This document shows, piece after piece, positions 1 to 64,000 of a DNA stretch of 64,000 nucleotides. A program made the translations under genes and the position numbers. Position 1 is the stretch's first letter; every line of letters begins with the position of its first letter. The notes under the pieces are model-generated. The model was not told the DNA's origin, ran no database searches, and saw only the letters and a list, made by a program, of their open reading frames with translations. Source of the stretch: Longimicrobiales bacterium (GTDB lineage: Bacteria; Gemmatimonadota; Gemmatimonadetes; Longimicrobiales; Gaopeijiaceae); assembly GCA_965202985.1 (NCBI GenBank), contig CBDBCF010000002.1, positions 576,001 to 640,000 of the forward strand, in the 5' to 3' direction.

Positions 1-444
1 GAACAGGTGGTTGTAGATGTCGAGTTCGATCGCCGTCCGGCTTCTGGCGCCGCTGGACGACAGCTCGCGAAAGCGGACGTACTTGCGTCCGAGCGCAGTG
101 TCGTCGTGCGGCGACCTGAGCGATCCGTCGGGCGCGATGACGTCTGATGCAAAGAATTCTCTGATCTGCGTGGCCGCCTCTTCCATCTCCTGGGCCGCCC
201 AAGCCTGCTCCCGGAGGATGCCTCGGTCGAGCTCCTGATCGACGACGGCGGGCAGATCCTCGACAACGAACTTCTCGATTACGTCGCGCTTGTGGTTCAG
301 TATGCGGTAGACGCCGAAGTCGAGGTCCGCCGATTCGAACTGAAAGAGTTCGCGCAGCAGGGTCTGGAACTTCACGCAAGCGGGAGTGGGCTGCCCGCCG
401 CGCGTCGCTTCGCTGGCCGTCATTTGTTTCTCGCCTTCCGTCAT
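1..444 (-). CDS. mod: Type III restriction-modification DNA methyltransferase (Mod subunit), N-terminal part; runs off the left edge
   Basis: Absent from the ORF track. Manual translation of the minus strand from ATG 444 (or 423) is open to base 1: ...KFQTLLRELFQFESADLDFGVYRILNHKRDVIEKF...IELDIYNHLF. This matches the N-terminus I recognise from type III Mod-type methylases. Catalytic motifs lie outside the window. Confidence 0.75.
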   Translation of the reverse strand, partial: MTEGEKQMTASEATRGGQPTPACVKFQTLLRELFQFESADLDFGVYRILNHKRDVIEKFVVEDLPAVVDQELDRGILREQAWAAQEMEEAATQIREFFASDVIAPDGSLRSPHDDTALGRKYVRFRELSSSGARSRTAIELDIYNHLF

Positions 445-466
445 GGGGTGGTTGTGGGCGGCAAAG

Positions 467-1264
467 CTAAAACGCCGACCGGATCGCCCAAAGGTCGGGG
501 AACGCGGGGTCGCCCAGGGTGGTGCGCAGGTACGCCGCGCCGGGCGATCCGCCGGTGCCGGGGCTGGCGCCGATCGTGCGCTCCACCATCTTCACGTGGC
601 GGTAGCGCCACTCCTGGACGCCTTCGTCCAGGTCGACCAAGCGCTCGCACAGGTTGCACAGCTCGGGGTCGGCGCGGTAGATGCGGACCAGCGCCTCTTG
701 CAACGCCGGGTTGGGCTCGACGGGGCGGGTCGGTTCGCGGTCCAGGACCTCCGCGGGGACGGCGCAGCCGCGTTGGGCCAGGAACGCCACGAAGCGGTCC
801 CACAACCCCGGGGCCCGGAACCTGCGCTCCAGCCGGCGACGCTCCTCCGAGGCCTCCGGAAAGCGTTCCAGCACGGCGCGCCGCTTGCGCCCCAGGACGA
901 ACTCCAGCTCGCGGAACTGGGCCGACTGGAAGCCGCTGGCGGACTCCAGGCGGTCGCGGAACGACTTGAACTCGACGGGCGTCATCGTCTCCAGGATGTC
1001 GAGCTGGGCCACGAGCACTTTGAGCACCGAGAGCACGCGCTTCAGCGAGGCGGCGGCCCGGGGTGCGTCGCCGTTCGCCAGCAGCAGACACACGTGGTCC
1101 AGCTCGTGGAGGACGACCTTGAACCAGAGCTCGTAGACCTGGTGGACGACGATGAAGAGCATCTCGTCGTGCTCCTCCGGGTCCGACAGCGGCGACTGCA
1201 ACGACAGCAGCTCGGGGACTTTCAGGTAGCTCTGGTAGGTGACGAAGCTGGGGTTGCCGCTCAT
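467..1264 (-). CDS. kynA: Tryptophan 2,3-dioxygenase
   Basis: C-terminal 265 aa of ORF 467..2677 (MSGNPSFVTYQSYLKV..HDEMLFIVVHQVYELWFK..SASGFQSAQFRELEF..WRYRHVKMVERTIG..GTGGSPG..FPDLW). ATG at 1264 overlaps the upstream stop (ATGA). Confidence 0.95.
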   Translation of the reverse strand: MSGNPSFVTYQSYLKVPELLSLQSPLSDPEEHDEMLFIVVHQVYELWFKVVLHELDHVCLLLANGDAPRAAASLKRVLSVLKVLVAQLDILETMTPVEFKSFRDRLESASGFQSAQFRELEFVLGRKRRAVLERFPEASEERRRLERRFRAPGLWDRFVAFLAQRGCAVPAEVLDREPTRPVEPNPALQEALVRIYRADPELCNLCERLVDLDEGVQEWRYRHVKMVERTIGASPGTGGSPGAAYLRTTLGDPAFPDLWAIRSAF

Positions 1265-3813
1265 CGGTCGCTCGTTCCGGCTGAGGGTTTGCCTTCGGGG
1301 CCGATCCCCAGGCGGGGAGTGAAGCCTTCCAGCGCTTGGTGGTACGGGTCGGGCCACGGCATCGGATGGCCCAGCGCGTAGGCGGCGTGGCGCGTCCAGT
1401 AGGGGTTCCACAGGTGGGCGCGCGCCATGAGGCACAGGTCGGCCCGCCCCGCTGCGACGATCCCGTTCACGTCTTCGAACGACGAGATGTTTCCCACGGC
1501 CATCGTGGCGACCCCGGCTTCGTGGCGGATGCGGTCGGCGAACGGCGTCTGGAACTGCCGTCCGTACTTGGGCTGCTGGTAGGGTACGGTCTGGCCCGCC
1601 GACACGTCCACCGCGTCGCACCCGACCGCCTTGAGGGCCTTGGCGATCTCCACGGCGTCCTCGGGCTCGTTGCCGCCCGGCGCCCAGTCCACCGCGGAGA
1701 TGCGCGCGGTCAGAGGCTTCTCGTCCGGCCAGACGGCACGCACCGCCGAAACCACGCGCAACGGAAAGCGCAGTCGGTTCGCCAGGCTGCCCCCGTAGTC
1801 GTCGGTGCGCTGGTTGGTCAGGGGCGACAGGAAGCTGGCCAGCAGGTAGCCGTGGGCCATGTGGACCTCGATCAGGTCGAAGCCGGCCTCCAGGGCCATC
1901 GTCGCGGCCCGCTGGAAGTCGGCCGCGACGGCGTCCATGGCGGCGGCGTCCAGCGCCTGCGGGACCGGGCTGTGCGGAAAGTAGCCCAGCGGCGACGCCG
2001 AGACGATCGGCCAGCCCCCCGCTTCCAGCGGCTCGTCGGCGCCCTCCCAGTGGATGCGCGTCGAGCCCTTGCGACCGGCGTGGCCCAGCTGGATGCCGAC
2101 CTTGGCTTGCGTGTTGCCGTGCACGAACCGGAGCACGCGACACCACGCCGCCACGTGTTCGTTTCGGTAGAGCCCGGCGCAGCCGGGGGAGATGCGGGCG
2201 TCGCGGCTCACCGCCGTCATCTCGGCGACGACCAGTCCCGCCCCGCCCACGGCCCTCGAGCCCAGGTGCACCAGGTGCCAGTCGTTCGGCGTGCCGTCTT
2301 CGGCCAAGTACTGGCACATGGCGGAGACGCCGACGCGGTTGGGCAACACCAGCTCCCGAAGGCGGAACGGCGTGAACAGGGGCGGAGGCGGTGGAGCCGG
2401 CGGGGGCGCGGGGGCCGGCTCGGGCGAGGGGGCCGACGCGGGGGCGGGGGCCGACGCGGGGGCCGCCAAGGGCACGGGGTCCTGTGCGGCGTCGGGCACG
2501 CAAGGTACGCCGGTTTGAGCCTCGGCCTGGGCGGCCACCCATCGGTCCACTTCCGCCACGAAGGCCGGGTCGCGCTCGCGCAGGTTCTCGTGAGAGATGC
2601 GCAGGCTGCGCGTCAGGAGCGAGAACGCGAACTGAATCGGCGCCATGTCCATGTAGCGCTCCGTGTCCTCGAACCACTGCAGGCTGGCCTGGGCGGCCCT
2701 TTGGAGAGACTCGACGGCAGGTCGGCGTTCGGCTTCGTAAGCGGCCAGGGCGGTGGTCGGGGCGTCGGGCGTGTCCATGGCGTTGGCCAGGGCAATGGCG
2801 TCCTGCATGGCCAGCCGCGTTCCCGACCCCACCGAGAAGTGGGCCGTATGGGCGGCGTCCCCCAACAGCACCAGGGGCGACGGCGGGTGGACGGGCTCGT
2901 CGGCGTCGGCACCCCCGGCGACGGCCTGCTCGTCAACCTCGGCCGACGCCCACCAGCGCCCGCAGCGCACCGTGGGAAAGCGCCGCCACATGGAGCGGTT
3001 GCCGACCAGCGGGCTGTCGCCCAGTTCTTCGCGGAACAGGTGCGAAAGGAACCGGATCGTCTCGGGCTCGGAGGCCTGTTCCATGCCGGCTCGCCGCCAC
3101 GTGTCGTCCGTGGCCTCCACGATGAACGTCGAGGCCCCGGCAGCGTCGTACTGGTAGGCGTGCACCCGCCACAGCCCGTGCCGGCTCTCCTTGAAGTGAA
3201 AGGTGAACGCGGGAAAGGGCCTCGCGACGCCCAGCCAGACGAAGCGGTTGGGGCGAAGGTCTGCCTCGGGCTGGAACGTCCGCGCGAAGCGTTGCCGGAG
3301 TGCGCTGCCGGCACCGTCCGCGGCCACTACCAGGTCGGCGTCCCAGAGAGCTTCGCCGGAGGGGAGGACGGCGCCGGACGGGACGGCCGGGTCGGAGTGA
3401 TGGTCCGCGCTGAACGGTGGGGGCGCGTTCGTGCGGCTGGGATCGGCCTCGCCGACTTCGGTCTCGAAGTGGAGGTCGACGCCCAGCTCATGGCAGCGTC
3501 GGTGCAGGACGCCCAGCAGCGTCCGCCGAGACAGCCCTGCAAAGCCGTGGCCGGTGGACTCCAGTCGGCGGCCCCGGTAGTGCACGTGGATGTCGTCCCA
3601 GTGGTGAAAGGCCTCCGTCATGGCCTGGTGCGTCTCGGGGTCGGCGGACCGGACCTCTTCCAGCGCCGCGTCCGAGAAGACCACGCCGAAGCCGAAGGTG
3701 TCGTCCGGGCGGTTGCGCTCGAAAACGCGAACCGGGCGCGACGGGTCCGCCTTTTTGAGCAGCACCGCCGCAAGCAGGCCGCCGGGCCCGCCCCCGACGA
3801 CGTGGATCCTCAA
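1261..3813 (-). CDS. abmA: Bifunctional anthraniloyl-CoA monooxygenase/reductase (salicylyl-CoA 5-hydroxylase family)
   Basis: N-terminal FAD monooxygenase (GGGPGG, DTFGFGVVFSD, GDAAHTAHFSVGSGTRLAM) fused through a Pro/Ala linker to an Old Yellow Enzyme domain (SAMCQY, QLGHAGRK, HMAHGYLLASFLSPLTN). Confidence 0.92.
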   Translation of the reverse strand: MRIHVVGGGPGGLLAAVLLKKADPSRPVRVFERNRPDDTFGFGVVFSDAALEEVRSADPETHQAMTEAFHHWDDIHVHYRGRRLESTGHGFAGLSRRTLLGVLHRRCHELGVDLHFETEVGEADPSRTNAPPPFSADHHSDPAVPSGAVLPSGEALWDADLVVAADGAGSALRQRFARTFQPEADLRPNRFVWLGVARPFPAFTFHFKESRHGLWRVHAYQYDAAGASTFIVEATDDTWRRAGMEQASEPETIRFLSHLFREELGDSPLVGNRSMWRRFPTVRCGRWWASAEVDEQAVAGGADADEPVHPPSPLVLLGDAAHTAHFSVGSGTRLAMQDAIALANAMDTPDAPTTALAAYEAERRPAVESLQRAAQASLQWFEDTERYMDMAPIQFAFSLLTRSLRISHENLRERDPAFVAEVDRWVAAQAEAQTGVPCVPDAAQDPVPLAAPASAPAPASAPSPEPAPAPPPAPPPPPLFTPFRLRELVLPNRVGVSAMCQYLAEDGTPNDWHLVHLGSRAVGGAGLVVAEMTAVSRDARISPGCAGLYRNEHVAAWCRVLRFVHGNTQAKVGIQLGHAGRKGSTRIHWEGADEPLEAGGWPIVSASPLGYFPHSPVPQALDAAAMDAVAADFQRAATMALEAGFDLIEVHMAHGYLLASFLSPLTNQRTDDYGGSLANRLRFPLRVVSAVRAVWPDEKPLTARISAVDWAPGGNEPEDAVEIAKALKAVGCDAVDVSAGQTVPYQQPKYGRQFQTPFADRIRHEAGVATMAVGNISSFEDVNGIVAAGRADLCLMARAHLWNPYWTRHAAYALGHPMPWPDPYHQALEGFTPRLGIGPEGKPSAGTSDR

Positions 3814-5105
3814 GGGCCGCCCGGCGTACGCGGAGCTGGGTTAGCCGTCGGGACCGGTAGGCGCTCCATCGACCCGGGCTTGCCCGTCACTCGCCGCGTC
3901 CCCTTCACCAGCGCGCCCCCGATGATCAGCTGCTGGATCTCGGTGGTGCCTTCGTAGATGCGAAGCGCGCGGACGCTCCGGTAGAGGTGGTCCAGGGGGT
4001 GGTCGGCCAGCACGCCCCTGCCTCCCAGCACCTGCACCGCTCGATCCACGATCCGCTGGGCGGCCTCGGTGGCGAAGGATTTGGCCATGGCGGCCTCCTG
4101 TGTGATCCGGTCGGCGCCCCGGTCCTTCTTCCATGCCGCGCGATAGGCGAGAAGCCGAGCCGCGTCCAGCTCCGTGGCCGACGCTGCCAGCTTCTGCCGG
4201 ATCAACTGAAACGAGCCCAGGGGGGCGCCGAACTGGGTCCGCCGGCGAGCGTGGCGCACGGCCTCCCACAGTGCCCGACCGGCCATGCCGCACGCCGCCG
4301 CCGCCACGGTGGGGCGGAGTCTGTCCAGCGTGGCCAAGCCCGTCTTGAGGCCGCTGCCTTCGGGTCCCAGACGAGCCGATTTCGGGATCCGGCAGTCGTC
4401 GAAGCGAACTTCGCCCAGCGGATGAGGGGCGCTCATGACAAATGCTTTGACAAATACTACCCCTTTTTTGTCATTTGGAACGACGAAACAAGAGATCGTA
4501 TCGCTGTCACTGGCCGCTTGAACGTCAGATTTGACAGATTGCTTCCCTGTTTTGGCAAAAACCACGTAGAAGTCTGCGATGCCGGCGTTGGAGACGAACG
4601 CCTTGCCGCCGGTCAGATTGTACGCTTCGCCGTCGGGGTCGCACACGGCCCGCGTGGTCATCGACGCCACGTCGGAGCCCGCGTCCCGCTCGGTCATGGC
4701 GAAGGCGCCCATGGCGCGTCCGGCCAACGCTCGCTCCGCCCAGCCGTCGGGGTCTCGGTCGTGCAGAAGCGCCGGGGTGGCGCTGAGGGCCTGCAGGGCG
4801 AAGACGGCGTCGGCCAGCGGCGACCACCACGCCAGCTGTTCTCGCGCGATCAGGCATCCGCGAGCGTCGCCGTCCGCGATCGGAGCGTACAGTCCGGCGT
4901 CTCCCATGAGCCGAACGAGCTGCCGGGCGCGGACTCGGGCTTCGTCGTCCGTTGCCGGGTCGGGGGCGTCGCGCAAGCACTCGCGGCAGAACGCCGCCAC
5001 GCGCTCCCTATAGTCGTGGTGAGCCGGTTCCACGAACGCCGCGACCGTGTCCAGCGACAGCCCCTGCCCTGCCCCCGCCGGCGCCTCGCGCGTCGTGCTA
5101 GGCAA
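3810..5105 (-). CDS. Acyl-CoA dehydrogenase (AbmD-like)
   Basis: [31 protein letters not shown] and [10 protein letters not shown] motifs; stop overlaps the abmA start. Confidence 0.92.
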
Positions 5106-5901
5106 ACTGCGGGTCGCGCTTCTCGGCGAAGGCCTTGCGGGCTTCCCGGAAGTTTTCGTGGGTCATGCACGCCGCCTGGGCCCGCGCCTCGTCTTCCAGG
5201 GCGGCATCCAAGTCCATGTGAGCTTCCCGGTTCAGCGCCTCCTTCGTGACGCCCAGTGCGAACGACGGACCGCGGGCGAGCGACTCCGCGAAGGCGGTGG
5301 CCTCGGGCAGCGCCTGGCCGTCGGGCACCACGCGATTGTAGAGGCCGATCCGGTGGGCCTCGGCCGCGCTGGCGAAGGCGCCCGACATGAGAAGCTCGGT
5401 GGCGCGCCCCAGGCCGACGATGCGGGGAAGCATCCAGGCCGCGCCCATGTCGGCGCCGGACAGTCCCACACGCGTGAACAGGAAGGCGATCTTGGCGGAC
5501 TCGGCCGCGATGCGCGCGTCGCAGGCCGTCGCGATGACGGCGCCCGCCCCTGCCACCGTGCCGTTCAGGGCCGCGACCACGGGCTTGCGGCAGCGACGGA
5601 TCGCCAGCACCAGGTCGCACGTCATGCGGGTGAACTCCAGAAGCGCCTCGTAGCTGCGGCCCAGGAGCGGGCCGATGATCTCGTCCACGTCGCCGCCCGA
5701 GCAGAAGGCGCGCCCCGTCCCGGTGATCACCACTGCGCGGACCTCCGGCGCGCGATCCAGTGTGCGGAACCCTCTCCGCAGCTCGTCGTACACCTCGAAG
5801 GTGAGCGCGTTGAGCCGCTCCGGCCGGTTCAAGATGATCCGGGCCACGGAGGTCGCCGGGTCCGTTTCCAGCAGGAAGGAGCTAGGGGAAAACGGCGTCA
5901 T
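5098..5901 (-). CDS. Enoyl-CoA hydratase/isomerase (AbmC-like)
   Basis: LNRPERLNAL, GRAFCSGGD, KPVVAALNGTVAGAG and GADMGAAWMLPRIVG crotonase motifs. Confidence 0.93.
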   Translation of the reverse strand: MTPFSPSSFLLETDPATSVARIILNRPERLNALTFEVYDELRRGFRTLDRAPEVRAVVITGTGRAFCSGGDVDEIIGPLLGRSYEALLEFTRMTCDLVLAIRRCRKPVVAALNGTVAGAGAVIATACDARIAAESAKIAFLFTRVGLSGADMGAAWMLPRIVGLGRATELLMSGAFASAAEAHRIGLYNRVVPDGQALPEATAFAESLARGPSFALGVTKEALNREAHMDLDAALEDEARAQAACMTHENFREARKAFAEKRDPQFA

Positions 5902-5978
5902 CCGACCTGCGCGGCGGTCGCAGCCGCGACCGTAAAGTCGCCTTGGGCAAAGAATCGGCGGATGCGTTCCATGCCTGC

Positions 5979-6008
5979 CAATTACCCGCTTCCCCGCCCG
6001 CCCGTCAA
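5979..6008 (-). promoter_or_regulatory. Putative sigma70 promoter for the ech-acad-abmA-kynA half-cluster
   Basis: Minus strand TTGACG (6008-6003), 18-nt spacer, TAATTG (5984-5979). The -10 element is imperfect. Confidence 0.35.
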
Positions 6009-6118
6009 ACGCGCTTGCCGTCGGCTTCCGGTGCGGGCGGGGTCTGACGAAAACTCCGGGAATGCCCCATCGTAGGGGGGGACAGGCGGCGAAAGCAGCG
6101 AATCGGGGAGAAAAGCGG

Positions 6119-6667
6119 ATGACGAAGCAAGGCCGGGATCCACGGGATGGCCGGGGTCGACCGGATGGCCGGAATCAATGGGATAGCCAGAGTCCACGGA
6201 GACGGACGACGACTGGGGGACGGTGCTCGCGCCCCACGCTCGCGTCGGCGACGTTCCTCTTGGCATGGGCAACGGCCTTTGCCGTCGCCGGTTGCGGAAT
6301 ACGGCCTCGCGCCGCCGTGCCCGACGCCAACGCGGGACGGATCATCACGGCGGAGGAGATCGCGGACACCGAGGCCACCACGATGTGGGAAGCGTTGCGG
6401 CGAACCGTTCGTTACGTGCGCTTCGAGGAATCGGGAACCGGCGACCCGGAGCGGGTTCATCGGCGCGGCTCGTCCAGCATCGCGATGGCCGACGACGCCC
6501 GCATCTACGTGGACGGCGTGCGCGTCCGGGACGTGAGCCTGCTGGCGTCGCTGCCGGCCCGCAACATCGAGCGGATCCAGGTGCTGACGGGCGTGCACGC
6601 CACGACCTACTACGGCACCAACGCCGGCGACGGCGTGATCCTGATTCGGACGCGGGAGCCCGGTTGA
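6119..6667 (+). CDS. Small lipoprotein with stand-alone TonB-dependent receptor plug domain
   Basis: GGAG RBS before ATG 6119; lipobox-like FAVAG-C; plug motifs ITAEEI, IYVDGVR and IERIQVL..ATTYYGTNAGDGVILIRT; no barrel domain. Confidence 0.8.
   Translation: MTKQGRDPRDGRGRPDGRNQWDSQSPRRRTTTGGRCSRPTLASATFLLAWATAFAVAGCGIRPRAAVPDANAGRIITAEEIADTEATTMWEALRRTVRYVRFEESGTGDPERVHRRGSSSIAMADDARIYVDGVRVRDVSLLASLPARNIERIQVLTGVHATTYYGTNAGDGVILIRTREPG
6131..6202 (+). repeat. Degenerate 18-bp tandem repeat, about 4 copies
   Basis: GGCCGGGATCCACGGGAT / GGCCGGGGTCGACCGGAT / GGCCGGAATCAATGGGAT / AGCCAGAGTCCACGGAGA. Confidence 0.7.
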
Positions 6668-6691
6668 GGGCACCCGGAGAACACCGCTTCG

Positions 6692-6739
6692 GGCGGGCGC
6701 GGGCGGACGGGCTTCACTGCCCCGTCGCCCGCGCCCGCC
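6692..6739. terminator. GC-rich hairpin between convergent genes (probable bidirectional terminator)
   Basis: GGCGGGCGCGGGCG(G)ACGGG pairs with CCCGTCGCCCGCGCCCGCC; no clear U-tract. Confidence 0.6.
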
Positions 6740-6755
6740 TCGTCGCTCTAGGCGG

Positions 6756-8096
6756 CTAGGCCGAGCGGTCCAAGCAGAGGCTCTGGCCTTCGAGTCCGGC
6801 CAGCGCCTCGTTCTCGTGCTCCTCGAAGGGGATGGGGAAGTTCACGTCGACGCCGTAGGCGCCACCCTTGAAGAACGAACCCGACGGGAACACGTCGTCG
6901 GCCGCAAAGCCGTAGTGGCGGACCAGCCGTCGCAGGTCGCCCAGACGGTGGGCGGTGCCGAAGAGCCACCGCGCCCTCTCGTCGAAGAGCATCCGCAACC
7001 GCGCGTCCCCGTCGCCGGGGTCCTCCAGGGCGGCCATCCCGGCCGTCCGCAACCCGTTCAGCGTCTCCAGCCACGACCCGCCGTTGGACAGCTCGTGCTC
7101 GGCTTGGATGAGCCGGGCCTCCACGCCGCTGGCCAGCACCACGTCCGACTCCTCCGAGTCGTACTTGAGCTGGTGGTAGAGCGGCGTCTCTTCGTCGAAG
7201 CCCGTGCCGCCCGAGTCCTCCCAAGGCACGCGGGAGTCCTCCGCCGAACGGAACGCCACGCCGTTGCCGCCCTCCATGTCGGAAAGCGACCATCTGCGCT
7301 GCCGGTGGTTGAGCTCGAAGACGGCGTTCCGCTGGCCCGCCGTGCCGCCCGCCTTGCTGCGGACGCTGTAGGTCCAGTCGTCGGGCACTTGGGCGGCGGC
7401 CGCCGCCGCTCCGGCCAGATCGCCGGCCGCCAAGCGCGCCCTGGCCAAGCCCACGGCCGCCAAGTGGCCCTGAGTGGCGTCGCCCGACGCCGCTGCCGTG
7501 GCCGAACCGAAGCTGGTCTGGGCGGCGTCCAGGACTTGGGCGGTGGTCTGTCGGTCGCCGTAGACGATGTCGCCCTCGTTGGGCGTCGAGCTGAACGGAA
7601 CGCCCGAGCAGTAGTGCTCGGCGAAGAAGAGGTTGGTGAACCCGTTCAGGTTCCACATCTCGGCGATTCGGGAGTCGCCCGGCAGCAGCTCGACCATGCG
7701 GTCCGCCGCGTTCTGCGTGCCCACTCGCGCCCGGTGCAGCGTTCGGTACTGTCCCAGAAGCGTGCCGTTGCGGTCGTCCATCTCGCGTCGGTCCACCTCG
7801 TTCCGCGTGGGGAAGGTGCCGGACAGGTGGAACTCGTCGGCGAGCATCCCGGAGTAGACGACCTGTCCCCCCCCCCCACTCGAGAAGGCGCCCGCGAAGA
7901 GGCCGATGGCCCCGGCCCAGTACAGCTCGGCGCCCTTTGCGCCCTGCACGTTGTCGGGCGTCACGATGTCGGGGTCCGTGACTTGGAGCAGCTCGTCCGG
8001 GTTGCAGGCGGCGGACGCCAGCAGCAGCACCGTCGCGAGCGCCGTCGCGGCCCGTCTCGGGGACCGGCCACGGCGCATGTTGATCTTCGTCGTCAT
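6756..8096 (-). CDS. susD: RagB/SusD-family outer-membrane substrate-binding lipoprotein
   Basis: Lipobox ASAA-C; EARLIQAE, ERARWLFGTAHRLGDLRRL and FPIPFEE motifs; directly downstream of susC. Confidence 0.88.
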   Translation of the reverse strand: MTTKINMRRGRSPRRAATALATVLLLASAACNPDELLQVTDPDIVTPDNVQGAKGAELYWAGAIGLFAGAFSSGGGGQVVYSGMLADEFHLSGTFPTRNEVDRREMDDRNGTLLGQYRTLHRARVGTQNAADRMVELLPGDSRIAEMWNLNGFTNLFFAEHYCSGVPFSSTPNEGDIVYGDRQTTAQVLDAAQTSFGSATAAASGDATQGHLAAVGLARARLAAGDLAGAAAAAAQVPDDWTYSVRSKAGGTAGQRNAVFELNHRQRRWSLSDMEGGNGVAFRSAEDSRVPWEDSGGTGFDEETPLYHQLKYDSEESDVVLASGVEARLIQAEHELSNGGSWLETLNGLRTAGMAALEDPGDGDARLRMLFDERARWLFGTAHRLGDLRRLVRHYGFAADDVFPSGSFFKGGAYGVDVNFPIPFEEHENEALAGLEGQSLCLDRSA

Positions 8097-8106
8097 GATC
8101 GGTCTC

Positions 8107-11100
8107 CTAGAAGTTGAAGTTGAGGCGAAGGGTCCAGTAGCGAACCGGCGGCTGGGTCAGGAACTCGGACACGCCGAAGTTGTCGCCCGAACCGTTCCAG
8201 TTGATCTCCGGGTCCATGCCGGTGTAGTTGGTCCACGTGCCCAAGTTGCGGCCCGTGAGCGTCAACGACGCGCCCGCCGCGCGCATCCGCTCGGCGAACT
8301 CCGTCGGCAGGTCGAAGCGCAGCGACACCTCGCGCAACTTCCAGAAGTCGCCCTTCTCCATGTAGCCCCACACGGTCTGGGATGGATGGAAGAGCGAAGC
8401 CACGGCGCGAGCCTGGTCGTCCACCGGCGTCGCCGGATCGACGAGCGCGCCGCACAACCGGAAGCGGCAACGGAACCGCTCGGTGTTGTTGTAGGCGATG
8501 TAGTTGCCCCGGTAGTCCAGAAGTCCGTACAGCCGGAGGTTTCTCATGATCCGAATGCTGGTCGAGATCGACAGCTGATTCTCCGGCTGGCCCGGCCCGA
8601 TGTACTCCAGGGTGTCGCCCACGACCAGCTCGTCGGGCGTGATGATGCCGTTGCCGTCGGCGTCGCTCCAGCTCTGGAGGGGACGGTCCCACTGCCCGCC
8701 CAGCGGGTAGCCGGGCACGAAGCGGGTCTGCGAGCCGATCGGCTCGGTGCCTTCGCCCAGCGAGACGAGTTCATTCTTGTTGATCGAGCCCGACAACGTC
8801 ACGTCCCAGACCAGGGCGTCGGTCTGGAGCAGCGTGCCGTTGATCGCGGCTTCCCACCCCTTGTTGGACACCTCGCCGATGTTGATCCAGCGGCTCGCGC
8901 TGGCGCCCAGGGACGGCGCCAAGGGCACCTGAATGAGCGCGCCGCTCGTGTTCTTGTTGTAGTACGTCACCTCCAGGGCGGTGCGGCCGCGGAACATCTC
9001 GACGTCGATGCCCGCCTCGAGCTCGCTGGACTCCTCGGGCTCGAGAAGGTTGTTGCCGATGTTGCCGATCGACACGCCCGATCCGGTCGCGTCGTCGGGC
9101 GTGGTGATGGCGTTGGCGGCCAGCGTGCGTATGGCGTCGTCCGAGCCCGGCTGCAGCCCCGACCGTCCCCACGCGGCGCGGATGCGCAACTGGTCCAGGA
9201 AATCGGCCCGCGGGAAGAAGTCCTCTTCCGACGCGATCCAGGAAAGACTGGCCTTCGGGTAGTAGATCAGGTCGAAGTCTTGGCCGAACGCGCTGTTGTC
9301 GTCGGCCCGGACGGCGCCGGTCACGAAGAGGCGGTCGTTCAGCCCGAACTGCTGGTCCACGAACAGCCCGGCGGTCTTCTCGAAGACATGGAACTCGCTG
9401 GAGAAGTTTTCGGCGGAGGCGCCGATCGACGACGCGCCGTTCACGATGTCGATGCCCCAGGCTTGCGTGCCGGTGTACTGGTTCTCGAAGTACTGCACGC
9501 CGACCGTGGACTTGGAGGTCAGGCCGGGCGCCAGCTCGAACGAGGCGGTGCCGCCGGCGTCCAGCGTGTACTGCCACTGGTTGGCGTAGTTGGAGTCCTT
9601 GCGACCGCGGTTGCTGTCGCCAGGCACGCCAATGTCCCGGGCGAAGAACGACACGTCCAGCCGGTTGTAGTAGTCGAGTCCGGCCGTGGAGCGGAGTTGA
9701 AGCCACTCGAAGGGATCGTAGGTGGCCGTGCCGCCGGCGGTGATGCGCTGCGTGTCCTGGTAGAAGGTGCGGCCGAAGAGCTGCGCGGGCCGCTGGAAAC
9801 CCCAGGCGCGGTCGGGGTTGGAGCCGCCGAAGAACGCGCTGGGAAGGAAGCCGAACGAGTTGTTGTCGTTGCCGATCATGGCGAAGTGGCTGTCCAGATA
9901 GGACGTGCGCACGGCCAGCGAGACCCGGTCCGACAGCTGGCTGTTCAAGTTGACGCGCAGGTTCTTGCGCCTCAGCTGGTTGGGGCGCTCCACTTCGCTG
10001 ATGATCGGCACGCCCCGCTCTTCCAGGTCCTCTCGGTCGGCTTGCGGCAGCGTGTAGGGACCCGTCTCGCCCTCGAGTTCGCCGGCCACGTAGTAGCTGA
10101 CCCGCTCGTTGCCGCCAGACACCGAAAGTCCATACTGCGCGCGGTTGCCGTCGTCGATCGGAGAGAGGTCGGGATCGTGCAGCACTTGGTACGACTCGAT
10201 CGACGTCTGGTTGCACAGCCCCGAGGCGACTTCGTTGAGCCGGCAGGCCCGCGCATAGCGTCCGCCGGCCGCGTCCAGGCCCGCGTAGTTGAGCGGGTAC
10301 GTGTTGGGCTCTTGGATCAAGCCGGTCTCGACCCAGGCGTTCCAGCGCGTTTCGCCGGGGCGTCCGCGCTTGGTGGTGATGCGGATGACGCCGTTGGCCG
10401 CTTCGGTGCCGTACAGCGTGGCCGCCGACGGACCCTTGATGATCTCGATCGACTCGATGTCCTCGGGGTTGAAGTCGTCCAGTCTTGAAGACTCCTGACC
10501 GCCCGTGTAGATGCCGCCGCCGCGGCTGCGGCCGTCCACGCGGATGCCGTCCACGTACAGAAGCGGCTCGTTGGACAGCGAGATCGAGCTGGAGCCCCGG
10601 ATGCGGATGCGGGACCCGACGCCCGAGGTGCCGGCCGAATTGAGGACCTGGACGCCAGCGGACCGGCCTTGGATCAGGTCGGCCATGTTGTTGACCGCGG
10701 CCTCTTCCATGATCTCGACCGCCTGAAGGTCGCCGACCGAGTTGCCCAGCTCGCGCTTCCGCTGCTCGCCCGTCGCCGTGACGACGATCTCGTCGAGCTG
10801 AAGCGCCGACGGGGACAGCAGAAAGTCGACTTCCGCCGTGCCGCCGGGCTGGGCGGTGAACTCTTGGCTCTCGGGGCCGTATCCGATGAAGACGGCCCGC
10901 AGGGCGTGAGTTCCCGGGGGAACGTTGAGGATCACGAAGCGGCCGGCGGCCGACGTGATGCCTCCGAAGTTGGTGCCCTCGATGAGCACCTGGGCGCCTG
11001 CGAGCGGCGCCTGGGTCGCGGCGTCGCGGACTTCGCCGGTCACGGTGGCGCGCTCTTGCGCAACCGCCGCGACGGGAACCGCGAGTGCGAGCGTCAGCAC

Positions 11101-11145
11101 GGCCGCGAGACCCGTGCCGGCGCTCTTCGAACGGACAACGTTCAT
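8107..11145 (-). CDS. susC: SusC/RagA-family TonB-dependent outer-membrane transporter
   Basis: ATG 11145 with GGAGG RBS; signal peptide; CarboxypepD_reg-like domain; IRIRGSSS..NEPLLYVDG; DIESIEIIKGPSAATLYGTEAANGVIRITTK; C-terminal Phe. Confidence 0.95.
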   Translation of the reverse strand: MNVVRSKSAGTGLAAVLTLALAVPVAAVAQERATVTGEVRDAATQAPLAGAQVLIEGTNFGGITSAAGRFVILNVPPGTHALRAVFIGYGPESQEFTAQPGGTAEVDFLLSPSALQLDEIVVTATGEQRKRELGNSVGDLQAVEIMEEAAVNNMADLIQGRSAGVQVLNSAGTSGVGSRIRIRGSSSISLSNEPLLYVDGIRVDGRSRGGGIYTGGQESSRLDDFNPEDIESIEIIKGPSAATLYGTEAANGVIRITTKRGRPGETRWNAWVETGLIQEPNTYPLNYAGLDAAGGRYARACRLNEVASGLCNQTSIESYQVLHDPDLSPIDDGNRAQYGLSVSGGNERVSYYVAGELEGETGPYTLPQADREDLEERGVPIISEVERPNQLRRKNLRVNLNSQLSDRVSLAVRTSYLDSHFAMIGNDNNSFGFLPSAFFGGSNPDRAWGFQRPAQLFGRTFYQDTQRITAGGTATYDPFEWLQLRSTAGLDYYNRLDVSFFARDIGVPGDSNRGRKDSNYANQWQYTLDAGGTASFELAPGLTSKSTVGVQYFENQYTGTQAWGIDIVNGASSIGASAENFSSEFHVFEKTAGLFVDQQFGLNDRLFVTGAVRADDNSAFGQDFDLIYYPKASLSWIASEEDFFPRADFLDQLRIRAAWGRSGLQPGSDDAIRTLAANAITTPDDATGSGVSIGNIGNNLLEPEESSELEAGIDVEMFRGRTALEVTYYNKNTSGALIQVPLAPSLGASASRWINIGEVSNKGWEAAINGTLLQTDALVWDVTLSGSINKNELVSLGEGTEPIGSQTRFVPGYPLGGQWDRPLQSWSDADGNGIITPDELVVGDTLEYIGPGQPENQLSISTSIRIMRNLRLYGLLDYRGNYIAYNNTERFRCRFRLCGALVDPATPVDDQARAVASLFHPSQTVWGYMEKGDFWKLREVSLRFDLPTEFAERMRAAGASLTLTGRNLGTWTNYTGMDPEINWNGSGDNFGVSEFLTQPPVRYWTLRLNFNF

Positions 11146-11306
11146 ACTTTGCCCTCCTTGCTTGGGGCTGCCCCGTCGTTGGGGCGTCGGGGGAAAGTCG
11201 CGTCGGGCGGCGGGGAGCGCGGGAGTCCCACGCAACCATGGTCCCGCCCGGAAGCGCGATGTTTCCGTGAACCGAAAAGCTAGCGCTTGGCAGGCGGGAT
11301 CGCACT

Positions 11307-11344
11307 TCCCCGGCGCAGCGCGGGACAACGCACCGGGCCGGGGA
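11307..11344 (-). terminator. Stem-loop 3' of giant adhesin 1 (homologous to 41217-41254)
   Basis: Minus strand TCCCCGGCCCGGTGCG-TTGTCC-CGCGCTGCGCCGGGGA; stem includes G-U pairs and one mismatch. Confidence 0.55.
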
Positions 11345-11358
11345 CGCGCGAACCCTGT

Positions 11359-14300
11359 TTAGAAGACGATCCTGCCCGAGAGGCCGATGCGGCGCTCCGG
11401 GGGCTGGACGCCGCTGGCGATGTGCTCGCCGAACAGGTCCATCATCAAGCGCAGGCCGGGGGCCGCGGGCTCCTGGCCCGTGGTCTCGCCGCCCAGCAGC
11501 GACCAGCGCGTCCCCACGTTCACCCGATGGCCCGTCGGTCCCTCGCGGCTCCACCGTCCGAACGGCTTGACCTGGGCGCCGCCGGCCAGCATCACGCCGT
11601 AGCCGACCTCCATCGCCAAACGGTCGGGCGCCCAGCCCGGCGCGCCGGTGGCCGACGGCAGCACGCCGGCGCCTGCCGGGAGGCCCGGGCCGGGCGACGC
11701 GCCGGCGGCCGGGTCGCCGTGGGTTGCCGACACGCCCTGGGCTGACGGGTCGCTCGGGCTCTGAGCCAGTCCCGTGCCTGCCGGGAGGTTCGCGCCGACC
11801 GGCCGCGCCGCACCGCCCGGCGCGCCGAAGCCGCCCGCGCCCGCGGTCCGCCACACGTCGGCGCCGCCCTGCCACAGCGCCCGCGCGCCGCGCCCAGCGT
11901 CGCCCCACGTCGGCTCGACCGAGAACGACAGCCCGCCCTCGCTCTCGCCGCCCCCGCCCGGCTGCAACCTCAGCGAGAACCCCGCGCCCCAGTCCTTGAA
12001 GTCGCGCTCCTGGTGCACCAGCAGCGCGCGGCCGCGCGCCGTCATGCTGAACCCGCTGGCCTGGTGCGCCAACCCCACCTCGGCGCCCGCCTCCGCGCCC
12101 ATACCCGTCTCCGCGTCGCCCCCGTCGAAGCGACCGCCCACCTCGAGCCGCGTCCGCATCGCCAGCCCGCCGCCCAGCGACCACTGGCCGCCGATCTCCG
12201 GCGCCAGTCGCACGCGCTGCGCGTCCGCCGTCACGCCCGCCAGCCCCGCCACTTCGTCCGACAAGATGCGCACCGCGAAAGCGTCCGCCTTCAGCGCCAA
12301 CCCGCCGGTCAGCTCCTGACGCACGCCCAGCGCGCCCATGCGCATCTCCAAGTCGGTGTCGAAACGGCCGCCCGCCGACTCCTCGAGCGTCGCGTCGCCC
12401 CGGCCCGCGCCCGCCAAGCCCCACACGCCGAACCCGCCGCCGGACGACCAGTGCAGGTAGGGGTACAGGCTGGTCAGGCGAGCGGCGACCGAGCCCGCGC
12501 CGTTGACGTCGCTGTCGAAGCCGGCCTCCATGTCGCTGCGCGAGCCCGCAAGGCCCATGAGGAACCCGGAGCCGAACCGGTAGTCCAGCCCCAGGTAGGC
12601 GGAGCGCGTGCGGCCGTCCATGGCGAAGCCGTCTCGGGGACGACCCTCGAACTCGCCCAGGTTCGCCTGGCCCCACACCGTCCAGCCCGACCGGACAGCA
12701 GCCTGCGAAGAGGCGGAAGCGCCCGACGCTTCGCCGGCCGCCGCGCCGTTCTGGCCGCCGAACGCCAGCTGGAACGAGCTCTGCGAGCGCAGGCCACGGG
12801 CGTCGACGGGGTTGAACGTCAGGCCGCCCCGGTCGGCGCGCCCGGCTTCGGGTTGCTGACGGCCCTGGTAGGCGCCGCCCATGCCGCCCATGCCGCCTGC
12901 TGTCGGTTGACCGAATGCACCGCCCCGGCCGTCGCCGAAGAACAGCGCGGCCAAGTCGACGGTTCCGCCGGCCGCTTCGGCCGAGCCGGGGTGCGTGATC
13001 TGCAACCCCAGCAGGCCCGTCGCGCCCCGCACCAGCGACTCGAGGCCGCAGTGGCCCGAGCCGCCGATGCCAGCGGCACCGCTGTCGTCGCCGCCTTCGG
13101 CATGGCCCTCGCCGGCGTCGGCCTGTTCGTGCACCGCGTTCGCAGCGTCGCCGTCGGTCCGGCCGTCCGCCGAAGCCGCAACGCCGCCGTCGGTTTGGTC
13201 ACGCGCCGCGCTCGCAACGCCGGGGACGCCGCCGCCGAAGCCGCCCGACACGGCGCCCGGCGCGCCGCACGCCAGCGAGCGCCCGCCGAGCTGCACGTGC
13301 GACCGGCCCAGCGCGCCCGACGACCCCAGCCCCAACCGCCCGCCGATCGCATCCACCGTCTCCGTGCCCAGCGACCTGCCGAACGCCGCCAGCGTCAGCT
13401 CCAACGCACGCGCACGCTCCGACCGCGACGCCTCCACCGTCACGCGCACCTGCTGCCGAGCCGACAACCCGCCCGGATCGCTCGCCCGTACCGTCACCAC
13501 TGCCTCGCCGATCGCCTGCGGCGCGATCGACAACCGCCCCGCGCCCGTCACCGTCACAGCCGCCACGGCCGGCGCCGACGACTCGACCGCGTACGTCAGC
13601 GCGTCGCCGTCCGGGTCCCGGAAGTACTGACCCAACTCCTCTTCCACAGCGTCGCCGTACGCCTCGAGCGTCTTCGGCGACATCGCGCCCACCGCCTCCG
13701 GACCCTCGTTCACGTCCAGCAGCGTCACCGACACGCCCGCCTCGGCCGTCAGACCACCCGTGTCCGTCGCCCGCACCGTCAGCGCGAACGTCGGCGGGCC
13801 TTGCTCGTAGTCCTCGCCGCTCCCCACGTACCGCACCTCGCCCGTCCGAGCGTCCACCTCGAACCGCGCACCGTCGCCTTCGGCTAGGGCTAGGCTGTAC
13901 GCAGGCGCGTCGCCGCGGTCCGGGTCGGTCGCTTCGACCGCGCCCAGCGTCAGCGGCCCAGCGGCGTTCTCCGCCAACTCGAAAGCGTATGCCGAGTCCG
14001 AGAACGCCGGCGCCTCGTTCACGTCCAGCAGCGCGACCGTCGCAACCGCGCGCGCCGCCAGCCCCTCGCCGTCGGTCGCCACCACCTCGAACTCCCAGGA
14101 CGCCGGGCCCGTCTCGTAGTCCTCGCCCGCGCCCGCGTACCGCACCTCGCCCGTCGCAGCGTCCACCTCGAAGAGCGCCGCGCCTTCGCCTGACAAGCTG
14201 TACACGAGCGTGTCCGCTCGGTCCGGGTCCGCCGCCTCGACCGCGCCCAGAACCAACGGGCCGGCCACGTTCTCCTCGAACTCCCATTCGTAGCGCTCCG

Positions 14301-17300
14301 CAGCGAACACGGGCGCCTCGTTGCGGTCCAGCAGCGCCACCACCACCCGCGCAGACGCCGCGACGCCGCCCCTGTCCGTCGCACGGACCTCGAGCTGCCA
14401 GCTCTCCGGGTCCGTCTCCGCATCCTCGCCTGCGCCCACGTACCGCACCTCGCCCGTAACGGCGTCCACCTCGAACCGCTCGGCATCGCCTTCGGCCAAG
14501 CTGTACACAGGCGGGTCGTCCCGGTCCGGGTCCGTCGCCCGCACCGCGCCCAGCACCAACGGTCCCGCAGCGTTCTCCGCCAGCTCGAACGCATATGCGG
14601 AGTCCGCGAACGACGGCGGCTCGTTCACGTCCGCAACCACCACCGTCGCCGTCGTCCGCGCCGTACGGCCCAGCAAGTCCGTCGCCGTCGCCTCCAACAC
14701 CCACGGCCCCGCGCCGGCCTCGTAGTCCTCGCCACCGCCAACGTACCGCAACTCGCCCGTCTCCCCGTCCAGCTCGAACCGCTCGGCGTCGCCCGCCACC
14801 AGCGCGTACGTCAGCGTGTCGCCCTCGTCCGGGTCCACCGCCTCCAGCACCCCCAGAACCAGCGGACCCGCAGCGTCCTCCGCCAGCTCGAACGCCCAAC
14901 CGTCCTCGACGAACGACGGCGCCTCGTCGTTCTCGTTCACGACCTTCACCGTCACTTTCGCCACCGTCTCGAGCTGCTCGTCCTCGCCAACGCCATCCGT
15001 CACCGCCACCACCAGCATCACGTACTCCGAACGCTGCTCCGCGTCCTCGCCTCCGCCAACGTAAGTCACCACGCCGCTACCCACGTCCACCTCGAACAGC
15101 CCTTCCCCACCGCTCTCCAACCCGTAGCGCATCTCGGCGCCCAACGGACTCGTCGCAACCACCTCGCCCACCGGCAGCGGGCCCGCAACGTTCTCCGCCA
15201 ACTCGAACTCGTACTCCAACCGACCGAACACCGGGTCCAGGCTGCCCGCGCCGTTCACCGCGTGGTCCACCAAGTCCGTCACCGCATGCGCGCCCAGGTC
15301 CAGCGCCACGAGCGTCGTCCCGCCCGCGATCCGCAACGCGCCCGCCGACTCGGCCAGCGCGTCCGTCGGGATGCTGATCCCGTCCGGGTCCCGGTCCGCA
15401 GGCCGGACCACGTACTCGAACGCCAGCACCGCAGTGCCCGAACCCGACACGTAGCGCGCATGGCGCGTCGTCCCGCCCACGTCGAGCGCCAGCCGCGCCG
15501 CAGCCGTGTTCGCAGCCGTCGCGGCCGACATCGACGCCGCCAGCGCCGGCGACGACGACGCGCCCGCCACATCGACCGGCCGGCTGAACGTCACCTCGAC
15601 ACGGATCACGCCGCCCGCGCCGTACAGTCCCGTCGCCACAGGCTCGCTCGTCACCGCCACACCGACCACCACCGGCGCGACCTCGATCGTCCCGTCCACC
15701 TTGTCGTTCGCCGCAGCCGCGATCACATGGGCGCTCAGCGCCAGCGTCGCCGGACGAACGCCGTCCGCCGTGTTCACGATCGTACCGCCGTTCAGCGTCA
15801 GCGCAGCAGCCGCAACGCCGACGCCGTCCGCGTCCGCGTCCACGCCGCCCGTACCGCTGCCGCCGCTCCCCGCGCCACGAACCCGGTACGCGAACGACAA
15901 AGTCGCCGTGCCGCTGCCGCCCGCGTAGCTCGCCTGACGCGCAACCGTCCCCACCGTCAGCGCCAGCTCGGGCGACCCCGTCACCGTCACCGCACGGTCG
16001 AACGTCACCTGAACCTCGATCCGCTCGCCCAGGCCGTACGTGTCGGCGCTGTCCGGCGTGCTCGACACCGCAACGCCGCTCACCGACGCGCCCGCCAGCG
16101 TACCGTCCACCTTGTGACCAGCAGCCGCGCTCAACGCATGGCTGCCCAACCCCAACACCGCCGCAGTCGAGCCGTCCCGAGCATCCGCGATCGCGCCGCT
16201 GTTCAGTGCCAACGCGCTCGCGCCGATGCTGATCCCGTCGGTGTCCGCGTCCGCAGCCACCACCGTGTAGCGGAACGTCAGCGCCCGCGTGCCCGTCCCG
16301 CTCACGTAGTCCGCCTGCCGCGTCTGCGCGCCCACCGTCAGCGCCACCCGAGGCGTGCCCGTCACCGTCACCCGACGGTTGAACGTCACCTGCACCTCGA
16401 TCCGCTCGTCGCGACCATATGTCGTCGCCACCGCAGGCGAACTGATCAGCGCCACGCCAGACACCGACGCCGCCGTGAACGTAACGCCCGCAACCTTGTG
16501 GCCATCGCTGTTCAAGACCGCGTGCGTGCCCAGCCCCAGAACCGCGTCCACCGTGCCGCCCGCCACGTCGATCGTACCGCCGTTCAGCGCCAGCGCGCTC
16601 GCCGCGATGCTGATGCCGTCCGCGTCCGCGTCCGCAGTCACCACCACGTACCGGAACACCAACGACGCCGTGCCCGTGCCCGAAGCGTACGACGCCTGCT
16701 TCGTCGTGCTGCCGATCCCCAACGCCAGCTGCGGCGTGCCCGTCACGTCCACCGCCTTGTTGAACACCACCGTCGCAACCACCGTGTCGCCTCGCTCGAA
16801 CGTGTCGCCCACCACGGGCGACGCGATCGACACGCCGCTCACCCCCGGCGGGCCCTGAGTGCCGTCCACCCGATGGCTGCCCGCGTTCGATATCGCGTGG
16901 CTGCCCAGTCCGAGGCTCGCAGCCTCGCTCGTGTCCCGTGCGTCCACGATCGTTCCGCCGTTCAGCCCCAAAGCGCCCGCGCCGATGCTCAACCCGTTCC
17001 CGTCCGCATCCGCTGCAACCACCGTGTAGGCGAACGACAGCACGCGGCCGCCCGTCGTCGTCGCGTACGACGCCTGTCGCGTCTGCGTACCGATCGTCAG
17101 CGCCAGCTCGGGCGAGCCCGTCACCGTCACGTTGCGGTCGAACGTCACCTCCACCTCGATCTCCTCGCTCAACCCGTACGTGCCCCCGCCCGCCGGACTG
17201 CTCGAAATCGTTACGCCCGACACCGACGACGCCGTGAACGTGCCGCCAGCTACGCGCAGTGCGCCGTCGTTGCCGATCGCATGATGCGCCAGGCTCAGCA

Positions 17301-20300
17301 ATGCGTCCGTCGTACCCCCCGCCACGTCGATCGTACCGCTGTTCAGCGCCAACGCGCTCGCGCCCACGCTCAACCCGTCCGCGTCCGCGTCCGCAGTCAC
17401 CACCACGTACCGGAACACCAACGCCGCCGTGCCCGTCCCCGACGCATACGCCGCCTGCCGCGTCTGCCCGCCGATCCCCAGCGCCAGCTGCGGCGTGCCC
17501 GTCACGTCCACCGCCTTGTTGAACGTCACCGTCGCAACCACCGTGTCGCCACGCTCGAACGTGCCGCCCGGCGGCGGCGCCACCGTCAGGCCCGTCACGC
17601 CCGGCGGACCCAGCCCGCCGTTCACCTTGTGCGAAACGTCGTTCGTCACCGCGCTCGAACCCAAGTCCAGCGACGCGGCAGCAGCGCCCGGACGCACGTC
17701 GGCGATCGCGCCGCCGTTCAACGTCAGCGCGCTCGCGCCGACGCTGAGCCCGTCCGCGTCCGCGTCCGAAGGACGAACCGCGTACCCGAACACCAGCGTG
17801 TCCGCCTTGCTCGTCGCCGACTCGTAGCCCGCCTGCCGCGTCTGCGTCCCGATCGTCAGCGCCAGCCGCGGCGAACCCGTCACCGCCACCGGGCGGCCGA
17901 ACGCCACCTTCACCTCGATCGACTCGCCCAGCTGGTACGTCTGACCGCTCGCCGGAACGCTCGATATCGTCACCGCGCTCGGCGCCGGCGTCGTGAACGT
18001 GCCGCCCGCAACCTTGTGGCCGCCGCTGTTCGTCACCGCGCTCGAACCCAGCCCCAGCGTCGCGTCCAGCGTCCCGCCCGCAACCTTGATCGTACCGCCG
18101 CTCAGCGCCAATGCGCTCGACCCGATGCTGATGCCGTCGGAGTCCGCGTCGCCCGCCGCCACCACGTAACGGAACACCAGCGAGTCCGTCCCCGTCCCGC
18201 TCGCGTACGCCGCCTGCCTAGTCGCGCTCCCGATCGTCAGCGCCAACCGCGGCTCGCCCGTCACGTCCACCGACCGGTTGAACACCAGCGACACCTCGAT
18301 CGTCTCGCCACGCTCGAACACGTCGCCCACCACGGGAGAACCGATCGTCAGCGACGTCACCCCCGGCGGCCCGCGGCTGCCGTCCACCTTGTGCGCAGCC
18401 GCGTTCGATATCGCGTTGCTCCCCAGACCCAGGCTCGCCACCGTCGTGCCGCCCCGAGCGTCGTTGATCGTGCCGCCGTTCAGCGCCAACGCGGTCGCCG
18501 CGATACCGATCCCCGTCGAGTCCGCGTCCGTCGCAACCACCGTGTAGCGGAACGCCAGCGTCGCCGTCCCGCTCCCGCTCGCGTACGACGCCTGACGCGT
18601 CTGCGAACCGATCGTCAGCGCCAACTGCGGCCTGCCCGTCACCGTCACCGGACGCGTGAACCCAACCTCGACCTCGATCACCTCCGTACGTCCGTACGTG
18701 CTGTCGCTCGACGGCGCGCTCGTGATCGCCACGCCGCTCACCGCAGATGCCGTGAACGTGCCGCCCGCAACCTTGTGGCCCGTGCTGCGGATCACCGCGT
18801 GGCTGCCCAGCCCCAGCACCGCGTCCGTCGTCGCGCCCGACCGACGAATCGTACCACCGTTCAGCCGCAAATCGGACGCGCCGATGCCCAACCCGTCCGC
18901 ATCCGCGTCCGCAGCCACCACCACGTACCGGAACACCAGCGTGTCCGTCCCCGTCCCGCTCGCGTAGTCCGCCTGCTTCGAGCCGCTCGAGAACCGCAGC
19001 TGCAGCTGCGGCGTCCCCGTCACCGCCACCGACTTGTTGAACACCACCTCGACCTCGATCGTCTCGCCGCGCTCGAACGTGTCGCCAACCTGAGGCGAAC
19101 CGATCGACAACCCCGTCACCCCCGGCGGTCCCAGGCTGCCGTCCACTTTGTGCGCAGCCGCGTTCGACACCGCGCTCGATCCCAGCCCCAGGCTCGCCGC
19201 CGTCGTGCCGTCCCGAGCATCGTTGATCGTGCCGCTGTTCAACGCCAACGCGCTCGTCCCGATGCCGATGCCGTTCGCGTCCGCGTCCCCCGCCACCACC
19301 TCGTACCCGAACGTCAGCGTCTTCGTGCCCGTACCGCTCGCGTACTCAGCCTGCCGCGTCGCAGCCCCCACCGTCAGCGCCACCTGCGGTGCGCCCGTCA
19401 CGTTCACCGGCCGCACGAACGTCACCTCGACCTCGATCTCCTCGCCCAGGCCGTACGTGTCCCCGCTCGACGGACTGCTCGATATCGCCACACCGCTCAC
19501 CGACGACGCCGTGAACGTCCCGCCCGCAACCTTGTGGCTCCCGCTGTTCGATATCGCGTGCGTCCCCAGCCCCAACGTCGCGTCCAGCGTCCCGCCCGAC
19601 AAACGGATCGTCCCGCTGTTCAACGCCAAAGCGCTCGTCCCGATGCTCAACCCGTCCGCGTCCACGTCCGCCTGCACCACCGTGTACTGGAACACCAACG
19701 ACGCCGTGCCGCTCCCGCTCGCGTAGCTCGCCTGCCGCGTCTGCGTACCGATCCCCAAAGCCAACTGCGGCGTGCCCGTCACGGCCACCGGCCGGTTGAA
19801 CGTCACCGTCGCCGCAACCGCGTCGCCCCGCTCGAACGTGTCGCCCACGGGCGGCGACCCGACGACCACGCCGATCACACCCGGCGGACCCTGCGCACCG
19901 TCCACCTTGTGCGCAGCAGCGTTCGATATCGCGTTCGAACCCAAGCCCAGCCCCGCAGCCTCGCTCGCGTCACGTGCGTCGGCGATCGTGCCGCCGTTCA
20001 GCGCCAACGCGCTCGTCCCGATGCTGAGCCCGTTCGCGTCCGCGTCCGCAGCCACAACCGTGTACTGGAACGTCAGCGTCTTCGTGCCGCTCCCGCTCGC
20101 ATACGCAGCCTGGCGCGTCTGGCTGCCGATCCCCAAAGCCAGTTGCGGCGCACCCGTCACCGCCACGTTGCGATCGAACGTCACCTCCACCCCGATCGCC
20201 TCCGTCCGACCATACGTGCTGTCGCTCGCCGGACTGCTCGAGATCGACACCCCCGACACCGACGACGCCGTGAACAACCCGCCGTTCACCACCAGAAAGT

Positions 20301-23300
20301 TCTCGAACGCTTGATGCTCCAAGCTCAACAAGGCGTCCGTCGTACCGCCCGCAACGTCGATCGTACCGCCGTTCAGCGTCAACGCGCTCGTGCCAACGCT
20401 CAATCCGTCCGCGTCCACGTCCGCCGTCACCACCACGTAACGGAACACCAGCGCCGCCGTGCCCGTCCCCGACGCATACGCAGCCTGTCGCGTCTGCGAA
20501 CCGATCCCCAGTGCGAGCCGCGGCGTGCCCGTCACGTCCACCGACTTGTTGAACCGCACCGTCGCAACCACCGTGTCGCCGCGCTCGAACGTCGTGCCCG
20601 TCGGCGGCGACGCCACCGTCAGGCCCGTCACCCCCGGCGGACCCAGCCCGCCGTTCACCTTGTGCGAAGCGTCGTTCGTCACCGCGCTCGAACCCAGCCC
20701 CAGCGCAGCAGCAGCCGCGCCCGGACGCACATCGGCGATCGTACCGCCGTTCAACGTCAGCGCGCTCGCGCCGATGCTGAGCCCGTCCGCGTCCGCGTCC
20801 GAAGGACGGACCGCGTAGCCGAACACCAGCGTGTCCGCCTTGCTCGTCGCCGACTCGTAGCTCGCCTGACGAGCGACCGTCCCAATCGTCAGCGCCAGAC
20901 GCGGCGTGCCCGTCACCGCCACAGGCCGCCCGAACGCCACCTTCACCTCGATCGACTCGCCCAGCTGGTACGTCTGACCGCTCGCCGGAGCGCTCGATAT
21001 CGTCACCGCGCTCACAGCCGGCACCGTGAACGTGCCGCCCGCCACTTGGTGGCCGCCGCTGTTCGTCACCGCGCTCGCGCCCAGCCCCAACGTCGCGTCC
21101 AGCGTCCCGCCAGCCAGACGGATCGTCCCGCCGCTCAACGTCAACGCGCCCGCCCCGATGCTGAGCCCGTCCGCGTCCGCGTCGCCGCTCGCCACCACGT
21201 ACCGGAACACCAGCGACGTCGTGCCCGTCCCGCTCGCGTAGCTCGCCTGCCTGGTCGCTGAACCGATCGTCAGCGCGAGTCGCGGCGTGCCCGTCACGTC
21301 CACTGCACGGTTGAACACCAGCTCGACCTCGATCGTCTCGCCACGCTCGAACTCGTCGCCCACCACGGGAGAACCGATCGTCAGCGCACTCACTCCCGGC
21401 GGCCCCAGGTTGCCGTCCACCTTGTGCGCAGCATCGTTCGCGATCGCGTGCGTGCCCAGCCCCAACGTCGCCGCCGTCGTGCCGCCCGAAAGCACGATCG
21501 TACCGCCGTTCAGAGCCAACGCGCTCGCACCGATGCCGATCCCCGTCGAGTCCGCGTCCACCGCAACCACCACGTAGCGGAACACCAGCGCCCACGTACC
21601 CGAACCGCGCGCGTAGCTCGCCTGACGCGTCAGCGTGTCGATCGACAACGCCAGCTGCGGCACCCCCGTCACCGCCACCGAACGCTCGAACTCGACCTCC
21701 ACCTCGATCGCCTCCGTACGTCCGTACGTGCTGTCGCCCGCCGGCGCGCTCGATATCGTCACGCCGCTCACCCCTGGCGCCACCTCCTTCGTCCCGTCCA
21801 CCTGGAACGCCGCCGCGTCCGCGAAGTTCCACGGAACCAGCGACAACCGAGCGTCCGTCGTCGTGCCCGTCGCACGAATCGTCGCGCCGCCCGGCAGCGT
21901 CAGAGCGTTCGCACCGATGCTGATCCCCGTCGCGTCCGCGTCCGCAGCAACCACCGTGTAGCAGAACACCAAGATGGCGCCGCCCGACGTCGTGCCGCAC
22001 TGCGCAGCGCTCCGCGTCTGCGCACCGATCCCCAAAGCCAGTCGCGGCGTGCCCGTCGCCGTCACGCTCGTGCTGAAGCTGATGCCCACCCGAATCTCGT
22101 CCCCAAGTCCGAACACGCTGTCCGTGCTCGCGTACGCGAGTCCGCTGTTCGCCGCCGACAGGAAGAACGCGGCCCTCACGACAGGCACGTCGCCCCGCAC
22201 CTTGTGCGCCGAAGCGTTCGTGATCGCATGGCTCCCCAACCCCAGACTCGCCGCCGTCGATCCGTCCCGCACGTCGACGATCGTCCCCCCGTTCAAGGCC
22301 AGAGCGCTCCCACCAATGCTCAACCCGTCCGCGTCCACGTCCGACGCCGCCACCACGTACCGGAACTCCAGCGCGCCCGTCCCCGTACCGCTCGAATAGT
22401 CCGCCTGTCGCGTCGAGTCGCCGATCGACAGCGCCAGTTGCGGCGTGCCCGTCGCCGTCACCGGCCGCACGAACGACACCGTCGCCGCGATCGTGTCTGC
22501 GAAGCCGTATGCATTGTCGGCGCCCGCGCTGCTGGAAATCGCCACGCCGGTCACCGTCGGCGCCGTCAACTGCGAACCCGCGACCTTGTGGCCCGCGCTG
22601 TTCGTGACCGCGTTCCCGCTGCCCACCCAAGGCACCCCAAGAAACGTGTTCGTGGTCGTGCCCGCCTCTCTGATCGTCGAGCCCCCCGTCAACTGCAACG
22701 CGTTGCCTACGATGCTGATGCCGTCGCTGTCGGAGTCCGCCGACTGCACTACGCGGTGGAACTCCAAAGTGTCCGTGCCCGTGCCCGAAGCGTACGTCGC
22801 CCCCGCGAAGTTGTTCGACCCGATCGCCACCCACACCGTCGGAACGCCGGTCACATCCACCGAGTCGGTGTAGACCAGCGTCACCTTGATCGTGTCGCCA
22901 CGCTCGAACGTGTCGCCCACCGTCGGCGACCCCAGCGACAAGCTCGCTATGCGCGCAGCACCCGCCACCTTGTGGCCCGCGCTGTTCGACACCGCGTCCT
23001 GACCCGCATGGGGCCAGGGCGTGTCGTGCAACGCGCTCGTGGTGGTGCCCGCCTCTCTGATCGTCGAGCCACCCGTCAACTGAATCGCGTTGCCGTACAA
23101 GCTCAGGCCGTCGTTGTCGTGGTCCCCAGCCTCCACCACGTAGCGGAACTCCAGAGTGTCCGTGCCCGTGCCCGACACGTACGTCGCCGGCCTGTGCGTA
23201 GCCGACGTGAGCTTCAGCCACGCCGTCGGAACGCCCGTCACGTCCACCGAGTCCGAGTAGACCAGCGTCACCACGATCGTGTCGCCGCGCTCGAACACGT

Positions 23301-26300
23301 CGCCCGTCGGCGGCCGTCCCACCGAAACGCTCGTCACGCGCGCCGAGCCCGCCACCTTCCATCTGGGATCGTCCACTATCGTCAGCGACGCGTCTATCCA
23401 TGGATTCACGTTGATCTGGTTGGCGTCCCTGATCGTACCCCCGTTCAGGTCGACGGCGTCGCTCAGTATCCCCACCCCGGTTTTGTCCTCGATCCCCGAC
23501 TGCACCACGTAGCGAAACTCCAACTGGCTCGTGCCCGACCCCGAGTGGTAGTTCGCCCAGCCCTGACCAGCGCCCAGCCAGATCCTCGCCCGCGGCGTGC
23601 CCGTCACGACGGTCGTCTCCCTGAAAGCCAGCGTCACCTTCACCGTGTCGCCTCTCGCGAAGATCGAGTCCTCGCCCGCCGAGTTGACCGACAACCCCGT
23701 CACCTTGTTGCTCGTGGGAAGCACCTTGTGCGTCGCGTCGTCGGTGACCACGTGGGTCAGCAAACTGACGACCGCGTTTACCGTCGTGGCCACCCGCCTG
23801 ATCGTCCCGCCGTTCAGCGTCAGCGCGTCCGCCAAATAGCTGATCCCCGTGCTGTCCGTGTCCGCCGCCACCGTGACGTAGCGGAACGTCAGCGAATCGC
23901 CGCCCGTACCCGACACGTAGTTCGCTTGCCGCGTCGCCGCACCGATCTCCAACGCCAGCCGCGGCGTGCCCGTCACGTTCACGTTCTCGTTGAACAGCAC
24001 GGCCACCTCGATCGTGTCGCCGAAAGCGTAGGTGCTGTCGGTCCCAGGATCGCTCGCGATCGCCGTGCCCGTCACGTGCGGCAACCCCTGCACGCCCCAC
24101 ACCCTGTGCGCCGCCGCGTTCGTCACCGCGTGGACCGTCAACCCCAAGACCGCGTCCACCGTCGTGCTGCCCGCACGCCTGATCGTCCCGCCGTTCAGCG
24201 TCAGCGCGCTCTCGCCGATGCTCAACCCGTCCGTGTCGACGTCTCCCGCCACCACCGTGTAGCGGAACGTCAGCGAATCGCCGCCCGTGCCCGACGCGTA
24301 GCTCGCCTGTCTCGTCTGCGAACCGATCGTCAACGCCAGCTGCGGCGTGCCCGTCACGTCCACATTCTCGACGAACACCACGCCGACCTCGATCACGTCG
24401 CTCACGGCGTAGGCGCTGTCGTTCCCCGCGTCGCTCGCAATCGCCACGCCGGTGACGACCGGCGGCCCCGTGGCACCGTTCACCTTGTGGGCGGCGTCGT
24501 CGGCGACGACTTGGGTCCCCAGGTTCAGGTACGCGTCCCGCGGGCTGCCCCCATACAGGACCGTCCCCTTGATCGTCCCCCCGTTCAGAGTCAGCGCGCT
24601 CGCCGAATAGCTGATCCCGGTGTTGTCCGCGTCCGCCGGCGTCACCGCGTAGCGGAACGTCAGCGAATCGCCGCCGCTGCCGGAGACGTAGTCCGCCTGC
24701 CGCGTGTTCGCGCCGATCGTCAACGCCAGCCGCGGCGTGCCCGTCACCGCCACGTTCTCGTCGAAGACCACACCGACCTCGATCACGTCGCCCCGCACGT
24801 ACGTGCTGTCGTTCCCCGCGTCGCTCGTGATCGACGTCCGCTGAACGTCCGGCACGCCCCGCAGGCCGTCGACCTTCCTGGTGGCGTCGTTCATGAAGGA
24901 CACCCCCAAAATCGAAAGCGTCGTATTCGCAGCTCTGCCCCCACCACTTACACTGCCGACAAGCGCATCCTCCTCGATGCTTAGGCCATCTGCGTCGACG
25001 TCGGCGGTCGTAATGTAGTATCTGAACGATAAGCTATTCGACCCCACGCCAATGTAATCCATGCGCACCAACCTCGAACCGATCCTGAGGTTAAACCATA
25101 CTTGACCTGCGAAAGGCGGGTTGATACTGCCGTTGAAGTAGACATTGAATCCGAGTTCGTCGCCGAAGGCGAAAGTAGAGTCAGGCCCCGCGTCGGCAAC
25201 CCAGCCAATGCCGTTAATGACCCGCGTGATGCCGTCCACCTTGTGGGCCGCGGCGCTGCTGACAGCATGCGAGCCAAGCGATAAGGTCGCGTCCATCGAG
25301 TCGCTCGAGGCCTTGATCGTCCCGCTGTTCAGTGTCAGCGCGCTCGCGCCGATGCTCAGCCCGTCCGTGTCCTCGTCCGCCCCCACCACCTCGTACCTGA
25401 ACACCAGCGAATCCGATCCGCTGCCCGACACGTAGCTCGCCTGCCGTGTGTTCGCGCCGATCCCCAGCGCCAGCCGCGGCGTGCCCGTCACCCACACCGA
25501 CGCGCTGAACTGGACCGCGACATGGATGTGCTGTGCCTTGTACCACGTCGAATCTGCCGGGGTTGTCGGGAATACGACGCCCGACACGATCGGCGGGGTG
25601 CTCACCTTGTGCGCCGCGGCGTTCGCGATCGCGTGGCTGCCCAGGCTGCTCAGGACCGCGTCCTTCGTCCCCAGCCGGATCGTGCCGCCGTTCAGCGACA
25701 GCGCGCTCGCACCGATGCTGATCCCGTCCGTGTCCGAGTCCGCCGCTACCACCACGTACCGGAACACCAGCGACGCCGAACCCGTCCCACTCGCGTAGCT
25801 CGCCTGCCGCGTCTGCGAACCGATCCCCAAAGCCAACTGCGGCGTGCCCGTCACCGCCACCGCCGAGTCGAACGCCACCGTCACCGCTATCGTGTCGTCA
25901 GCAGCATACGTGCTGTCCGAACCCGCGCTGCTGCTGATCGTCACCCCCGTCACCTTGGGATACCCCTGGGCGCCGTCCACCTTGTGCGCAGCTGCGTTCG
26001 TGATCGCGTTGCTGCCCAGGCTCAGGTTGGCAAAGTCGCCTGATGCGGAGGTTTCCACGCTACCGTTTAGAAACGAGTGGGTGGAGATTCCGTCCGCGTC
26101 CATGTCCGACGTCTGCACAAGGTACCACAGCTCAACCCAGGCGTTCCCTCCGCCCGTGGCTTGGCCTGTGGGGGCAGCCGAGCCAAAGCCGCTAGCGGCT
26201 CCCCCCACCGCATTTCTGTTGACCGACCCGATCGTAATCCTCAAGATGATACCATCGTCGGCGTAGGCGTTTACGCCGAGCGACCAGTACGTCCTGATCT

Positions 26301-26535
26301 TGATGGTGTCGCCCGCCGCGTACGTGCTGTCCGTCCCCGCAGAGCTGACGATCTTCAGACTGTCCAGGTTCGCGGACTGGGCGCTCAGCGGCGGCGCCGC
26401 CGTGGTCCCGAGCGCTGCCAGCAGGCCGAGGGCCGCGAGCGCGGTTCTCGCTACCGGCATCGCGTGCGTCCAGAACCGGGCCGGGCCGGTCGAAGGGCAA
26501 GGGGGGGGGGGGGGGGGGGGGGGATTCGTCATCAT
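11359..26535 (-). CDS. Giant repetitive autotransporter-like adhesin 1 (5058 aa)
   Basis: Signal peptide (..ALAALGLLAALGTTAAPPLSA-Q). 29 modules of about 125 aa (VTGTPQLALTIG.QTRQASYASGTGT..LVFRY.V...DADADGLSIG..ALALNGGTI..HKV) at about 26365-15255. 5 cadherin-like repeats (FELAEN, DPD, DVNEAP) plus one Ig-like domain at about 15240-13430. Amphipathic beta-barrel from WTVWGQ (about 12690) to the terminal ..GRIVF. Confidence 0.88.
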   Translation of the reverse strand: MMTNPPPPPPPPCPSTGPARFWTHAMPVARTALAALGLLAALGTTAAPPLSAQSANLDSLKIVSSAGTDSTYAAGDTIKIRTYWSLGVNAYADDGIILRITIGSVNRNAVGGAASGFGSAAPTGQATGGGNAWVELWYLVQTSDMDADGISTHSFLNGSVETSASGDFANLSLGSNAITNAAAHKVDGAQGYPKVTGVTISSSAGSDSTYAADDTIAVTVAFDSAVAVTGTPQLALGIGSQTRQASYASGTGSASLVFRYVVVAADSDTDGISIGASALSLNGGTIRLGTKDAVLSSLGSHAIANAAAHKVSTPPIVSGVVFPTTPADSTWYKAQHIHVAVQFSASVWVTGTPRLALGIGANTRQASYVSGSGSDSLVFRYEVVGADEDTDGLSIGASALTLNSGTIKASSDSMDATLSLGSHAVSSAAAHKVDGITRVINGIGWVADAGPDSTFAFGDELGFNVYFNGSINPPFAGQVWFNLRIGSRLVRMDYIGVGSNSLSFRYYITTADVDADGLSIEEDALVGSVSGGGRAANTTLSILGVSFMNDATRKVDGLRGVPDVQRTSITSDAGNDSTYVRGDVIEVGVVFDENVAVTGTPRLALTIGANTRQADYVSGSGGDSLTFRYAVTPADADNTGISYSASALTLNGGTIKGTVLYGGSPRDAYLNLGTQVVADDAAHKVNGATGPPVVTGVAIASDAGNDSAYAVSDVIEVGVVFVENVDVTGTPQLALTIGSQTRQASYASGTGGDSLTFRYTVVAGDVDTDGLSIGESALTLNGGTIRRAGSTTVDAVLGLTVHAVTNAAAHRVWGVQGLPHVTGTAIASDPGTDSTYAFGDTIEVAVLFNENVNVTGTPRLALEIGAATRQANYVSGTGGDSLTFRYVTVAADTDSTGISYLADALTLNGGTIRRVATTVNAVVSLLTHVVTDDATHKVLPTSNKVTGLSVNSAGEDSIFARGDTVKVTLAFRETTVVTGTPRARIWLGAGQGWANYHSGSGTSQLEFRYVVQSGIEDKTGVGILSDAVDLNGGTIRDANQINVNPWIDASLTIVDDPRWKVAGSARVTSVSVGRPPTGDVFERGDTIVVTLVYSDSVDVTGVPTAWLKLTSATHRPATYVSGTGTDTLEFRYVVEAGDHDNDGLSLYGNAIQLTGGSTIREAGTTTSALHDTPWPHAGQDAVSNSAGHKVAGAARIASLSLGSPTVGDTFERGDTIKVTLVYTDSVDVTGVPTVWVAIGSNNFAGATYASGTGTDTLEFHRVVQSADSDSDGISIVGNALQLTGGSTIREAGTTTNTFLGVPWVGSGNAVTNSAGHKVAGSQLTAPTVTGVAISSSAGADNAYGFADTIAATVSFVRPVTATGTPQLALSIGDSTRQADYSSGTGTGALEFRYVVAASDVDADGLSIGGSALALNGGTIVDVRDGSTAASLGLGSHAITNASAHKVRGDVPVVRAAFFLSAANSGLAYASTDSVFGLGDEIRVGISFSTSVTATGTPRLALGIGAQTRSAAQCGTTSGGAILVFCYTVVAADADATGISIGANALTLPGGATIRATGTTTDARLSLVPWNFADAAAFQVDGTKEVAPGVSGVTISSAPAGDSTYGRTEAIEVEVEFERSVAVTGVPQLALSIDTLTRQASYARGSGTWALVFRYVVVAVDADSTGIGIGASALALNGGTIVLSGGTTAATLGLGTHAIANDAAHKVDGNLGPPGVSALTIGSPVVGDEFERGETIEVELVFNRAVDVTGTPRLALTIGSATRQASYASGTGTTSLVFRYVVASGDADADGLSIGAGALTLSGGTIRLAGGTLDATLGLGASAVTNSGGHQVAGGTFTVPAVSAVTISSAPASGQTYQLGESIEVKVAFGRPVAVTGTPRLALTIGTVARQASYESATSKADTLVFGYAVRPSDADADGLSIGASALTLNGGTIADVRPGAAAAALGLGSSAVTNDASHKVNGGLGPPGVTGLTVASPPTGTTFERGDTVVATVRFNKSVDVTGTPRLALGIGSQTRQAAYASGTGTAALVFRYVVVTADVDADGLSVGTSALTLNGGTIDVAGGTTDALLSLEHQAFENFLVVNGGLFTASSVSGVSISSSPASDSTYGRTEAIGVEVTFDRNVAVTGAPQLALGIGSQTRQAAYASGSGTKTLTFQYTVVAADADANGLSIGTSALALNGGTIADARDASEAAGLGLGSNAISNAAAHKVDGAQGPPGVIGVVVGSPPVGDTFERGDAVAATVTFNRPVAVTGTPQLALGIGTQTRQASYASGSGTASLVFQYTVVQADVDADGLSIGTSALALNSGTIRLSGGTLDATLGLGTHAISNSGSHKVAGGTFTASSVSGVAISSSPSSGDTYGLGEEIEVEVTFVRPVNVTGAPQVALTVGAATRQAEYASGTGTKTLTFGYEVVAGDADANGIGIGTSALALNSGTINDARDGTTAASLGLGSSAVSNAAAHKVDGSLGPPGVTGLSIGSPQVGDTFERGETIEVEVVFNKSVAVTGTPQLQLRFSSGSKQADYASGTGTDTLVFRYVVVAADADADGLGIGASDLRLNGGTIRRSGATTDAVLGLGSHAVIRSTGHKVAGGTFTASAVSGVAITSAPSSDSTYGRTEVIEVEVGFTRPVTVTGRPQLALTIGSQTRQASYASGSGTATLAFRYTVVATDADSTGIGIAATALALNGGTINDARGGTTVASLGLGSNAISNAAAHKVDGSRGPPGVTSLTIGSPVVGDVFERGETIEVSLVFNRSVDVTGEPRLALTIGSATRQAAYASGTGTDSLVFRYVVAAGDADSDGISIGSSALALSGGTIKVAGGTLDATLGLGSSAVTNSGGHKVAGGTFTTPAPSAVTISSVPASGQTYQLGESIEVKVAFGRPVAVTGSPRLALTIGTQTRQAGYESATSKADTLVFGYAVRPSDADADGLSVGASALTLNGGAIADVRPGAAAASLDLGSSAVTNDVSHKVNGGLGPPGVTGLTVAPPPGGTFERGDTVVATVTFNKAVDVTGTPQLALGIGGQTRQAAYASGTGTAALVFRYVVVTADADADGLSVGASALALNSGTIDVAGGTTDALLSLAHHAIGNDGALRVAGGTFTASSVSGVTISSSPAGGGTYGLSEEIEVEVTFDRNVTVTGSPELALTIGTQTRQASYATTTGGRVLSFAYTVVAADADGNGLSIGAGALGLNGGTIVDARDTSEAASLGLGSHAISNAGSHRVDGTQGPPGVSGVSIASPVVGDTFERGDTVVATVVFNKAVDVTGTPQLALGIGSTTKQASYASGTGTASLVFRYVVVTADADADGISIAASALALNGGTIDVAGGTVDAVLGLGTHAVLNSDGHKVAGVTFTAASVSGVALISSPAVATTYGRDERIEVQVTFNRRVTVTGTPRVALTVGAQTRQADYVSGTGTRALTFRYTVVAADADTDGISIGASALALNSGAIADARDGSTAAVLGLGSHALSAAAGHKVDGTLAGASVSGVAVSSTPDSADTYGLGERIEVQVTFDRAVTVTGSPELALTVGTVARQASYAGGSGTATLSFAYRVRGAGSGGSGTGGVDADADGVGVAAAALTLNGGTIVNTADGVRPATLALSAHVIAAAANDKVDGTIEVAPVVVGVAVTSEPVATGLYGAGGVIRVEVTFSRPVDVAGASSSPALAASMSAATAANTAAARLALDVGGTTRHARYVSGSGTAVLAFEYVVRPADRDPDGISIPTDALAESAGALRIAGGTTLVALDLGAHAVTDLVDHAVNGAGSLDPVFGRLEYEFELAENVAGPLPVGEVVATSPLGAEMRYGLESGGEGLFEVDVGSGVVTYVGGGEDAEQRSEYVMLVVAVTDGVGEDEQLETVAKVTVKVVNENDEAPSFVEDGWAFELAEDAAGPLVLGVLEAVDPDEGDTLTYALVAGDAERFELDGETGELRYVGGGEDYEAGAGPWVLEATATDLLGRTARTTATVVVADVNEPPSFADSAYAFELAENAAGPLVLGAVRATDPDRDDPPVYSLAEGDAERFEVDAVTGEVRYVGAGEDAETDPESWQLEVRATDRGGVAASARVVVALLDRNEAPVFAAERYEWEFEENVAGPLVLGAVEAADPDRADTLVYSLSGEGAALFEVDAATGEVRYAGAGEDYETGPASWEFEVVATDGEGLAARAVATVALLDVNEAPAFSDSAYAFELAENAAGPLTLGAVEATDPDRGDAPAYSLALAEGDGARFEVDARTGEVRYVGSGEDYEQGPPTFALTVRATDTGGLTAEAGVSVTLLDVNEGPEAVGAMSPKTLEAYGDAVEEELGQYFRDPDGDALTYAVESSAPAVAAVTVTGAGRLSIAPQAIGEAVVTVRASDPGGLSARQQVRVTVEASRSERARALELTLAAFGRSLGTETVDAIGGRLGLGSSGALGRSHVQLGGRSLACGAPGAVSGGFGGGVPGVASAARDQTDGGVAASADGRTDGDAANAVHEQADAGEGHAEGGDDSGAAGIGGSGHCGLESLVRGATGLLGLQITHPGSAEAAGGTVDLAALFFGDGRGGAFGQPTAGGMGGMGGAYQGRQQPEAGRADRGGLTFNPVDARGLRSQSSFQLAFGGQNGAAAGEASGASASSQAAVRSGWTVWGQANLGEFEGRPRDGFAMDGRTRSAYLGLDYRFGSGFLMGLAGSRSDMEAGFDSDVNGAGSVAARLTSLYPYLHWSSGGGFGVWGLAGAGRGDATLEESAGGRFDTDLEMRMGALGVRQELTGGLALKADAFAVRILSDEVAGLAGVTADAQRVRLAPEIGGQWSLGGGLAMRTRLEVGGRFDGGDAETGMGAEAGAEVGLAHQASGFSMTARGRALLVHQERDFKDWGAGFSLRLQPGGGGESEGGLSFSVEPTWGDAGRGARALWQGGADVWRTAGAGGFGAPGGAARPVGANLPAGTGLAQSPSDPSAQGVSATHGDPAAGASPGPGLPAGAGVLPSATGAPGWAPDRLAMEVGYGVMLAGGAQVKPFGRWSREGPTGHRVNVGTRWSLLGGETTGQEPAAPGLRLMMDLFGEHIASGVQPPERRIGLSGRIVF
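26501..26523 (-). repeat. C23 homopolymer (G23 on +) just after the start codon of adhesin 1
   Basis: ATG ATG ACG AAT (C)23 TTGC...; in frame, encodes a poly-Pro run. Confidence 0.9.
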
Positions 26536-26624
26536 TTTCGTCGCCTACAAATTGGGCTCTTCGCTTAAAATTGCTTGCTGGGACCGACTCCGGGGCGTTG
26601 CGTGACAAGATAAACAAACGTTGC

Positions 26625-27785
26625 TCAGAGCGGCACCACGGCCGTGGCCTCCACTTCGACCAGGGCCGCCGGGTGGACCAGAGCGGATACGGCCACGAGG
26701 GACATGGCGGGGAAGTGCTTGCCGAAGACCGCCCGGTATCGGACCCCGATCTCGGACAGGGAGCTGCGGTAGGCGGTCATGTCGGTGACGTAGACGACCA
26801 TGCGCCCCACGTCGGCCGGGCGACCTCCGGCAGCCTCCACGACCCGCGCCACGTTGGCCAGCGCCGCGCCGAACTGCTCGGGCAGCGTCGAGGCCGCGAT
26901 TCGCCCGGAGGAGTCCGCGGCGATCTGGCCCGCCACGAAGAGCGCGCGGCCGCCGGGGCGCGCCAGCATTCCGTTGTTCCAGCCCCGGGGACGGCCGAGC
27001 GCGGGAGGGTTGACGATCTCGAAGGCCGGCGAAGGTTCGACCGCCGGGGCGCCTCCGGCGGACATGCGCGCCATCACGTCCTGGGCCACCTCCTCGGGCT
27101 GAAGCAGGCGGCCTTCGGGCTGAGTCCGGGCGATCCGGTCCCGCACCTCGTCCGGGGTTCGGCCGGTCTTGGCCGCGACGCGTCGCGTGTTCTCGTCGGT
27201 CATGGGCGTGTCCACGTAGCCCGGGCAAACCGCGTCGGCCACGACGCCCGTGCCGGCGAGCTCGGCCGCCAGGCACCGGGTCATGCCCAGGAGGGCGTGC
27301 TTGGAGGCGGCATACGCGGCGATGTACCGGGCGCCGGCCAGGGCGGCCACCGAGGCCACGTTGACGATGCGCCCCCACCGCTGTTCCAGCATCGCGGGGA
27401 GGAACGCCTGGGTGCACAAGAGCGGTCCGGTGGCGTTCACGCGGTGAAGGGTCTCCCAATCGTCGAGCGAGATTCGGGCGAACGGCGCCGAAGCGGACGC
27501 CCCGGCGTTGTTGACCAGGACGAGAGGCGGCGTGCCCAGCAGCTCGCGGGCCCGTCTCGCCATGGAACGGACGGAGGCCGTGTCGGCCACGTCGCACACG
27601 ACGGCGTGGGCCTCGGCGCCCCGACCGCGCAGCGCTTCGGCCACGGCGCGAACCTGGGCGGCCGTTCGCGCGGCGACCACTACCCTTGCGCCGGCGGCCG
27701 CGAGCGCCTGGGCCACGGCGGCCCCGATCCCTCGGCCACCGCCGGTCACCACCGCCCCCTTCCCCGCCAAGTCCCCGCCGGTCAC
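26625..27785 (-). CDS. SDR oxidoreductase fused to a RidA/YjgF-family domain (AbmB + AbmF-like)
   Basis: GTG 27785 overlaps the upstream stop. SDR motifs TGGGRGIG, VNNAG, YAASK, PGYVDT, then without a stop PRGWNNG..LFVAGQIA..FGKHFPAMSLVAVSAL..LVEVEATAV (RidA). Confidence 0.85.
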   Translation of the reverse strand: MTGGDLAGKGAVVTGGGRGIGAAVAQALAAAGARVVVAARTAAQVRAVAEALRGRGAEAHAVVCDVADTASVRSMARRARELLGTPPLVLVNNAGASASAPFARISLDDWETLHRVNATGPLLCTQAFLPAMLEQRWGRIVNVASVAALAGARYIAAYAASKHALLGMTRCLAAELAGTGVVADAVCPGYVDTPMTDENTRRVAAKTGRTPDEVRDRIARTQPEGRLLQPEEVAQDVMARMSAGGAPAVEPSPAFEIVNPPALGRPRGWNNGMLARPGGRALFVAGQIAADSSGRIAASTLPEQFGAALANVARVVEAAGGRPADVGRMVVYVTDMTAYRSSLSEIGVRYRAVFGKHFPAMSLVAVSALVHPAALVEVEATAVVPL

Positions 27786-28645
27786 CGGCCCGTCCCTTCG
27801 GCGCGGGCGGCGGCGTCCAGGGCTTGGGCGGCAGCGTCCACGATGATCCCGCCCAGCACCTCGACCGTGGCGCGTCCTTCGGCGGAGGTGGCCGCCGCCG
27901 GGTCGCCGCAGTAGGCGTCCGGCACGCCGGCCTCGTCGAAGTCGGCGGCGCCGCGACGGGCCGCGGCCGACAGGGAGACCAGGCGGGGCGGAAGCCGGCG
28001 GCGGGCTTCGTCCCGTACCCGCTCGGGAGCGAAGGCCATCACCACCGACGTCTCGTAGCGGCCCGCGTGGCAGGCGCCGCTGCGGAACTCGGGCGTGAGC
28101 CGGGGCGCCCAGGGCTTCCGCGTGATGTCCGGAAAGACGACCGGCATGGCGCGGCCGCGACGGGACGGAGCGGCTTGGACGGCCCGGTGCAGCGCGGCCA
28201 AGTGGGCGGGGTCCAGGTGGGCGTTCGCCAGGACCAGAAGCTCGGCACCTTGGCGTTCCAGCGAAGCGGCAACGTCCCGCACCAGCGCGGCGACGGTGGC
28301 GGGCCGGACCGAGATCGTGCCGGGGAAGGCGGCGGCGAAAGGGGCCGCCGTGTAGGCCAGGGGCGGCAGCACCAGCGGGTGCAGGCCCAGGCGCCGGAGA
28401 CCGGGGACCGCGGCGTCCGCCGCCGCGCGGGCGATGACCACGTCCGTGTCCAGCGGCAGGTGAGGGCCGTGGGCCTCGACCGCTCCGACGGGGAGCAGCG
28501 CCGCCACGCGGGAGCGAAGGCGACGAGCGAGCGGCGCGCCGGGCGCGGGCGCTTCGTCGCCGTCGCCGCCGGTGTCCCCGCCGCGCGCCAGATCCGTCCA
28601 AGCCGCGCGTCCCCAGCGGCGTTCGTCCATTGACCGGCTCTTCAT
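27782..28645 (-). CDS. Creatininase/creatinine amidohydrolase-family protein
   Basis: LPVGAVEAHGPHLPLDTD, FPGTISV, NAHLDPAH and CHAGRYETS metal-binding motifs; start is 28645 or 28630. Confidence 0.88.
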   Translation of the reverse strand: MKSRSMDERRWGRAAWTDLARGGDTGGDGDEAPAPGAPLARRLRSRVAALLPVGAVEAHGPHLPLDTDVVIARAAADAAVPGLRRLGLHPLVLPPLAYTAAPFAAAFPGTISVRPATVAALVRDVAASLERQGAELLVLANAHLDPAHLAALHRAVQAAPSRRGRAMPVVFPDITRKPWAPRLTPEFRSGACHAGRYETSVVMAFAPERVRDEARRRLPPRLVSLSAAARRGAADFDEAGVPDAYCGDPAAATSAEGRATVEVLGGIIVDAAAQALDAAARAEGTGR

Positions 28646-28666
28646 CGTCCCCAAATGTACGCAACC

Positions 28667-30259
28667 ATGAGACCGGAACCGTCGGCGCCGCCGAACATCG
28701 CGGACTACTTCCTGGACGACCGGGTCCGCGAGGGGCGCGGAGACGGGATCGCCGTCCGCACCGCGCACGGGACCACGACGTACGCCGAGCTCCAGGCTCG
28801 GGCCAACCAGTTCGCCAACGCGCTCTCCGAGATGGGCGTCGGGCCGCGCGAGCGGGTCATGGTGGCGCTGGCCGACGGCCCCGACTTCGCCGCCGCCCTC
28901 TTCGGCGCCGTCAAGACCGGGGCGGCCGCCGTCATGGCGAACCCCCGGCTGCCGCCGCGCCAACTGCGGGAGCTGTTCGCCTACGTGGAGCCGCGGACGG
29001 CCGTGGTGGACGCAAGCCGCGCCCGGTACTTCCGTCGGGCCCGGTGGGGCGTGGACGAAGCGCCCGACTTGCTGACGATGGGGAACGAGCCCCGGCGCCG
29101 ACCTCGCGAGGCGGAGGACCAGCAGGGCGACCGGAGCGGCTCGATGGTGGACGCGGCCCCGACCGAGTTCTCCAACTTCGCGGCCGGTCCCGACGACCCG
29201 GCGATCTTTCTGTTCTCGGGCGGGACCACGGGCGTACCCAAGGCGGTCGTCCAGGGCCACGCTTCGTTCGCCAACTCCACCGAGCGCTACGCCAAGGGGG
29301 TCCTGGGCATGGGACCGGACGACGTCACCCTGTCCGTGCCCAAGCTCTACTTCGGGTACGCCACCGGGTCGAACCTGTTCTTCCCGATGGCCGTGGGCGC
29401 TTCGACGGCGCTGTTTCCGGAACGGTGCACGGCCGACGAGGTCTTCCGGCAGATCGAGCGGCATCGTCCCACGATTCTGATCAACGTTCCCACCATGGTG
29501 AATCAGATGGTGGCCCACCCGGACGCCGAGTCCCGCGACCTGAGCTGCCTGCGCTTGGCCACGTCCGCCGGAGAGCCCCTGCCCCGCCGCCTGCACGAGC
29601 GCTGGAACGACGCTTTCGGCGTGGAGCTGCTGGACGGGCTGGGCACCGCCGAGATGTGGCATGTGTTCATCTCCAACCGTCCCGGACAGGTGCGGATGGG
29701 CACGCTGGGCACGCCGGTGCCGGGCTTCGAAGTGAGTCTGCTGAACGAAAAGGGACGAGAGGCCGCCCCGGGCGAGACCGGACGGATGCGGGTTCGCGGC
29801 GGGTCGCTGGCCCAAGGCTACTGGAGACGCCCGGGCGACACGCGGAGCGCGTTCGTCGGGGGGTGGTATGTTTCGGGGGACATGATGACCCGGGACGCCG
29901 ACGGGCGCTTCGCCTACCGGGGCCGGGCCGACGACTTGCTCAAGGTCGCCGGGAAGTGGGTCTCGCCAGCGGAGGTGGAGGACTGTCTCATGGAGTGCCC
30001 CGAAGTGCAGGAGGCCGTGGTGGCGGGAGTGGAGACGCCCGACGAGCTGGTGGTGCCCGAGGCGTTCGTCGTGGCGCGGCCGGGAACGAACGTCGGGGTC
30101 GCGGCCAAGGCGGTTCGGGAGCGCTTGGCGGAGCGGCTTCAGCCTTACAAGCGCCCTCGGCGCCTTCACTTCCTGGACGCGCTGCCCCGCACCCACCTGG
30201 GGAAGGTGGACCGGGGAGCGCTCAAGTCCGGCCGGCGGGGACCCGGCTTCCCGGCGTGA
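28667..30259 (+). CDS. Benzoate/2-aminobenzoate-CoA ligase family (AbmG-like)
   Basis: FSGGTTGVPK, KLYFGYATG, SAGEPLP, DGLGTAEMWHVFISN and GRADDLLKVAGKWVSP; start is 28667 or 28655. Confidence 0.9.
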   Translation: MRPEPSAPPNIADYFLDDRVREGRGDGIAVRTAHGTTTYAELQARANQFANALSEMGVGPRERVMVALADGPDFAAALFGAVKTGAAAVMANPRLPPRQLRELFAYVEPRTAVVDASRARYFRRARWGVDEAPDLLTMGNEPRRRPREAEDQQGDRSGSMVDAAPTEFSNFAAGPDDPAIFLFSGGTTGVPKAVVQGHASFANSTERYAKGVLGMGPDDVTLSVPKLYFGYATGSNLFFPMAVGASTALFPERCTADEVFRQIERHRPTILINVPTMVNQMVAHPDAESRDLSCLRLATSAGEPLPRRLHERWNDAFGVELLDGLGTAEMWHVFISNRPGQVRMGTLGTPVPGFEVSLLNEKGREAAPGETGRMRVRGGSLAQGYWRRPGDTRSAFVGGWYVSGDMMTRDADGRFAYRGRADDLLKVAGKWVSPAEVEDCLMECPEVQEAVVAGVETPDELVVPEAFVVARPGTNVGVAAKAVRERLAERLQPYKRPRRLHFLDALPRTHLGKVDRGALKSGRRGPGFPA

Positions 30260-30876
30260 GCGCTCCGCTTCGCATTCCCGTGCTCGCCGGCTCCGTGCGT
30301 CGCGGTCGGCAGTCGATCAACGTGGCCCGCTTCGCGTGCGACCGGCTGGCCCGGACGGGCATCGAGGCGCCGCTGCTCGACTTGGCCGAGATCGACCTTC
30401 CGATCATGGAAGAGCGCCTGCACATGCGCGACGATCCGCCTCCGGGGCTGGTGGAGTTCGCGCGGGCGATCTCGGAGGCCGACGCGGTCGTTGTGGTGAG
30501 CCCCGAGTACCACGGGTCGATCCCCGGCGTGCTCAAGAACGCGCTGGACTACCTGCGCGGCGAGTGGGACCGGACGCCGGTGGGCATCGTCACCGTGTCG
30601 GCGGGCGGCTTCGGGGGCGTGCAGGTGCACAACCACCTGCAACTGTTGTTCCTGCGTCTCAAGGCGGTTCCCGTGGCGGCGATGGCCGTGTCGCACGTTT
30701 CCGGGAGCTTCGACGACGACGCCTCCGGACCCGAGGAGCGCTACGAGAAGGGGTTCGCGCAGCTGACCGAGACGCTGCGGTGGTACGCCGAGGCCCTGGG
30801 CGCCGCCAAGACCGCTGACGCGAGTCGGGACGGCGCCGGCGGTCCGCCCGCCGGGAGGGACGCGGGGCGCGGCTGA
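30256..30876 (+). CDS. NADPH-dependent FMN reductase
   Basis: GTG overlaps the ligase stop; GSVRRGRQS and SPEYHGSIPGVLKNALD motifs. Confidence 0.9.
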   Translation: MSAPLRIPVLAGSVRRGRQSINVARFACDRLARTGIEAPLLDLAEIDLPIMEERLHMRDDPPPGLVEFARAISEADAVVVVSPEYHGSIPGVLKNALDYLRGEWDRTPVGIVTVSAGGFGGVQVHNHLQLLFLRLKAVPVAAMAVSHVSGSFDDDASGPEERYEKGFAQLTETLRWYAEALGAAKTADASRDGAGGPPAGRDAGRG

Positions 30877-30928
30877 CCCCTCTCCCCGCCTTCCCGAAGA
30901 CCCGCCCTTCCGCCTGCGCCTGCTCGCC

Positions 30929-31858
30929 GTGGCAACCAACGAGACCGTCACGCCTCACCGGGACCGCAGGTCGGACCTGCTGGACCCGGCCACGCTGGCG
31001 CAGCTGGGCGGGATCGACATCGTTGCCCGACACGTGGTCCACGGCTTTCTGCTGGGACTGCACCGTTCGCCCAACCGCGGGTTCTCGGCCGAGTTCGCCG
31101 AACTGCGGGCGTACCGTCCCGGCGACGACCTGCGAACCCTGGACTGGCGCATGTACGCGCGATCCGATCGGTTCTACGTCAAGCAGTACGAGGAAGAGAC
31201 CAACCTGCGGGCGCATCTGCTGATCGACGCGAGCGAGTCCATGGCCTGGTCGTCCCGGGCGGGCCTGCCGTCGAAGCTGTGGTACGCCAAGCACTTGGCG
31301 GCGGCCCTGTCGCTGATCTTGATTCGACAGGGCGACATCGTGGGCCTGGTGGCGTTCCGCGATCGGATCGTTCGCCAAGTCCGCGCCCGGGGCGGCAAGG
31401 TACACTGGCGGATGTTGCTGCGGCACCTGCACGCCCTGGAGAGCGGCGGCCGGACCGACGCCGAGTCGGTGCTGCGCAAGGTGGCGATGCGACTGAGGCG
31501 CAAGGGGCTGGTCGTCCTGATCTCGGACCTCTTGCTGGAGCCCGCGGAGACGGCCAAGGCCCTGAAGTACTTGCAGCACACCGGCCACGAGGTGCTCGTG
31601 TTCCACTTGGTGGACCCGGGCGAACGAGACCTGCCCACGACGGGCGAGACCCGCTTCGTGGACCCGGAGACGGGCGAATCGCTGCAGGTGTCCGTGGCCG
31701 ACATGCGCCGACAGTATCGAAGCGCCGTCGAGGACGCCGTGGCCGAATGGACGAACGTGCTGACCAGCCGGGGGATCGCGTACGCCACGATCGGCACCGA
31801 CGAGCCCCTGTCCAGAGCGCTTCGCTTCTATCTGTGGAAGCGACAGCGGCTTCCGTAG
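30929..31858 (+). CDS. DUF58 (vWA-associated, MoxR-partner) protein
   Basis: GLHRSPNRGFSAEFAELRAYRPGDDLRTLDW, YVKQYEEET, LIDASESM and LISD motifs. Confidence 0.9.
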   Translation: MATNETVTPHRDRRSDLLDPATLAQLGGIDIVARHVVHGFLLGLHRSPNRGFSAEFAELRAYRPGDDLRTLDWRMYARSDRFYVKQYEEETNLRAHLLIDASESMAWSSRAGLPSKLWYAKHLAAALSLILIRQGDIVGLVAFRDRIVRQVRARGGKVHWRMLLRHLHALESGGRTDAESVLRKVAMRLRRKGLVVLISDLLLEPAETAKALKYLQHTGHEVLVFHLVDPGERDLPTTGETRFVDPETGESLQVSVADMRRQYRSAVEDAVAEWTNVLTSRGIAYATIGTDEPLSRALRFYLWKRQRLP

Positions 31859-31880
31859 GAGGGAGCGGCAAGGGCGGCGA

Positions 31881-33914
31881 ATGGGGTTTCTGAATCCCTG
31901 GTTCCTTGCGGCGGGCACGGCCGTGCTGGTTCCCTTGTTCCTGCACCTGTTCTACCGGCGCGAGAGCAAGACGTTCGCCTTTCCGGCGATCCGCTACCTG
32001 TTGCGGACGGAGCGGGAGCGGGCCAGCCAGATTCGGGCGCAGCAGCTGTTGTTGCTGTTGCTCAGGGGGGCGATCGTGGTGCTGCTGGCGCTGGCGGGAG
32101 CGCGCGTGCACCTCCGGGGCGGGGCCGGCAGCCACGAGCCCACGGCGCTGGCGTTGGTCCTGGACAACTCCATGAGCACGACCGTAGTGGACGGCGGGCG
32201 GCGCCACCTGGACGCGCTCAAGGCGGCGGCGCGCGTGAGCGTGGCCCAGGCCGGACACGACGACGTGATCTGGGTGATCGGGGCGGGAACCCCGTGGGAG
32301 AGGGCCGTGCCCGGCGGCGCGGCGCAGGCGTTGGCCGCCGTCGATTCGGTGCGGCCGGCGCATGGGCGCGCGGAGATGGCCCGGGTCGTCGCCCGGGCGC
32401 GGGCGCTGGTGGCGCAGAGCGGGCTGTCCGCAGGCGAAGTGCACGTCTTCACCGACCTGCAAGCGACGGCCTTCGACGGGGTCGAGGAGGGGGCCGGGGA
32501 CCCCAGCGTGCCTGTGGTGATCTTCGGGTTGCCGGCGGCTGGCGCGTCGCTTCAGGGAGAGGCGGACGGACGGGCGCGAGCTGCGGGAGGCGGCGGCCTC
32601 AACCGGGGGGTGGAGCGCGTGGTCTTCGACGGCGGTTTGGCACCGTTGGCGGGTCGGCGCGCGCACGTGTCGGCGCTGGTCTCCGGGGGCGCGCCGGGCG
32701 ACACGGTGGTCGCGCGGCTCTACGTGGGCGACCAAGTACGGGCCGCGGGCCGGGCGCCGGTCGGCGCTGCGGCGACGCTTCCGGCGGGGCCGTTCCGCGC
32801 GGGGCGGATCGAGGGCTGGGTGGAGATCGATCCCGACCCCCTTACCGCCGACGATCGGCGCTACTTCTCGTTCGCCGTTCGCGAGCCTCCGCTCGCCGCC
32901 CTGGCCGGCGACGCGCCGCTCTTCGCGCGGGAAGCGCTGGCGGTGCTGGAAGAGAGCGGGCGGGTCGCCCTGGTTGCGCCGGGCAGCGCCGAGGTCCTCG
33001 TGAGCGCCGGTGGCGAGGGGCTGGAACCGGCCGCGGCGGGACGGCAGGGGAGCACCGGTCGTCGAGCCGTGGTCTTCCCCTTGGCGGACGCGGCCCTGCT
33101 CCCGGCCCTCAATCGACGCTTGGCCGACGCCGGAATCCCGTTTCGCTACGCCGCGGCGGCCGCTGCTTCCGGGGCGCTTCGGGTGGCCGAACATGCGCTT
33201 CCCGTGGACTTGGCGGGGCTCGAGGTGCGTCATCGCTTCGCGGTCGAGCCGGCGGGGGCCGGCCCGGCGGCAGCGGCGTCTCGGGTCCTGGCCACATTGT
33301 CGAACGGCGACCCGTGGCTGTTGGCGGGCGTCGCGCCGCAGGGCGGCAGCTACGTCCTGATCGCGTCTCCCGTGGACGAAGAGTCCACTTCCCTGCCCGT
33401 GTCGGCGGCGATGCTCCCCCTTGTCGAGTGGGCGGTGGAGCACGGCGCCGGGACCGGCGGCGCGGGCACGCAGGGCGCCGTGGCCGGCGAAGCCTTCGTC
33501 CCGTCCCCCGCGGCCTCGACGATCGTGGACCCCCAAGGCGCACCGCATCGCGTAGACGGCGACCAGCCGTTCCCTGCGGCGACCGCCGGCCTCTATCGGG
33601 TGATGGCCGGCGACTCCGTGCTGGAGACGATCGCCGTCAACCCCCCGGCCGCCGAAACCGACCTGACGCCGTTGTCGCCGGCCGCGCTCGTCCAGGCGCT
33701 GCCGGGCGCCGTCGCCGTCGTGGACGACGCCGACGAATGGCGGGGCGAGATCTTTCGGGCAAAGCGGGGCTTGGAGCCCTGGCGGCTTCTGGCGCTCGCC
33801 CTGCTTGCGCTTGCGCTGGTCGAGAGCGCAGCCGCGGCCTCCACACGGGTCCTCTCGCGGACGCAAGGCGCCGCCGCGCCCGGACCCGTCTCGCCGAAAT
33901 CCGCCCGTGGCTGA
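31881..33914 (+). CDS. BatA-domain/vWA membrane protein
   Basis: MGFLNPWFL..PLFLHLF..FPAIRYL (BatA N-terminus), LDNSMS MIDAS-like motif, C-terminal TM helix. Confidence 0.85.
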   Translation: MGFLNPWFLAAGTAVLVPLFLHLFYRRESKTFAFPAIRYLLRTERERASQIRAQQLLLLLLRGAIVVLLALAGARVHLRGGAGSHEPTALALVLDNSMSTTVVDGGRRHLDALKAAARVSVAQAGHDDVIWVIGAGTPWERAVPGGAAQALAAVDSVRPAHGRAEMARVVARARALVAQSGLSAGEVHVFTDLQATAFDGVEEGAGDPSVPVVIFGLPAAGASLQGEADGRARAAGGGGLNRGVERVVFDGGLAPLAGRRAHVSALVSGGAPGDTVVARLYVGDQVRAAGRAPVGAAATLPAGPFRAGRIEGWVEIDPDPLTADDRRYFSFAVREPPLAALAGDAPLFAREALAVLEESGRVALVAPGSAEVLVSAGGEGLEPAAAGRQGSTGRRAVVFPLADAALLPALNRRLADAGIPFRYAAAAAASGALRVAEHALPVDLAGLEVRHRFAVEPAGAGPAAAASRVLATLSNGDPWLLAGVAPQGGSYVLIASPVDEESTSLPVSAAMLPLVEWAVEHGAGTGGAGTQGAVAGEAFVPSPAASTIVDPQGAPHRVDGDQPFPAATAGLYRVMAGDSVLETIAVNPPAAETDLTPLSPAALVQALPGAVAVVDDADEWRGEIFRAKRGLEPWRLLALALLALALVESAAAASTRVLSRTQGAAAPGPVSPKSARG

Positions 33915-36900
33915 CGCTTCCGCCTCGGCCCCTGCCCGCTTCCATGCGGTGGTCGAGGCGACTACCCAAGTCGGCGCTTTTCGCGACTTGGTCCGCGCCC
34001 TGCCGACCCCCGGCGAGACCGTCGGCGTCGGCGGAGCGGCAGGCAGCCTGCCGATGGCCGTGCTTGCCGCCCTGGTCGGCTTGCTGCCGAACCGGCTCTG
34101 GGTGGTCGCCGCCGCTTCGGCGCGCGACGCCGAGGCCCACCTGTCGGACCTGGAGACGCTGTTGGGTCCCGGCGCGGCCGTGGACTACCCCCAGCGCGAG
34201 GCGCCCGTCGCCGCCGGCGCCCGCGTCGACGGCGATCCGCCCGTGGAGATCTCGGGGCGTCGCGTCGAGGCCGTAGCGTCTCTGATGGCGGGCAAGTCGC
34301 GCGTGCTGGTCGCGACCCGCCGCGCGCTGCAAGAGGTCGCGCCGATCCCCGCCGGCTTGGCGGACCTGCGGTTCGTGGTCGCGACGGGAGACGCGCTTGG
34401 GCGGGAGGCGCTGATCGAAGCGCTGGACGCCCGAGGCTTCCGGCGAACGTCCACGGTGGAGGAGGTGGGCTGCTACGCCGTGCGCGGCGGACTGGTGGAC
34501 CTGTTCTCGTTCGGGGCGGCGGCGCCCGCGCGAGTGGAGTTCTGGGGAGACGAAATCGAGTCGGTTCGACTCTTCGACATCTTGGACCAGCGATCCACCG
34601 AGACCGTGGAGCGAGTGGATGTGCTGCCCGTGGACTTTCGCGCCGCCCGTCCCGCGCAGGACGCGGAAACGCAGAGCGCCCCGTGCTCGGTCCTGGACCG
34701 GCTGACCCGCGACACCACCCTGGTCCAGCTGGGCGCCGGTCCCTGGACCGACGAAGCCCAAGCCGCCTGGGCCGGCGCTCGGAGCGCCTACGACGACGCG
34801 GTCCGCTACGGCAACCCGGCCACGCCGCCGGAGTCCCTCTTCCTGTCGCCCGAGTCCCTCGAGGCCCGGTTGCGCCGGCTTCCCAGCCTGACGTTCGTCC
34901 CGGAGCACGTGGGCGCCCTCGTATTCGCGTCCGCACCGCCTCCGCCGATCGACAGAGACACGCGACAACTTCAAGTCTTCCTTGAACAAGAGGCCGGCAA
35001 CGACGTGCATACGCTGATCTTGTGCGACAACGACGGTCAGGCCAATCGTCTGGAGGAACTGGTCTCCGATCGGTTAGGGAGGCTACCCGCAGGCTGCCAA
35101 GTCGGCGTGGGCTCTCTTGCCGGCGGCTTCCGGCTGACCGATTCCCGCGCGCCGTTCAACGTCCTCACCGACCACGAAATCTTCCGGCGCAGCCCCAAGC
35201 TGCGGCGCAACCCGCGCTTCCGGGGCGCCGCCTCCCTGGAGAGCTTGGCCCAGCTGTCGCCCGGGGACTACGTGGTGCACATGGAGCACGGCATCGGGCG
35301 CTTCCAAGGGTTGGATCGCGTGGAGCTGGGCGGCAGCAGCGTCGAAGCTCTGATCATCGCCTACGACGGCGACGAGCGGCTTTGCGTGCCCGTCCACCGG
35401 CTGGACCAAGTGGAGCGCTGGGTGGACGCGGACCCGGACGCTCGACCCCGCCAAGTCCACCGAATCGGCGGCCGGCGGTGGAAGACGGTGCGCCAGCGGG
35501 CGGAGACGGCGATCGGGCAGATGACCGCCGAACTCCTGGAGCTGTACGCGGCCCGGCGGTCGAAGCCCGGTCACGCCTTTCCTCCGGACAGCCGCTGGCA
35601 GCGAGAGATGGAGTCGTCGTTCCTGTACGAGGACACGCCCGACCAGCGGGCGGCCGTGGATGCGATCAAGGCCGACATGGAGTCGCCCAAGGTCATGGAC
35701 CGGCTGGTCTGCGGAGACGTGGGCTACGGCAAGACCGAGGTGGCCGTGCGGGCCGCGTTCAAGGCCGTCCAGGACGGCAAGCAGGTGGCGGTGCTGGCCC
35801 CGACGACGGTGCTGGTGGCCCAGCACGCCAAGACGTTCGGGGAGCGCTTGGCCGACTACCCGGTTCGCGTCGCCGGGCTGTCGCGCTTCGATTCGCGCGA
35901 ACGCCAGCGGCAGGTGTTGCGGGAACTGGCGGCGGGCGCCGTCGATGTCGTGGTCGGCACTCACCGCCTCCTGTCGGCCGACGTGGCGTTCAAGGACTTG
36001 GGGCTGCTGGTGATCGACGAGGAGCAGCGCCTCGGGGTTCGCCAGAAGGAGCGGCTCAAGCGGATGCGCGCCACCGTGGACGTGCTGACGCTGACGGCCA
36101 CGCCCATTCCGCGAACCCTGTATCTGTCGCTGGCGGGGATCCGCGACCTGTCCCTGATCCGCACGCCGCCCCGGAATCGGAGGCCAGTCGTGACGCACGT
36201 GGTGCCTTGGAGCGACCAACTGGTGGCGGAGGCGTGCCGGCACGAGTTGGACCGGGGCGGCCAAGTCTTCTTTCTGCACAACCGCGTTCAGACGATCGAC
36301 ACCGTGGGCTCGCGCGTGCGAAGGCTGGTCGCGCCGGCTTCGGTGGACGTGGCTCACGGCCAGATGCCCGCCATGGAGCTGGACATCGCCATGACGCGTT
36401 TCGTGGAGGGCGAGACCGATGTGCTCGTCTGCTCGTCGATCATCGAGAACGGCCTGGACGTGCCCAACGCCAACACGCTCGTCGTGGACGGCGCCGACCG
36501 GTTCGGCCTGTCGCAGCTGTACCAGATCCGCGGGCGGGTCGGGCGCTCGGACCGGCGGGCGTTCTGCTACCTGATCGTGCCCGACGCGATCACCGTGGAC
36601 GCCGAGAAGCGCTTGCGGGTGCTTGAGCACTACACGGAGCTGGGAAGCGGATACCAGATTGCGCTGCGCGACTTGGAGGTGCGCGGGGCCGGGAACCTGT
36701 TGGGCGAGGACCAGTCGGGGTTCGCGCACGCCGTCGGGTTGGACACGTACCTTCGCCTGCTGGAGGATACGGTGCGGCGCATGCGGGACGGACCCGGCGC
36801 CGAGCGCCATCCTCGACCCGAGGTGACGATGGAAGCCGGCGCCTACTTGCCCGCCGACTACGTGGCCGACGACCACCAGAAGCTGCACTTCTACCGTAGG

Positions 36901-37260
36901 TTGTCGCGGATGGAGCGTCGGGCCGAAGTGGACGAGATGGCGGCGGAGATGACCGACCGCTTCGGCAAGCTGCCGGCGCCGGCCCGGCGCCTCCTGGACC
37001 AGCACCGCCTTGCGCTGGCGGGCCGCGCCGCCGGAGCCCAACGCATCCAGGTGCGCGAGGCGGGCGCGCGCGTGAACTTCCGGGCCGGCGTCATGCCTCG
37101 GATGTCGGCGCTGGAGGACGCCTTGGCGGGGGAACGGGTAGCCGTCGAGGTGCGCAGGATTTCCCCGTTCTCCATTGTGCTGGAGTGCTACGACGCGGAA
37201 CGAACGGCGACGGCGGCGGTCCGCGCCTTGACTGCGCTGGCGCCGGAGGGGAGCCGATGA
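33907..37260 (+). CDS. mfd: Transcription-repair coupling factor
   Basis: VRGGLVDLF, GDYVVHMEHGIGRF, CGDVGYGKTEVA, DEEQR, TATPIPRTL, QIRGRVGRS and RDLEVRGAGNLLG; GTG 33907. Confidence 0.97.
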   Translation: MADASASAPARFHAVVEATTQVGAFRDLVRALPTPGETVGVGGAAGSLPMAVLAALVGLLPNRLWVVAAASARDAEAHLSDLETLLGPGAAVDYPQREAPVAAGARVDGDPPVEISGRRVEAVASLMAGKSRVLVATRRALQEVAPIPAGLADLRFVVATGDALGREALIEALDARGFRRTSTVEEVGCYAVRGGLVDLFSFGAAAPARVEFWGDEIESVRLFDILDQRSTETVERVDVLPVDFRAARPAQDAETQSAPCSVLDRLTRDTTLVQLGAGPWTDEAQAAWAGARSAYDDAVRYGNPATPPESLFLSPESLEARLRRLPSLTFVPEHVGALVFASAPPPPIDRDTRQLQVFLEQEAGNDVHTLILCDNDGQANRLEELVSDRLGRLPAGCQVGVGSLAGGFRLTDSRAPFNVLTDHEIFRRSPKLRRNPRFRGAASLESLAQLSPGDYVVHMEHGIGRFQGLDRVELGGSSVEALIIAYDGDERLCVPVHRLDQVERWVDADPDARPRQVHRIGGRRWKTVRQRAETAIGQMTAELLELYAARRSKPGHAFPPDSRWQREMESSFLYEDTPDQRAAVDAIKADMESPKVMDRLVCGDVGYGKTEVAVRAAFKAVQDGKQVAVLAPTTVLVAQHAKTFGERLADYPVRVAGLSRFDSRERQRQVLRELAAGAVDVVVGTHRLLSADVAFKDLGLLVIDEEQRLGVRQKERLKRMRATVDVLTLTATPIPRTLYLSLAGIRDLSLIRTPPRNRRPVVTHVVPWSDQLVAEACRHELDRGGQVFFLHNRVQTIDTVGSRVRRLVAPASVDVAHGQMPAMELDIAMTRFVEGETDVLVCSSIIENGLDVPNANTLVVDGADRFGLSQLYQIRGRVGRSDRRAFCYLIVPDAITVDAEKRLRVLEHYTELGSGYQIALRDLEVRGAGNLLGEDQSGFAHAVGLDTYLRLLEDTVRRMRDGPGAERHPRPEVTMEAGAYLPADYVADDHQKLHFYRRLSRMERRAEVDEMAAEMTDRFGKLPAPARRLLDQHRLALAGRAAGAQRIQVREAGARVNFRAGVMPRMSALEDALAGERVAVEVRRISPFSIVLECYDAERTATAAVRALTALAPEGSR

Positions 37261-38831
37261 CGGACCGGAACGGAAGGGCGGCGAGGTCGCACCGGGCGGC
37301 GTGCCCGGACGGGGCCTGGGCCGCGAGGCGGGGGACGTCGTGGGCGGCAACCGGGCTCGGGGCGGTCGCTGCGTGTGCTGCTGCTGCGCTTGGCGCGTGC
37401 GGGGGAGGACCGCTGGCGGAGGCGGCGGGACGCCGGCTGTCGGTGGAGGACGCCGCCCGGCTGATCGCGGAGCACAGCACGCTACCCCCCGACACCCAGG
37501 TCGCGCGGGCGGTGGCCGAGCTGTGGGTGGACTACACCCTGCTTGCGGCGCGTCTGGAAGCGGACACGTCCTTGGCCTCGCTGGACGTGGCGACGCTGGT
37601 GCGGCAGCCCCTGGAAGACGAGATGCTGGCCCGCCTGCAAGCGGAAGTGATCGACGCCGACACCGTAGTGACCGACGAAGAGCTGGCTGCCCGGTTCGCG
37701 GCGGAGATGCCCGGCGCGCGTGCCACGGCGTCGCAGATCCTGCTTCTGTTCCCCCCCGAGGCCACGGCGCGACAGCGCGACAGCGTGCTGGCCATGGCGC
37801 GCGCGGTGCGGTTCCAGCTGGACGCCGGCGCCGACTTCGGCGAGCTGGCCGCCCAGATGAGCGACGATCCCGGCAGCGCACGGCGCGGTGGCGCCTTGGG
37901 CGTCTTCGAACGAGGCCGGATGCTCGCGCCGGTGGACCAAGCCGTGTTCGCGATGCAGCCCGGCGAGACCAGCGAGCCGGTAGCGTCGTCGCTCGGCTAC
38001 CATGTCCTGCGCCTGGACGCCCTGGATATTCCCGAACTGCCCGAAGTGGCGGCCGAGTTTCGCGCGGCCATTCGGCAGGAGCGCTTGGCCGAGGCCGAAG
38101 CGGCGTACATCGCGCAACTGGATTCCCTGGCCGGGCTTCGTCTGGCGGAGGGCGCCCTTGCCGTGGTCCGCGCGCTGGCGCAGCCCCGCGCCCCGCGGCT
38201 GAGCACGCGGGCGGCCCGGCGGCCACTGATGGAGTGGGAAGGCGGACGCTACACCGCCGGCGACTTCCTGGCGCTGGCCCGCGAGTCGCCCCCTGGGTTC
38301 GCCGAAGGAGTCCACTCCGCCGACGACTCGGAGCTGGAAGAAGCCCTGCTCCGCCTGGGACGCCAGCGGCTGCTGGTGGAGGAAGCCAGAGCCCGAGGCT
38401 TCGAGCCCACCCAGACTCGCCGCGACTCCGTGTCCGCCCAGGCCCGGAGCGCGATCCGGCAGGGCGCCCGAGCAATCGGACTGGGGCCGGGAGGTGGCCC
38501 AGGCGGCGCGGGAACCCCAGGCGACGCGGGGACGGGCGCCGACGCAAGCGGCGCGAGCCCGGACGCGGAGGCTGTCGCGGGCGCGGGCGCGGAGGCCGCG
38601 GAGGCGAACCCGGAAGCTGTGGCAGGCGCGAGTCCGGACGCCCTTGGCAGCGACGCCCCGGACGCGGCTCCGGACCTCGTTCGCGCTGTCTTGGCCGCGA
38701 TCTTGGCCGGCCAGCGGGAGATCAACCCGCTCGGGGCGGTTAGCTTGCTCTTGCGCGACCAGTCCCCGTGGCGGATACGCGCGTCGCGGATCGGGGCAAC
38801 AGCCCAGCGTGCCCTGGAACTCCAACCTTAG
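37257..38831 (+). CDS. Parvulin-type peptidyl-prolyl isomerase lipoprotein
   Basis: ALGA-C lipobox; [29 protein letters not shown] and LGYHVLR; Ala/Gly/Pro-rich insertion near the C-terminus. Confidence 0.85.
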
Positions 38832-38922
38832 GCGATCACCCCTCGAAGCATTTCCGGCCCCCACGCCCCGCCAGTCTTCTCGACCCCCCCTGACCCCTCG
38901 CCCCCTCAACGCCTTCGACGCC

Positions 38923-40257
38923 ATGAACGCGCTTCCCCGTGTCCGCGCCCGGCTCGCCGCCTTTATGACCGTGGCCGCCCTGCTCGCCTTGCTCGGCGTC
39001 CCGGTCCAAGCGCTCTCCCAAGACCCGGAAAGGTCGGTCGACCGGGTCGTGGCGGTCGTCGGCGATTCGGCCGTCCTCTTGTCCCAGCTGCTGAACCGGG
39101 AACGCGAGATGATCGCGTCCGGCGCCCCGGTTCCCCCCGAAGGCTCGGCGGAGCGCGACGACTTCATGCGCGAACTGCTGGACGAGCTGGTGGACAACCA
39201 GGTCATCCTCCAAGCCGCGGCTCGGGACACCCTGCTCGAGGTCGACGACGACCGGGTCGAGGAAAGCCTTCAGCAACGAATGTCGGGGATGGAGTCGAAC
39301 TTGGGCGGGCGCGAGCAGTTGGAGCAGGCGCTGCGCGAAGCCGGGCTGTCGATGCAGAGCTTCCGGGAGATGCAGCGGGACATGATCGGTCAGCGGATGC
39401 TGGTCCAGCTGTACGTTCAGCGCTACGGCGGGGACGGGGCCGTCGAGGTCTCCGACGAAGAGGTGCGCGAGTATTTCGAGGCCCAGGAAGACGCGCTCCA
39501 GGAGCGTCCGGCCACGGTCGCGTTCAAGCAGGTCGTGCTCACGGTGGTGCCGTCCGACTCGGCGGTCGACGCGGCGCTCGACCTGGCCGAATCGGTTCGG
39601 GAGCGAGCGGTGGCGGGCGAAGACTTCGGGGAGCTGGCCCGCGAGCATTCCCAGGACCCGGGTTCCGCGCAGGCGGGCGGCGACCTGGGGTGGTTCAGAC
39701 GGGGAAACTTCGCCGAAGAGTTCGAAGAGGCGGCGTTCGCGCTGCCCGAAGGCGAAGTCAGCGACGTGATCGAGACGATATTCGGCTACCACGTCATCAA
39801 GGTCGAGAAGGTGCGCTTTGCCGAGCGCCAAGCCCGCCACGTCCTGATCCGCCCCCGCACCGGGCCGGCGGACGTGACCGCCACCCGCGATCTGGCGAGC
39901 GAGCTGGCCGCCCGGGCTGCCGCGGGCGATGACTTCCAGGCCATCGTGGATGAGAACCACGACGCGCTGCTCCCGGATTCGGCGACGGTGCCCCGCAGTC
40001 AGATCGCGCAGCTGCTGCCGCCCGCGTACTTGTCGGCCCTGTCGGGACGTTCGGCGGGCGATGTGGTGGGACCGCTCCAGTTCAGCTATCGGGACGAGGA
40101 GCACTTCGCGGTGTTGAAGATCCTGGAGACGCGGGAAGCCGGCGCGTACGTGTTCGAAGAGCTGGCGCCGCAGATCCGCTCCGGGCTGATGGAGCAGAAG
40201 CGTCTGGACCGGCTGATCGAGGGGCTGCGGGACAAGACCTACATCGAGATCAAGTGA
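38923..40257 (+). CDS. surA: Periplasmic chaperone/PPIase SurA
   Basis: Signal peptide; [36 protein letters not shown]-terminal [10 protein letters not shown]; directly upstream of pdxA. Confidence 0.88.
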
Positions 40258-41192
40258 GCGGCTTGGCCGTCACCGTGGGCGACCCCCGCGGGATCGGCCC
40301 CGAGGTGACCGCGAAAGCGCTGGCCGCTCTGCCCGACGCAGCCGAAGCAGCTACGGTGATCGGTCCCTGCGAGTGCGCCGCCGCCTTCGCGGGCTTGGCG
40401 CGCTTCGAGGCCGTGGACGACGGGGCCGCCGGGCTGGCGCCGGGCAAGGCCGCGGGGATGTCCGTGGAGCAGGCCGTGGCCATGGCGCTGGACGGAGACG
40501 CCGACGCCGTGGTGACGGCGCCCGTCCACAAGCCCTCGCTGGTCGGCGCCGGATATCCGCCCGGCCACACCGAGATGCTCATGGACCTGTCGGGCGCGTT
40601 GCGGGTCGGGATGCTCATGTGCGACGAGGGGAACGGCGCCCGTCCCGCCAAGCGCGTCCTTCTGGCCACGATCCACGTGCCCCTGGCCGACGTGCCCCGC
40701 CTGGTCACGACCGCGCTCCTCGTCGACCAGACGCGCCTCTTGGCCGCGGCGCTGGCCTCCGACTGGGGGCTGGAGAAGCCGCGCATCGCCCTTTGCGCCC
40801 TGAACCCGCACGCCTCCGACGACGGCATGTTCGGCTCCGAAGAGCGGGACGTCTTCGCTCCGGCCGCGGCCGCTCTGGCCGGCGGCTCCTGTTCCGTGGT
40901 CGGCCCGCTGCCGGCCGACACGGTCTTCGCGCGGGCGTTCCGCGGCGAGTTCGACGCCGTCGTGGCGCCCTACCACGACGTGGGGATGGCCGCGTTCAAG
41001 ACGGCAGCGTTCGGGCGCGGGGTAAACGCGACGCTGGGGCTGCCCTTCGTTCGCACCTCTCCCGACCACGGCACCGCCTTCGACATCGCCGGGCAGGACC
41101 GGGCCGATCCGTCCTCCATGATCGAAGCCGTCCGGCTGGCGGTTCGGCTGGCGCGTGCGCACCGGCGGCGGGAACGGAAACGCTCCTCCTAG
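40254..41192 (+). CDS. pdxA: 4-hydroxythreonine-4-phosphate dehydrogenase
   Basis: [27 protein letters not shown] and [21 protein letters not shown]. Confidence 0.96.
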
Positions 41193-41216
41193 AGGTTGGC
41201 AGGCGGGTCCCGCGAG

Positions 41217-41254
41217 TCCCCGGCACAGTGCGGGACAACGCACCGCGCCGGGGA
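41217..41254 (-). terminator. Stem-loop 3' of giant adhesin 2
   Basis: Minus strand TCCCCGGCGCGGTGCG-TTGTCC-CGCACTGTGCCGGGGA; 16-bp stem fully paired when G-U is allowed; lies between convergent pdxA and adhesin 2. Confidence 0.6.
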
Positions 41255-41267
41255 CGCACGAACCCTA

Positions 41268-44200
41268 CTAGAAGACGATCCTGCCCGAGAGGCCGATGCG
41301 GCGTTCCGGGGGCTGGACGCCGCTGGCGACGTGCTCGCCGAACAGGTCCATCATCAAGCGCAGGCCGGGCGACCGGGTCCCCGGGGACTCGGTAAGTTGC
41401 CCGGTGGTCTCGCCGCCCAGCAGCGACCAGCGGGTCCCTATGTTCACCCGATGGCCCGTCGGTCCCTCGCGGCTCCACCGGCCGAACGGCTTGACCTGAG
41501 CGCCGCCGGACAGCAGCACGCCGTAGCCGACCTCCATCGCCACGCGGTCGGGTGCCCAGCCCGGCGCGCTCGTGGCCGCCAAGAGGCCGGAGCTTGCCGG
41601 GAGGCCCGGGCCTGCCTGCGAGCCGACGGCCGGATCGCCATTCGCGCCCGACATGCCTTCGGCCGACGGGTCGCCCGGGTTGTGAGCGGGTTCCGGGCTT
41701 GCCGGGACGTTCGCGCCGATTGGCCGCGCAACCCGGCCCGGCGCGCCGAAGCCGGCCACGCCCGCGGTCCGCCACACGTCGGCGCCGCCCTGCCACAGCG
41801 TCCGCGCGCCGCGCCCAGCGTCGCCCCACGTCGGCTCGACCGAGAACGACAGCCCGCTCTCGCCCTCGCCGCCCCCGCCGCCCGGCTGCAACCTCAGCGA
41901 GAACCCGGCGCCCCAGTCCTTGAAGTCCCGCTCCTGGTGCACCAGCAGCGCACGGCCCCGCGCCGTCATGCTGAACCCGCTGGCCTGGTGCGCCAACCCC
42001 ACCTCGGCGCCCGCCTCCGCGCCCATACCCGTCTCCGCGTCGCCGCCGTCGAAGCGACCCCCCACCTCGAGCCGCGTCCGCATCGCCAGCCCGCCGCCCA
42101 GCTGCCACTGGCCGCCGATCTCCGGCGCCAGTCGCACGCGCTGCGCGTCCGCCGTCACGCCCGCCAGCCCCGCCACCTCGTCCGACAAGATGCGGACGGC
42201 GAAGGCGTCCGCCTTCAGCGCCAACCCGCCGGTCAGCTCCTGGCGCACGCCCAGCGCACCCATGCGCATCTCCAAGTCGGTGTCGAAACGGCCGCCAGCC
42301 GACTCATCGAGCGTCGCGTCGCCCCGGCCCGCGCCCGCCAAGCCCCACACGCCGAACCCGCCGCTGGACGACCAGTGCAGGTAGGGGTACAGGCTGGTCA
42401 GGCGAGCGTCGACCGAGCCCGCGCCGTTGACGTCGCTGTCGAAGCCGGCCTCCATGTCGCTGCGCGAGCCCGCAAGCCCCATCAGCACGCCCGACGCGAA
42501 CCGGTAGTCCAGCCCCAAGTAGGCGGAGCGCGTGCGGCCGTCCATGGCGAAGCCTTCGTCGGGACGGCCCTCGAACTCGCCCAGGTTCGCCTGGCCCCAC
42601 ACCGTCCAGCCCGACCGGACAGCAGCCTGCGAAGAGACGGAGGCTGCGCTTGCCGCGTCGCCGGCCGCCGAGCCGTCCGAGCCGCCGAATGACAGCTGGA
42701 ACGAGCTCTGCGAGCGCAGGCCGAGGGCGTCGACCGGGTTGAACGTTAGGCCGCCGGTGCGGTCGGCGCGCCCGGCGTCGGCTTGCTGTTGGCCCTGGTA
42801 GGCGCCGCCCATGCCGGCCATGCCGCCGGCGCTGCCCGCGCCCGGACCGCTCCGCCCGTCGCCGAACAGCAGCGCGGCCAAGTCGACGGTCCCGCCGGCC
42901 ACATCGGCGGAGCCGGGAACGGCGATCTGCAGCCCCAGCAGGCCCGTCGCGCCCCGCACCAGCGACTCGAGACCGCACTCGCCCGAGCCGACAGCGGCGC
43001 TGTTGCTCTCGCCGTCATCGGCTTGGCCGTCTGCCGCGTTCGCAGCGTCGGCGAAGCCGCTTGCCCCGGCGCCCGGCGCGCCGCACGCCAGCGAGCGCCC
43101 GCCGAGCTGCACATGCGACCGGCCCAGCGCACCCGACGACCCCAGCCCCAACCGCCCGCCGATCGCATCCACCGTCTCCGTGCCCAGCGACCGGCCAAAC
43201 GCCGCCAGCGTCAGCTCCAACGCACGCGCACGCTCCGACCGCGACGCCTCCACCGTCACCCGCACCTGCTGCCGAGCCGACAACCCGCCCGGATCGCTCG
43301 CGCGTACCGTCACCACGGCCTCGCCGATCGCCTGCGGCGCGATTGACAACCGCCCCGCGCCCGTCACCGTCGCAGCCGCCACGGCCGGCGACGACGACTC
43401 GACCGCGTACGTCAGCGCGTCGCCGTCCGGGTCCCGGAAGTACTGTCCCAACTCCTCTTCCACAGCGTCGCCGTACGCCTCGAGCGTCTTCGGCGACATC
43501 GCGCCCACGGCCTCCGGGCCCTCGTTCACGTCCAGCAGCGTCACCGACACGCCCGCCTCGGCCGTCAGTCCGCCCGCGTCCGTCGCCCGCACCGTCAGCG
43601 CGAACATCGGCGGACCCGCCTCGTAGTCCTCGCCGCTCCCCACGTACCGCACCTCGCCCGTCCGAGCGTCCACCTCGAACCGTGCGGCGTCGCCTTCGGC
43701 CAAGCTGTACGCCGGCGCGTCGCCGCGGTCGGGGTCCGTCGCTTCGACCACGCCCAGCGTCAGCGGCCCGGCAACGTTCTCCGCCAGCTCGAACGCGTAC
43801 GCGCTGTCCGCGAACGCCGGCGCCTCGTTCACGTCCAGCAGCGCGACCGTCGCAACCGCGCGCGCCGCCAGCCCCTCGCCGTCCGTCGCAACCACCTCGA
43901 ACTCCCAGGACGCCGGGCCCGCCTCGTAGTCCTCGCCCGCGCCCGCGTACCGCACCTCGCCCGTCGCAGCGTCCACCTCGAAGAGCGCCGCGCCTTCGCC
44001 CGACAGGCTGTACACGAGCGTGTCCGCTCGGTCCGGGTCCGCCGCCTCGACCGCGCCCAGAACCAACGGTCCGGCGACGTTCTCCTCGAACTCCCACTCG
44101 TAGACCTCCGCAGCGAACGCCGGCGCCTCGTTACGGTCCAGCAGCGCCACCACCACCCGCGCAGACGCCGCGATGCCGCCGCGGTCCGTCGCACGGACCT

Positions 44201-47200
44201 CGAACGCCCAGCTCTCCGGGCCCGTCTCCGCGTCCTCGCCTGCGCCCACGTAGCGCAACTCGCCCGTAACAGCGTCCACCTCGAACCGCTCGGCGTCGCC
44301 TTCGGCCAAGCTGTACACAGGCGGGTCGTCCCGGTCCGGGTCCGTCGCCCGCACGACGCCCAGCACCAACGGTCCCGCAACGTTCTCCGCCAACTCGAAC
44401 GCATACGCCGAGTCCGCGAACGCCGGCGCCTCGTTCACGTCCGCAACCACCACCGTCGCCGTCGTCCGCGCCGTACGGCCCACCAAGTCCGTCGCCGTCG
44501 CCTCCAACACCCACGGCCCCGCGCCGCCCTCGTAGTCCTCGCCACCGCCAACGTACCGCAACTCGCCCGTCTCCCCGTCCAGCTCGAACCGCTCGGCGTC
44601 GCCTGCCACCAGCGCGTAGGTCAGCGTGTCGCCCTCGTCCGGGTCCACCGCCTCCAACACGCCCAGAACCAGCGGACCCGCAGCGTCCTCCGCCAGCTCG
44701 AACACCCAACGCTCCTCGACGAACGACGGCGCCTCGTCGTTCTCGTTCACAACCTTCACCGTCACCTTCGCCGTCGTCTCGAGCTGCTCGTCCTCGCCCA
44801 CGCCGTCCGTCACCGCCACCACCAGCATCACGTACTCCGAACGCTGCTCCGCGTCCTCGCCTCCGCCAACGTAAGTCACCACGCCGCTCGACACGTCCAC
44901 CTCGAACAGCCCCTCGCCTCCGCTCTCCAACCCGTAGCGCACCTCGGCATCGAGAGGACTCGCCGCGACCACCTCGCCCACCGGCAGCGGGCCCGCAACG
45001 TTCTCCGCCAACTCGAACTCGTACTCCAACCGACCGAACACCGGGTCCAGGCTGCCCGCGCCGTTCACCGCGTGGTCCGTCAGGTCCGTCACCGCGTGCG
45101 CGCCCAGGTCCAGAACCGCAGCAGCCTGGCCGCCCGCGATCCGCAGCGCGCCCGCAGCCTCCGCCAGCGCGTCCGCCGGGATGCTGATCCCGTCCGGGTC
45201 CCGGTCCGCCGGCCGGACCACGTACTCGAACGCCAGCACCGTCGTGCCCGAGCCCGACACGTAGCGCGCGTGCCGCGTCGTGCCGCCCACGTCGATCGCC
45301 AGCCGCGCCGCAGCCGTGTTCGCAGCCGTCATCGACGCCGCCAGCGCCGGCGACGACGACGCGCCCGCCACGTCGACCGGTCGGCTGAACGTCACCTCGA
45401 CACGGATCACGCCGCCCGCGCCGTACAGTCCCGTCGCCACAGGCTCGCTCGTCACCGCCACGCCGACCACCACCGGCGCGACCTCGACCGTGCCGTCCAC
45501 CTTGTCGGCAGCCGCCGCGACGATCGCCTGAGCGCCCAACGCCAGCGTCGCCGGACGAACGCCGTCCGCCGTGTTCACGATCGTACCGCCGTTCAGCGTC
45601 AGCGCAGCCGCAGCAACGCCCACGCCGTCCGCGTCCGCATCCACGCCGCCCGTACCGCTGCCGCCGCTGCCCGCGCCCTGCACCCGGTACGCGAACGACA
45701 GCGTCGCCGTGCCGCTGCCGTCCGCGTAGCTCGCCTGACGCGCAACCGCGCCCACCGTCAGCGCCAGACGCGGCGACCCCGTCACCGTCACCGCGCGGTC
45801 GAACGTCACCTCGACCTCGATCCGCTCGCCCAGGCCGTAGGTGTCCGCGCTGTCCGGCGTGCTCGACACCGCTACGCCCGTCACCGACGCGCCCGCCAGC
45901 GTCCCGTCCACCTTGTGGCCAGCAGCCGCGCTCAACGCATGGCTGCCCAATCCCAACGCCGCCGCAGTCGAGCCGTCGCGGGCGTCCGCGATCGCGCCGC
46001 TGTTCAGCGCCAGCGCGCTCGCGCCGACCTCGATGCCGTCGGTGTCCGCGTCCGCAGCCACCACTACGTAACGGAACGTCAGCGCTCGCGTGCCCGTCCC
46101 GCTCGCGTAGTCCGCCTGCCGCGTCTGCGCACCCACCGTCAGCGCCACCCGAGGCGTGCCCGTCACCGCCACCCGACGGTTGAACGTCACCTGAACCTCG
46201 ATCCGCTCGTCGCGGCCGTACGTCGTCGCCACCGCAGGCGAACTCGTCAGCGACACGCCAGACACCGACGCCGCCGTGAACGTGCTGCCCGCAACCTTGT
46301 GGCCCGCGCTGTTCGTCACCGCGTGGGCACCCAGCCCCAGAACCGCGTCCACCGTGCCGCCCGCCACGTCGATCGTCCCGCCGTTCAGCGCCAGCGCGCT
46401 CGCGCCGATGCTGATCCCGTCCGCGTCCGCGTCCGCAGTCACCACCACGTAACGGAACACCAGCGACGCCGTGCCCGTGCCCGAAGCGTACGACGCCTGC
46501 TTCGTTGTGCTGCCGATCCCCAACGCCAGCTGCGGCGTGCCCGTCACGTCCACCGCCTTGTTGAACACCACCGTCGCAACCACCGTGTCGCCTCGCTCGA
46601 ACGTGTCGCCCACCACGGGCGACGCGATCGTCACGCCGCTCACGCCCGGCGGGCCCTGAGCACCGTCCACTCGGTGGCCGCCGCTGTTCGAGACCGCGTG
46701 GCCGCCCAACCCCAGGCTCGCAGCCTCGTTCGCGTCGCGCGCGTCCGCGACCGTCCCGCCGTTCAGCGACAACGCGCTCGCGCCGATGCCGATCCCGTTC
46801 CCGTCCGCGTCGCCAGCAACCACCGTGTAGGCGAACGACAGCACCCGGCCACCCGTCGTCGCCACGTACGACGCCTGTCGCGTCCGCGAACCGATCGTCA
46901 GCGCCAGCTCCGGCGACCCCGTCACCGCCACGTTCCGGTTGAACGTCACATCGACACCGATCTCCTCGCTCAACCCGTACGTGCCGCCGCCCGCCGGACT
47001 GCTCGTGATCGTCACCGCGCTCACCGACGCCGCCGTGAACGTCCCGCCCGCGACCCGGCGCCCGCCCGCGTTGCTGATCGCATGATGCGCCAAGCTCAAC
47101 AACGCGTCCGTCGTACCGCCCGCCACGTCGATCGTACCGCCGTTCAGCGTCAGCGCATTCGCGCGGATGCTCAACCCGTCCGTGTCCGCGTCGCCCGAAA

Positions 47201-50200
47201 TCACCACGTACCGGAACTCCAACGACGTCGTGCCCGTCGCCGCGCTCGCGTAGGCTCCCACCTGCTGTGCGCCAATCGACAACGCCAGCTGCGGCGCGCC
47301 CGTCACGTCCACCGCCTTGTTGAACGTCACCGTCGCAACCACCGTGTCGCCTCGCTCGAACGTGTTGCCCACCGGCGGCGCTGCCACCGCCAACCCCACC
47401 ACGCCCGGCGGACCCAGGCTGCCGTTCACCTTGTGCGACGCAGCGTTCGATATCGCACGCGCGCCCAGTCCAAGCGCAGCAGCAGCAGCGCCCGGACGCA
47501 CGTCGGCGATCCCGCCCCCGTTCAGCGCGAGCGCGCTCACGCCGATGCCGATGCCGTCCGTGTCCGCGTCCGAAGGACGGATCGCGTACCCGAACACCAG
47601 CGTGTCCGCCTTGCTCGAAGCGGCATCGTAGCCGGCCTGTCGCGTCGTGGTCCCGATCGTCAGCGCCAAGCGCGGCGCGCCCGTCACCGCCACCGGACGG
47701 TTGAACGCCACCTTCACCTCGATCGACTCGCCCAGCTGGTACGTGCTCGCGCTCGCCGGAGCGCTCGATATCGTCACCGCGCTCACAGCCGGCGTCGTGA
47801 ACGTGCCGCCCGCAACCTTGTGGCCCGCGCTGTTCGTCACCGCGCTCGTACCCAGCCCCAGCGTCGCGTCCAGCGTCCCGCCCGCGACCTTGATCGTGCC
47901 GCCGCTCAGCGCCAACGCGCTCGCCGCGATGCCGATGCCGTCGGAGTCCGCGTCGCCCGCCGCCACCACGTAACGGAACACCAGCGTGTCCGTGCCGCTC
48001 CCGCTCGCGTAGATCGCCTGCCTGGTCGCGCTCCCGATCGTCAGCGCCAACCGCGGCACACCCGTCACGTCCACCGCACGGTTGAACACCAGCTCGACCT
48101 CGATCGTCTCGCCACGCTCGAACGTGTCGCCAACCGTCGGAGAGCCGATCGACAGCGACGTCACCCCCGGCGGCCCGCGGCTGCCGTCCACCTTGTGCGC
48201 AGCAGCGTTCGATATCGCGGACGAGCCCAGACCCAGGCCCGCCGCCATCGTACCGCCCCGAGCGTCGTTGATCGTGCCGCCGTTCAGCGCCAACGCGCTC
48301 GCCACGATGCCGATCCCCGTCGAGTCCGCGTCCGCCGCCACCACCGTGTAGCGGAACGCCAGCGCCGTCGTCCCGCTCCCGCTCGCGTAAGACGCCTGAC
48401 GCGTCTGCGAACCGATCGTCAGCGCCAGCTGCGGCACGCCCGTCACCGTCACCGGACGCGTGAACCCAACCTCGACCTCGATCACCTCCGTACGTCCGTA
48501 CGTGCTGTCGCTCGACGGACTGCTCGATATCGTCACGCCGCTCACCGCAGCAGCCGTGAACGTACCGCCCGCAACCTTGTAGTTCCCGTTGTCGGTGACA
48601 TAGTGGTCCCGCAAGCTCAGCACCGCGTCCGTCGTCGCGCCCGACCGACGGACCGTACCGCCGTTCAAAGCCAACGCGCTCGTCCCGATGCTCAACCCGT
48701 CCGCGTCCGCGTCCGCCGTCACCACCACGTACCGGAACACCAGCGTGTCCGTCCCCGTCCCCGCAGCGTAGCTCGCCTGCTTCGTCGCGCTCCCGATCCC
48801 CAAAGCCAGCTGCGGCGTCCCCGTCACCGCCACCGACTTGTTGAACGCCACCTTGACCTCGATCGTCTCGCCGCGCTCGAACGTGTCGCCAACCTCCGGC
48901 GAACCGATCGACAACCCCGTCACGCCCGGCGGACCCTGCGCGCCGTCCACCTTGTGCGACGCCGCGTTCGATATCGCGCTCGAGCCCAGCCCCAGGCTCG
49001 CCGCCGTCGAACCGTCACGCGCGTCGTTGATCGTACCGCCGTTCAGCGCCAACGCGCTCGTCCCGATGCCGATGCCATTCGCGTCCGCGTCCCCCGCTAC
49101 CACCTCGTACCCGAACGTCAGCGTCTTCGTGCCCGTGCCGCTCGCGTAGTCAGCCTGCCGCGTCGCAGCACCCACCGTCAGCGCCACCCGCGGCGCGCCC
49201 GTCGCGTTCACCGGCCGCACGAACGTCACCTCGACCTCGATCTGCTCGCCCAGACCGTACGTGTCCCCGCTCGACGGACTGCTCGAGATCGCCACCCCGC
49301 TCACCGACGACGCCGTGAACGTGCCGCCCGCAACCTTGTGGCCCGTGCTGTTCGATATCGCGTGCGTCCCCAGCCCCAACGTCGCGTCCAGCGTCCCGCC
49401 CGACAGACGGATCGTCCCGCTGTTCAACGCCAAAGCGCTCGTCCCGATGCTCAACCCGTCCGCGTCCACGTCCGCCTGCACCACCGTGTACTGGAACACC
49501 AGCGACGCCGTGCCGCTCCCGCTCGCGTAGCTCGCCTGTCGCGTCTGACTCCCGATCCCCAAAGCCAACTGCGGCGTCCCCGTCACCGCCACCGCGCGGT
49601 TGAACGTCACCGTCGCTTCAATCGCGTCGCCCCGCTCGAACGTGTCGCCCACGGGCGGCGACCCGACGACCACGCCGATCACACCCGGCGGTCCCTGCGC
49701 ACCGTCCACCTTGTGCGCAGCAGCGTTCGATATCGCGTTCGAACCCAAGCCCAGCCCCGCAGCCTCGCTCGCGTCACGTGCGTCGGCGATCGTGCCGCCG
49801 TTCAGCGCCAACGCGCTCGTCCCGATGCTGAGCCCGTTCGCGTCCGCGTCCGCAGCCACAACCGTGTACTGGAACGTCAGCGTCTTCGTGCCGCTCCCGC
49901 TCGCATACGCAGCCTGGCGCGTCTGCGAACCAATCGTCAACGCGACCTGCGGCGCGCCCGTCACCGCCACGTTGCGGTCGAACGTCACCTCCACCTCGAT
50001 CTGCTCCGTACGACCGTACGTGCTGTCGCTCGCCGGACTGCTCGAGATCGACAACCCCGCTACCGACGACGCCGTGAACAACCCGCCGTTCACCACCAGA
50101 AAGTTCTCGAACGCTTGATGCTCCAAGCTCAACAAGGCGTCCGTCGTACCGCCCGCAACGTCGATCGTACCGCCGTTCAGCGCCAAGGCGCTCGCGCCTA

Positions 50201-53200
50201 CGCTCAATCCGTCCGCGTCCACGTCCGCCGTCACCACCACGTAACGGAACACCAGCGACGCCGTGCCCGTCCCCGACGCATACGCCGCCTGTCGCGTCTG
50301 CGAACCGATCCCCAGCGCCAGCCGCGGCGTGCCCGTCACGTCCACCGCCTTGTTGAACCGCACCGTCGCAACAATCGTGTCGCCGCGCTCGAACGTCGTG
50401 CCCGTCGGCGGCGACGCCACCGTCAGGCCCGTCACGCCCGGCGGACCCAGCCCGCCGTTCACCTTGTGCGAAGCGTCGTTCGTCACCGCGCTCGTGCCCA
50501 GCCCCAGCGCAGCAGCAGCCGCGCCCGGACGCACGTCGGCGATCGTCCCGCCGCTCAACGTCAGCGCGCTCGCTGCGATGCTCAACCCGTCCGCGTCCAC
50601 GTCCGAAGGACGAACCGCGTAACCGAACACCAGCGTGTCCGCCTTGCTCGAAGCCGACTCGTAGCTCGCCTGACGAGCGACCGTCCCAATCGTCAGCGCC
50701 AGCCGCGGCGTGCCCGTCACCGCCACAGGCCGCCCGAACGCCACCTTCACCTCGATCGACTCGCCCAACTGGTACGTCTGACCGCTCGCCGGAGCGCTCG
50801 ACACCGTCACCGCAGTCACCGCCGGCGTCGTGAACGTCCCGCCCGCCACTTGGTGGCCGCCGCTGTTCGTCACCGCGCTCGCGCCCAGCCCCAACGTCGC
50901 GTCCAGCGTCCCGCCCGACAGACGGATCGTGCCGCCGCTCAACGTCAGCGCGCCCGCGCCGATGCTCAATCCGTCCGCGTCCGCGTCGCCCGACGCCACC
51001 ACGTACCGGAACAGCAACCCCGTCGTCCCCGAACCGCTCGCGTAGCTCGCCTGCCTCGTCGCGCTCCCGATCGTCAGCGCGAGCCGCGGCGTGCCCGTCA
51101 CATCCACCGCGCGGTTGAACTCCAGCTCGACCCCGATCGTCTCGCCACGCTCGAACACGTCGCCCACCACGGGAGAACCGATCGTCAGTCCCGTCACCCC
51201 CGGCGGTCCCAGGTTGCCGTCCACCTTGTGCGCCGCAGCGTTCGTAATCGCGTTCGCGCCCAAGCCCAGGCTCGCGTTCGTCGTGCCGCCCGCGATCCGG
51301 ATCGCGCCGCCGTTCAGCGCCAACGCGCTCGCGCCGATGCTGATCCCCGTCGAATCCGCGTCCGCAGCCGCCACCGTGTACTCGAACCTCAACGTCCGCG
51401 TGCCCGTACCCCCCGCGTAATACGCGAACCTGGACACGCTCCCGACGGTGATCAACACGTACGGCGTCCCGAGAGTTGTCGCCCCCGGCGTGCCCGTCAC
51501 GTCCACCGAACGCTCGAACTCCACCTCCACCTCGATCGCCTCCGTACGTCCGTACGTGCTGTCGCTCGCCGGCGCGCTCGATATCGCCACGCCGCTCACC
51601 CCAGGCGCCACCTCCTTCGTCCCGTCGACCTGGTACGCCACCGCGTCCGCGAAGTTCCACGGAACCAGCGACAGCCGAGCGTCCGTCGCCGTCCCCGTCG
51701 CGCGAATCGTCGCGCCGCCCGGCAGCGTCAGAGCGCTCGCACCGATGCTGATCCCCGTCGAGTCCGCGTCCGCAGCAACCACCGTGTAGCAGAACACCAA
51801 GATGACGCCGCCCGACGTGTCGCACAGCGCAGCGCTCCGCGTCTGCGCACCGATCCCCAAAGCCAGCCGCGGCGTGCCTGTCGCCGTCACGCCCGCGTTG
51901 AACCCCACCCCCACCCGAATCTGGTCGCCCAGTCCGAACACGCTGTCCGTGCTCGCGTAAGAAATCCCGGTGTTCGCCGCCGACATGAAGAACGCGCTCG
52001 TCACGTACGGTACGGCGCCCGAAACCTTGTGCGCCGATGCGTTCGAAAACACGTGCGACCCCAACGCCAGGTCCGCCGCGTCCGACCAGAGCCGACCGTC
52101 CACAAGCGTGTCCGCCGCGCTCACCGCCAAAGCGCCCGCACCCACGCTGATCCCGTCCGCGTCCGCGTCCGTCGCCTGTACCACGTACCGGAACGTCACA
52201 CGCGTGGACGTCGCGTCCCTGCGGTTGTACTCCGCCTGACGCGTCGAGTCGCCGACCTCCAACGCCAGACGCGGCGTCCCCCCAACGTACACGCCCCGCA
52301 CGAACTCCACCTCCACCTCGATCGCCTCGCCCCCCAAGTACGTGTCCCCAACCACAGGACTGCTCGTTATCCTCAACCCCTTCACCACCGGCGTCGTCCG
52401 CGTGTTGCCCGCCACCTTGTGCGCAGCACTGTTCGTCACCGCGTGAGCGCCCAAACCCAACGCCGCGTCCGTCGTCGTCCCCATCTGCCGGATCGTCGAC
52501 CCGGACGGAGTTTCCAGCGCGTTCGCGCCGATGCTGATCCCGTCCGCGTCCGCGTCCGTCTGGAACACCGTGTACTCGAACTCCAGCGACGTCGTCCCCG
52601 AACCCCTCGCGTAGAGCGCGTTCCGCAAACTCGACCCGATCCCGAGCCGAACCCGCGGCCTGTTTGCGCCTGTGGTGGGCGTCACCGTCACCGCCGCGTT
52701 GAACTCCACCGTCACGACCACCACGTCGCTCAACTCGAACGTGCTGTCCGCCGGAGCATCGCCGATCGACACGCCCGTCACACCCGGCGGCCCCAGATTG
52801 CCGTCCACCTTGTGCGCCGACGCGTTCGTGATCGCGTTCGTCCCCAACCCCAAGTTCGCGGTCGCCGTGCCGCCCGCGATCCGGATCGTCCCGCCGTTCA
52901 GCGCCAGTGCGCTCGCGCCGATGCTGACCCCCGTCGCGTCGCTGTCCGTCGGCGCAACCGTGTAGCGGAACCTCAAGGAGCGGGTTCCGGTGCCCGCCGC
53001 GTAGTCCGCCTGCCGCGTCTGCGTCCCGATCCCCAGCGCCACCTGCGGCGTCCCCGTCGCGTCCACCGGACGGTCGAAGTCGACCTTGACCTCGATCACG
53101 TCGCCCGTCGCGTACGTCGAGTCGGCGCCCGCGTCGCTGCTGATCGACACGCCGCTCACGTTCGGCGCCGCCTCCTTGGCGCCGTCAACCTGGAAAGCGA

Positions 53201-56072
53201 TGCTGTTCGTGATCTCGAATCCGGCCAGCGACACGTTCGCGTCCGTCGTCGTCCCCTGCCGCCGAATGTAGGCCCCCGACCCGGCAGGAAACGTCAGCGC
53301 GTTCGCGCCGATGCTGACCCCGGTCGAGTCCACGTCCGCCGCCACGACCGTGTAGCAGAAGAGCGCAAACCTAGCGGCGCGGGCGCACCCCGGGGCCTGC
53401 CGCGTCTGCGTCCCGATCCCCAGCGCCAGTTCCGCATGCCGCGTCTGCGTCGTCAGAATATCAACGTTCGTGTTGAACCCAACGGCCACCCAAATCTGGT
53501 CCCCAAGCCCGAACACGCTGTCCGTGCTCGCAAAGAACGTCTGCACCCCCTGCGGGTTCGTGAAAAACATGGTCGTCACGTAAGGCACGTCGCCCGTCAC
53601 CTTGTGCCCCGCCGCGTTCGAGATCGCGTTCGTCCCCAACCCCAAGTTCGCGGCCGTCGTGCCGCCCGCGATCCGGATCGTCCCGCCGTTCAGCGCCAAA
53701 GCGCTCGCGCCGATGCTGATGCCGTTCGCGTCCGCGTCCGCCACGACCACTGCATAGCGGAACGTCAAAGACCTGGTGCCCGAGCCCGCCGCGTAGCCCG
53801 CCTGCCGCGTCAGCGTGTCGATCCCCAGCGCCACCTGCGGCGTCCCCGTCACATCCACCGGACGGTCGAAGTCGACCTTGACCTCGATCGTGTTGCCTTC
53901 GGCGTACGCGCTGTCAGCGCCCGGGTCGCTGCTGATCGTCACGCCGCTCACGTTCGGCGCCACCTCCACCGTGCCGTCAACCTGGTAGGCCACATTGTTC
54001 GTGAACGTGTGGTCAGCCAGCGACACGTTCGCGTCCGTCGTCGTCCCCTGCCGCCGAATGTAGGCCCCCGACCCGGCAGGAAACGTCAGCGCGTTCGCGC
54101 CGATGCTGATCCCCGTCGAATCCCTGTCCGCCGCCACGACCGTATAGCAGAAGAACGCAAACCTGGGGTTCTGGCCGCACAGCGGGGCCTGCCGCGTCTG
54201 CGTCCCGATCCCCAGCGCCAGTTGCGCCTGCGTCTGCGTCGTCGACGCAATCCTAACGTTCGTGTTGAACCCAACGATCACGCGAACCACATCCCCCGAT
54301 CCGTAGACGCTGTCCGTGCCGGCATGGAATATCTGCACCCCCTGCGGGTTCGCGATAAAGATGGTCGTCACGTAGGGCACGTCGCCCGTCACCTTGTGCC
54401 CCGACGCGTTCGAGATCGCGTGGCTGCCCAAACCAAGGTTCGCGTTCGCCGATCCGCCCTTGAGCTCGATCGTCCCGCCGTTCAGCGCCAGCGCGCTCGC
54501 GCCGATGCTGATGCCGTCCGCGTCCGCGTCCGCCACGACCACTGCATAGCGAAACCTCAAAGACGTGGTGCCCGTGCCCGCCGCGTAGTCCGCCTGCCGC
54601 GTCTGCGTCCCGATCCCCAGCGCCACACGCGGCGTTCCCGTCACGTCCACCGGACGGTCGAAGTCGACCTTGACCTCGATCGTGTTCCCTTCGGCGTACG
54701 CGCTGTCAGCGCCCGGGTCGCTGGAAATCGTCACGCCGCTCACGTTCGGCGCCACCTCCTTCGTGCCGTCCACCTTGAAAGCGGCATTGTCCGTGTTGTC
54801 GTGCGCCGCCAGCGACAGGATGGCGTTCGTCGACGTGCCCTGCCGCCGGATCGCGCCCCCGGGTATCGTCAGCGCGTTCGCGCCGATGCTGATCCCGGTC
54901 GAGTCCCTGTCCGCCGCCACGACCGTGTAGTTGAAGAACAGTGAGCGGTTGTTAAACGCGTAGAAGGTCGCGGTTCTCGTATTCGCCCCGATTGTCAAGG
55001 CCAGCCGCGGCCACTGAGTGTGCCAGCTGATCTCCCTGTTGAACGTCACCCTCACCCTGATGACGTCCTCCAGCCCGAAGGTGCTGTCCGTCGCCGCCTG
55101 CGTGATGACAGCGCCGTGTTGGGCGAGGTAGTCCACGGCGGACACGATCGGCGGCGTCACCTTGGTGCCGTCGACTTGAAAGGCCACATTGTTCGTGACT
55201 GCGTGGTCCGCCAGCGACAGGTCAGCGTCCGTCGTCGTGCCCGCGGCCACGACCCGGGCTCCGCTAGGCAGCGTAAGCGCGTTCGCGCCGATGCTGATCC
55301 CGTCCGAGTCGCTGTCCGCCGCCACCACCGTGTAGCAGAAGATCAAAAAGGAGGTCACGTTGTTGCACAACGGCGCATTCCGCGTCTGCGACCCGATGTT
55401 CAGCGCCAGCTGCGGCGTTCCCGAGCCGCTTATGTTCCTGCTGAATCTGACGGCCACTCTGATCCGGTCGCCCACGCCGTAGATGCTGTCGCCCTGTTCG
55501 AGGTTCGCGTGGAGGATCTGGATTCCGCGGGTCGGATGGAGGAACCAAATGGACACCGCGGCGGGAACGTCGCCCTGCACCTTGTGGGCCGCCGCATTCG
55601 AGATCGCGTGGGCGCCCAGCCCCAGGTTCGCGGCCGTCGCGCCCCCCGCGATCTGGATCGTACCGCTGTTGAGCGCCAGTGCGCTCGCGCCGATGCTTAT
55701 CCCGTCCGCATCGACGTCCGTGGTCACTACCGTGTAGCGGAAAGTCAGCGTGCCCGTACCTGTCCCGCTTGCGTAGTTCGCCTGCCGCGTCGCCGCGCCG
55801 ATCGTCAGCGCCAGTTGCGGCGTGCCCGTCACGTCCACCGACTGGTCGAAACGAACTTCGACCGCGATCACATCGGTCGCCGCGTACGTCGAGTCGACGC
55901 CCGCGTTGCTGCTGATCGACACGCCGCTCACGTTCGGCGTCTGGGCGGTCGCGGCGACCGGCGACCCAGCGGCAACCAGCCCGGCGACCGCCAGCGGCAG
56001 GCCAAGAGCCGAAAGGAGCCTTCGCCCTACTAGAGCTGGCATGGCTCGCGGCCCAAGAGGCTCGCGGCTCAC
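41268..56072 (-). CDS. Giant repetitive autotransporter-like adhesin 2 (about 4934 aa), paralog of adhesin 1; probable true start ATG 56112 is frameshifted
   Basis: Signal peptide ..LLSALGLPLAVAGLVAAGSPVAATA-Q; 28 modules (about 55940-45060), 5 cadherin-like plus one Ig-like domain, barrel ending ..GRIVF. Region 41268-52020 is collinear with 11359-22190. Confidence 0.85.
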   Translation of the reverse strand: MSREPLGPRAMPALVGRRLLSALGLPLAVAGLVAAGSPVAATAQTPNVSGVSISSNAGVDSTYAATDVIAVEVRFDQSVDVTGTPQLALTIGAATRQANYASGTGTGTLTFRYTVVTTDVDADGISIGASALALNSGTIQIAGGATAANLGLGAHAISNAAAHKVQGDVPAAVSIWFLHPTRGIQILHANLEQGDSIYGVGDRIRVAVRFSRNISGSGTPQLALNIGSQTRNAPLCNNVTSFLIFCYTVVAADSDSDGISIGANALTLPSGARVVAAGTTTDADLSLADHAVTNNVAFQVDGTKVTPPIVSAVDYLAQHGAVITQAATDSTFGLEDVIRVRVTFNREISWHTQWPRLALTIGANTRTATFYAFNNRSLFFNYTVVAADRDSTGISIGANALTIPGGAIRRQGTSTNAILSLAAHDNTDNAAFKVDGTKEVAPNVSGVTISSDPGADSAYAEGNTIEVKVDFDRPVDVTGTPRVALGIGTQTRQADYAAGTGTTSLRFRYAVVVADADADGISIGASALALNGGTIELKGGSANANLGLGSHAISNASGHKVTGDVPYVTTIFIANPQGVQIFHAGTDSVYGSGDVVRVIVGFNTNVRIASTTQTQAQLALGIGTQTRQAPLCGQNPRFAFFCYTVVAADRDSTGISIGANALTFPAGSGAYIRRQGTTTDANVSLADHTFTNNVAYQVDGTVEVAPNVSGVTISSDPGADSAYAEGNTIEVKVDFDRPVDVTGTPQVALGIDTLTRQAGYAAGSGTRSLTFRYAVVVADADANGISIGASALALNGGTIRIAGGTTAANLGLGTNAISNAAGHKVTGDVPYVTTMFFTNPQGVQTFFASTDSVFGLGDQIWVAVGFNTNVDILTTQTRHAELALGIGTQTRQAPGCARAARFALFCYTVVAADVDSTGVSIGANALTFPAGSGAYIRRQGTTTDANVSLAGFEITNSIAFQVDGAKEAAPNVSGVSISSDAGADSTYATGDVIEVKVDFDRPVDATGTPQVALGIGTQTRQADYAAGTGTRSLRFRYTVAPTDSDATGVSIGASALALNGGTIRIAGGTATANLGLGTNAITNASAHKVDGNLGPPGVTGVSIGDAPADSTFELSDVVVVTVEFNAAVTVTPTTGANRPRVRLGIGSSLRNALYARGSGTTSLEFEYTVFQTDADADGISIGANALETPSGSTIRQMGTTTDAALGLGAHAVTNSAAHKVAGNTRTTPVVKGLRITSSPVVGDTYLGGEAIEVEVEFVRGVYVGGTPRLALEVGDSTRQAEYNRRDATSTRVTFRYVVQATDADADGISVGAGALAVSAADTLVDGRLWSDAADLALGSHVFSNASAHKVSGAVPYVTSAFFMSAANTGISYASTDSVFGLGDQIRVGVGFNAGVTATGTPRLALGIGAQTRSAALCDTSGGVILVFCYTVVAADADSTGISIGASALTLPGGATIRATGTATDARLSLVPWNFADAVAYQVDGTKEVAPGVSGVAISSAPASDSTYGRTEAIEVEVEFERSVDVTGTPGATTLGTPYVLITVGSVSRFAYYAGGTGTRTLRFEYTVAAADADSTGISIGASALALNGGAIRIAGGTTNASLGLGANAITNAAAHKVDGNLGPPGVTGLTIGSPVVGDVFERGETIGVELEFNRAVDVTGTPRLALTIGSATRQASYASGSGTTGLLFRYVVASGDADADGLSIGAGALTLSGGTIRLSGGTLDATLGLGASAVTNSGGHQVAGGTFTTPAVTAVTVSSAPASGQTYQLGESIEVKVAFGRPVAVTGTPRLALTIGTVARQASYESASSKADTLVFGYAVRPSDVDADGLSIAASALTLSGGTIADVRPGAAAAALGLGTSAVTNDASHKVNGGLGPPGVTGLTVASPPTGTTFERGDTIVATVRFNKAVDVTGTPRLALGIGSQTRQAAYASGTGTASLVFRYVVVTADVDADGLSVGASALALNGGTIDVAGGTTDALLSLEHQAFENFLVVNGGLFTASSVAGLSISSSPASDSTYGRTEQIEVEVTFDRNVAVTGAPQVALTIGSQTRQAAYASGSGTKTLTFQYTVVAADADANGLSIGTSALALNGGTIADARDASEAAGLGLGSNAISNAAAHKVDGAQGPPGVIGVVVGSPPVGDTFERGDAIEATVTFNRAVAVTGTPQLALGIGSQTRQASYASGSGTASLVFQYTVVQADVDADGLSIGTSALALNSGTIRLSGGTLDATLGLGTHAISNSTGHKVAGGTFTASSVSGVAISSSPSSGDTYGLGEQIEVEVTFVRPVNATGAPRVALTVGAATRQADYASGTGTKTLTFGYEVVAGDADANGIGIGTSALALNGGTINDARDGSTAASLGLGSSAISNAASHKVDGAQGPPGVTGLSIGSPEVGDTFERGETIEVKVAFNKSVAVTGTPQLALGIGSATKQASYAAGTGTDTLVFRYVVVTADADADGLSIGTSALALNGGTVRRSGATTDAVLSLRDHYVTDNGNYKVAGGTFTAAAVSGVTISSSPSSDSTYGRTEVIEVEVGFTRPVTVTGVPQLALTIGSQTRQASYASGSGTTALAFRYTVVAADADSTGIGIVASALALNGGTINDARGGTMAAGLGLGSSAISNAAAHKVDGSRGPPGVTSLSIGSPTVGDTFERGETIEVELVFNRAVDVTGVPRLALTIGSATRQAIYASGSGTDTLVFRYVVAAGDADSDGIGIAASALALSGGTIKVAGGTLDATLGLGTSAVTNSAGHKVAGGTFTTPAVSAVTISSAPASASTYQLGESIEVKVAFNRPVAVTGAPRLALTIGTTTRQAGYDAASSKADTLVFGYAIRPSDADTDGIGIGVSALALNGGGIADVRPGAAAAALGLGARAISNAASHKVNGSLGPPGVVGLAVAAPPVGNTFERGDTVVATVTFNKAVDVTGAPQLALSIGAQQVGAYASAATGTTSLEFRYVVISGDADTDGLSIRANALTLNGGTIDVAGGTTDALLSLAHHAISNAGGRRVAGGTFTAASVSAVTITSSPAGGGTYGLSEEIGVDVTFNRNVAVTGSPELALTIGSRTRQASYVATTGGRVLSFAYTVVAGDADGNGIGIGASALSLNGGTVADARDANEAASLGLGGHAVSNSGGHRVDGAQGPPGVSGVTIASPVVGDTFERGDTVVATVVFNKAVDVTGTPQLALGIGSTTKQASYASGTGTASLVFRYVVVTADADADGISIGASALALNGGTIDVAGGTVDAVLGLGAHAVTNSAGHKVAGSTFTAASVSGVSLTSSPAVATTYGRDERIEVQVTFNRRVAVTGTPRVALTVGAQTRQADYASGTGTRALTFRYVVVAADADTDGIEVGASALALNSGAIADARDGSTAAALGLGSHALSAAAGHKVDGTLAGASVTGVAVSSTPDSADTYGLGERIEVEVTFDRAVTVTGSPRLALTVGAVARQASYADGSGTATLSFAYRVQGAGSGGSGTGGVDADADGVGVAAAALTLNGGTIVNTADGVRPATLALGAQAIVAAAADKVDGTVEVAPVVVGVAVTSEPVATGLYGAGGVIRVEVTFSRPVDVAGASSSPALAASMTAANTAAARLAIDVGGTTRHARYVSGSGTTVLAFEYVVRPADRDPDGISIPADALAEAAGALRIAGGQAAAVLDLGAHAVTDLTDHAVNGAGSLDPVFGRLEYEFELAENVAGPLPVGEVVAASPLDAEVRYGLESGGEGLFEVDVSSGVVTYVGGGEDAEQRSEYVMLVVAVTDGVGEDEQLETTAKVTVKVVNENDEAPSFVEERWVFELAEDAAGPLVLGVLEAVDPDEGDTLTYALVAGDAERFELDGETGELRYVGGGEDYEGGAGPWVLEATATDLVGRTARTTATVVVADVNEAPAFADSAYAFELAENVAGPLVLGVVRATDPDRDDPPVYSLAEGDAERFEVDAVTGELRYVGAGEDAETGPESWAFEVRATDRGGIAASARVVVALLDRNEAPAFAAEVYEWEFEENVAGPLVLGAVEAADPDRADTLVYSLSGEGAALFEVDAATGEVRYAGAGEDYEAGPASWEFEVVATDGEGLAARAVATVALLDVNEAPAFADSAYAFELAENVAGPLTLGVVEATDPDRGDAPAYSLAEGDAARFEVDARTGEVRYVGSGEDYEAGPPMFALTVRATDAGGLTAEAGVSVTLLDVNEGPEAVGAMSPKTLEAYGDAVEEELGQYFRDPDGDALTYAVESSSPAVAAATVTGAGRLSIAPQAIGEAVVTVRASDPGGLSARQQVRVTVEASRSERARALELTLAAFGRSLGTETVDAIGGRLGLGSSGALGRSHVQLGGRSLACGAPGAGASGFADAANAADGQADDGESNSAAVGSGECGLESLVRGATGLLGLQIAVPGSADVAGGTVDLAALLFGDGRSGPGAGSAGGMAGMGGAYQGQQQADAGRADRTGGLTFNPVDALGLRSQSSFQLSFGGSDGSAAGDAASAASVSSQAAVRSGWTVWGQANLGEFEGRPDEGFAMDGRTRSAYLGLDYRFASGVLMGLAGSRSDMEAGFDSDVNGAGSVDARLTSLYPYLHWSSSGGFGVWGLAGAGRGDATLDESAGGRFDTDLEMRMGALGVRQELTGGLALKADAFAVRILSDEVAGLAGVTADAQRVRLAPEIGGQWQLGGGLAMRTRLEVGGRFDGGDAETGMGAEAGAEVGLAHQASGFSMTARGRALLVHQERDFKDWGAGFSLRLQPGGGGGEGESGLSFSVEPTWGDAGRGARTLWQGGADVWRTAGVAGFGAPGRVARPIGANVPASPEPAHNPGDPSAEGMSGANGDPAVGSQAGPGLPASSGLLAATSAPGWAPDRVAMEVGYGVLLSGGAQVKPFGRWSREGPTGHRVNIGTRWSLLGGETTGQLTESPGTRSPGLRLMMDLFGEHVASGVQPPERRIGLSGRIVF
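53070..54765 (-). repeat. 792-bp tandem duplication of module pairs in the adhesin 2 tip
   Basis: CGGTCGAAGTCGACCTTGACCTCGATC recurs at 53071, 53863 and 54655 (period 792 bp). Confidence 0.85.
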
Positions 56073-56083
56073 GCGGAGAAATC

Positions 56084-56107
56084 GGGGGGGGGGGGGGGGG
56101 GGGGGGG
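56084..56107 (-). repeat. C24 homopolymer (G24 on +) just after the upstream ATG of adhesin 2
   Basis: ATG AG(C)24 GATTTCTCCGCGTG...; ATG 56112 is 40 nt upstream of the in-frame GTG 56072, so it is out of frame by one base. Confidence 0.9.
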
Positions 56108-56398
56108 CTCATCTTTGGCCTAGTCCTAGTCCAGAAGTCCGATTCTGTTGACTGATTTGATCGACTGGGGATTGGACGGAATGTAACGTAAAGTGAGCCA
56201 GAACGCTCGGGTAGGCGCGGGCGTTGGGCGGGAGGTCCGCTCGACGACGCGCGCCCGGGCCGCCTCCCGGACCATGCAGCGCACGGCGTTCCTTGCCCCT
56301 CCGCTCCCGCCAGCGGTAGACTGCAAGCTCGGAACACCTGTCTCATCGCGGTGACCACACGCAACTTGCTCGCCCTTCGGCATCCGTGACGCGCTCAC

Positions 56399-57583
56399 TT
56401 GACCCGTAGTCGCCCCGCAGCTCCGCCCGCCTTCCGGGGCCACGAGGCCCTCCGCGCGTCCTTGCAGCGGGCGATGGCGGACGGCGTCTTGCCCGCCACC
56501 CTCTTGGTGCACGGCGGCCCCGGGTGCGGCAAGCAGTCCTTCGCCCTGTGGCTGGCCCGTGCGCGCTTGTGCACGGGCGAACCGTCCCCCTGCGACGAGT
56601 GCAAGAGCTGTCGCATGGCGCTTGGCCTGCAGCATCCGGACATCCACTGGTACTTCCCCCTGCCCCGCCCCAAGGGCGCTTCCGGTCCGGGCAAGCTGGC
56701 GGAGGCCCTGGAAGCCGCCCGTCACGAGAAGCTGGCGGAGTTCCGCGAGCAGCCGCTGCGGCCGGTCGGCGACGCGCAGGTGAAGGGCATCTACTTGGCC
56801 GCCGTGCTGTCGATGCGCCGTCGCGCCCACCAGCGGCCCGCCATGGGAGACGAGCAGTGCTTCGTGGTCGGGGACGCCGAGTACCTGGTTCCCCAGGAAG
56901 CGAGCCCGGAGGCGGCCAACGCCCTGCTCAAGCTGCTGGAGGAGCCGCCCGAGGGGAGCCGCTTCGTCCTGACTTCAAGCCGACCCGGCAGCCTGCTGGA
57001 CACGATCCGGTCGCGGGCGCTGCCCGTGCACCTTCCGCCGCTGCCCGACGCGGAGGTGGCGGCGTTCCTGGAAGCGGAGCGCGGGGTGTCCGCCCAGGTT
57101 GCGCAGCGGGCCGCGTCGCTCGCGCAGGGCTCCGTCGGGCTCGCGCTCGGCCACTTGGACGACGAAAGCGCGCAGTCGGACCAGCGGTCGCAGTCGCTGG
57201 GGCTGCTGAAGGCGGCCGTGTCCGGCAAGCGCGCCCAGTCCTATCAAGCCGCCTTGGAGTTCGGACCCGGGGGCGCCCGAGGGCTGACGGGCCTGCTGGG
57301 CGACTTGCAGCGGTGGATTCGCGACTTGGCCGCCGCCGGCTTGGGGCAGGACGACCGGGTCGTCAACGCCGACGAGATGCCCTTCCTGCAGGAGACGGCC
57401 CGGAGGCTGGGTCTGACGCCGGATCGCGCGGCCCGCGCCGTCGGCCAAGCGGAAGAGGCGCGGATGCTCGCCCTGGGCAACGTGAACCCACAGCTCCTCG
57501 TCTCCACGCTGCTTCTGGACTTGGAGGACACGCTGACCGCTGCGGGGGCGGGTCGGACGACTGCGGGAGCGCGCCGGTCGTGA
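56399..57583 (+). CDS. holB: DNA polymerase III subunit delta'
   Basis: HGGPGCGK, C..PCDECKSC zinc motif, HPD, ANALLKLLEEPP and LLDTIRSR. Confidence 0.92.
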   Translation: MTRSRPAAPPAFRGHEALRASLQRAMADGVLPATLLVHGGPGCGKQSFALWLARARLCTGEPSPCDECKSCRMALGLQHPDIHWYFPLPRPKGASGPGKLAEALEAARHEKLAEFREQPLRPVGDAQVKGIYLAAVLSMRRRAHQRPAMGDEQCFVVGDAEYLVPQEASPEAANALLKLLEEPPEGSRFVLTSSRPGSLLDTIRSRALPVHLPPLPDAEVAAFLEAERGVSAQVAQRAASLAQGSVGLALGHLDDESAQSDQRSQSLGLLKAAVSGKRAQSYQAALEFGPGGARGLTGLLGDLQRWIRDLAAAGLGQDDRVVNADEMPFLQETARRLGLTPDRAARAVGQAEEARMLALGNVNPQLLVSTLLLDLEDTLTAAGAGRTTAGARRS

Positions 57584-58071
57584 AGGACGACGCCCCTCCC
57601 TCCCTGACGCACTTGGACGCCCACGGCAAGGCCGCCATGGTGGACGTGACCGGCAAGGCCGCGAGCCGGCGACGGGCGGTGGCCCGGGGCGTGCTGCGCT
57701 GCTCGCCCGAGGCGTTTCGCCTGCTGGCCGAGGGCGGCAACCCCAAGGGCGACGTGGAGCAGGTCGCGCGGGTGGCCGGCGTCATGGGCGGCAAGCGGGC
57801 CGCCGACCTGGTCCCTCTTTGCCACGTCCTTCCCGGCGCCCATGTGCAGGTGGACGTGGAGCCCGACAGGTCGCTTCCGGGGGTGCGCGCCACGGCCGTC
57901 GCGACGGTGGACGGCCCGACGGGCGTGGAGATCGAGGCGCTGACGGCAGTCTCCGTCGCGCTCCTGACGGTCTACGACATGCTCAAGGCCGCCGACCGGG
58001 GCATGAGGATCGAGTCGGTGGAGCTGGTGGAGAAGTCCGGGGGACGATCGGGCGCCTGGCGGCGGCGGTAG
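57580..58071 (+). CDS. moaC: Cyclic pyranopterin monophosphate synthase
   Basis: LTHLDAHGKAAMVDV, KGDV, LVPLCH and TGVEIEALTAVSVALLTVYDMLKA..EKSGG; GTG 57580. Confidence 0.95.
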   Translation: MKDDAPPSLTHLDAHGKAAMVDVTGKAASRRRAVARGVLRCSPEAFRLLAEGGNPKGDVEQVARVAGVMGGKRAADLVPLCHVLPGAHVQVDVEPDRSLPGVRATAVATVDGPTGVEIEALTAVSVALLTVYDMLKAADRGMRIESVELVEKSGGRSGAWRRR

Positions 58072-58080
58072 GGCGCAACG

Positions 58081-59490
58081 TCACGAAGGCGGGATACGCA
58101 GCTCGTCTCCCGGGCGCAGGAGTTCGTCCAGATCCAGTCCGTTGTGCCTGCGCAGGCTGTCCAGCGACACGTCGTACTCGCGGGCGATCAGCCACAGGCT
58201 CTCCCCCGCCGACACCACGTGCACGCGGGGCGCGGTCGGAGCGACGACGCCCGGCCGGGGCACCACCAGCAAGGCGCCGATCCGGAGCCGGCGGGGCTCG
58301 ACGTCCGGGTTCGCGGCGCGGAGGTCGGCCAGCGACACCTCGTAGGTCTCGGCGATCTCCGACAGAGTTTCGCCGGCCGCCACCGCGTGTTCCACGAACG
58401 ACACGCGCCGGTTTGGGGGGATGGCGGCGAACCGCTCGGCGAAGCCGGCGCCCAGACCCGGCGGCAGGCGCACCGGCACGGCCCTCCCCGCCGGAATCAG
58501 GCCGCGCACCAGTTGCGGGTTCAGGAACAGCACGTCTTCTTCTTCCGCGCCCGCCGCGCCGGCGATCACGTCCGCCGACGCCGGCCCGTCGACCTCCACC
58601 ACGTCGAAGGCCTGGGGCGGGTCCGGGTCTAATCCGTCCAGGCCGAAGGCCGCGGGGTCTTCCGCAATCCGAACGGCGGCCAGGTACTTGGGCACGAAGT
58701 TGCGGGTCTCGCGGGGCAGCTTCTCGCGGATCCGCCAGAACATGGCGTCGTCCCTGGGGCGGCCGCCGCCGTGCTCGCGGATGATCCGCTCCACCCTGCC
58801 CGGTCCCGAGTTGTAGGCCGCCAAGGTGAGGAACCAAGAGCCGAACTGCCGGTTCAAGCGCGCCAAGTACTCCACGGCCCGGGGCGTGGCCGCGTACGGG
58901 TCCAAGCGCTCGTCCAGGAGCGGTCCGACCTCCAGCCCCAGCCAGCGCGCCGTCGCCGGCATGAACTGCCACAGCCCGGCCGCACCCGCGGGCGACAGCG
59001 CCGTGGGGTTGTAGGCGGCCTCGATGACCGGCAGGTAGCGAAGCGACGGCGGCAGTCCGCGCTCCGCCAGCTCGGCGACGACGAAGGTCTCGTAGCGACC
59101 CATGCGCGCAAGCGAACGCTGGAAGGTCCCGCTCTCGCGGTTCTGCCAGAAGTTCAGCCACCAGTCGATGTCGTCTTCGATGTCTTCGTGACGGGCCCAG
59201 GGCGACGCCAGGATCGGGTCCCCCTCCAAGTCGCTGCCCACGCGCGGCGGCGCTCCCGAACGGGGCCGCGCCGGCACTCGGGCTGCCGGGTTCGCGGCGG
59301 CGCTCCCGGCATCGGACTCGCTCCCGTCCAGCGACGCCAAGTAGTCCGGCGAAGGCGGGGGCGGAGGCTGGCGCTTGGCGCACGCGGTCGCGCCCAGCCC
59401 GACCAGGAGCGCCATCGAACGCGCGAACGACCGCGCGAAGCCCCGGCGTCTGCCGGAACGCGGCGGGCGGCCCATCGGCGTGCAGCGCAT
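58081..59490 (-). CDS. MltD-like lytic transglycosylase lipoprotein with LysM domains
   Basis: ATA-C lipobox; LPVIEAA..SPAGAAGLWQFM, LAAYNSG and ETRNFVPK; two C-terminal LysM repeats; exact start uncertain. Confidence 0.88.
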   Translation of the reverse strand: MRCTPMGRPPRSGRRRGFARSFARSMALLVGLGATACAKRQPPPPPSPDYLASLDGSESDAGSAAANPAARVPARPRSGAPPRVGSDLEGDPILASPWARHEDIEDDIDWWLNFWQNRESGTFQRSLARMGRYETFVVAELAERGLPPSLRYLPVIEAAYNPTALSPAGAAGLWQFMPATARWLGLEVGPLLDERLDPYAATPRAVEYLARLNRQFGSWFLTLAAYNSGPGRVERIIREHGGGRPRDDAMFWRIREKLPRETRNFVPKYLAAVRIAEDPAAFGLDGLDPDPPQAFDVVEVDGPASADVIAGAAGAEEEDVLFLNPQLVRGLIPAGRAVPVRLPPGLGAGFAERFAAIPPNRRVSFVEHAVAAGETLSEIAETYEVSLADLRAANPDVEPRRLRIGALLVVPRPGVVAPTAPRVHVVSAGESLWLIAREYDVSLDSLRRHNGLDLDELLRPGDELRIPPS

Positions 59491-60947
59491 CAGTGCGTGT
59501 AGTTCGGCGCCTCGCGTGTGATCGTCACGTCGTGCGGGTGCGACTCCCGGAGCCCGCCCGAGGTCACCCGCACGAACCGCGCCTTGGCCCGCAGCTCGGC
59601 CAAGTCGGCCGCCCCGCAGTAGCCCATGCCGCTCCGCAGCCCGCCCACCAGCTGAAAGACCGTGTCCGACACTGGTCCCTTGTAGGGCACGCGGGCTTCG
59701 ATCCCCTCGGGCACGAGCTTTCGCACCGCCGTGCCCGGCTCTTGGAAGTAGCGGTCCGCGGATCCCTCTTCCATGGCCGAAAGCGAGCCCATGCCCCGCA
59801 CCGTCTTGAAGCGGCGTCCCTCCAGCAGGAACGCCTCCCCCGGCGACTCTTCCGTGCCCGCCAGCGCCGAGCCCACCATGACGCAAGAAGCGCCGGCGGC
59901 CAGCGCCTTCACGATGTCGCCCGAGTAGCGGACGCCCCCGTCGGCCAGGACGGGCACCTGGTCCGCCACCCCTTGCACCGCGTCCAGAACCGCGGTGAGC
60001 TGGGGCACGCCGACCCCCGTCACGACCCGCGTGGTGCAGATGGAGCCCGGCCCCACGCCCACCTTGACCGCGTCGGCGCCCCGCTCCGCCAGGGCCGCCG
60101 CGCCCTCCGCCGTGCCCACGTTGCCCGCCACCAAGTCCACGTCCGGAAAGGCGTCGCGCAACCGGGCCACGGCTTGGAGCACCCCCTCCGAGTGGCCGTG
60201 GGCCGTGTCCACCACCACGAAGTCGGCACCGGCGTCCACGACCGTTCGGGCGCGGTCCACGTCTTCCTGCGCGGCCCCGACCGCGGCCCCGACCCGAAGT
60301 CGACCGTGCCTGTCCTTGCAGGCGCGCGGAAACTGCCGGCGCTTGAAGATGTCCTTCACGGTGATCAGGCCTTGGAGCCGCCCGCGATCGTCCACGACGG
60401 GCAGCTTCTCGATGCGGTGCCGGTGCAGGATCTTCTCCGCCTCGTCCAGCGTGGTGCCGGCGGGGGCGGTCACCAGGTCTTCGCTTGTCATGAGCGAGGC
60501 CACGGGGCGGTCCAGGTCGGACTCGAACTGGAGGTCGCGGTTGGTCACGATCCCCACCAGCGTGCCGCCGGGCTCCTCGACGACGGGCACGCCGCTGATC
60601 GAGAACCGGGCCATGAGCTGGTGGGCGTCCCGAAGCGAGGCGTCGGGACTCAGCGTGATCGGCTTGAGGATCATGCCGCTCTCGGAGCGCTTGACCCGGT
60701 CGACTTCCTCGGCTTGGCGCTCGACGGACATGTTCTTGTGGACCACGCCCACGCCGCCCTCGCGGGCCAGCGCAATGGCCATGCGGGCCTCGGTGACCGT
60801 GTCCATCGCCGCCGACGCCAGGGGCACCTGCAAGGCGATCCGTCGCGTAAGGCGGGTGGCGACGCTCGTGTCCTTCGGATGGACCCGCGAATGCCCCGGC
60901 ACCAGCAGGACGTCGTCGAAGGTGAGGGCTTCCTTGAGGACCGGCAT
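59490..60947 (-). CDS. guaB: IMP dehydrogenase
   Basis: [20 protein letters not shown] pair, [18 protein letters not shown] and PEGIE. Confidence 0.98.
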
Positions 60948-61061
60948 TGGCCAAGCTACCCAGGAGCCGCCCGCGCCGTCAACGGCTGGGCCAGTGGCGT
61001 CTCGTGGGCCGGCGGCCTCCCGGTGGTCGGCGAGGTCGAAGTTGCGAGTCGGCGCGCAGCG

Positions 61062-61481
61062 TCAAGGCTCGTCCGAGGACTCGTCGGAACGCCGGGTGCG
61101 CGCGACCTCGTCGACGGTTTCGCCCGGCCCGGAATCCGCATCCGCCTGTTCCGCCGTCGATTCGCCGGACTCGCCGCCCTTCACCCCGTCGGCGAAGTCG
61201 CCCAGGATTTCGCGGCCCGCTCGCGCAACGCCGCTCAAGGCGCGGTCCGCCGCCGCGATCAGCTGGAACGCCTCGCGGATGTTGGACGGGTTGAAGGCGC
61301 GTTTCCGGAGCCGGTCCTCCAGCCCTTCGGCCAAGCGCTGCAACCCCGTCGCCTGCTTCTCCATGTCCGCCTGGGCGTACTTGGACTCCAGAAACTCGAT
61401 GTAGTCCAGGACCTGGTAGACCTGGGCCTCGGGCAGACTCTCGATCTTCCGCTTCACGCGGGCCCACAACACGTCGTGCAT
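61062..61481 (-). CDS. Hypothetical protein (DUF2281-like N-terminal helix pair)
   Basis: [35 protein letters not shown]; natural-looking composition with an acidic tail. Confidence 0.7.
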
Positions 61482-61635
61482 GACTGGGAAGGAAGCCACA
61501 GCGGCCCGAGAAGGCAAGGCGGGCGGGCGCGGGGCCGTGCGCGTGTTACATTTGCCGGAACATCTTCCAGCACATGGTCCGCATCCCCTCGGTCCGTTCC
61601 TCTCCCCCCCGACCACGCCGCCCAGCGTCGCCGCT

Positions 61636-62484
61636 ATGCTGTCCACCAGCGAGTACCGCTTCCTGCCTTTGCGCGACGCGCCCATTCCGGAGCCCGTCCA
61701 GGCGCGGTACGACCGATGGATCGCCCGACTGGACGAAGAGTTGGCCGACCCCGGGACGGATCGCAACGAGTTTTGCCGGAAGGTGCTCCGCGAGATATAC
61801 CTTCCGGGCGGACCCGAGCTTCCGGGCGGACCCGAGGACGGCGACGGCGCACCGCTGGGCGCTCGGATACTGGCCGACCAGATGGACCCTCGGAACGTCA
61901 CCTTGGAGCCCGAATACTATGCCGAGACGGACTTGGACCGCTACTACCGGGTCAAGCCGCTGATCTGGCTTTGGGAGATGTTCGACAAGAGTCCGCTGGG
62001 AGAGAACGTCCATCTGGGGGTCAAGCTTCGGCGCATCCTCGCGCGACGGATCTTCAAGCGCTGCGGACGCAACTTCAAGGCGTTCCACTTCGTGAAGCTC
62101 ACCTTCGGCTACGGACTGGAAGTGGGCGACGACGTCGTGGTGCACCGCCACGTGCTGCTGGACGACCGCGGCGGGATCCGCATCGGAGACCGATCCTCCG
62201 TGTCCGACTACGTGAACGTGTACTCCCACAGCCACCACATCAGCGAGGGCCGGGAGGTGCGCACGCCGCAAACCGTGATCGAAGACGGCGTCCGCATCGC
62301 CTACCACGCCACGGTTCTAGCCGGCACCACCCTGGCGTCCAACTCCATGATCGGCGCCGGCGCTCTCGTCACGCGGGACACGAAGCCCAACACCGTGTAC
62401 GTCGGCGTGCCCGCCAAGGCCGTCGTGAAGAAGCCCCGGCGACGGCGCCGCCCCGCCACCACCGACCCGCTGGCGGACCGGTAG
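61636..62484 (+). CDS. Hexapeptide-repeat (left-handed beta-helix) acyltransferase
   Basis: VGDDVVV, IRIGDRSSV, YSHSH and MIGAGALVTRD..VYVGVPAK. Confidence 0.88.
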   Translation: MLSTSEYRFLPLRDAPIPEPVQARYDRWIARLDEELADPGTDRNEFCRKVLREIYLPGGPELPGGPEDGDGAPLGARILADQMDPRNVTLEPEYYAETDLDRYYRVKPLIWLWEMFDKSPLGENVHLGVKLRRILARRIFKRCGRNFKAFHFVKLTFGYGLEVGDDVVVHRHVLLDDRGGIRIGDRSSVSDYVNVYSHSHHISEGREVRTPQTVIEDGVRIAYHATVLAGTTLASNSMIGAGALVTRDTKPNTVYVGVPAKAVVKKPRRRRRPATTDPLADR

Positions 62485-62503
62485 CCCTCCGCGTCACCCC
62501 ACC

Positions 62504-64000
62504 TCACATCCCCCAGACCGCGACCTCCGCCCCGCCCTCGGCCGTTCGGCTCTCGCGGAAGACCTTGTCGGCCCAGCTGCGCTCCTCGCTGCGGTCGAAG
62601 ACGACCAAGCAGCCCGCTTCGGCGTTGCAGCGGTCCATGTAGGCAGCCGTTTGCTCCACGCCTTCGGCCACGGTGCGCTCCAGGCTGCGGCGGCCGTGCC
62701 GAACCTTGCACTCGACCACGTACCTGCCCGTGCGCTGGTCGCCCGGCCACAGCACCAGCAGGTCCGTCCGTCCTCGGCCCAGGCCATACTCGCGCTCGAT
62801 TCGCCCGCCGCTGTTGACGACGCGCTGAAGGAACGCCTGCAACAGCAGCGGTGGCCCGGCCTCCTTGTACTGGAACCGCTCCATCCAGTGCTCGGAGTGC
62901 TCCCTGAAAAACTCCTGGAAGGCGTCCAGCAACTTGTGCATCTCCAGGCCGCCCTTCGCGTTCACGTACCACGCGGGATCGTGCGGAAGCTCCTCTTGGG
63001 CGATCCATGCAAGCTCGCGCGGCACCACCTCTGCGTAGATCGGGTTGGCGATCCGGACCGGCGGGTCCTGCGCCACCAGCCCCAAGTCCCGGACGTATTC
63101 CAGATCGCGTCCGGAGGACTCCGGCTTGTCCGTGCCCGCCAGCAGCGGCTCCACCACGCGTCGCACCCGCCCTTCCCGCAACTTGTCCGCCAGCTGGTCC
63201 AGATGCGTCTCGCGACGCGCGACCAGCGCCTCCTGGGCCGCCACTACGTCGTCCTCCTCGACCGGCCGCGAACGGTCCTCCGAACGCCCCCCGGCGAAGC
63301 ACGTCTCGTGTGCCAGTGCGTTGACCAGCCAGGGCTGGCCTCGGGTGCGCCGCCACACCGCCTCCTGCGCCGCTTGGGCAAACGCTTGTCCCGTCTCTTC
63401 GGTATGCTGCCCAAGAAGTTCGACGACCTCGGCGCGGGAGAAGTCGCCCAGCCGCAGCGACTTGGCCTTCACGTTGAAGGCGCTGCCCCCGGCCACCACC
63501 ATGTTGGCCGAGCCCGAGCGGATTCGATAGTCCCTGACGTCGCGGACCCCGCACAGCACGACGCTCTGGGGGAACCCATCGGGCCGGAGGTGGTAGCCCG
63601 CGCGCAGCTGCCGCAGCACTGCCAGCAGAGAATCGCCCACCAGTGCGTCGATCTCGTCGATCAGCAGAACCAGCGGCTTGTCGGTCGCCCGACTCCAGCG
63701 ACTCAGTGCAATGCGCAGGGCGCTGTGTCCGCCGGCCTTGGCCAGCACGTCGGGCCACAGTTCGCCCAGGCGCGTGTCGCCCAGCGCCTCGTGGGCCGTC
63801 TCGGCCAGCTCGCTCAGGACAGTCCGGATCGCGGCTTCCACGTCTTCGCGCGCCGTCATTGCGCCCTCGACGTTGACGTAGACGCAACCGTGGTCGCCCT
63901 CGGCGTTCAGAAGGTCCCGGAGCGCCAGGAGAGCGGAGGTCTTTCCGGTCTGCCGGGGCGCGTGAAGCACGAAGTAGCGGTTTCGCGCAACGAGCCGCCG
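62504..64000 (-). CDS. AAA-type ATPase with C-terminal PD-(D/E)xK nuclease-like domain; 5' end beyond the right edge
   Basis: YFVLHAPRQTGKTS (Walker A), LVLLIDEID (Walker B), TRGQPWLVN, and C-terminal EYGLGRGRTDL..VVECK. Confidence 0.85.
   Translation of the reverse strand, partial: RRLVARNRYFVLHAPRQTGKTSALLALRDLLNAEGDHGCVYVNVEGAMTAREDVEAAIRTVLSELAETAHEALGDTRLGELWPDVLAKAGGHSALRIALSRWSRATDKPLVLLIDEIDALVGDSLLAVLRQLRAGYHLRPDGFPQSVVLCGVRDVRDYRIRSGSANMVVAGGSAFNVKAKSLRLGDFSRAEVVELLGQHTEETGQAFAQAAQEAVWRRTRGQPWLVNALAHETCFAGGRSEDRSRPVEEDDVVAAQEALVARRETHLDQLADKLREGRVRRVVEPLLAGTDKPESSGRDLEYVRDLGLVAQDPPVRIANPIYAEVVPRELAWIAQEELPHDPAWYVNAKGGLEMHKLLDAFQEFFREHSEHWMERFQYKEAGPPLLLQAFLQRVVNSGGRIEREYGLGRGRTDLLVLWPGDQRTGRYVVECKVRHGRRSLERTVAEGVEQTAAYMDRCNAEAGCLVVFDRSEERSWADKVFRESRTAEGGAEVAVWGM

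Follow-up and report, generated by a model that had tools for sequence, protein, structure and literature searches.

Both giant genes in the window, by which we mean the whole 64,000-nucleotide stretch of DNA that was analysed, begin with a very long C run placed between an upstream start codon and a second start that opens a predicted signal peptide. The best reading of this arrangement, which we consider about as easily right as wrong, is a slipped-strand contingency switch in which run length would select among a fusion state, a re-initiation-coupled state and an OFF state.

On the + strand the runs read G24 at 56084-56107 and G23 at 26501-26523, that is C24 in copy 2 and C23 in copy 1 on the coding strand, as the initial annotation had reported. 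Across the genome, C/G runs thin out geometrically up to a length of 12 and are absent at 13-14, after which come 26 runs of 15-33, against about 4e-5 runs of at least 15 expected by chance (extrapolated from the 6-to-7 run extension ratio). The genome-wide search for runs ahead of giant genes that had been suggested places 11 of the 26 at the head of giant autotransporter-type genes, which is more than the choice between two genes first envisaged. Other runs lie within methyltransferase-like, SGNH-like and TonB-receptor genes, which are typical contingency targets. The source bacterium is a sponge-associated Gemmatimonadota, and both MutS and MutL are present. Such runs number 23 in G001 and 38 in G003; near-complete relatives have 0-4 each, and three near-complete genomes of the same family (G261, G258 and G059) have no run of at least 12.

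The run itself is real, and doubt is limited to its exact length. C24 and C23 are assembly consensus lengths, and further contigs give only a lower bound of at least 21-22 G, implied by the record offsets of contigs (those of sequencing runs X1, X3 and X5) that match the flanks and end inside the run; these come from two studies, one of them possibly on the sample behind this genome. Among the genes most closely related to copy 2, which are paralogs and genes of other species and not clones, the runs are 24, 21, 20 and 27 long, and across 48 run-headed genes the length ranges from 11 to 31 and is mostly about 20.

Copy 2, like copy 1, lies on the minus strand. Its upstream ATG (56110-56112) stands 5 nt before the run and opens a variable leader ORF, and the run is followed by a 41-nt linker (56043-56083) without stops in the giant frame and by a second ATG (56042) with a predicted 33-aa Sec signal peptide (55944-56042; rule-based cleavage call). 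The giant ORF (41268-56072) has 4934 aa when counted from a GTG and contains repeats of about 125 aa, cadherin domains and a C-terminal barrel. At the consensus C24 the upstream ATG reads in the -1 frame into a 282-aa product (55264-56112) without a family match, and with one C fewer it is fused to the giant ORF (4947 aa), both as first annotated. The third frame, that of C22 or C25, goes beyond that annotation in both genes. In copy 2 it runs for 13-14 codons up to a TGA that overlaps the in-frame GTG 56072 (GTGA, 56069-56072), a candidate re-initiation site. As this +1 stop lies 27 nt before ATG 56042, only the GTG could be coupled; additional +1-frame TAG stops follow at +10 and +13 of ATG 56042. 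In the strain of X7, represented by one contig, ATG 56042 is out of frame and the giant frame is still open.

Copy 1 has two upstream ATGs in the same frame (26530-26535), 12 and 9 nt before its run, and at C23 it is in frame with a giant ORF of 5058 aa from ATG 26535 (11359-26535), in agreement with the initial annotation. Its second ATG (26460) opens a predicted 27-aa signal peptide (26380-26460; also a rule-based cleavage call). For C22 or C25 the third frame extends 7 nt into this ATG, and its leader ORF of 27-28 aa closes there at a +1-frame TAG (26451-26453, at ATG+7). This stop is created by GTA, a rare codon that makes up 2% of Val codons. The two proteins are about 48% identical in the first 1200 aa and 78-95% in later parts. 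Given the consensus lengths, either of the two leading models would have copy 2 OFF and copy 1 ON; the original call of these states holds to that extent, resting on one consensus length.

The same layout recurs in 48 run-headed genes from 7 genomes, where upstream start, run, linker (3 to 332 nt), second ATG and signal peptide follow in this order. The run occupies the same functional position throughout, and downstream of it all 48 have a conserved in-frame second start with a full signal peptide (called by rule). Of the 48 genes, 33 have an upstream ATG at most 30 nt before the run, compared with 6-15 of 40 in windows farther upstream, and 13 of the 48 have no ATG in the 45 nt upstream of the run. 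Of the 8 members with several upstream ATGs, 7 have them all in a single frame. The fusion frame (frame 0) is free of linker stops in 47 of 48 genes, which is the arrangement of a classic switch, with the repeat 3' of a start and one frame open into the gene. Linker stops number 1, 7 and 22 in frames 0, +1 and -1, against 14.6, 14.9 and 14.4 after shuffling. Under loose single-linkage clustering 9 clusters remain, in which frame 0 has 0.03 linker stops against 2.9 expected and the +1 frame 2.6 against 3.1, that is no depletion. The upstream ATGs, the open frame and the lengths that differ among relatives support the early proposal of a slipped-strand contingency tract in a translated leader.

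In 46 of 48 members the second start has a +1-frame stop within -2..+13, an interval set after the first 40 genes had been seen; among run-free genes with a signal peptide the count is 31 of 60. ATGA alone is uninformative because it is present at the starts of 29 of 60 controls without a run; of the 48 members, 17 have this overlap, and the 7 that were held out are all among these. When ATGA and GTGA overlaps are excluded, a near +1 stop is found in 29 of 31 family genes and in 2 of 31 controls. The commonest non-ATGA overlap is 10 nt (TAG at +7), which exceeds the usually studied -1 and -4. In one subfamily a TAG at codon 3 is retained in 23 of 26 members and all three losses carry TGATG instead, and in L100 and L204 a new TGATG stands directly after the run. 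At starts in general, rare codons that end in A are frequent, and AGA/CGA are retained next door. Frame 0 is closed at codon 41 in L201, with the +1 frame open up to a TAG at ATG+7, and in L109, L196 and L197 the +1 frame is closed with no start adjoining the first stop. The layout fits 7 of 8 genes of the held-out genome G255. By cluster the near stop is present in 7.5 of 9 (p 0.17 against the 31/60 control), and the stop-start overlap is shared among related members through common ancestry.

Sequence conservation sets in at the second ATG and is lower upstream of it, and the predicted signal peptides that follow are textbook ones of 23-33 aa. An SD of -5 kcal or lower is found at 8 of 47 second starts and 34 of 60 controls, on a score that failed to distinguish 60 genome starts from internal ATGs, and the local fold there is -14.5 against -8.3 in controls. 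The downstream ATG had initially been set against the switch, as a start that would make the run irrelevant to frame. With conservation starting there and the +1 stop on or near it, this ATG appears rather to be part of the device, and the ON/OFF switch first proposed is probably not binary.

Consensus states 0, -1 and +1 number 10, 5 and 20 in 35 run-headed genes, and 17, 18 and 9 for 44 intragenic runs in other genes; as the latter have no +1 excess, they argue against a general undercall. The -1 state is scarce also in genes in which that frame meets an early stop (2 of 19, p 0.024), and the difference between +1 and 0 is not significant (p 0.10). In the three-output switch that we propose, ribosomes would initiate at the upstream ATG and translate the run as polyproline, and its length would set which of three frames leaves the run. 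Frame 0 would be read through to the signal peptide; the precursor would then be longer at its N-terminus and the mature protein unchanged (ON). In frame +1 a leader peptide of 13-45 aa would terminate on, or at most 13 nt from, the second start, and translational coupling could then serve this structured, SD-poor start (ON, at a level that probably differs). Frame -1, which is disfavoured, would stop well ahead of the second start or be read as junk past it (OFF). An excerpt of PMC6728339 describes ATGA and TGATG pairs as coupled, with an SD not always required, and one of PMC10666635 reports coupling to be abolished at a distance of about 20 nt. If the runs switch within a population, each cell would have a combination of states of its own across about 11 paralogs. 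A broader version, which we rate a little short of even, is that the hypermutable run in an upstream mini-ORF acts as a three-level dial (fusion, termination-reinitiation, off) on a giant autotransporter-like family, that the overlap was rebuilt several times independently, that about 11 dials per genome make up a combinatorial surface code and that the sponge favours the coupled state. A sponge symbiont would then have such a code, with three settings instead of the usual on/off at giant surface-protein genes.

A two-state frameshift switch would use only the upstream start, with frame 0 ON and both +1 and -1 OFF; the second ATG would be an ancestral remnant, and the +1 stop a cheap end to the OFF peptide. 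We regard this as rather unlikely. It accommodates the frame 0 that is open in the linkers, also by cluster, the enriched upstream ATGs, the SD-poor and structured second start, the three members (L109, L196 and L197) that retain the fusion route only, and the out-of-frame ATG 56042 in the strain of X7. Plain frameshift runs are also known from L301 and from genes outside the family in these genomes, and it would be economical to keep most paralogs OFF. However, it leaves unexplained the stop on the start once ATGA is set aside, the exchange of TAG for TGATG, the closed frame 0 of L201, and the avoidance of -1 even when it stops early while +1 is favoured.

Frame would be irrelevant if the second ATG were a normal independent start and the run, in a 5' UTR or promoter, a volume control acting through transcription, RNA structure or Rho loading. 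This is improbable, since frame does matter (non-uniform states, frame-biased stops), upstream ATGs are enriched and mostly in one shared frame, the second start is poor for unaided initiation, and neither window run adjoins a promoter or terminator consensus. The account does fit the conservation from the second ATG on, the textbook signal peptides, the 13 members lacking a nearby upstream ATG and the variable linker length. Promoter-type runs also exist in these genomes, with a G14 between TTGACT and TATAAT in L249 and runs directly before TTGACA at G000 C2:788096 and L099. Finally, runs of at least 20 are difficult for all sequencing platforms, contigs break at runs and G040 (830 contigs) has 100 runs that are probably artefacts, but it is very improbable that sequencing and assembly inflated or mis-sized the family's runs, or that these are neutral expansions with meaningless frames, given their shared position in 48 genes with unrelated flanks (C or G in 13,000-aa orthologs), their scarcity in near-complete relatives, the 11,000-13,000-aa ORFs that are intact in this assembly and the runs in other contingency-type genes.

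The run-headed genes encode proteins of 3500-13000 aa, about 11 per genome, and the N-terminal repeats vary among these paralogs. The copy 2 protein is modelled with a 12-strand autotransporter-like beta-barrel (41889-42611, minus strand; pLDDT 78), the best Foldseek match of which is the BrkA beta domain (E 3e-7). About 200 aa lie beyond this barrel, with a disordered linker and then, at the C-terminus, a further beta region of 5 strands. The protein has the type Va layout of N-terminal signal peptide (by rule), passenger and modelled C-terminal 12-strand barrel, with the barrel not the last domain and no Pfam or NCBIfam match for the query; PF03797 is found in 21 of 42 aligned relatives and is absent from the query. 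Atlas autotransporter clusters come at 0.95-0.97 with low recognition. The giant proteins have cadherin domains and 11 and 6 RGD triplets, and from this architecture they are putative adhesins. Ig-like look-alikes are a weak lead.

Among known systems, N. meningitidis porA reportedly has a promoter-spacer poly-G switch, and this exact layout is present in one family member, L249; unlike it, both window runs follow an ATG, and no promoter consensus was found around either of the two. In Streptococcus gallolyticus pil1, as an excerpt of PMC3894217 describes it, GCAGA repeats in a leader peptide act with a hairpin terminator in transcription attenuation. The likeness is a repeat within a short upstream ORF, where the frame places a stop whose position controls downstream adhesin genes. 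Here no intrinsic terminator was found between leader and gene around either window run (two runs scanned); the stop lies on the start codon, which points to translational coupling, and in one frame leader and gene are joined into a fusion. The Neisseria meningitidis proteins NalP and MspA, phase-variable autotransporters according to an excerpt of PMC3723659, are alike in that an autotransporter gene has a homopolymer near the 5' end of its coding sequence, with slipped-strand frameshifting, in a host-associated bacterium with MutS and MutL. Unlike in these, the run here precedes another start, which is conserved and has a complete signal peptide, a frame that looks OFF terminates on that start, and the giant proteins form a family of about 11 per genome, in a sponge host. 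With coupled pairs, as far as excerpts of PMC6728339, PMC10666635 and PMC12548453 describe them (the last also discusses a short ORF serving only to deliver ribosomes), the family shares -1 and -4 stop-start overlaps and a weak or structured downstream start, the upstream stop overlapping or lying near that start in nearly all members (46/48; background 31/60). Those pairs are fixed, whereas here many overlaps are -10 and the upstream ORF would meet the overlap in one of three hypermutable states.

Both giant minus-strand ORFs of the window carry a long run of C on their coding strand, a G24 at 56084-56107 in copy 2 and a G23 at 26501-26523 in copy 1. The initial annotation proposed that these runs form an ON/OFF switch, and its factual claims on runs and frames hold: from ATG 56112 copy 2 reads for 282 codons, ending at 55264, and from ATG 26535 copy 1 is open for 5058 codons. 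Varying the run length by script gave three outcomes for each gene. Copy 2 with C23 is a fusion of 4947 aa (frame 0), with C24 a 282-aa junk frame, and with C22 or C25 a peptide of 13-14 aa that ends at a TGA overlapping GTG 56072, itself in frame with the giant ORF. Copy 1 with C23 is likewise a fusion, C21 or C24 gives 113-114 aa of junk, and C22 or C25 gives a 27-28-aa peptide ending at a TAG 7 nt into ATG 26460. The third outcome had been overlooked. In copy 2 the +1 stop lies 27 nt from ATG 56042, which leaves GTG 56072 as the only candidate for coupling; in the strain of one matching sequencing run (X7) ATG 56042 is out of frame and the giant frame is still open. Subject to the true run lengths, both leading models make copy 2 OFF with its C24 and copy 1 ON with its C23.

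For a comparative survey all runs of 11-12 or more were taken from 11 genomes (209 + 45 runs) and those preceding the giant family were kept. Three of the 51 run-gene pairs were dropped, namely the source genome's C1:2783521 (a second, distant run of a counted gene), L249 (a promoter-spacer G14) and L301 (whose run comes after the signal peptide). The final set is 48 genes from 7 genomes; only for the source genome were run-free family members counted too. The run is of C in 46 genes and of G in 2. An upstream ATG lies within 30 nt of it in 33/48, compared with 6-15/40 in windows farther upstream, and genes with several upstream ATGs have them in a common frame in 7 of 8 cases. Downstream, a second start opens a signal peptide, mostly of 23-33 aa, in every gene (ATG in 45, GTG in 3). 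Between run and second start, stops occur in frames 0, +1 and -1 of 1, 7 and 22 of the 48 genes against shuffled expectations of about 14.6, 14.9 and 14.4, although at cluster level stops in the +1 frame are not depleted. The fusion frame is therefore kept open, as the annotated switch requires. In a held-out genome, G255, 7 of 8 genes fit the three-outcome pattern: their linkers, 71-100 nt long, are open in frames 0 and +1 and closed in -1. The fitting genes overlap by ATGA, however, and all belong to one related subfamily. A scan of metagenome contigs for relatives gave 365 pattern matches, none confirmed, and 5' runs of unrelated genes had no clear coupling layout, the second start being absent in most.

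A stop in the +1 frame falls within -2 to +13 nt of the second start in 46/48 genes, an offset window fixed after inspection of the first 40. In a matched background of 60 run-free signal-peptide genes, 31 have such a stop, 29 of them as ATGA, and given this high background (29/60) the ATGA cases carry little information. Without ATGA-type overlaps the near stop is found in 29/31 run genes and 2/31 controls. Grouping by relatedness can shrink the full set to only 9 clusters, and at that level the excess of near stops over the 31/60 of the matched control loses significance (p 0.17). Within the window copies' own subfamily, aligned by a downstream motif, the stop is made by the TAG-making codon GTA in 23/26, GTA being 2% of Val codons; the three members that lose the TAG all have TGATG instead, and conservation declines upstream of the second ATG. 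Orthologs of the 13,000-aa protein use GTGA, TGATG, ATGA or a TGA at +7, differing by genome, and two further loci (L100, L204) have TGATG immediately after the run. At L201 frame 0 is closed and +1 is open for 75 codons to a TAG at +7, while L109, L196 and L197 retain the fusion route only. The upstream ATG of L201 (G041 C1:1062049) also overlaps the stop (ATGA) of a gene that we take, from a sequence motif, to be ribosomal-protein-L27-like, so that coupling may act at either end of this leader.

Slippage in the run would shift the translated leader among three states, fusion, coupling and OFF, and we tentatively regard this three-state switch as the most likely mechanism, with close to an even chance of being correct. 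The available portions of three papers bear on the coupled state: ATGA/TGATG overlaps are commonly coupled, an SD not always being required (PMC6728339), the coupling fades within ~20 nt (PMC10666635), and there are descriptions of short ORFs that deliver ribosomes and of downstream starts that are structured and silent (PMC12548453).

The strongest alternative, a possible but clearly less probable one, is a classic binary switch in which fusion alone would be ON. It shares the open fusion frame but does not explain the favoured +1 and the rare -1 among the consensus states. In genes whose upstream ATG is no more than 45 nt from the run, these are 10 fusion, 5 -1 and 20 +1 (n=35), or 14, 6 and 24 when GTG/TTG starts are included. 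At 44 runs inside other genes, an automatic set with some doubtful rows, they are 17 (0), 18 (-1) and 9 (+1). Compared with these, the run-headed genes have an excess of +1 (p 0.001) and a deficit of -1 (p 0.013); the preference for +1 over 0 does not reach significance (p 0.10). The -1 state occurs in only 2/19 cases where it stops early at little cost, and this rarity even where it is cheap argues that -1 would be avoided because it is the silent state. Polyproline stalling needs EF-P, tRNA-Pro can slip +1 on C runs, and poly(C) is a ligand of Rho. Such tRNA-Pro slippage could make the -1 state leaky, and it, EF-P-dependent stalling or Rho binding might explain the 46-to-2 preference for C.

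An independent second start, with the run acting through the UTR or a promoter, is unlikely. SD pairing at or below -5 kcal is found at 8/47 second starts and 34/60 controls, and the local fold is -14.5 there compared with -8.3, so the second start looks poor for independent initiation; SD strength as a start marker had no power, though, when tested against 60 genome starts. One run of the source genome does lie just before a TTGACA box, but no promoter or terminator consensus was found around either window run.

That the pattern is an artefact is very improbable. A systematic one-base undercall as the source of the +1 excess was rejected, as the pattern is absent at the 44 intragenic runs, whose different states mean that the +1 excess and -1 deficit are not a general sizing bias. 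The poly-C runs are themselves a real feature. The source genome (3.86 Mb, 2 contigs, 69% GC) has Longimicrobiales / Gemmatimonadota MAGs as its closest named relatives (89%), and sponge metagenomes of one study make up 4 of the 6 sequencing runs holding at least half of the sampled words. Its C/G run counts decay to length 12, with none at 13-14, followed by 26 runs of 15-33 where ~4e-5 are expected by chance. There are 23 such runs in G001 and 38 in G003, the one-contig relatives carry 0-4 (G008 4, G012 1, G039 0), and G261, G258 and G059 have no runs of 12 or more; given this near absence, long runs are not a generic result of GC content or complete assembly. Contigs from three sequencing runs (X1, X3, X5) match both flanks and then break within the run, with offsets that imply at least 21-22 bases. 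Two giant ORFs (11,123 and 13,057 aa) are unbroken, although the gene opening contig C1 is frameshifted. Mismatch-repair loss as the origin of the runs was rejected, since MutS- and MutL-family genes, like EF-P, are found in 4/4 genomes of the genus.

The C-terminus of copy 2 matches 16 ORFs in the source genome, 12 of them at 71-100%, that have a signal peptide, ~125-aa repeats, cadherin domains and a C-terminal region. A single-sequence fold of this region was unusable (pLDDT 33); in the alignment-based model used instead (pLDDT 78) it forms a barrel of 12 strands and a further beta region. The best structural match of the barrel is that of the BrkA autotransporter (E 3e-7); PF03797 is matched by 21/42 aligned relatives and not by the query, and Pfam and NCBIfam gave no match for its repeat or barrel. 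About 200 aa follow the barrel (window 41268-41890) and finish in a second beta region, of five strands, a tail that is unusual for type Va autotransporters. Identity between the window copies is ~48% in their first 1200 aa and rises to 78-95% beyond, a pattern of variable tips carried by a common stalk.

In the source genome eleven genes have a leader run, four family ORFs have none, and in one the run stands just before a TTGACA box. A search of 251 genomes found the high-copy repeat in two genera, both belonging to one family. The 13,057-aa (C1:1804336-1843506) and 11,123-aa (C1:2579885-2613253) members have long near-identical stretches in common, and only the former has a run (G12). Both contigs start inside a family gene (C1:1-7085, frameshifted, and C2:1-12651), probably one gene split by assembly. 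At C1:2783197-2783540 two C20 runs lie 300 nt apart ahead of one giant gene, and the flank on their upstream side is a repeat of the 3' end of a RidA-like gene, the one preceding window copy 1, which suggests a duplication of the leader region. A C9 run at C2:280386 has the leader of giant gene C2:67287 ahead of an unrelated membrane-anchored protein, which suggests a leader cassette that moves from gene to gene.

Other runs take different positions. In the window a G11 on the coding strand (7867-7877), in frame in the consensus, lies in the gene that follows a SusC-like TonB-dependent receptor gene (8107-11328) and is possibly another contingency locus. A C19 at C2:788096-788114 of the source genome and a C33 at L099 stand immediately before a TTGACA that has a -10-like box at 17-nt spacing, ahead of a distant family member, and are putative upstream-element type switches in two genomes. 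L249 (G003 C1:3025509), with a G14 spacer between TTGACT and TATAAT ahead of a family gene, is a putative promoter-spacer switch. Runs inside methyltransferase-like genes (function judged from motifs) in seven genomes, including C1:2443104 of the source genome, L114, L161, L139, L269 and L220 among others, occur at about the same place with differing length and base, making these genes candidate phasevarions. Three SGNH-like paralogs of the source genome (C1:236913, 844542, 945326) share one internal position of a C21-24 run. A PAPS-reductase-like gene has a run soon after its ATG in four genomes (source genome C1:1756566, L117, L147, L169), out of frame in all three with an upstream ATG found. 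At both G041 C1:2327789-2332624 and G003 C1:2689149-2689924 several long runs are clustered, with spacings of a few hundred bases.

Repeat-driven phase variation is known mostly in pathogens, with one frame of three scored ON. If the coupled state is productive, calls by frame alone mark most of these genes OFF though they are expressed, and the combination of a repeat with translational coupling joins the list of known mechanisms. In the part of the literature covered we found neither a repeat-controlled coupled leader nor phase variation in sponge Gemmatimonadota, and no system joining the homopolymer placement of NalP/MspA to the stop positioning of pil1. The genome also gives an uncultured sponge symbiont a pathogen-style set of putative contingency loci, made up of surface giants, methyltransferase-like genes, TonB receptors and promoter runs, and surface variation in sponge symbiosis could be tested with raw reads alone. 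Even if coupling fails, what remains is a classic phasome, well developed and in a phylum that has received little study. As far as the available portions of the two sources go, the leader differs from that of S. gallolyticus pil1 (PMC3894217) in having no terminator found at the window runs, but it is like pil1 in that the repeat sets the position of an upstream stop, and like NalP/MspA (PMC3723659) in placing a homopolymer in the leader of an autotransporter.
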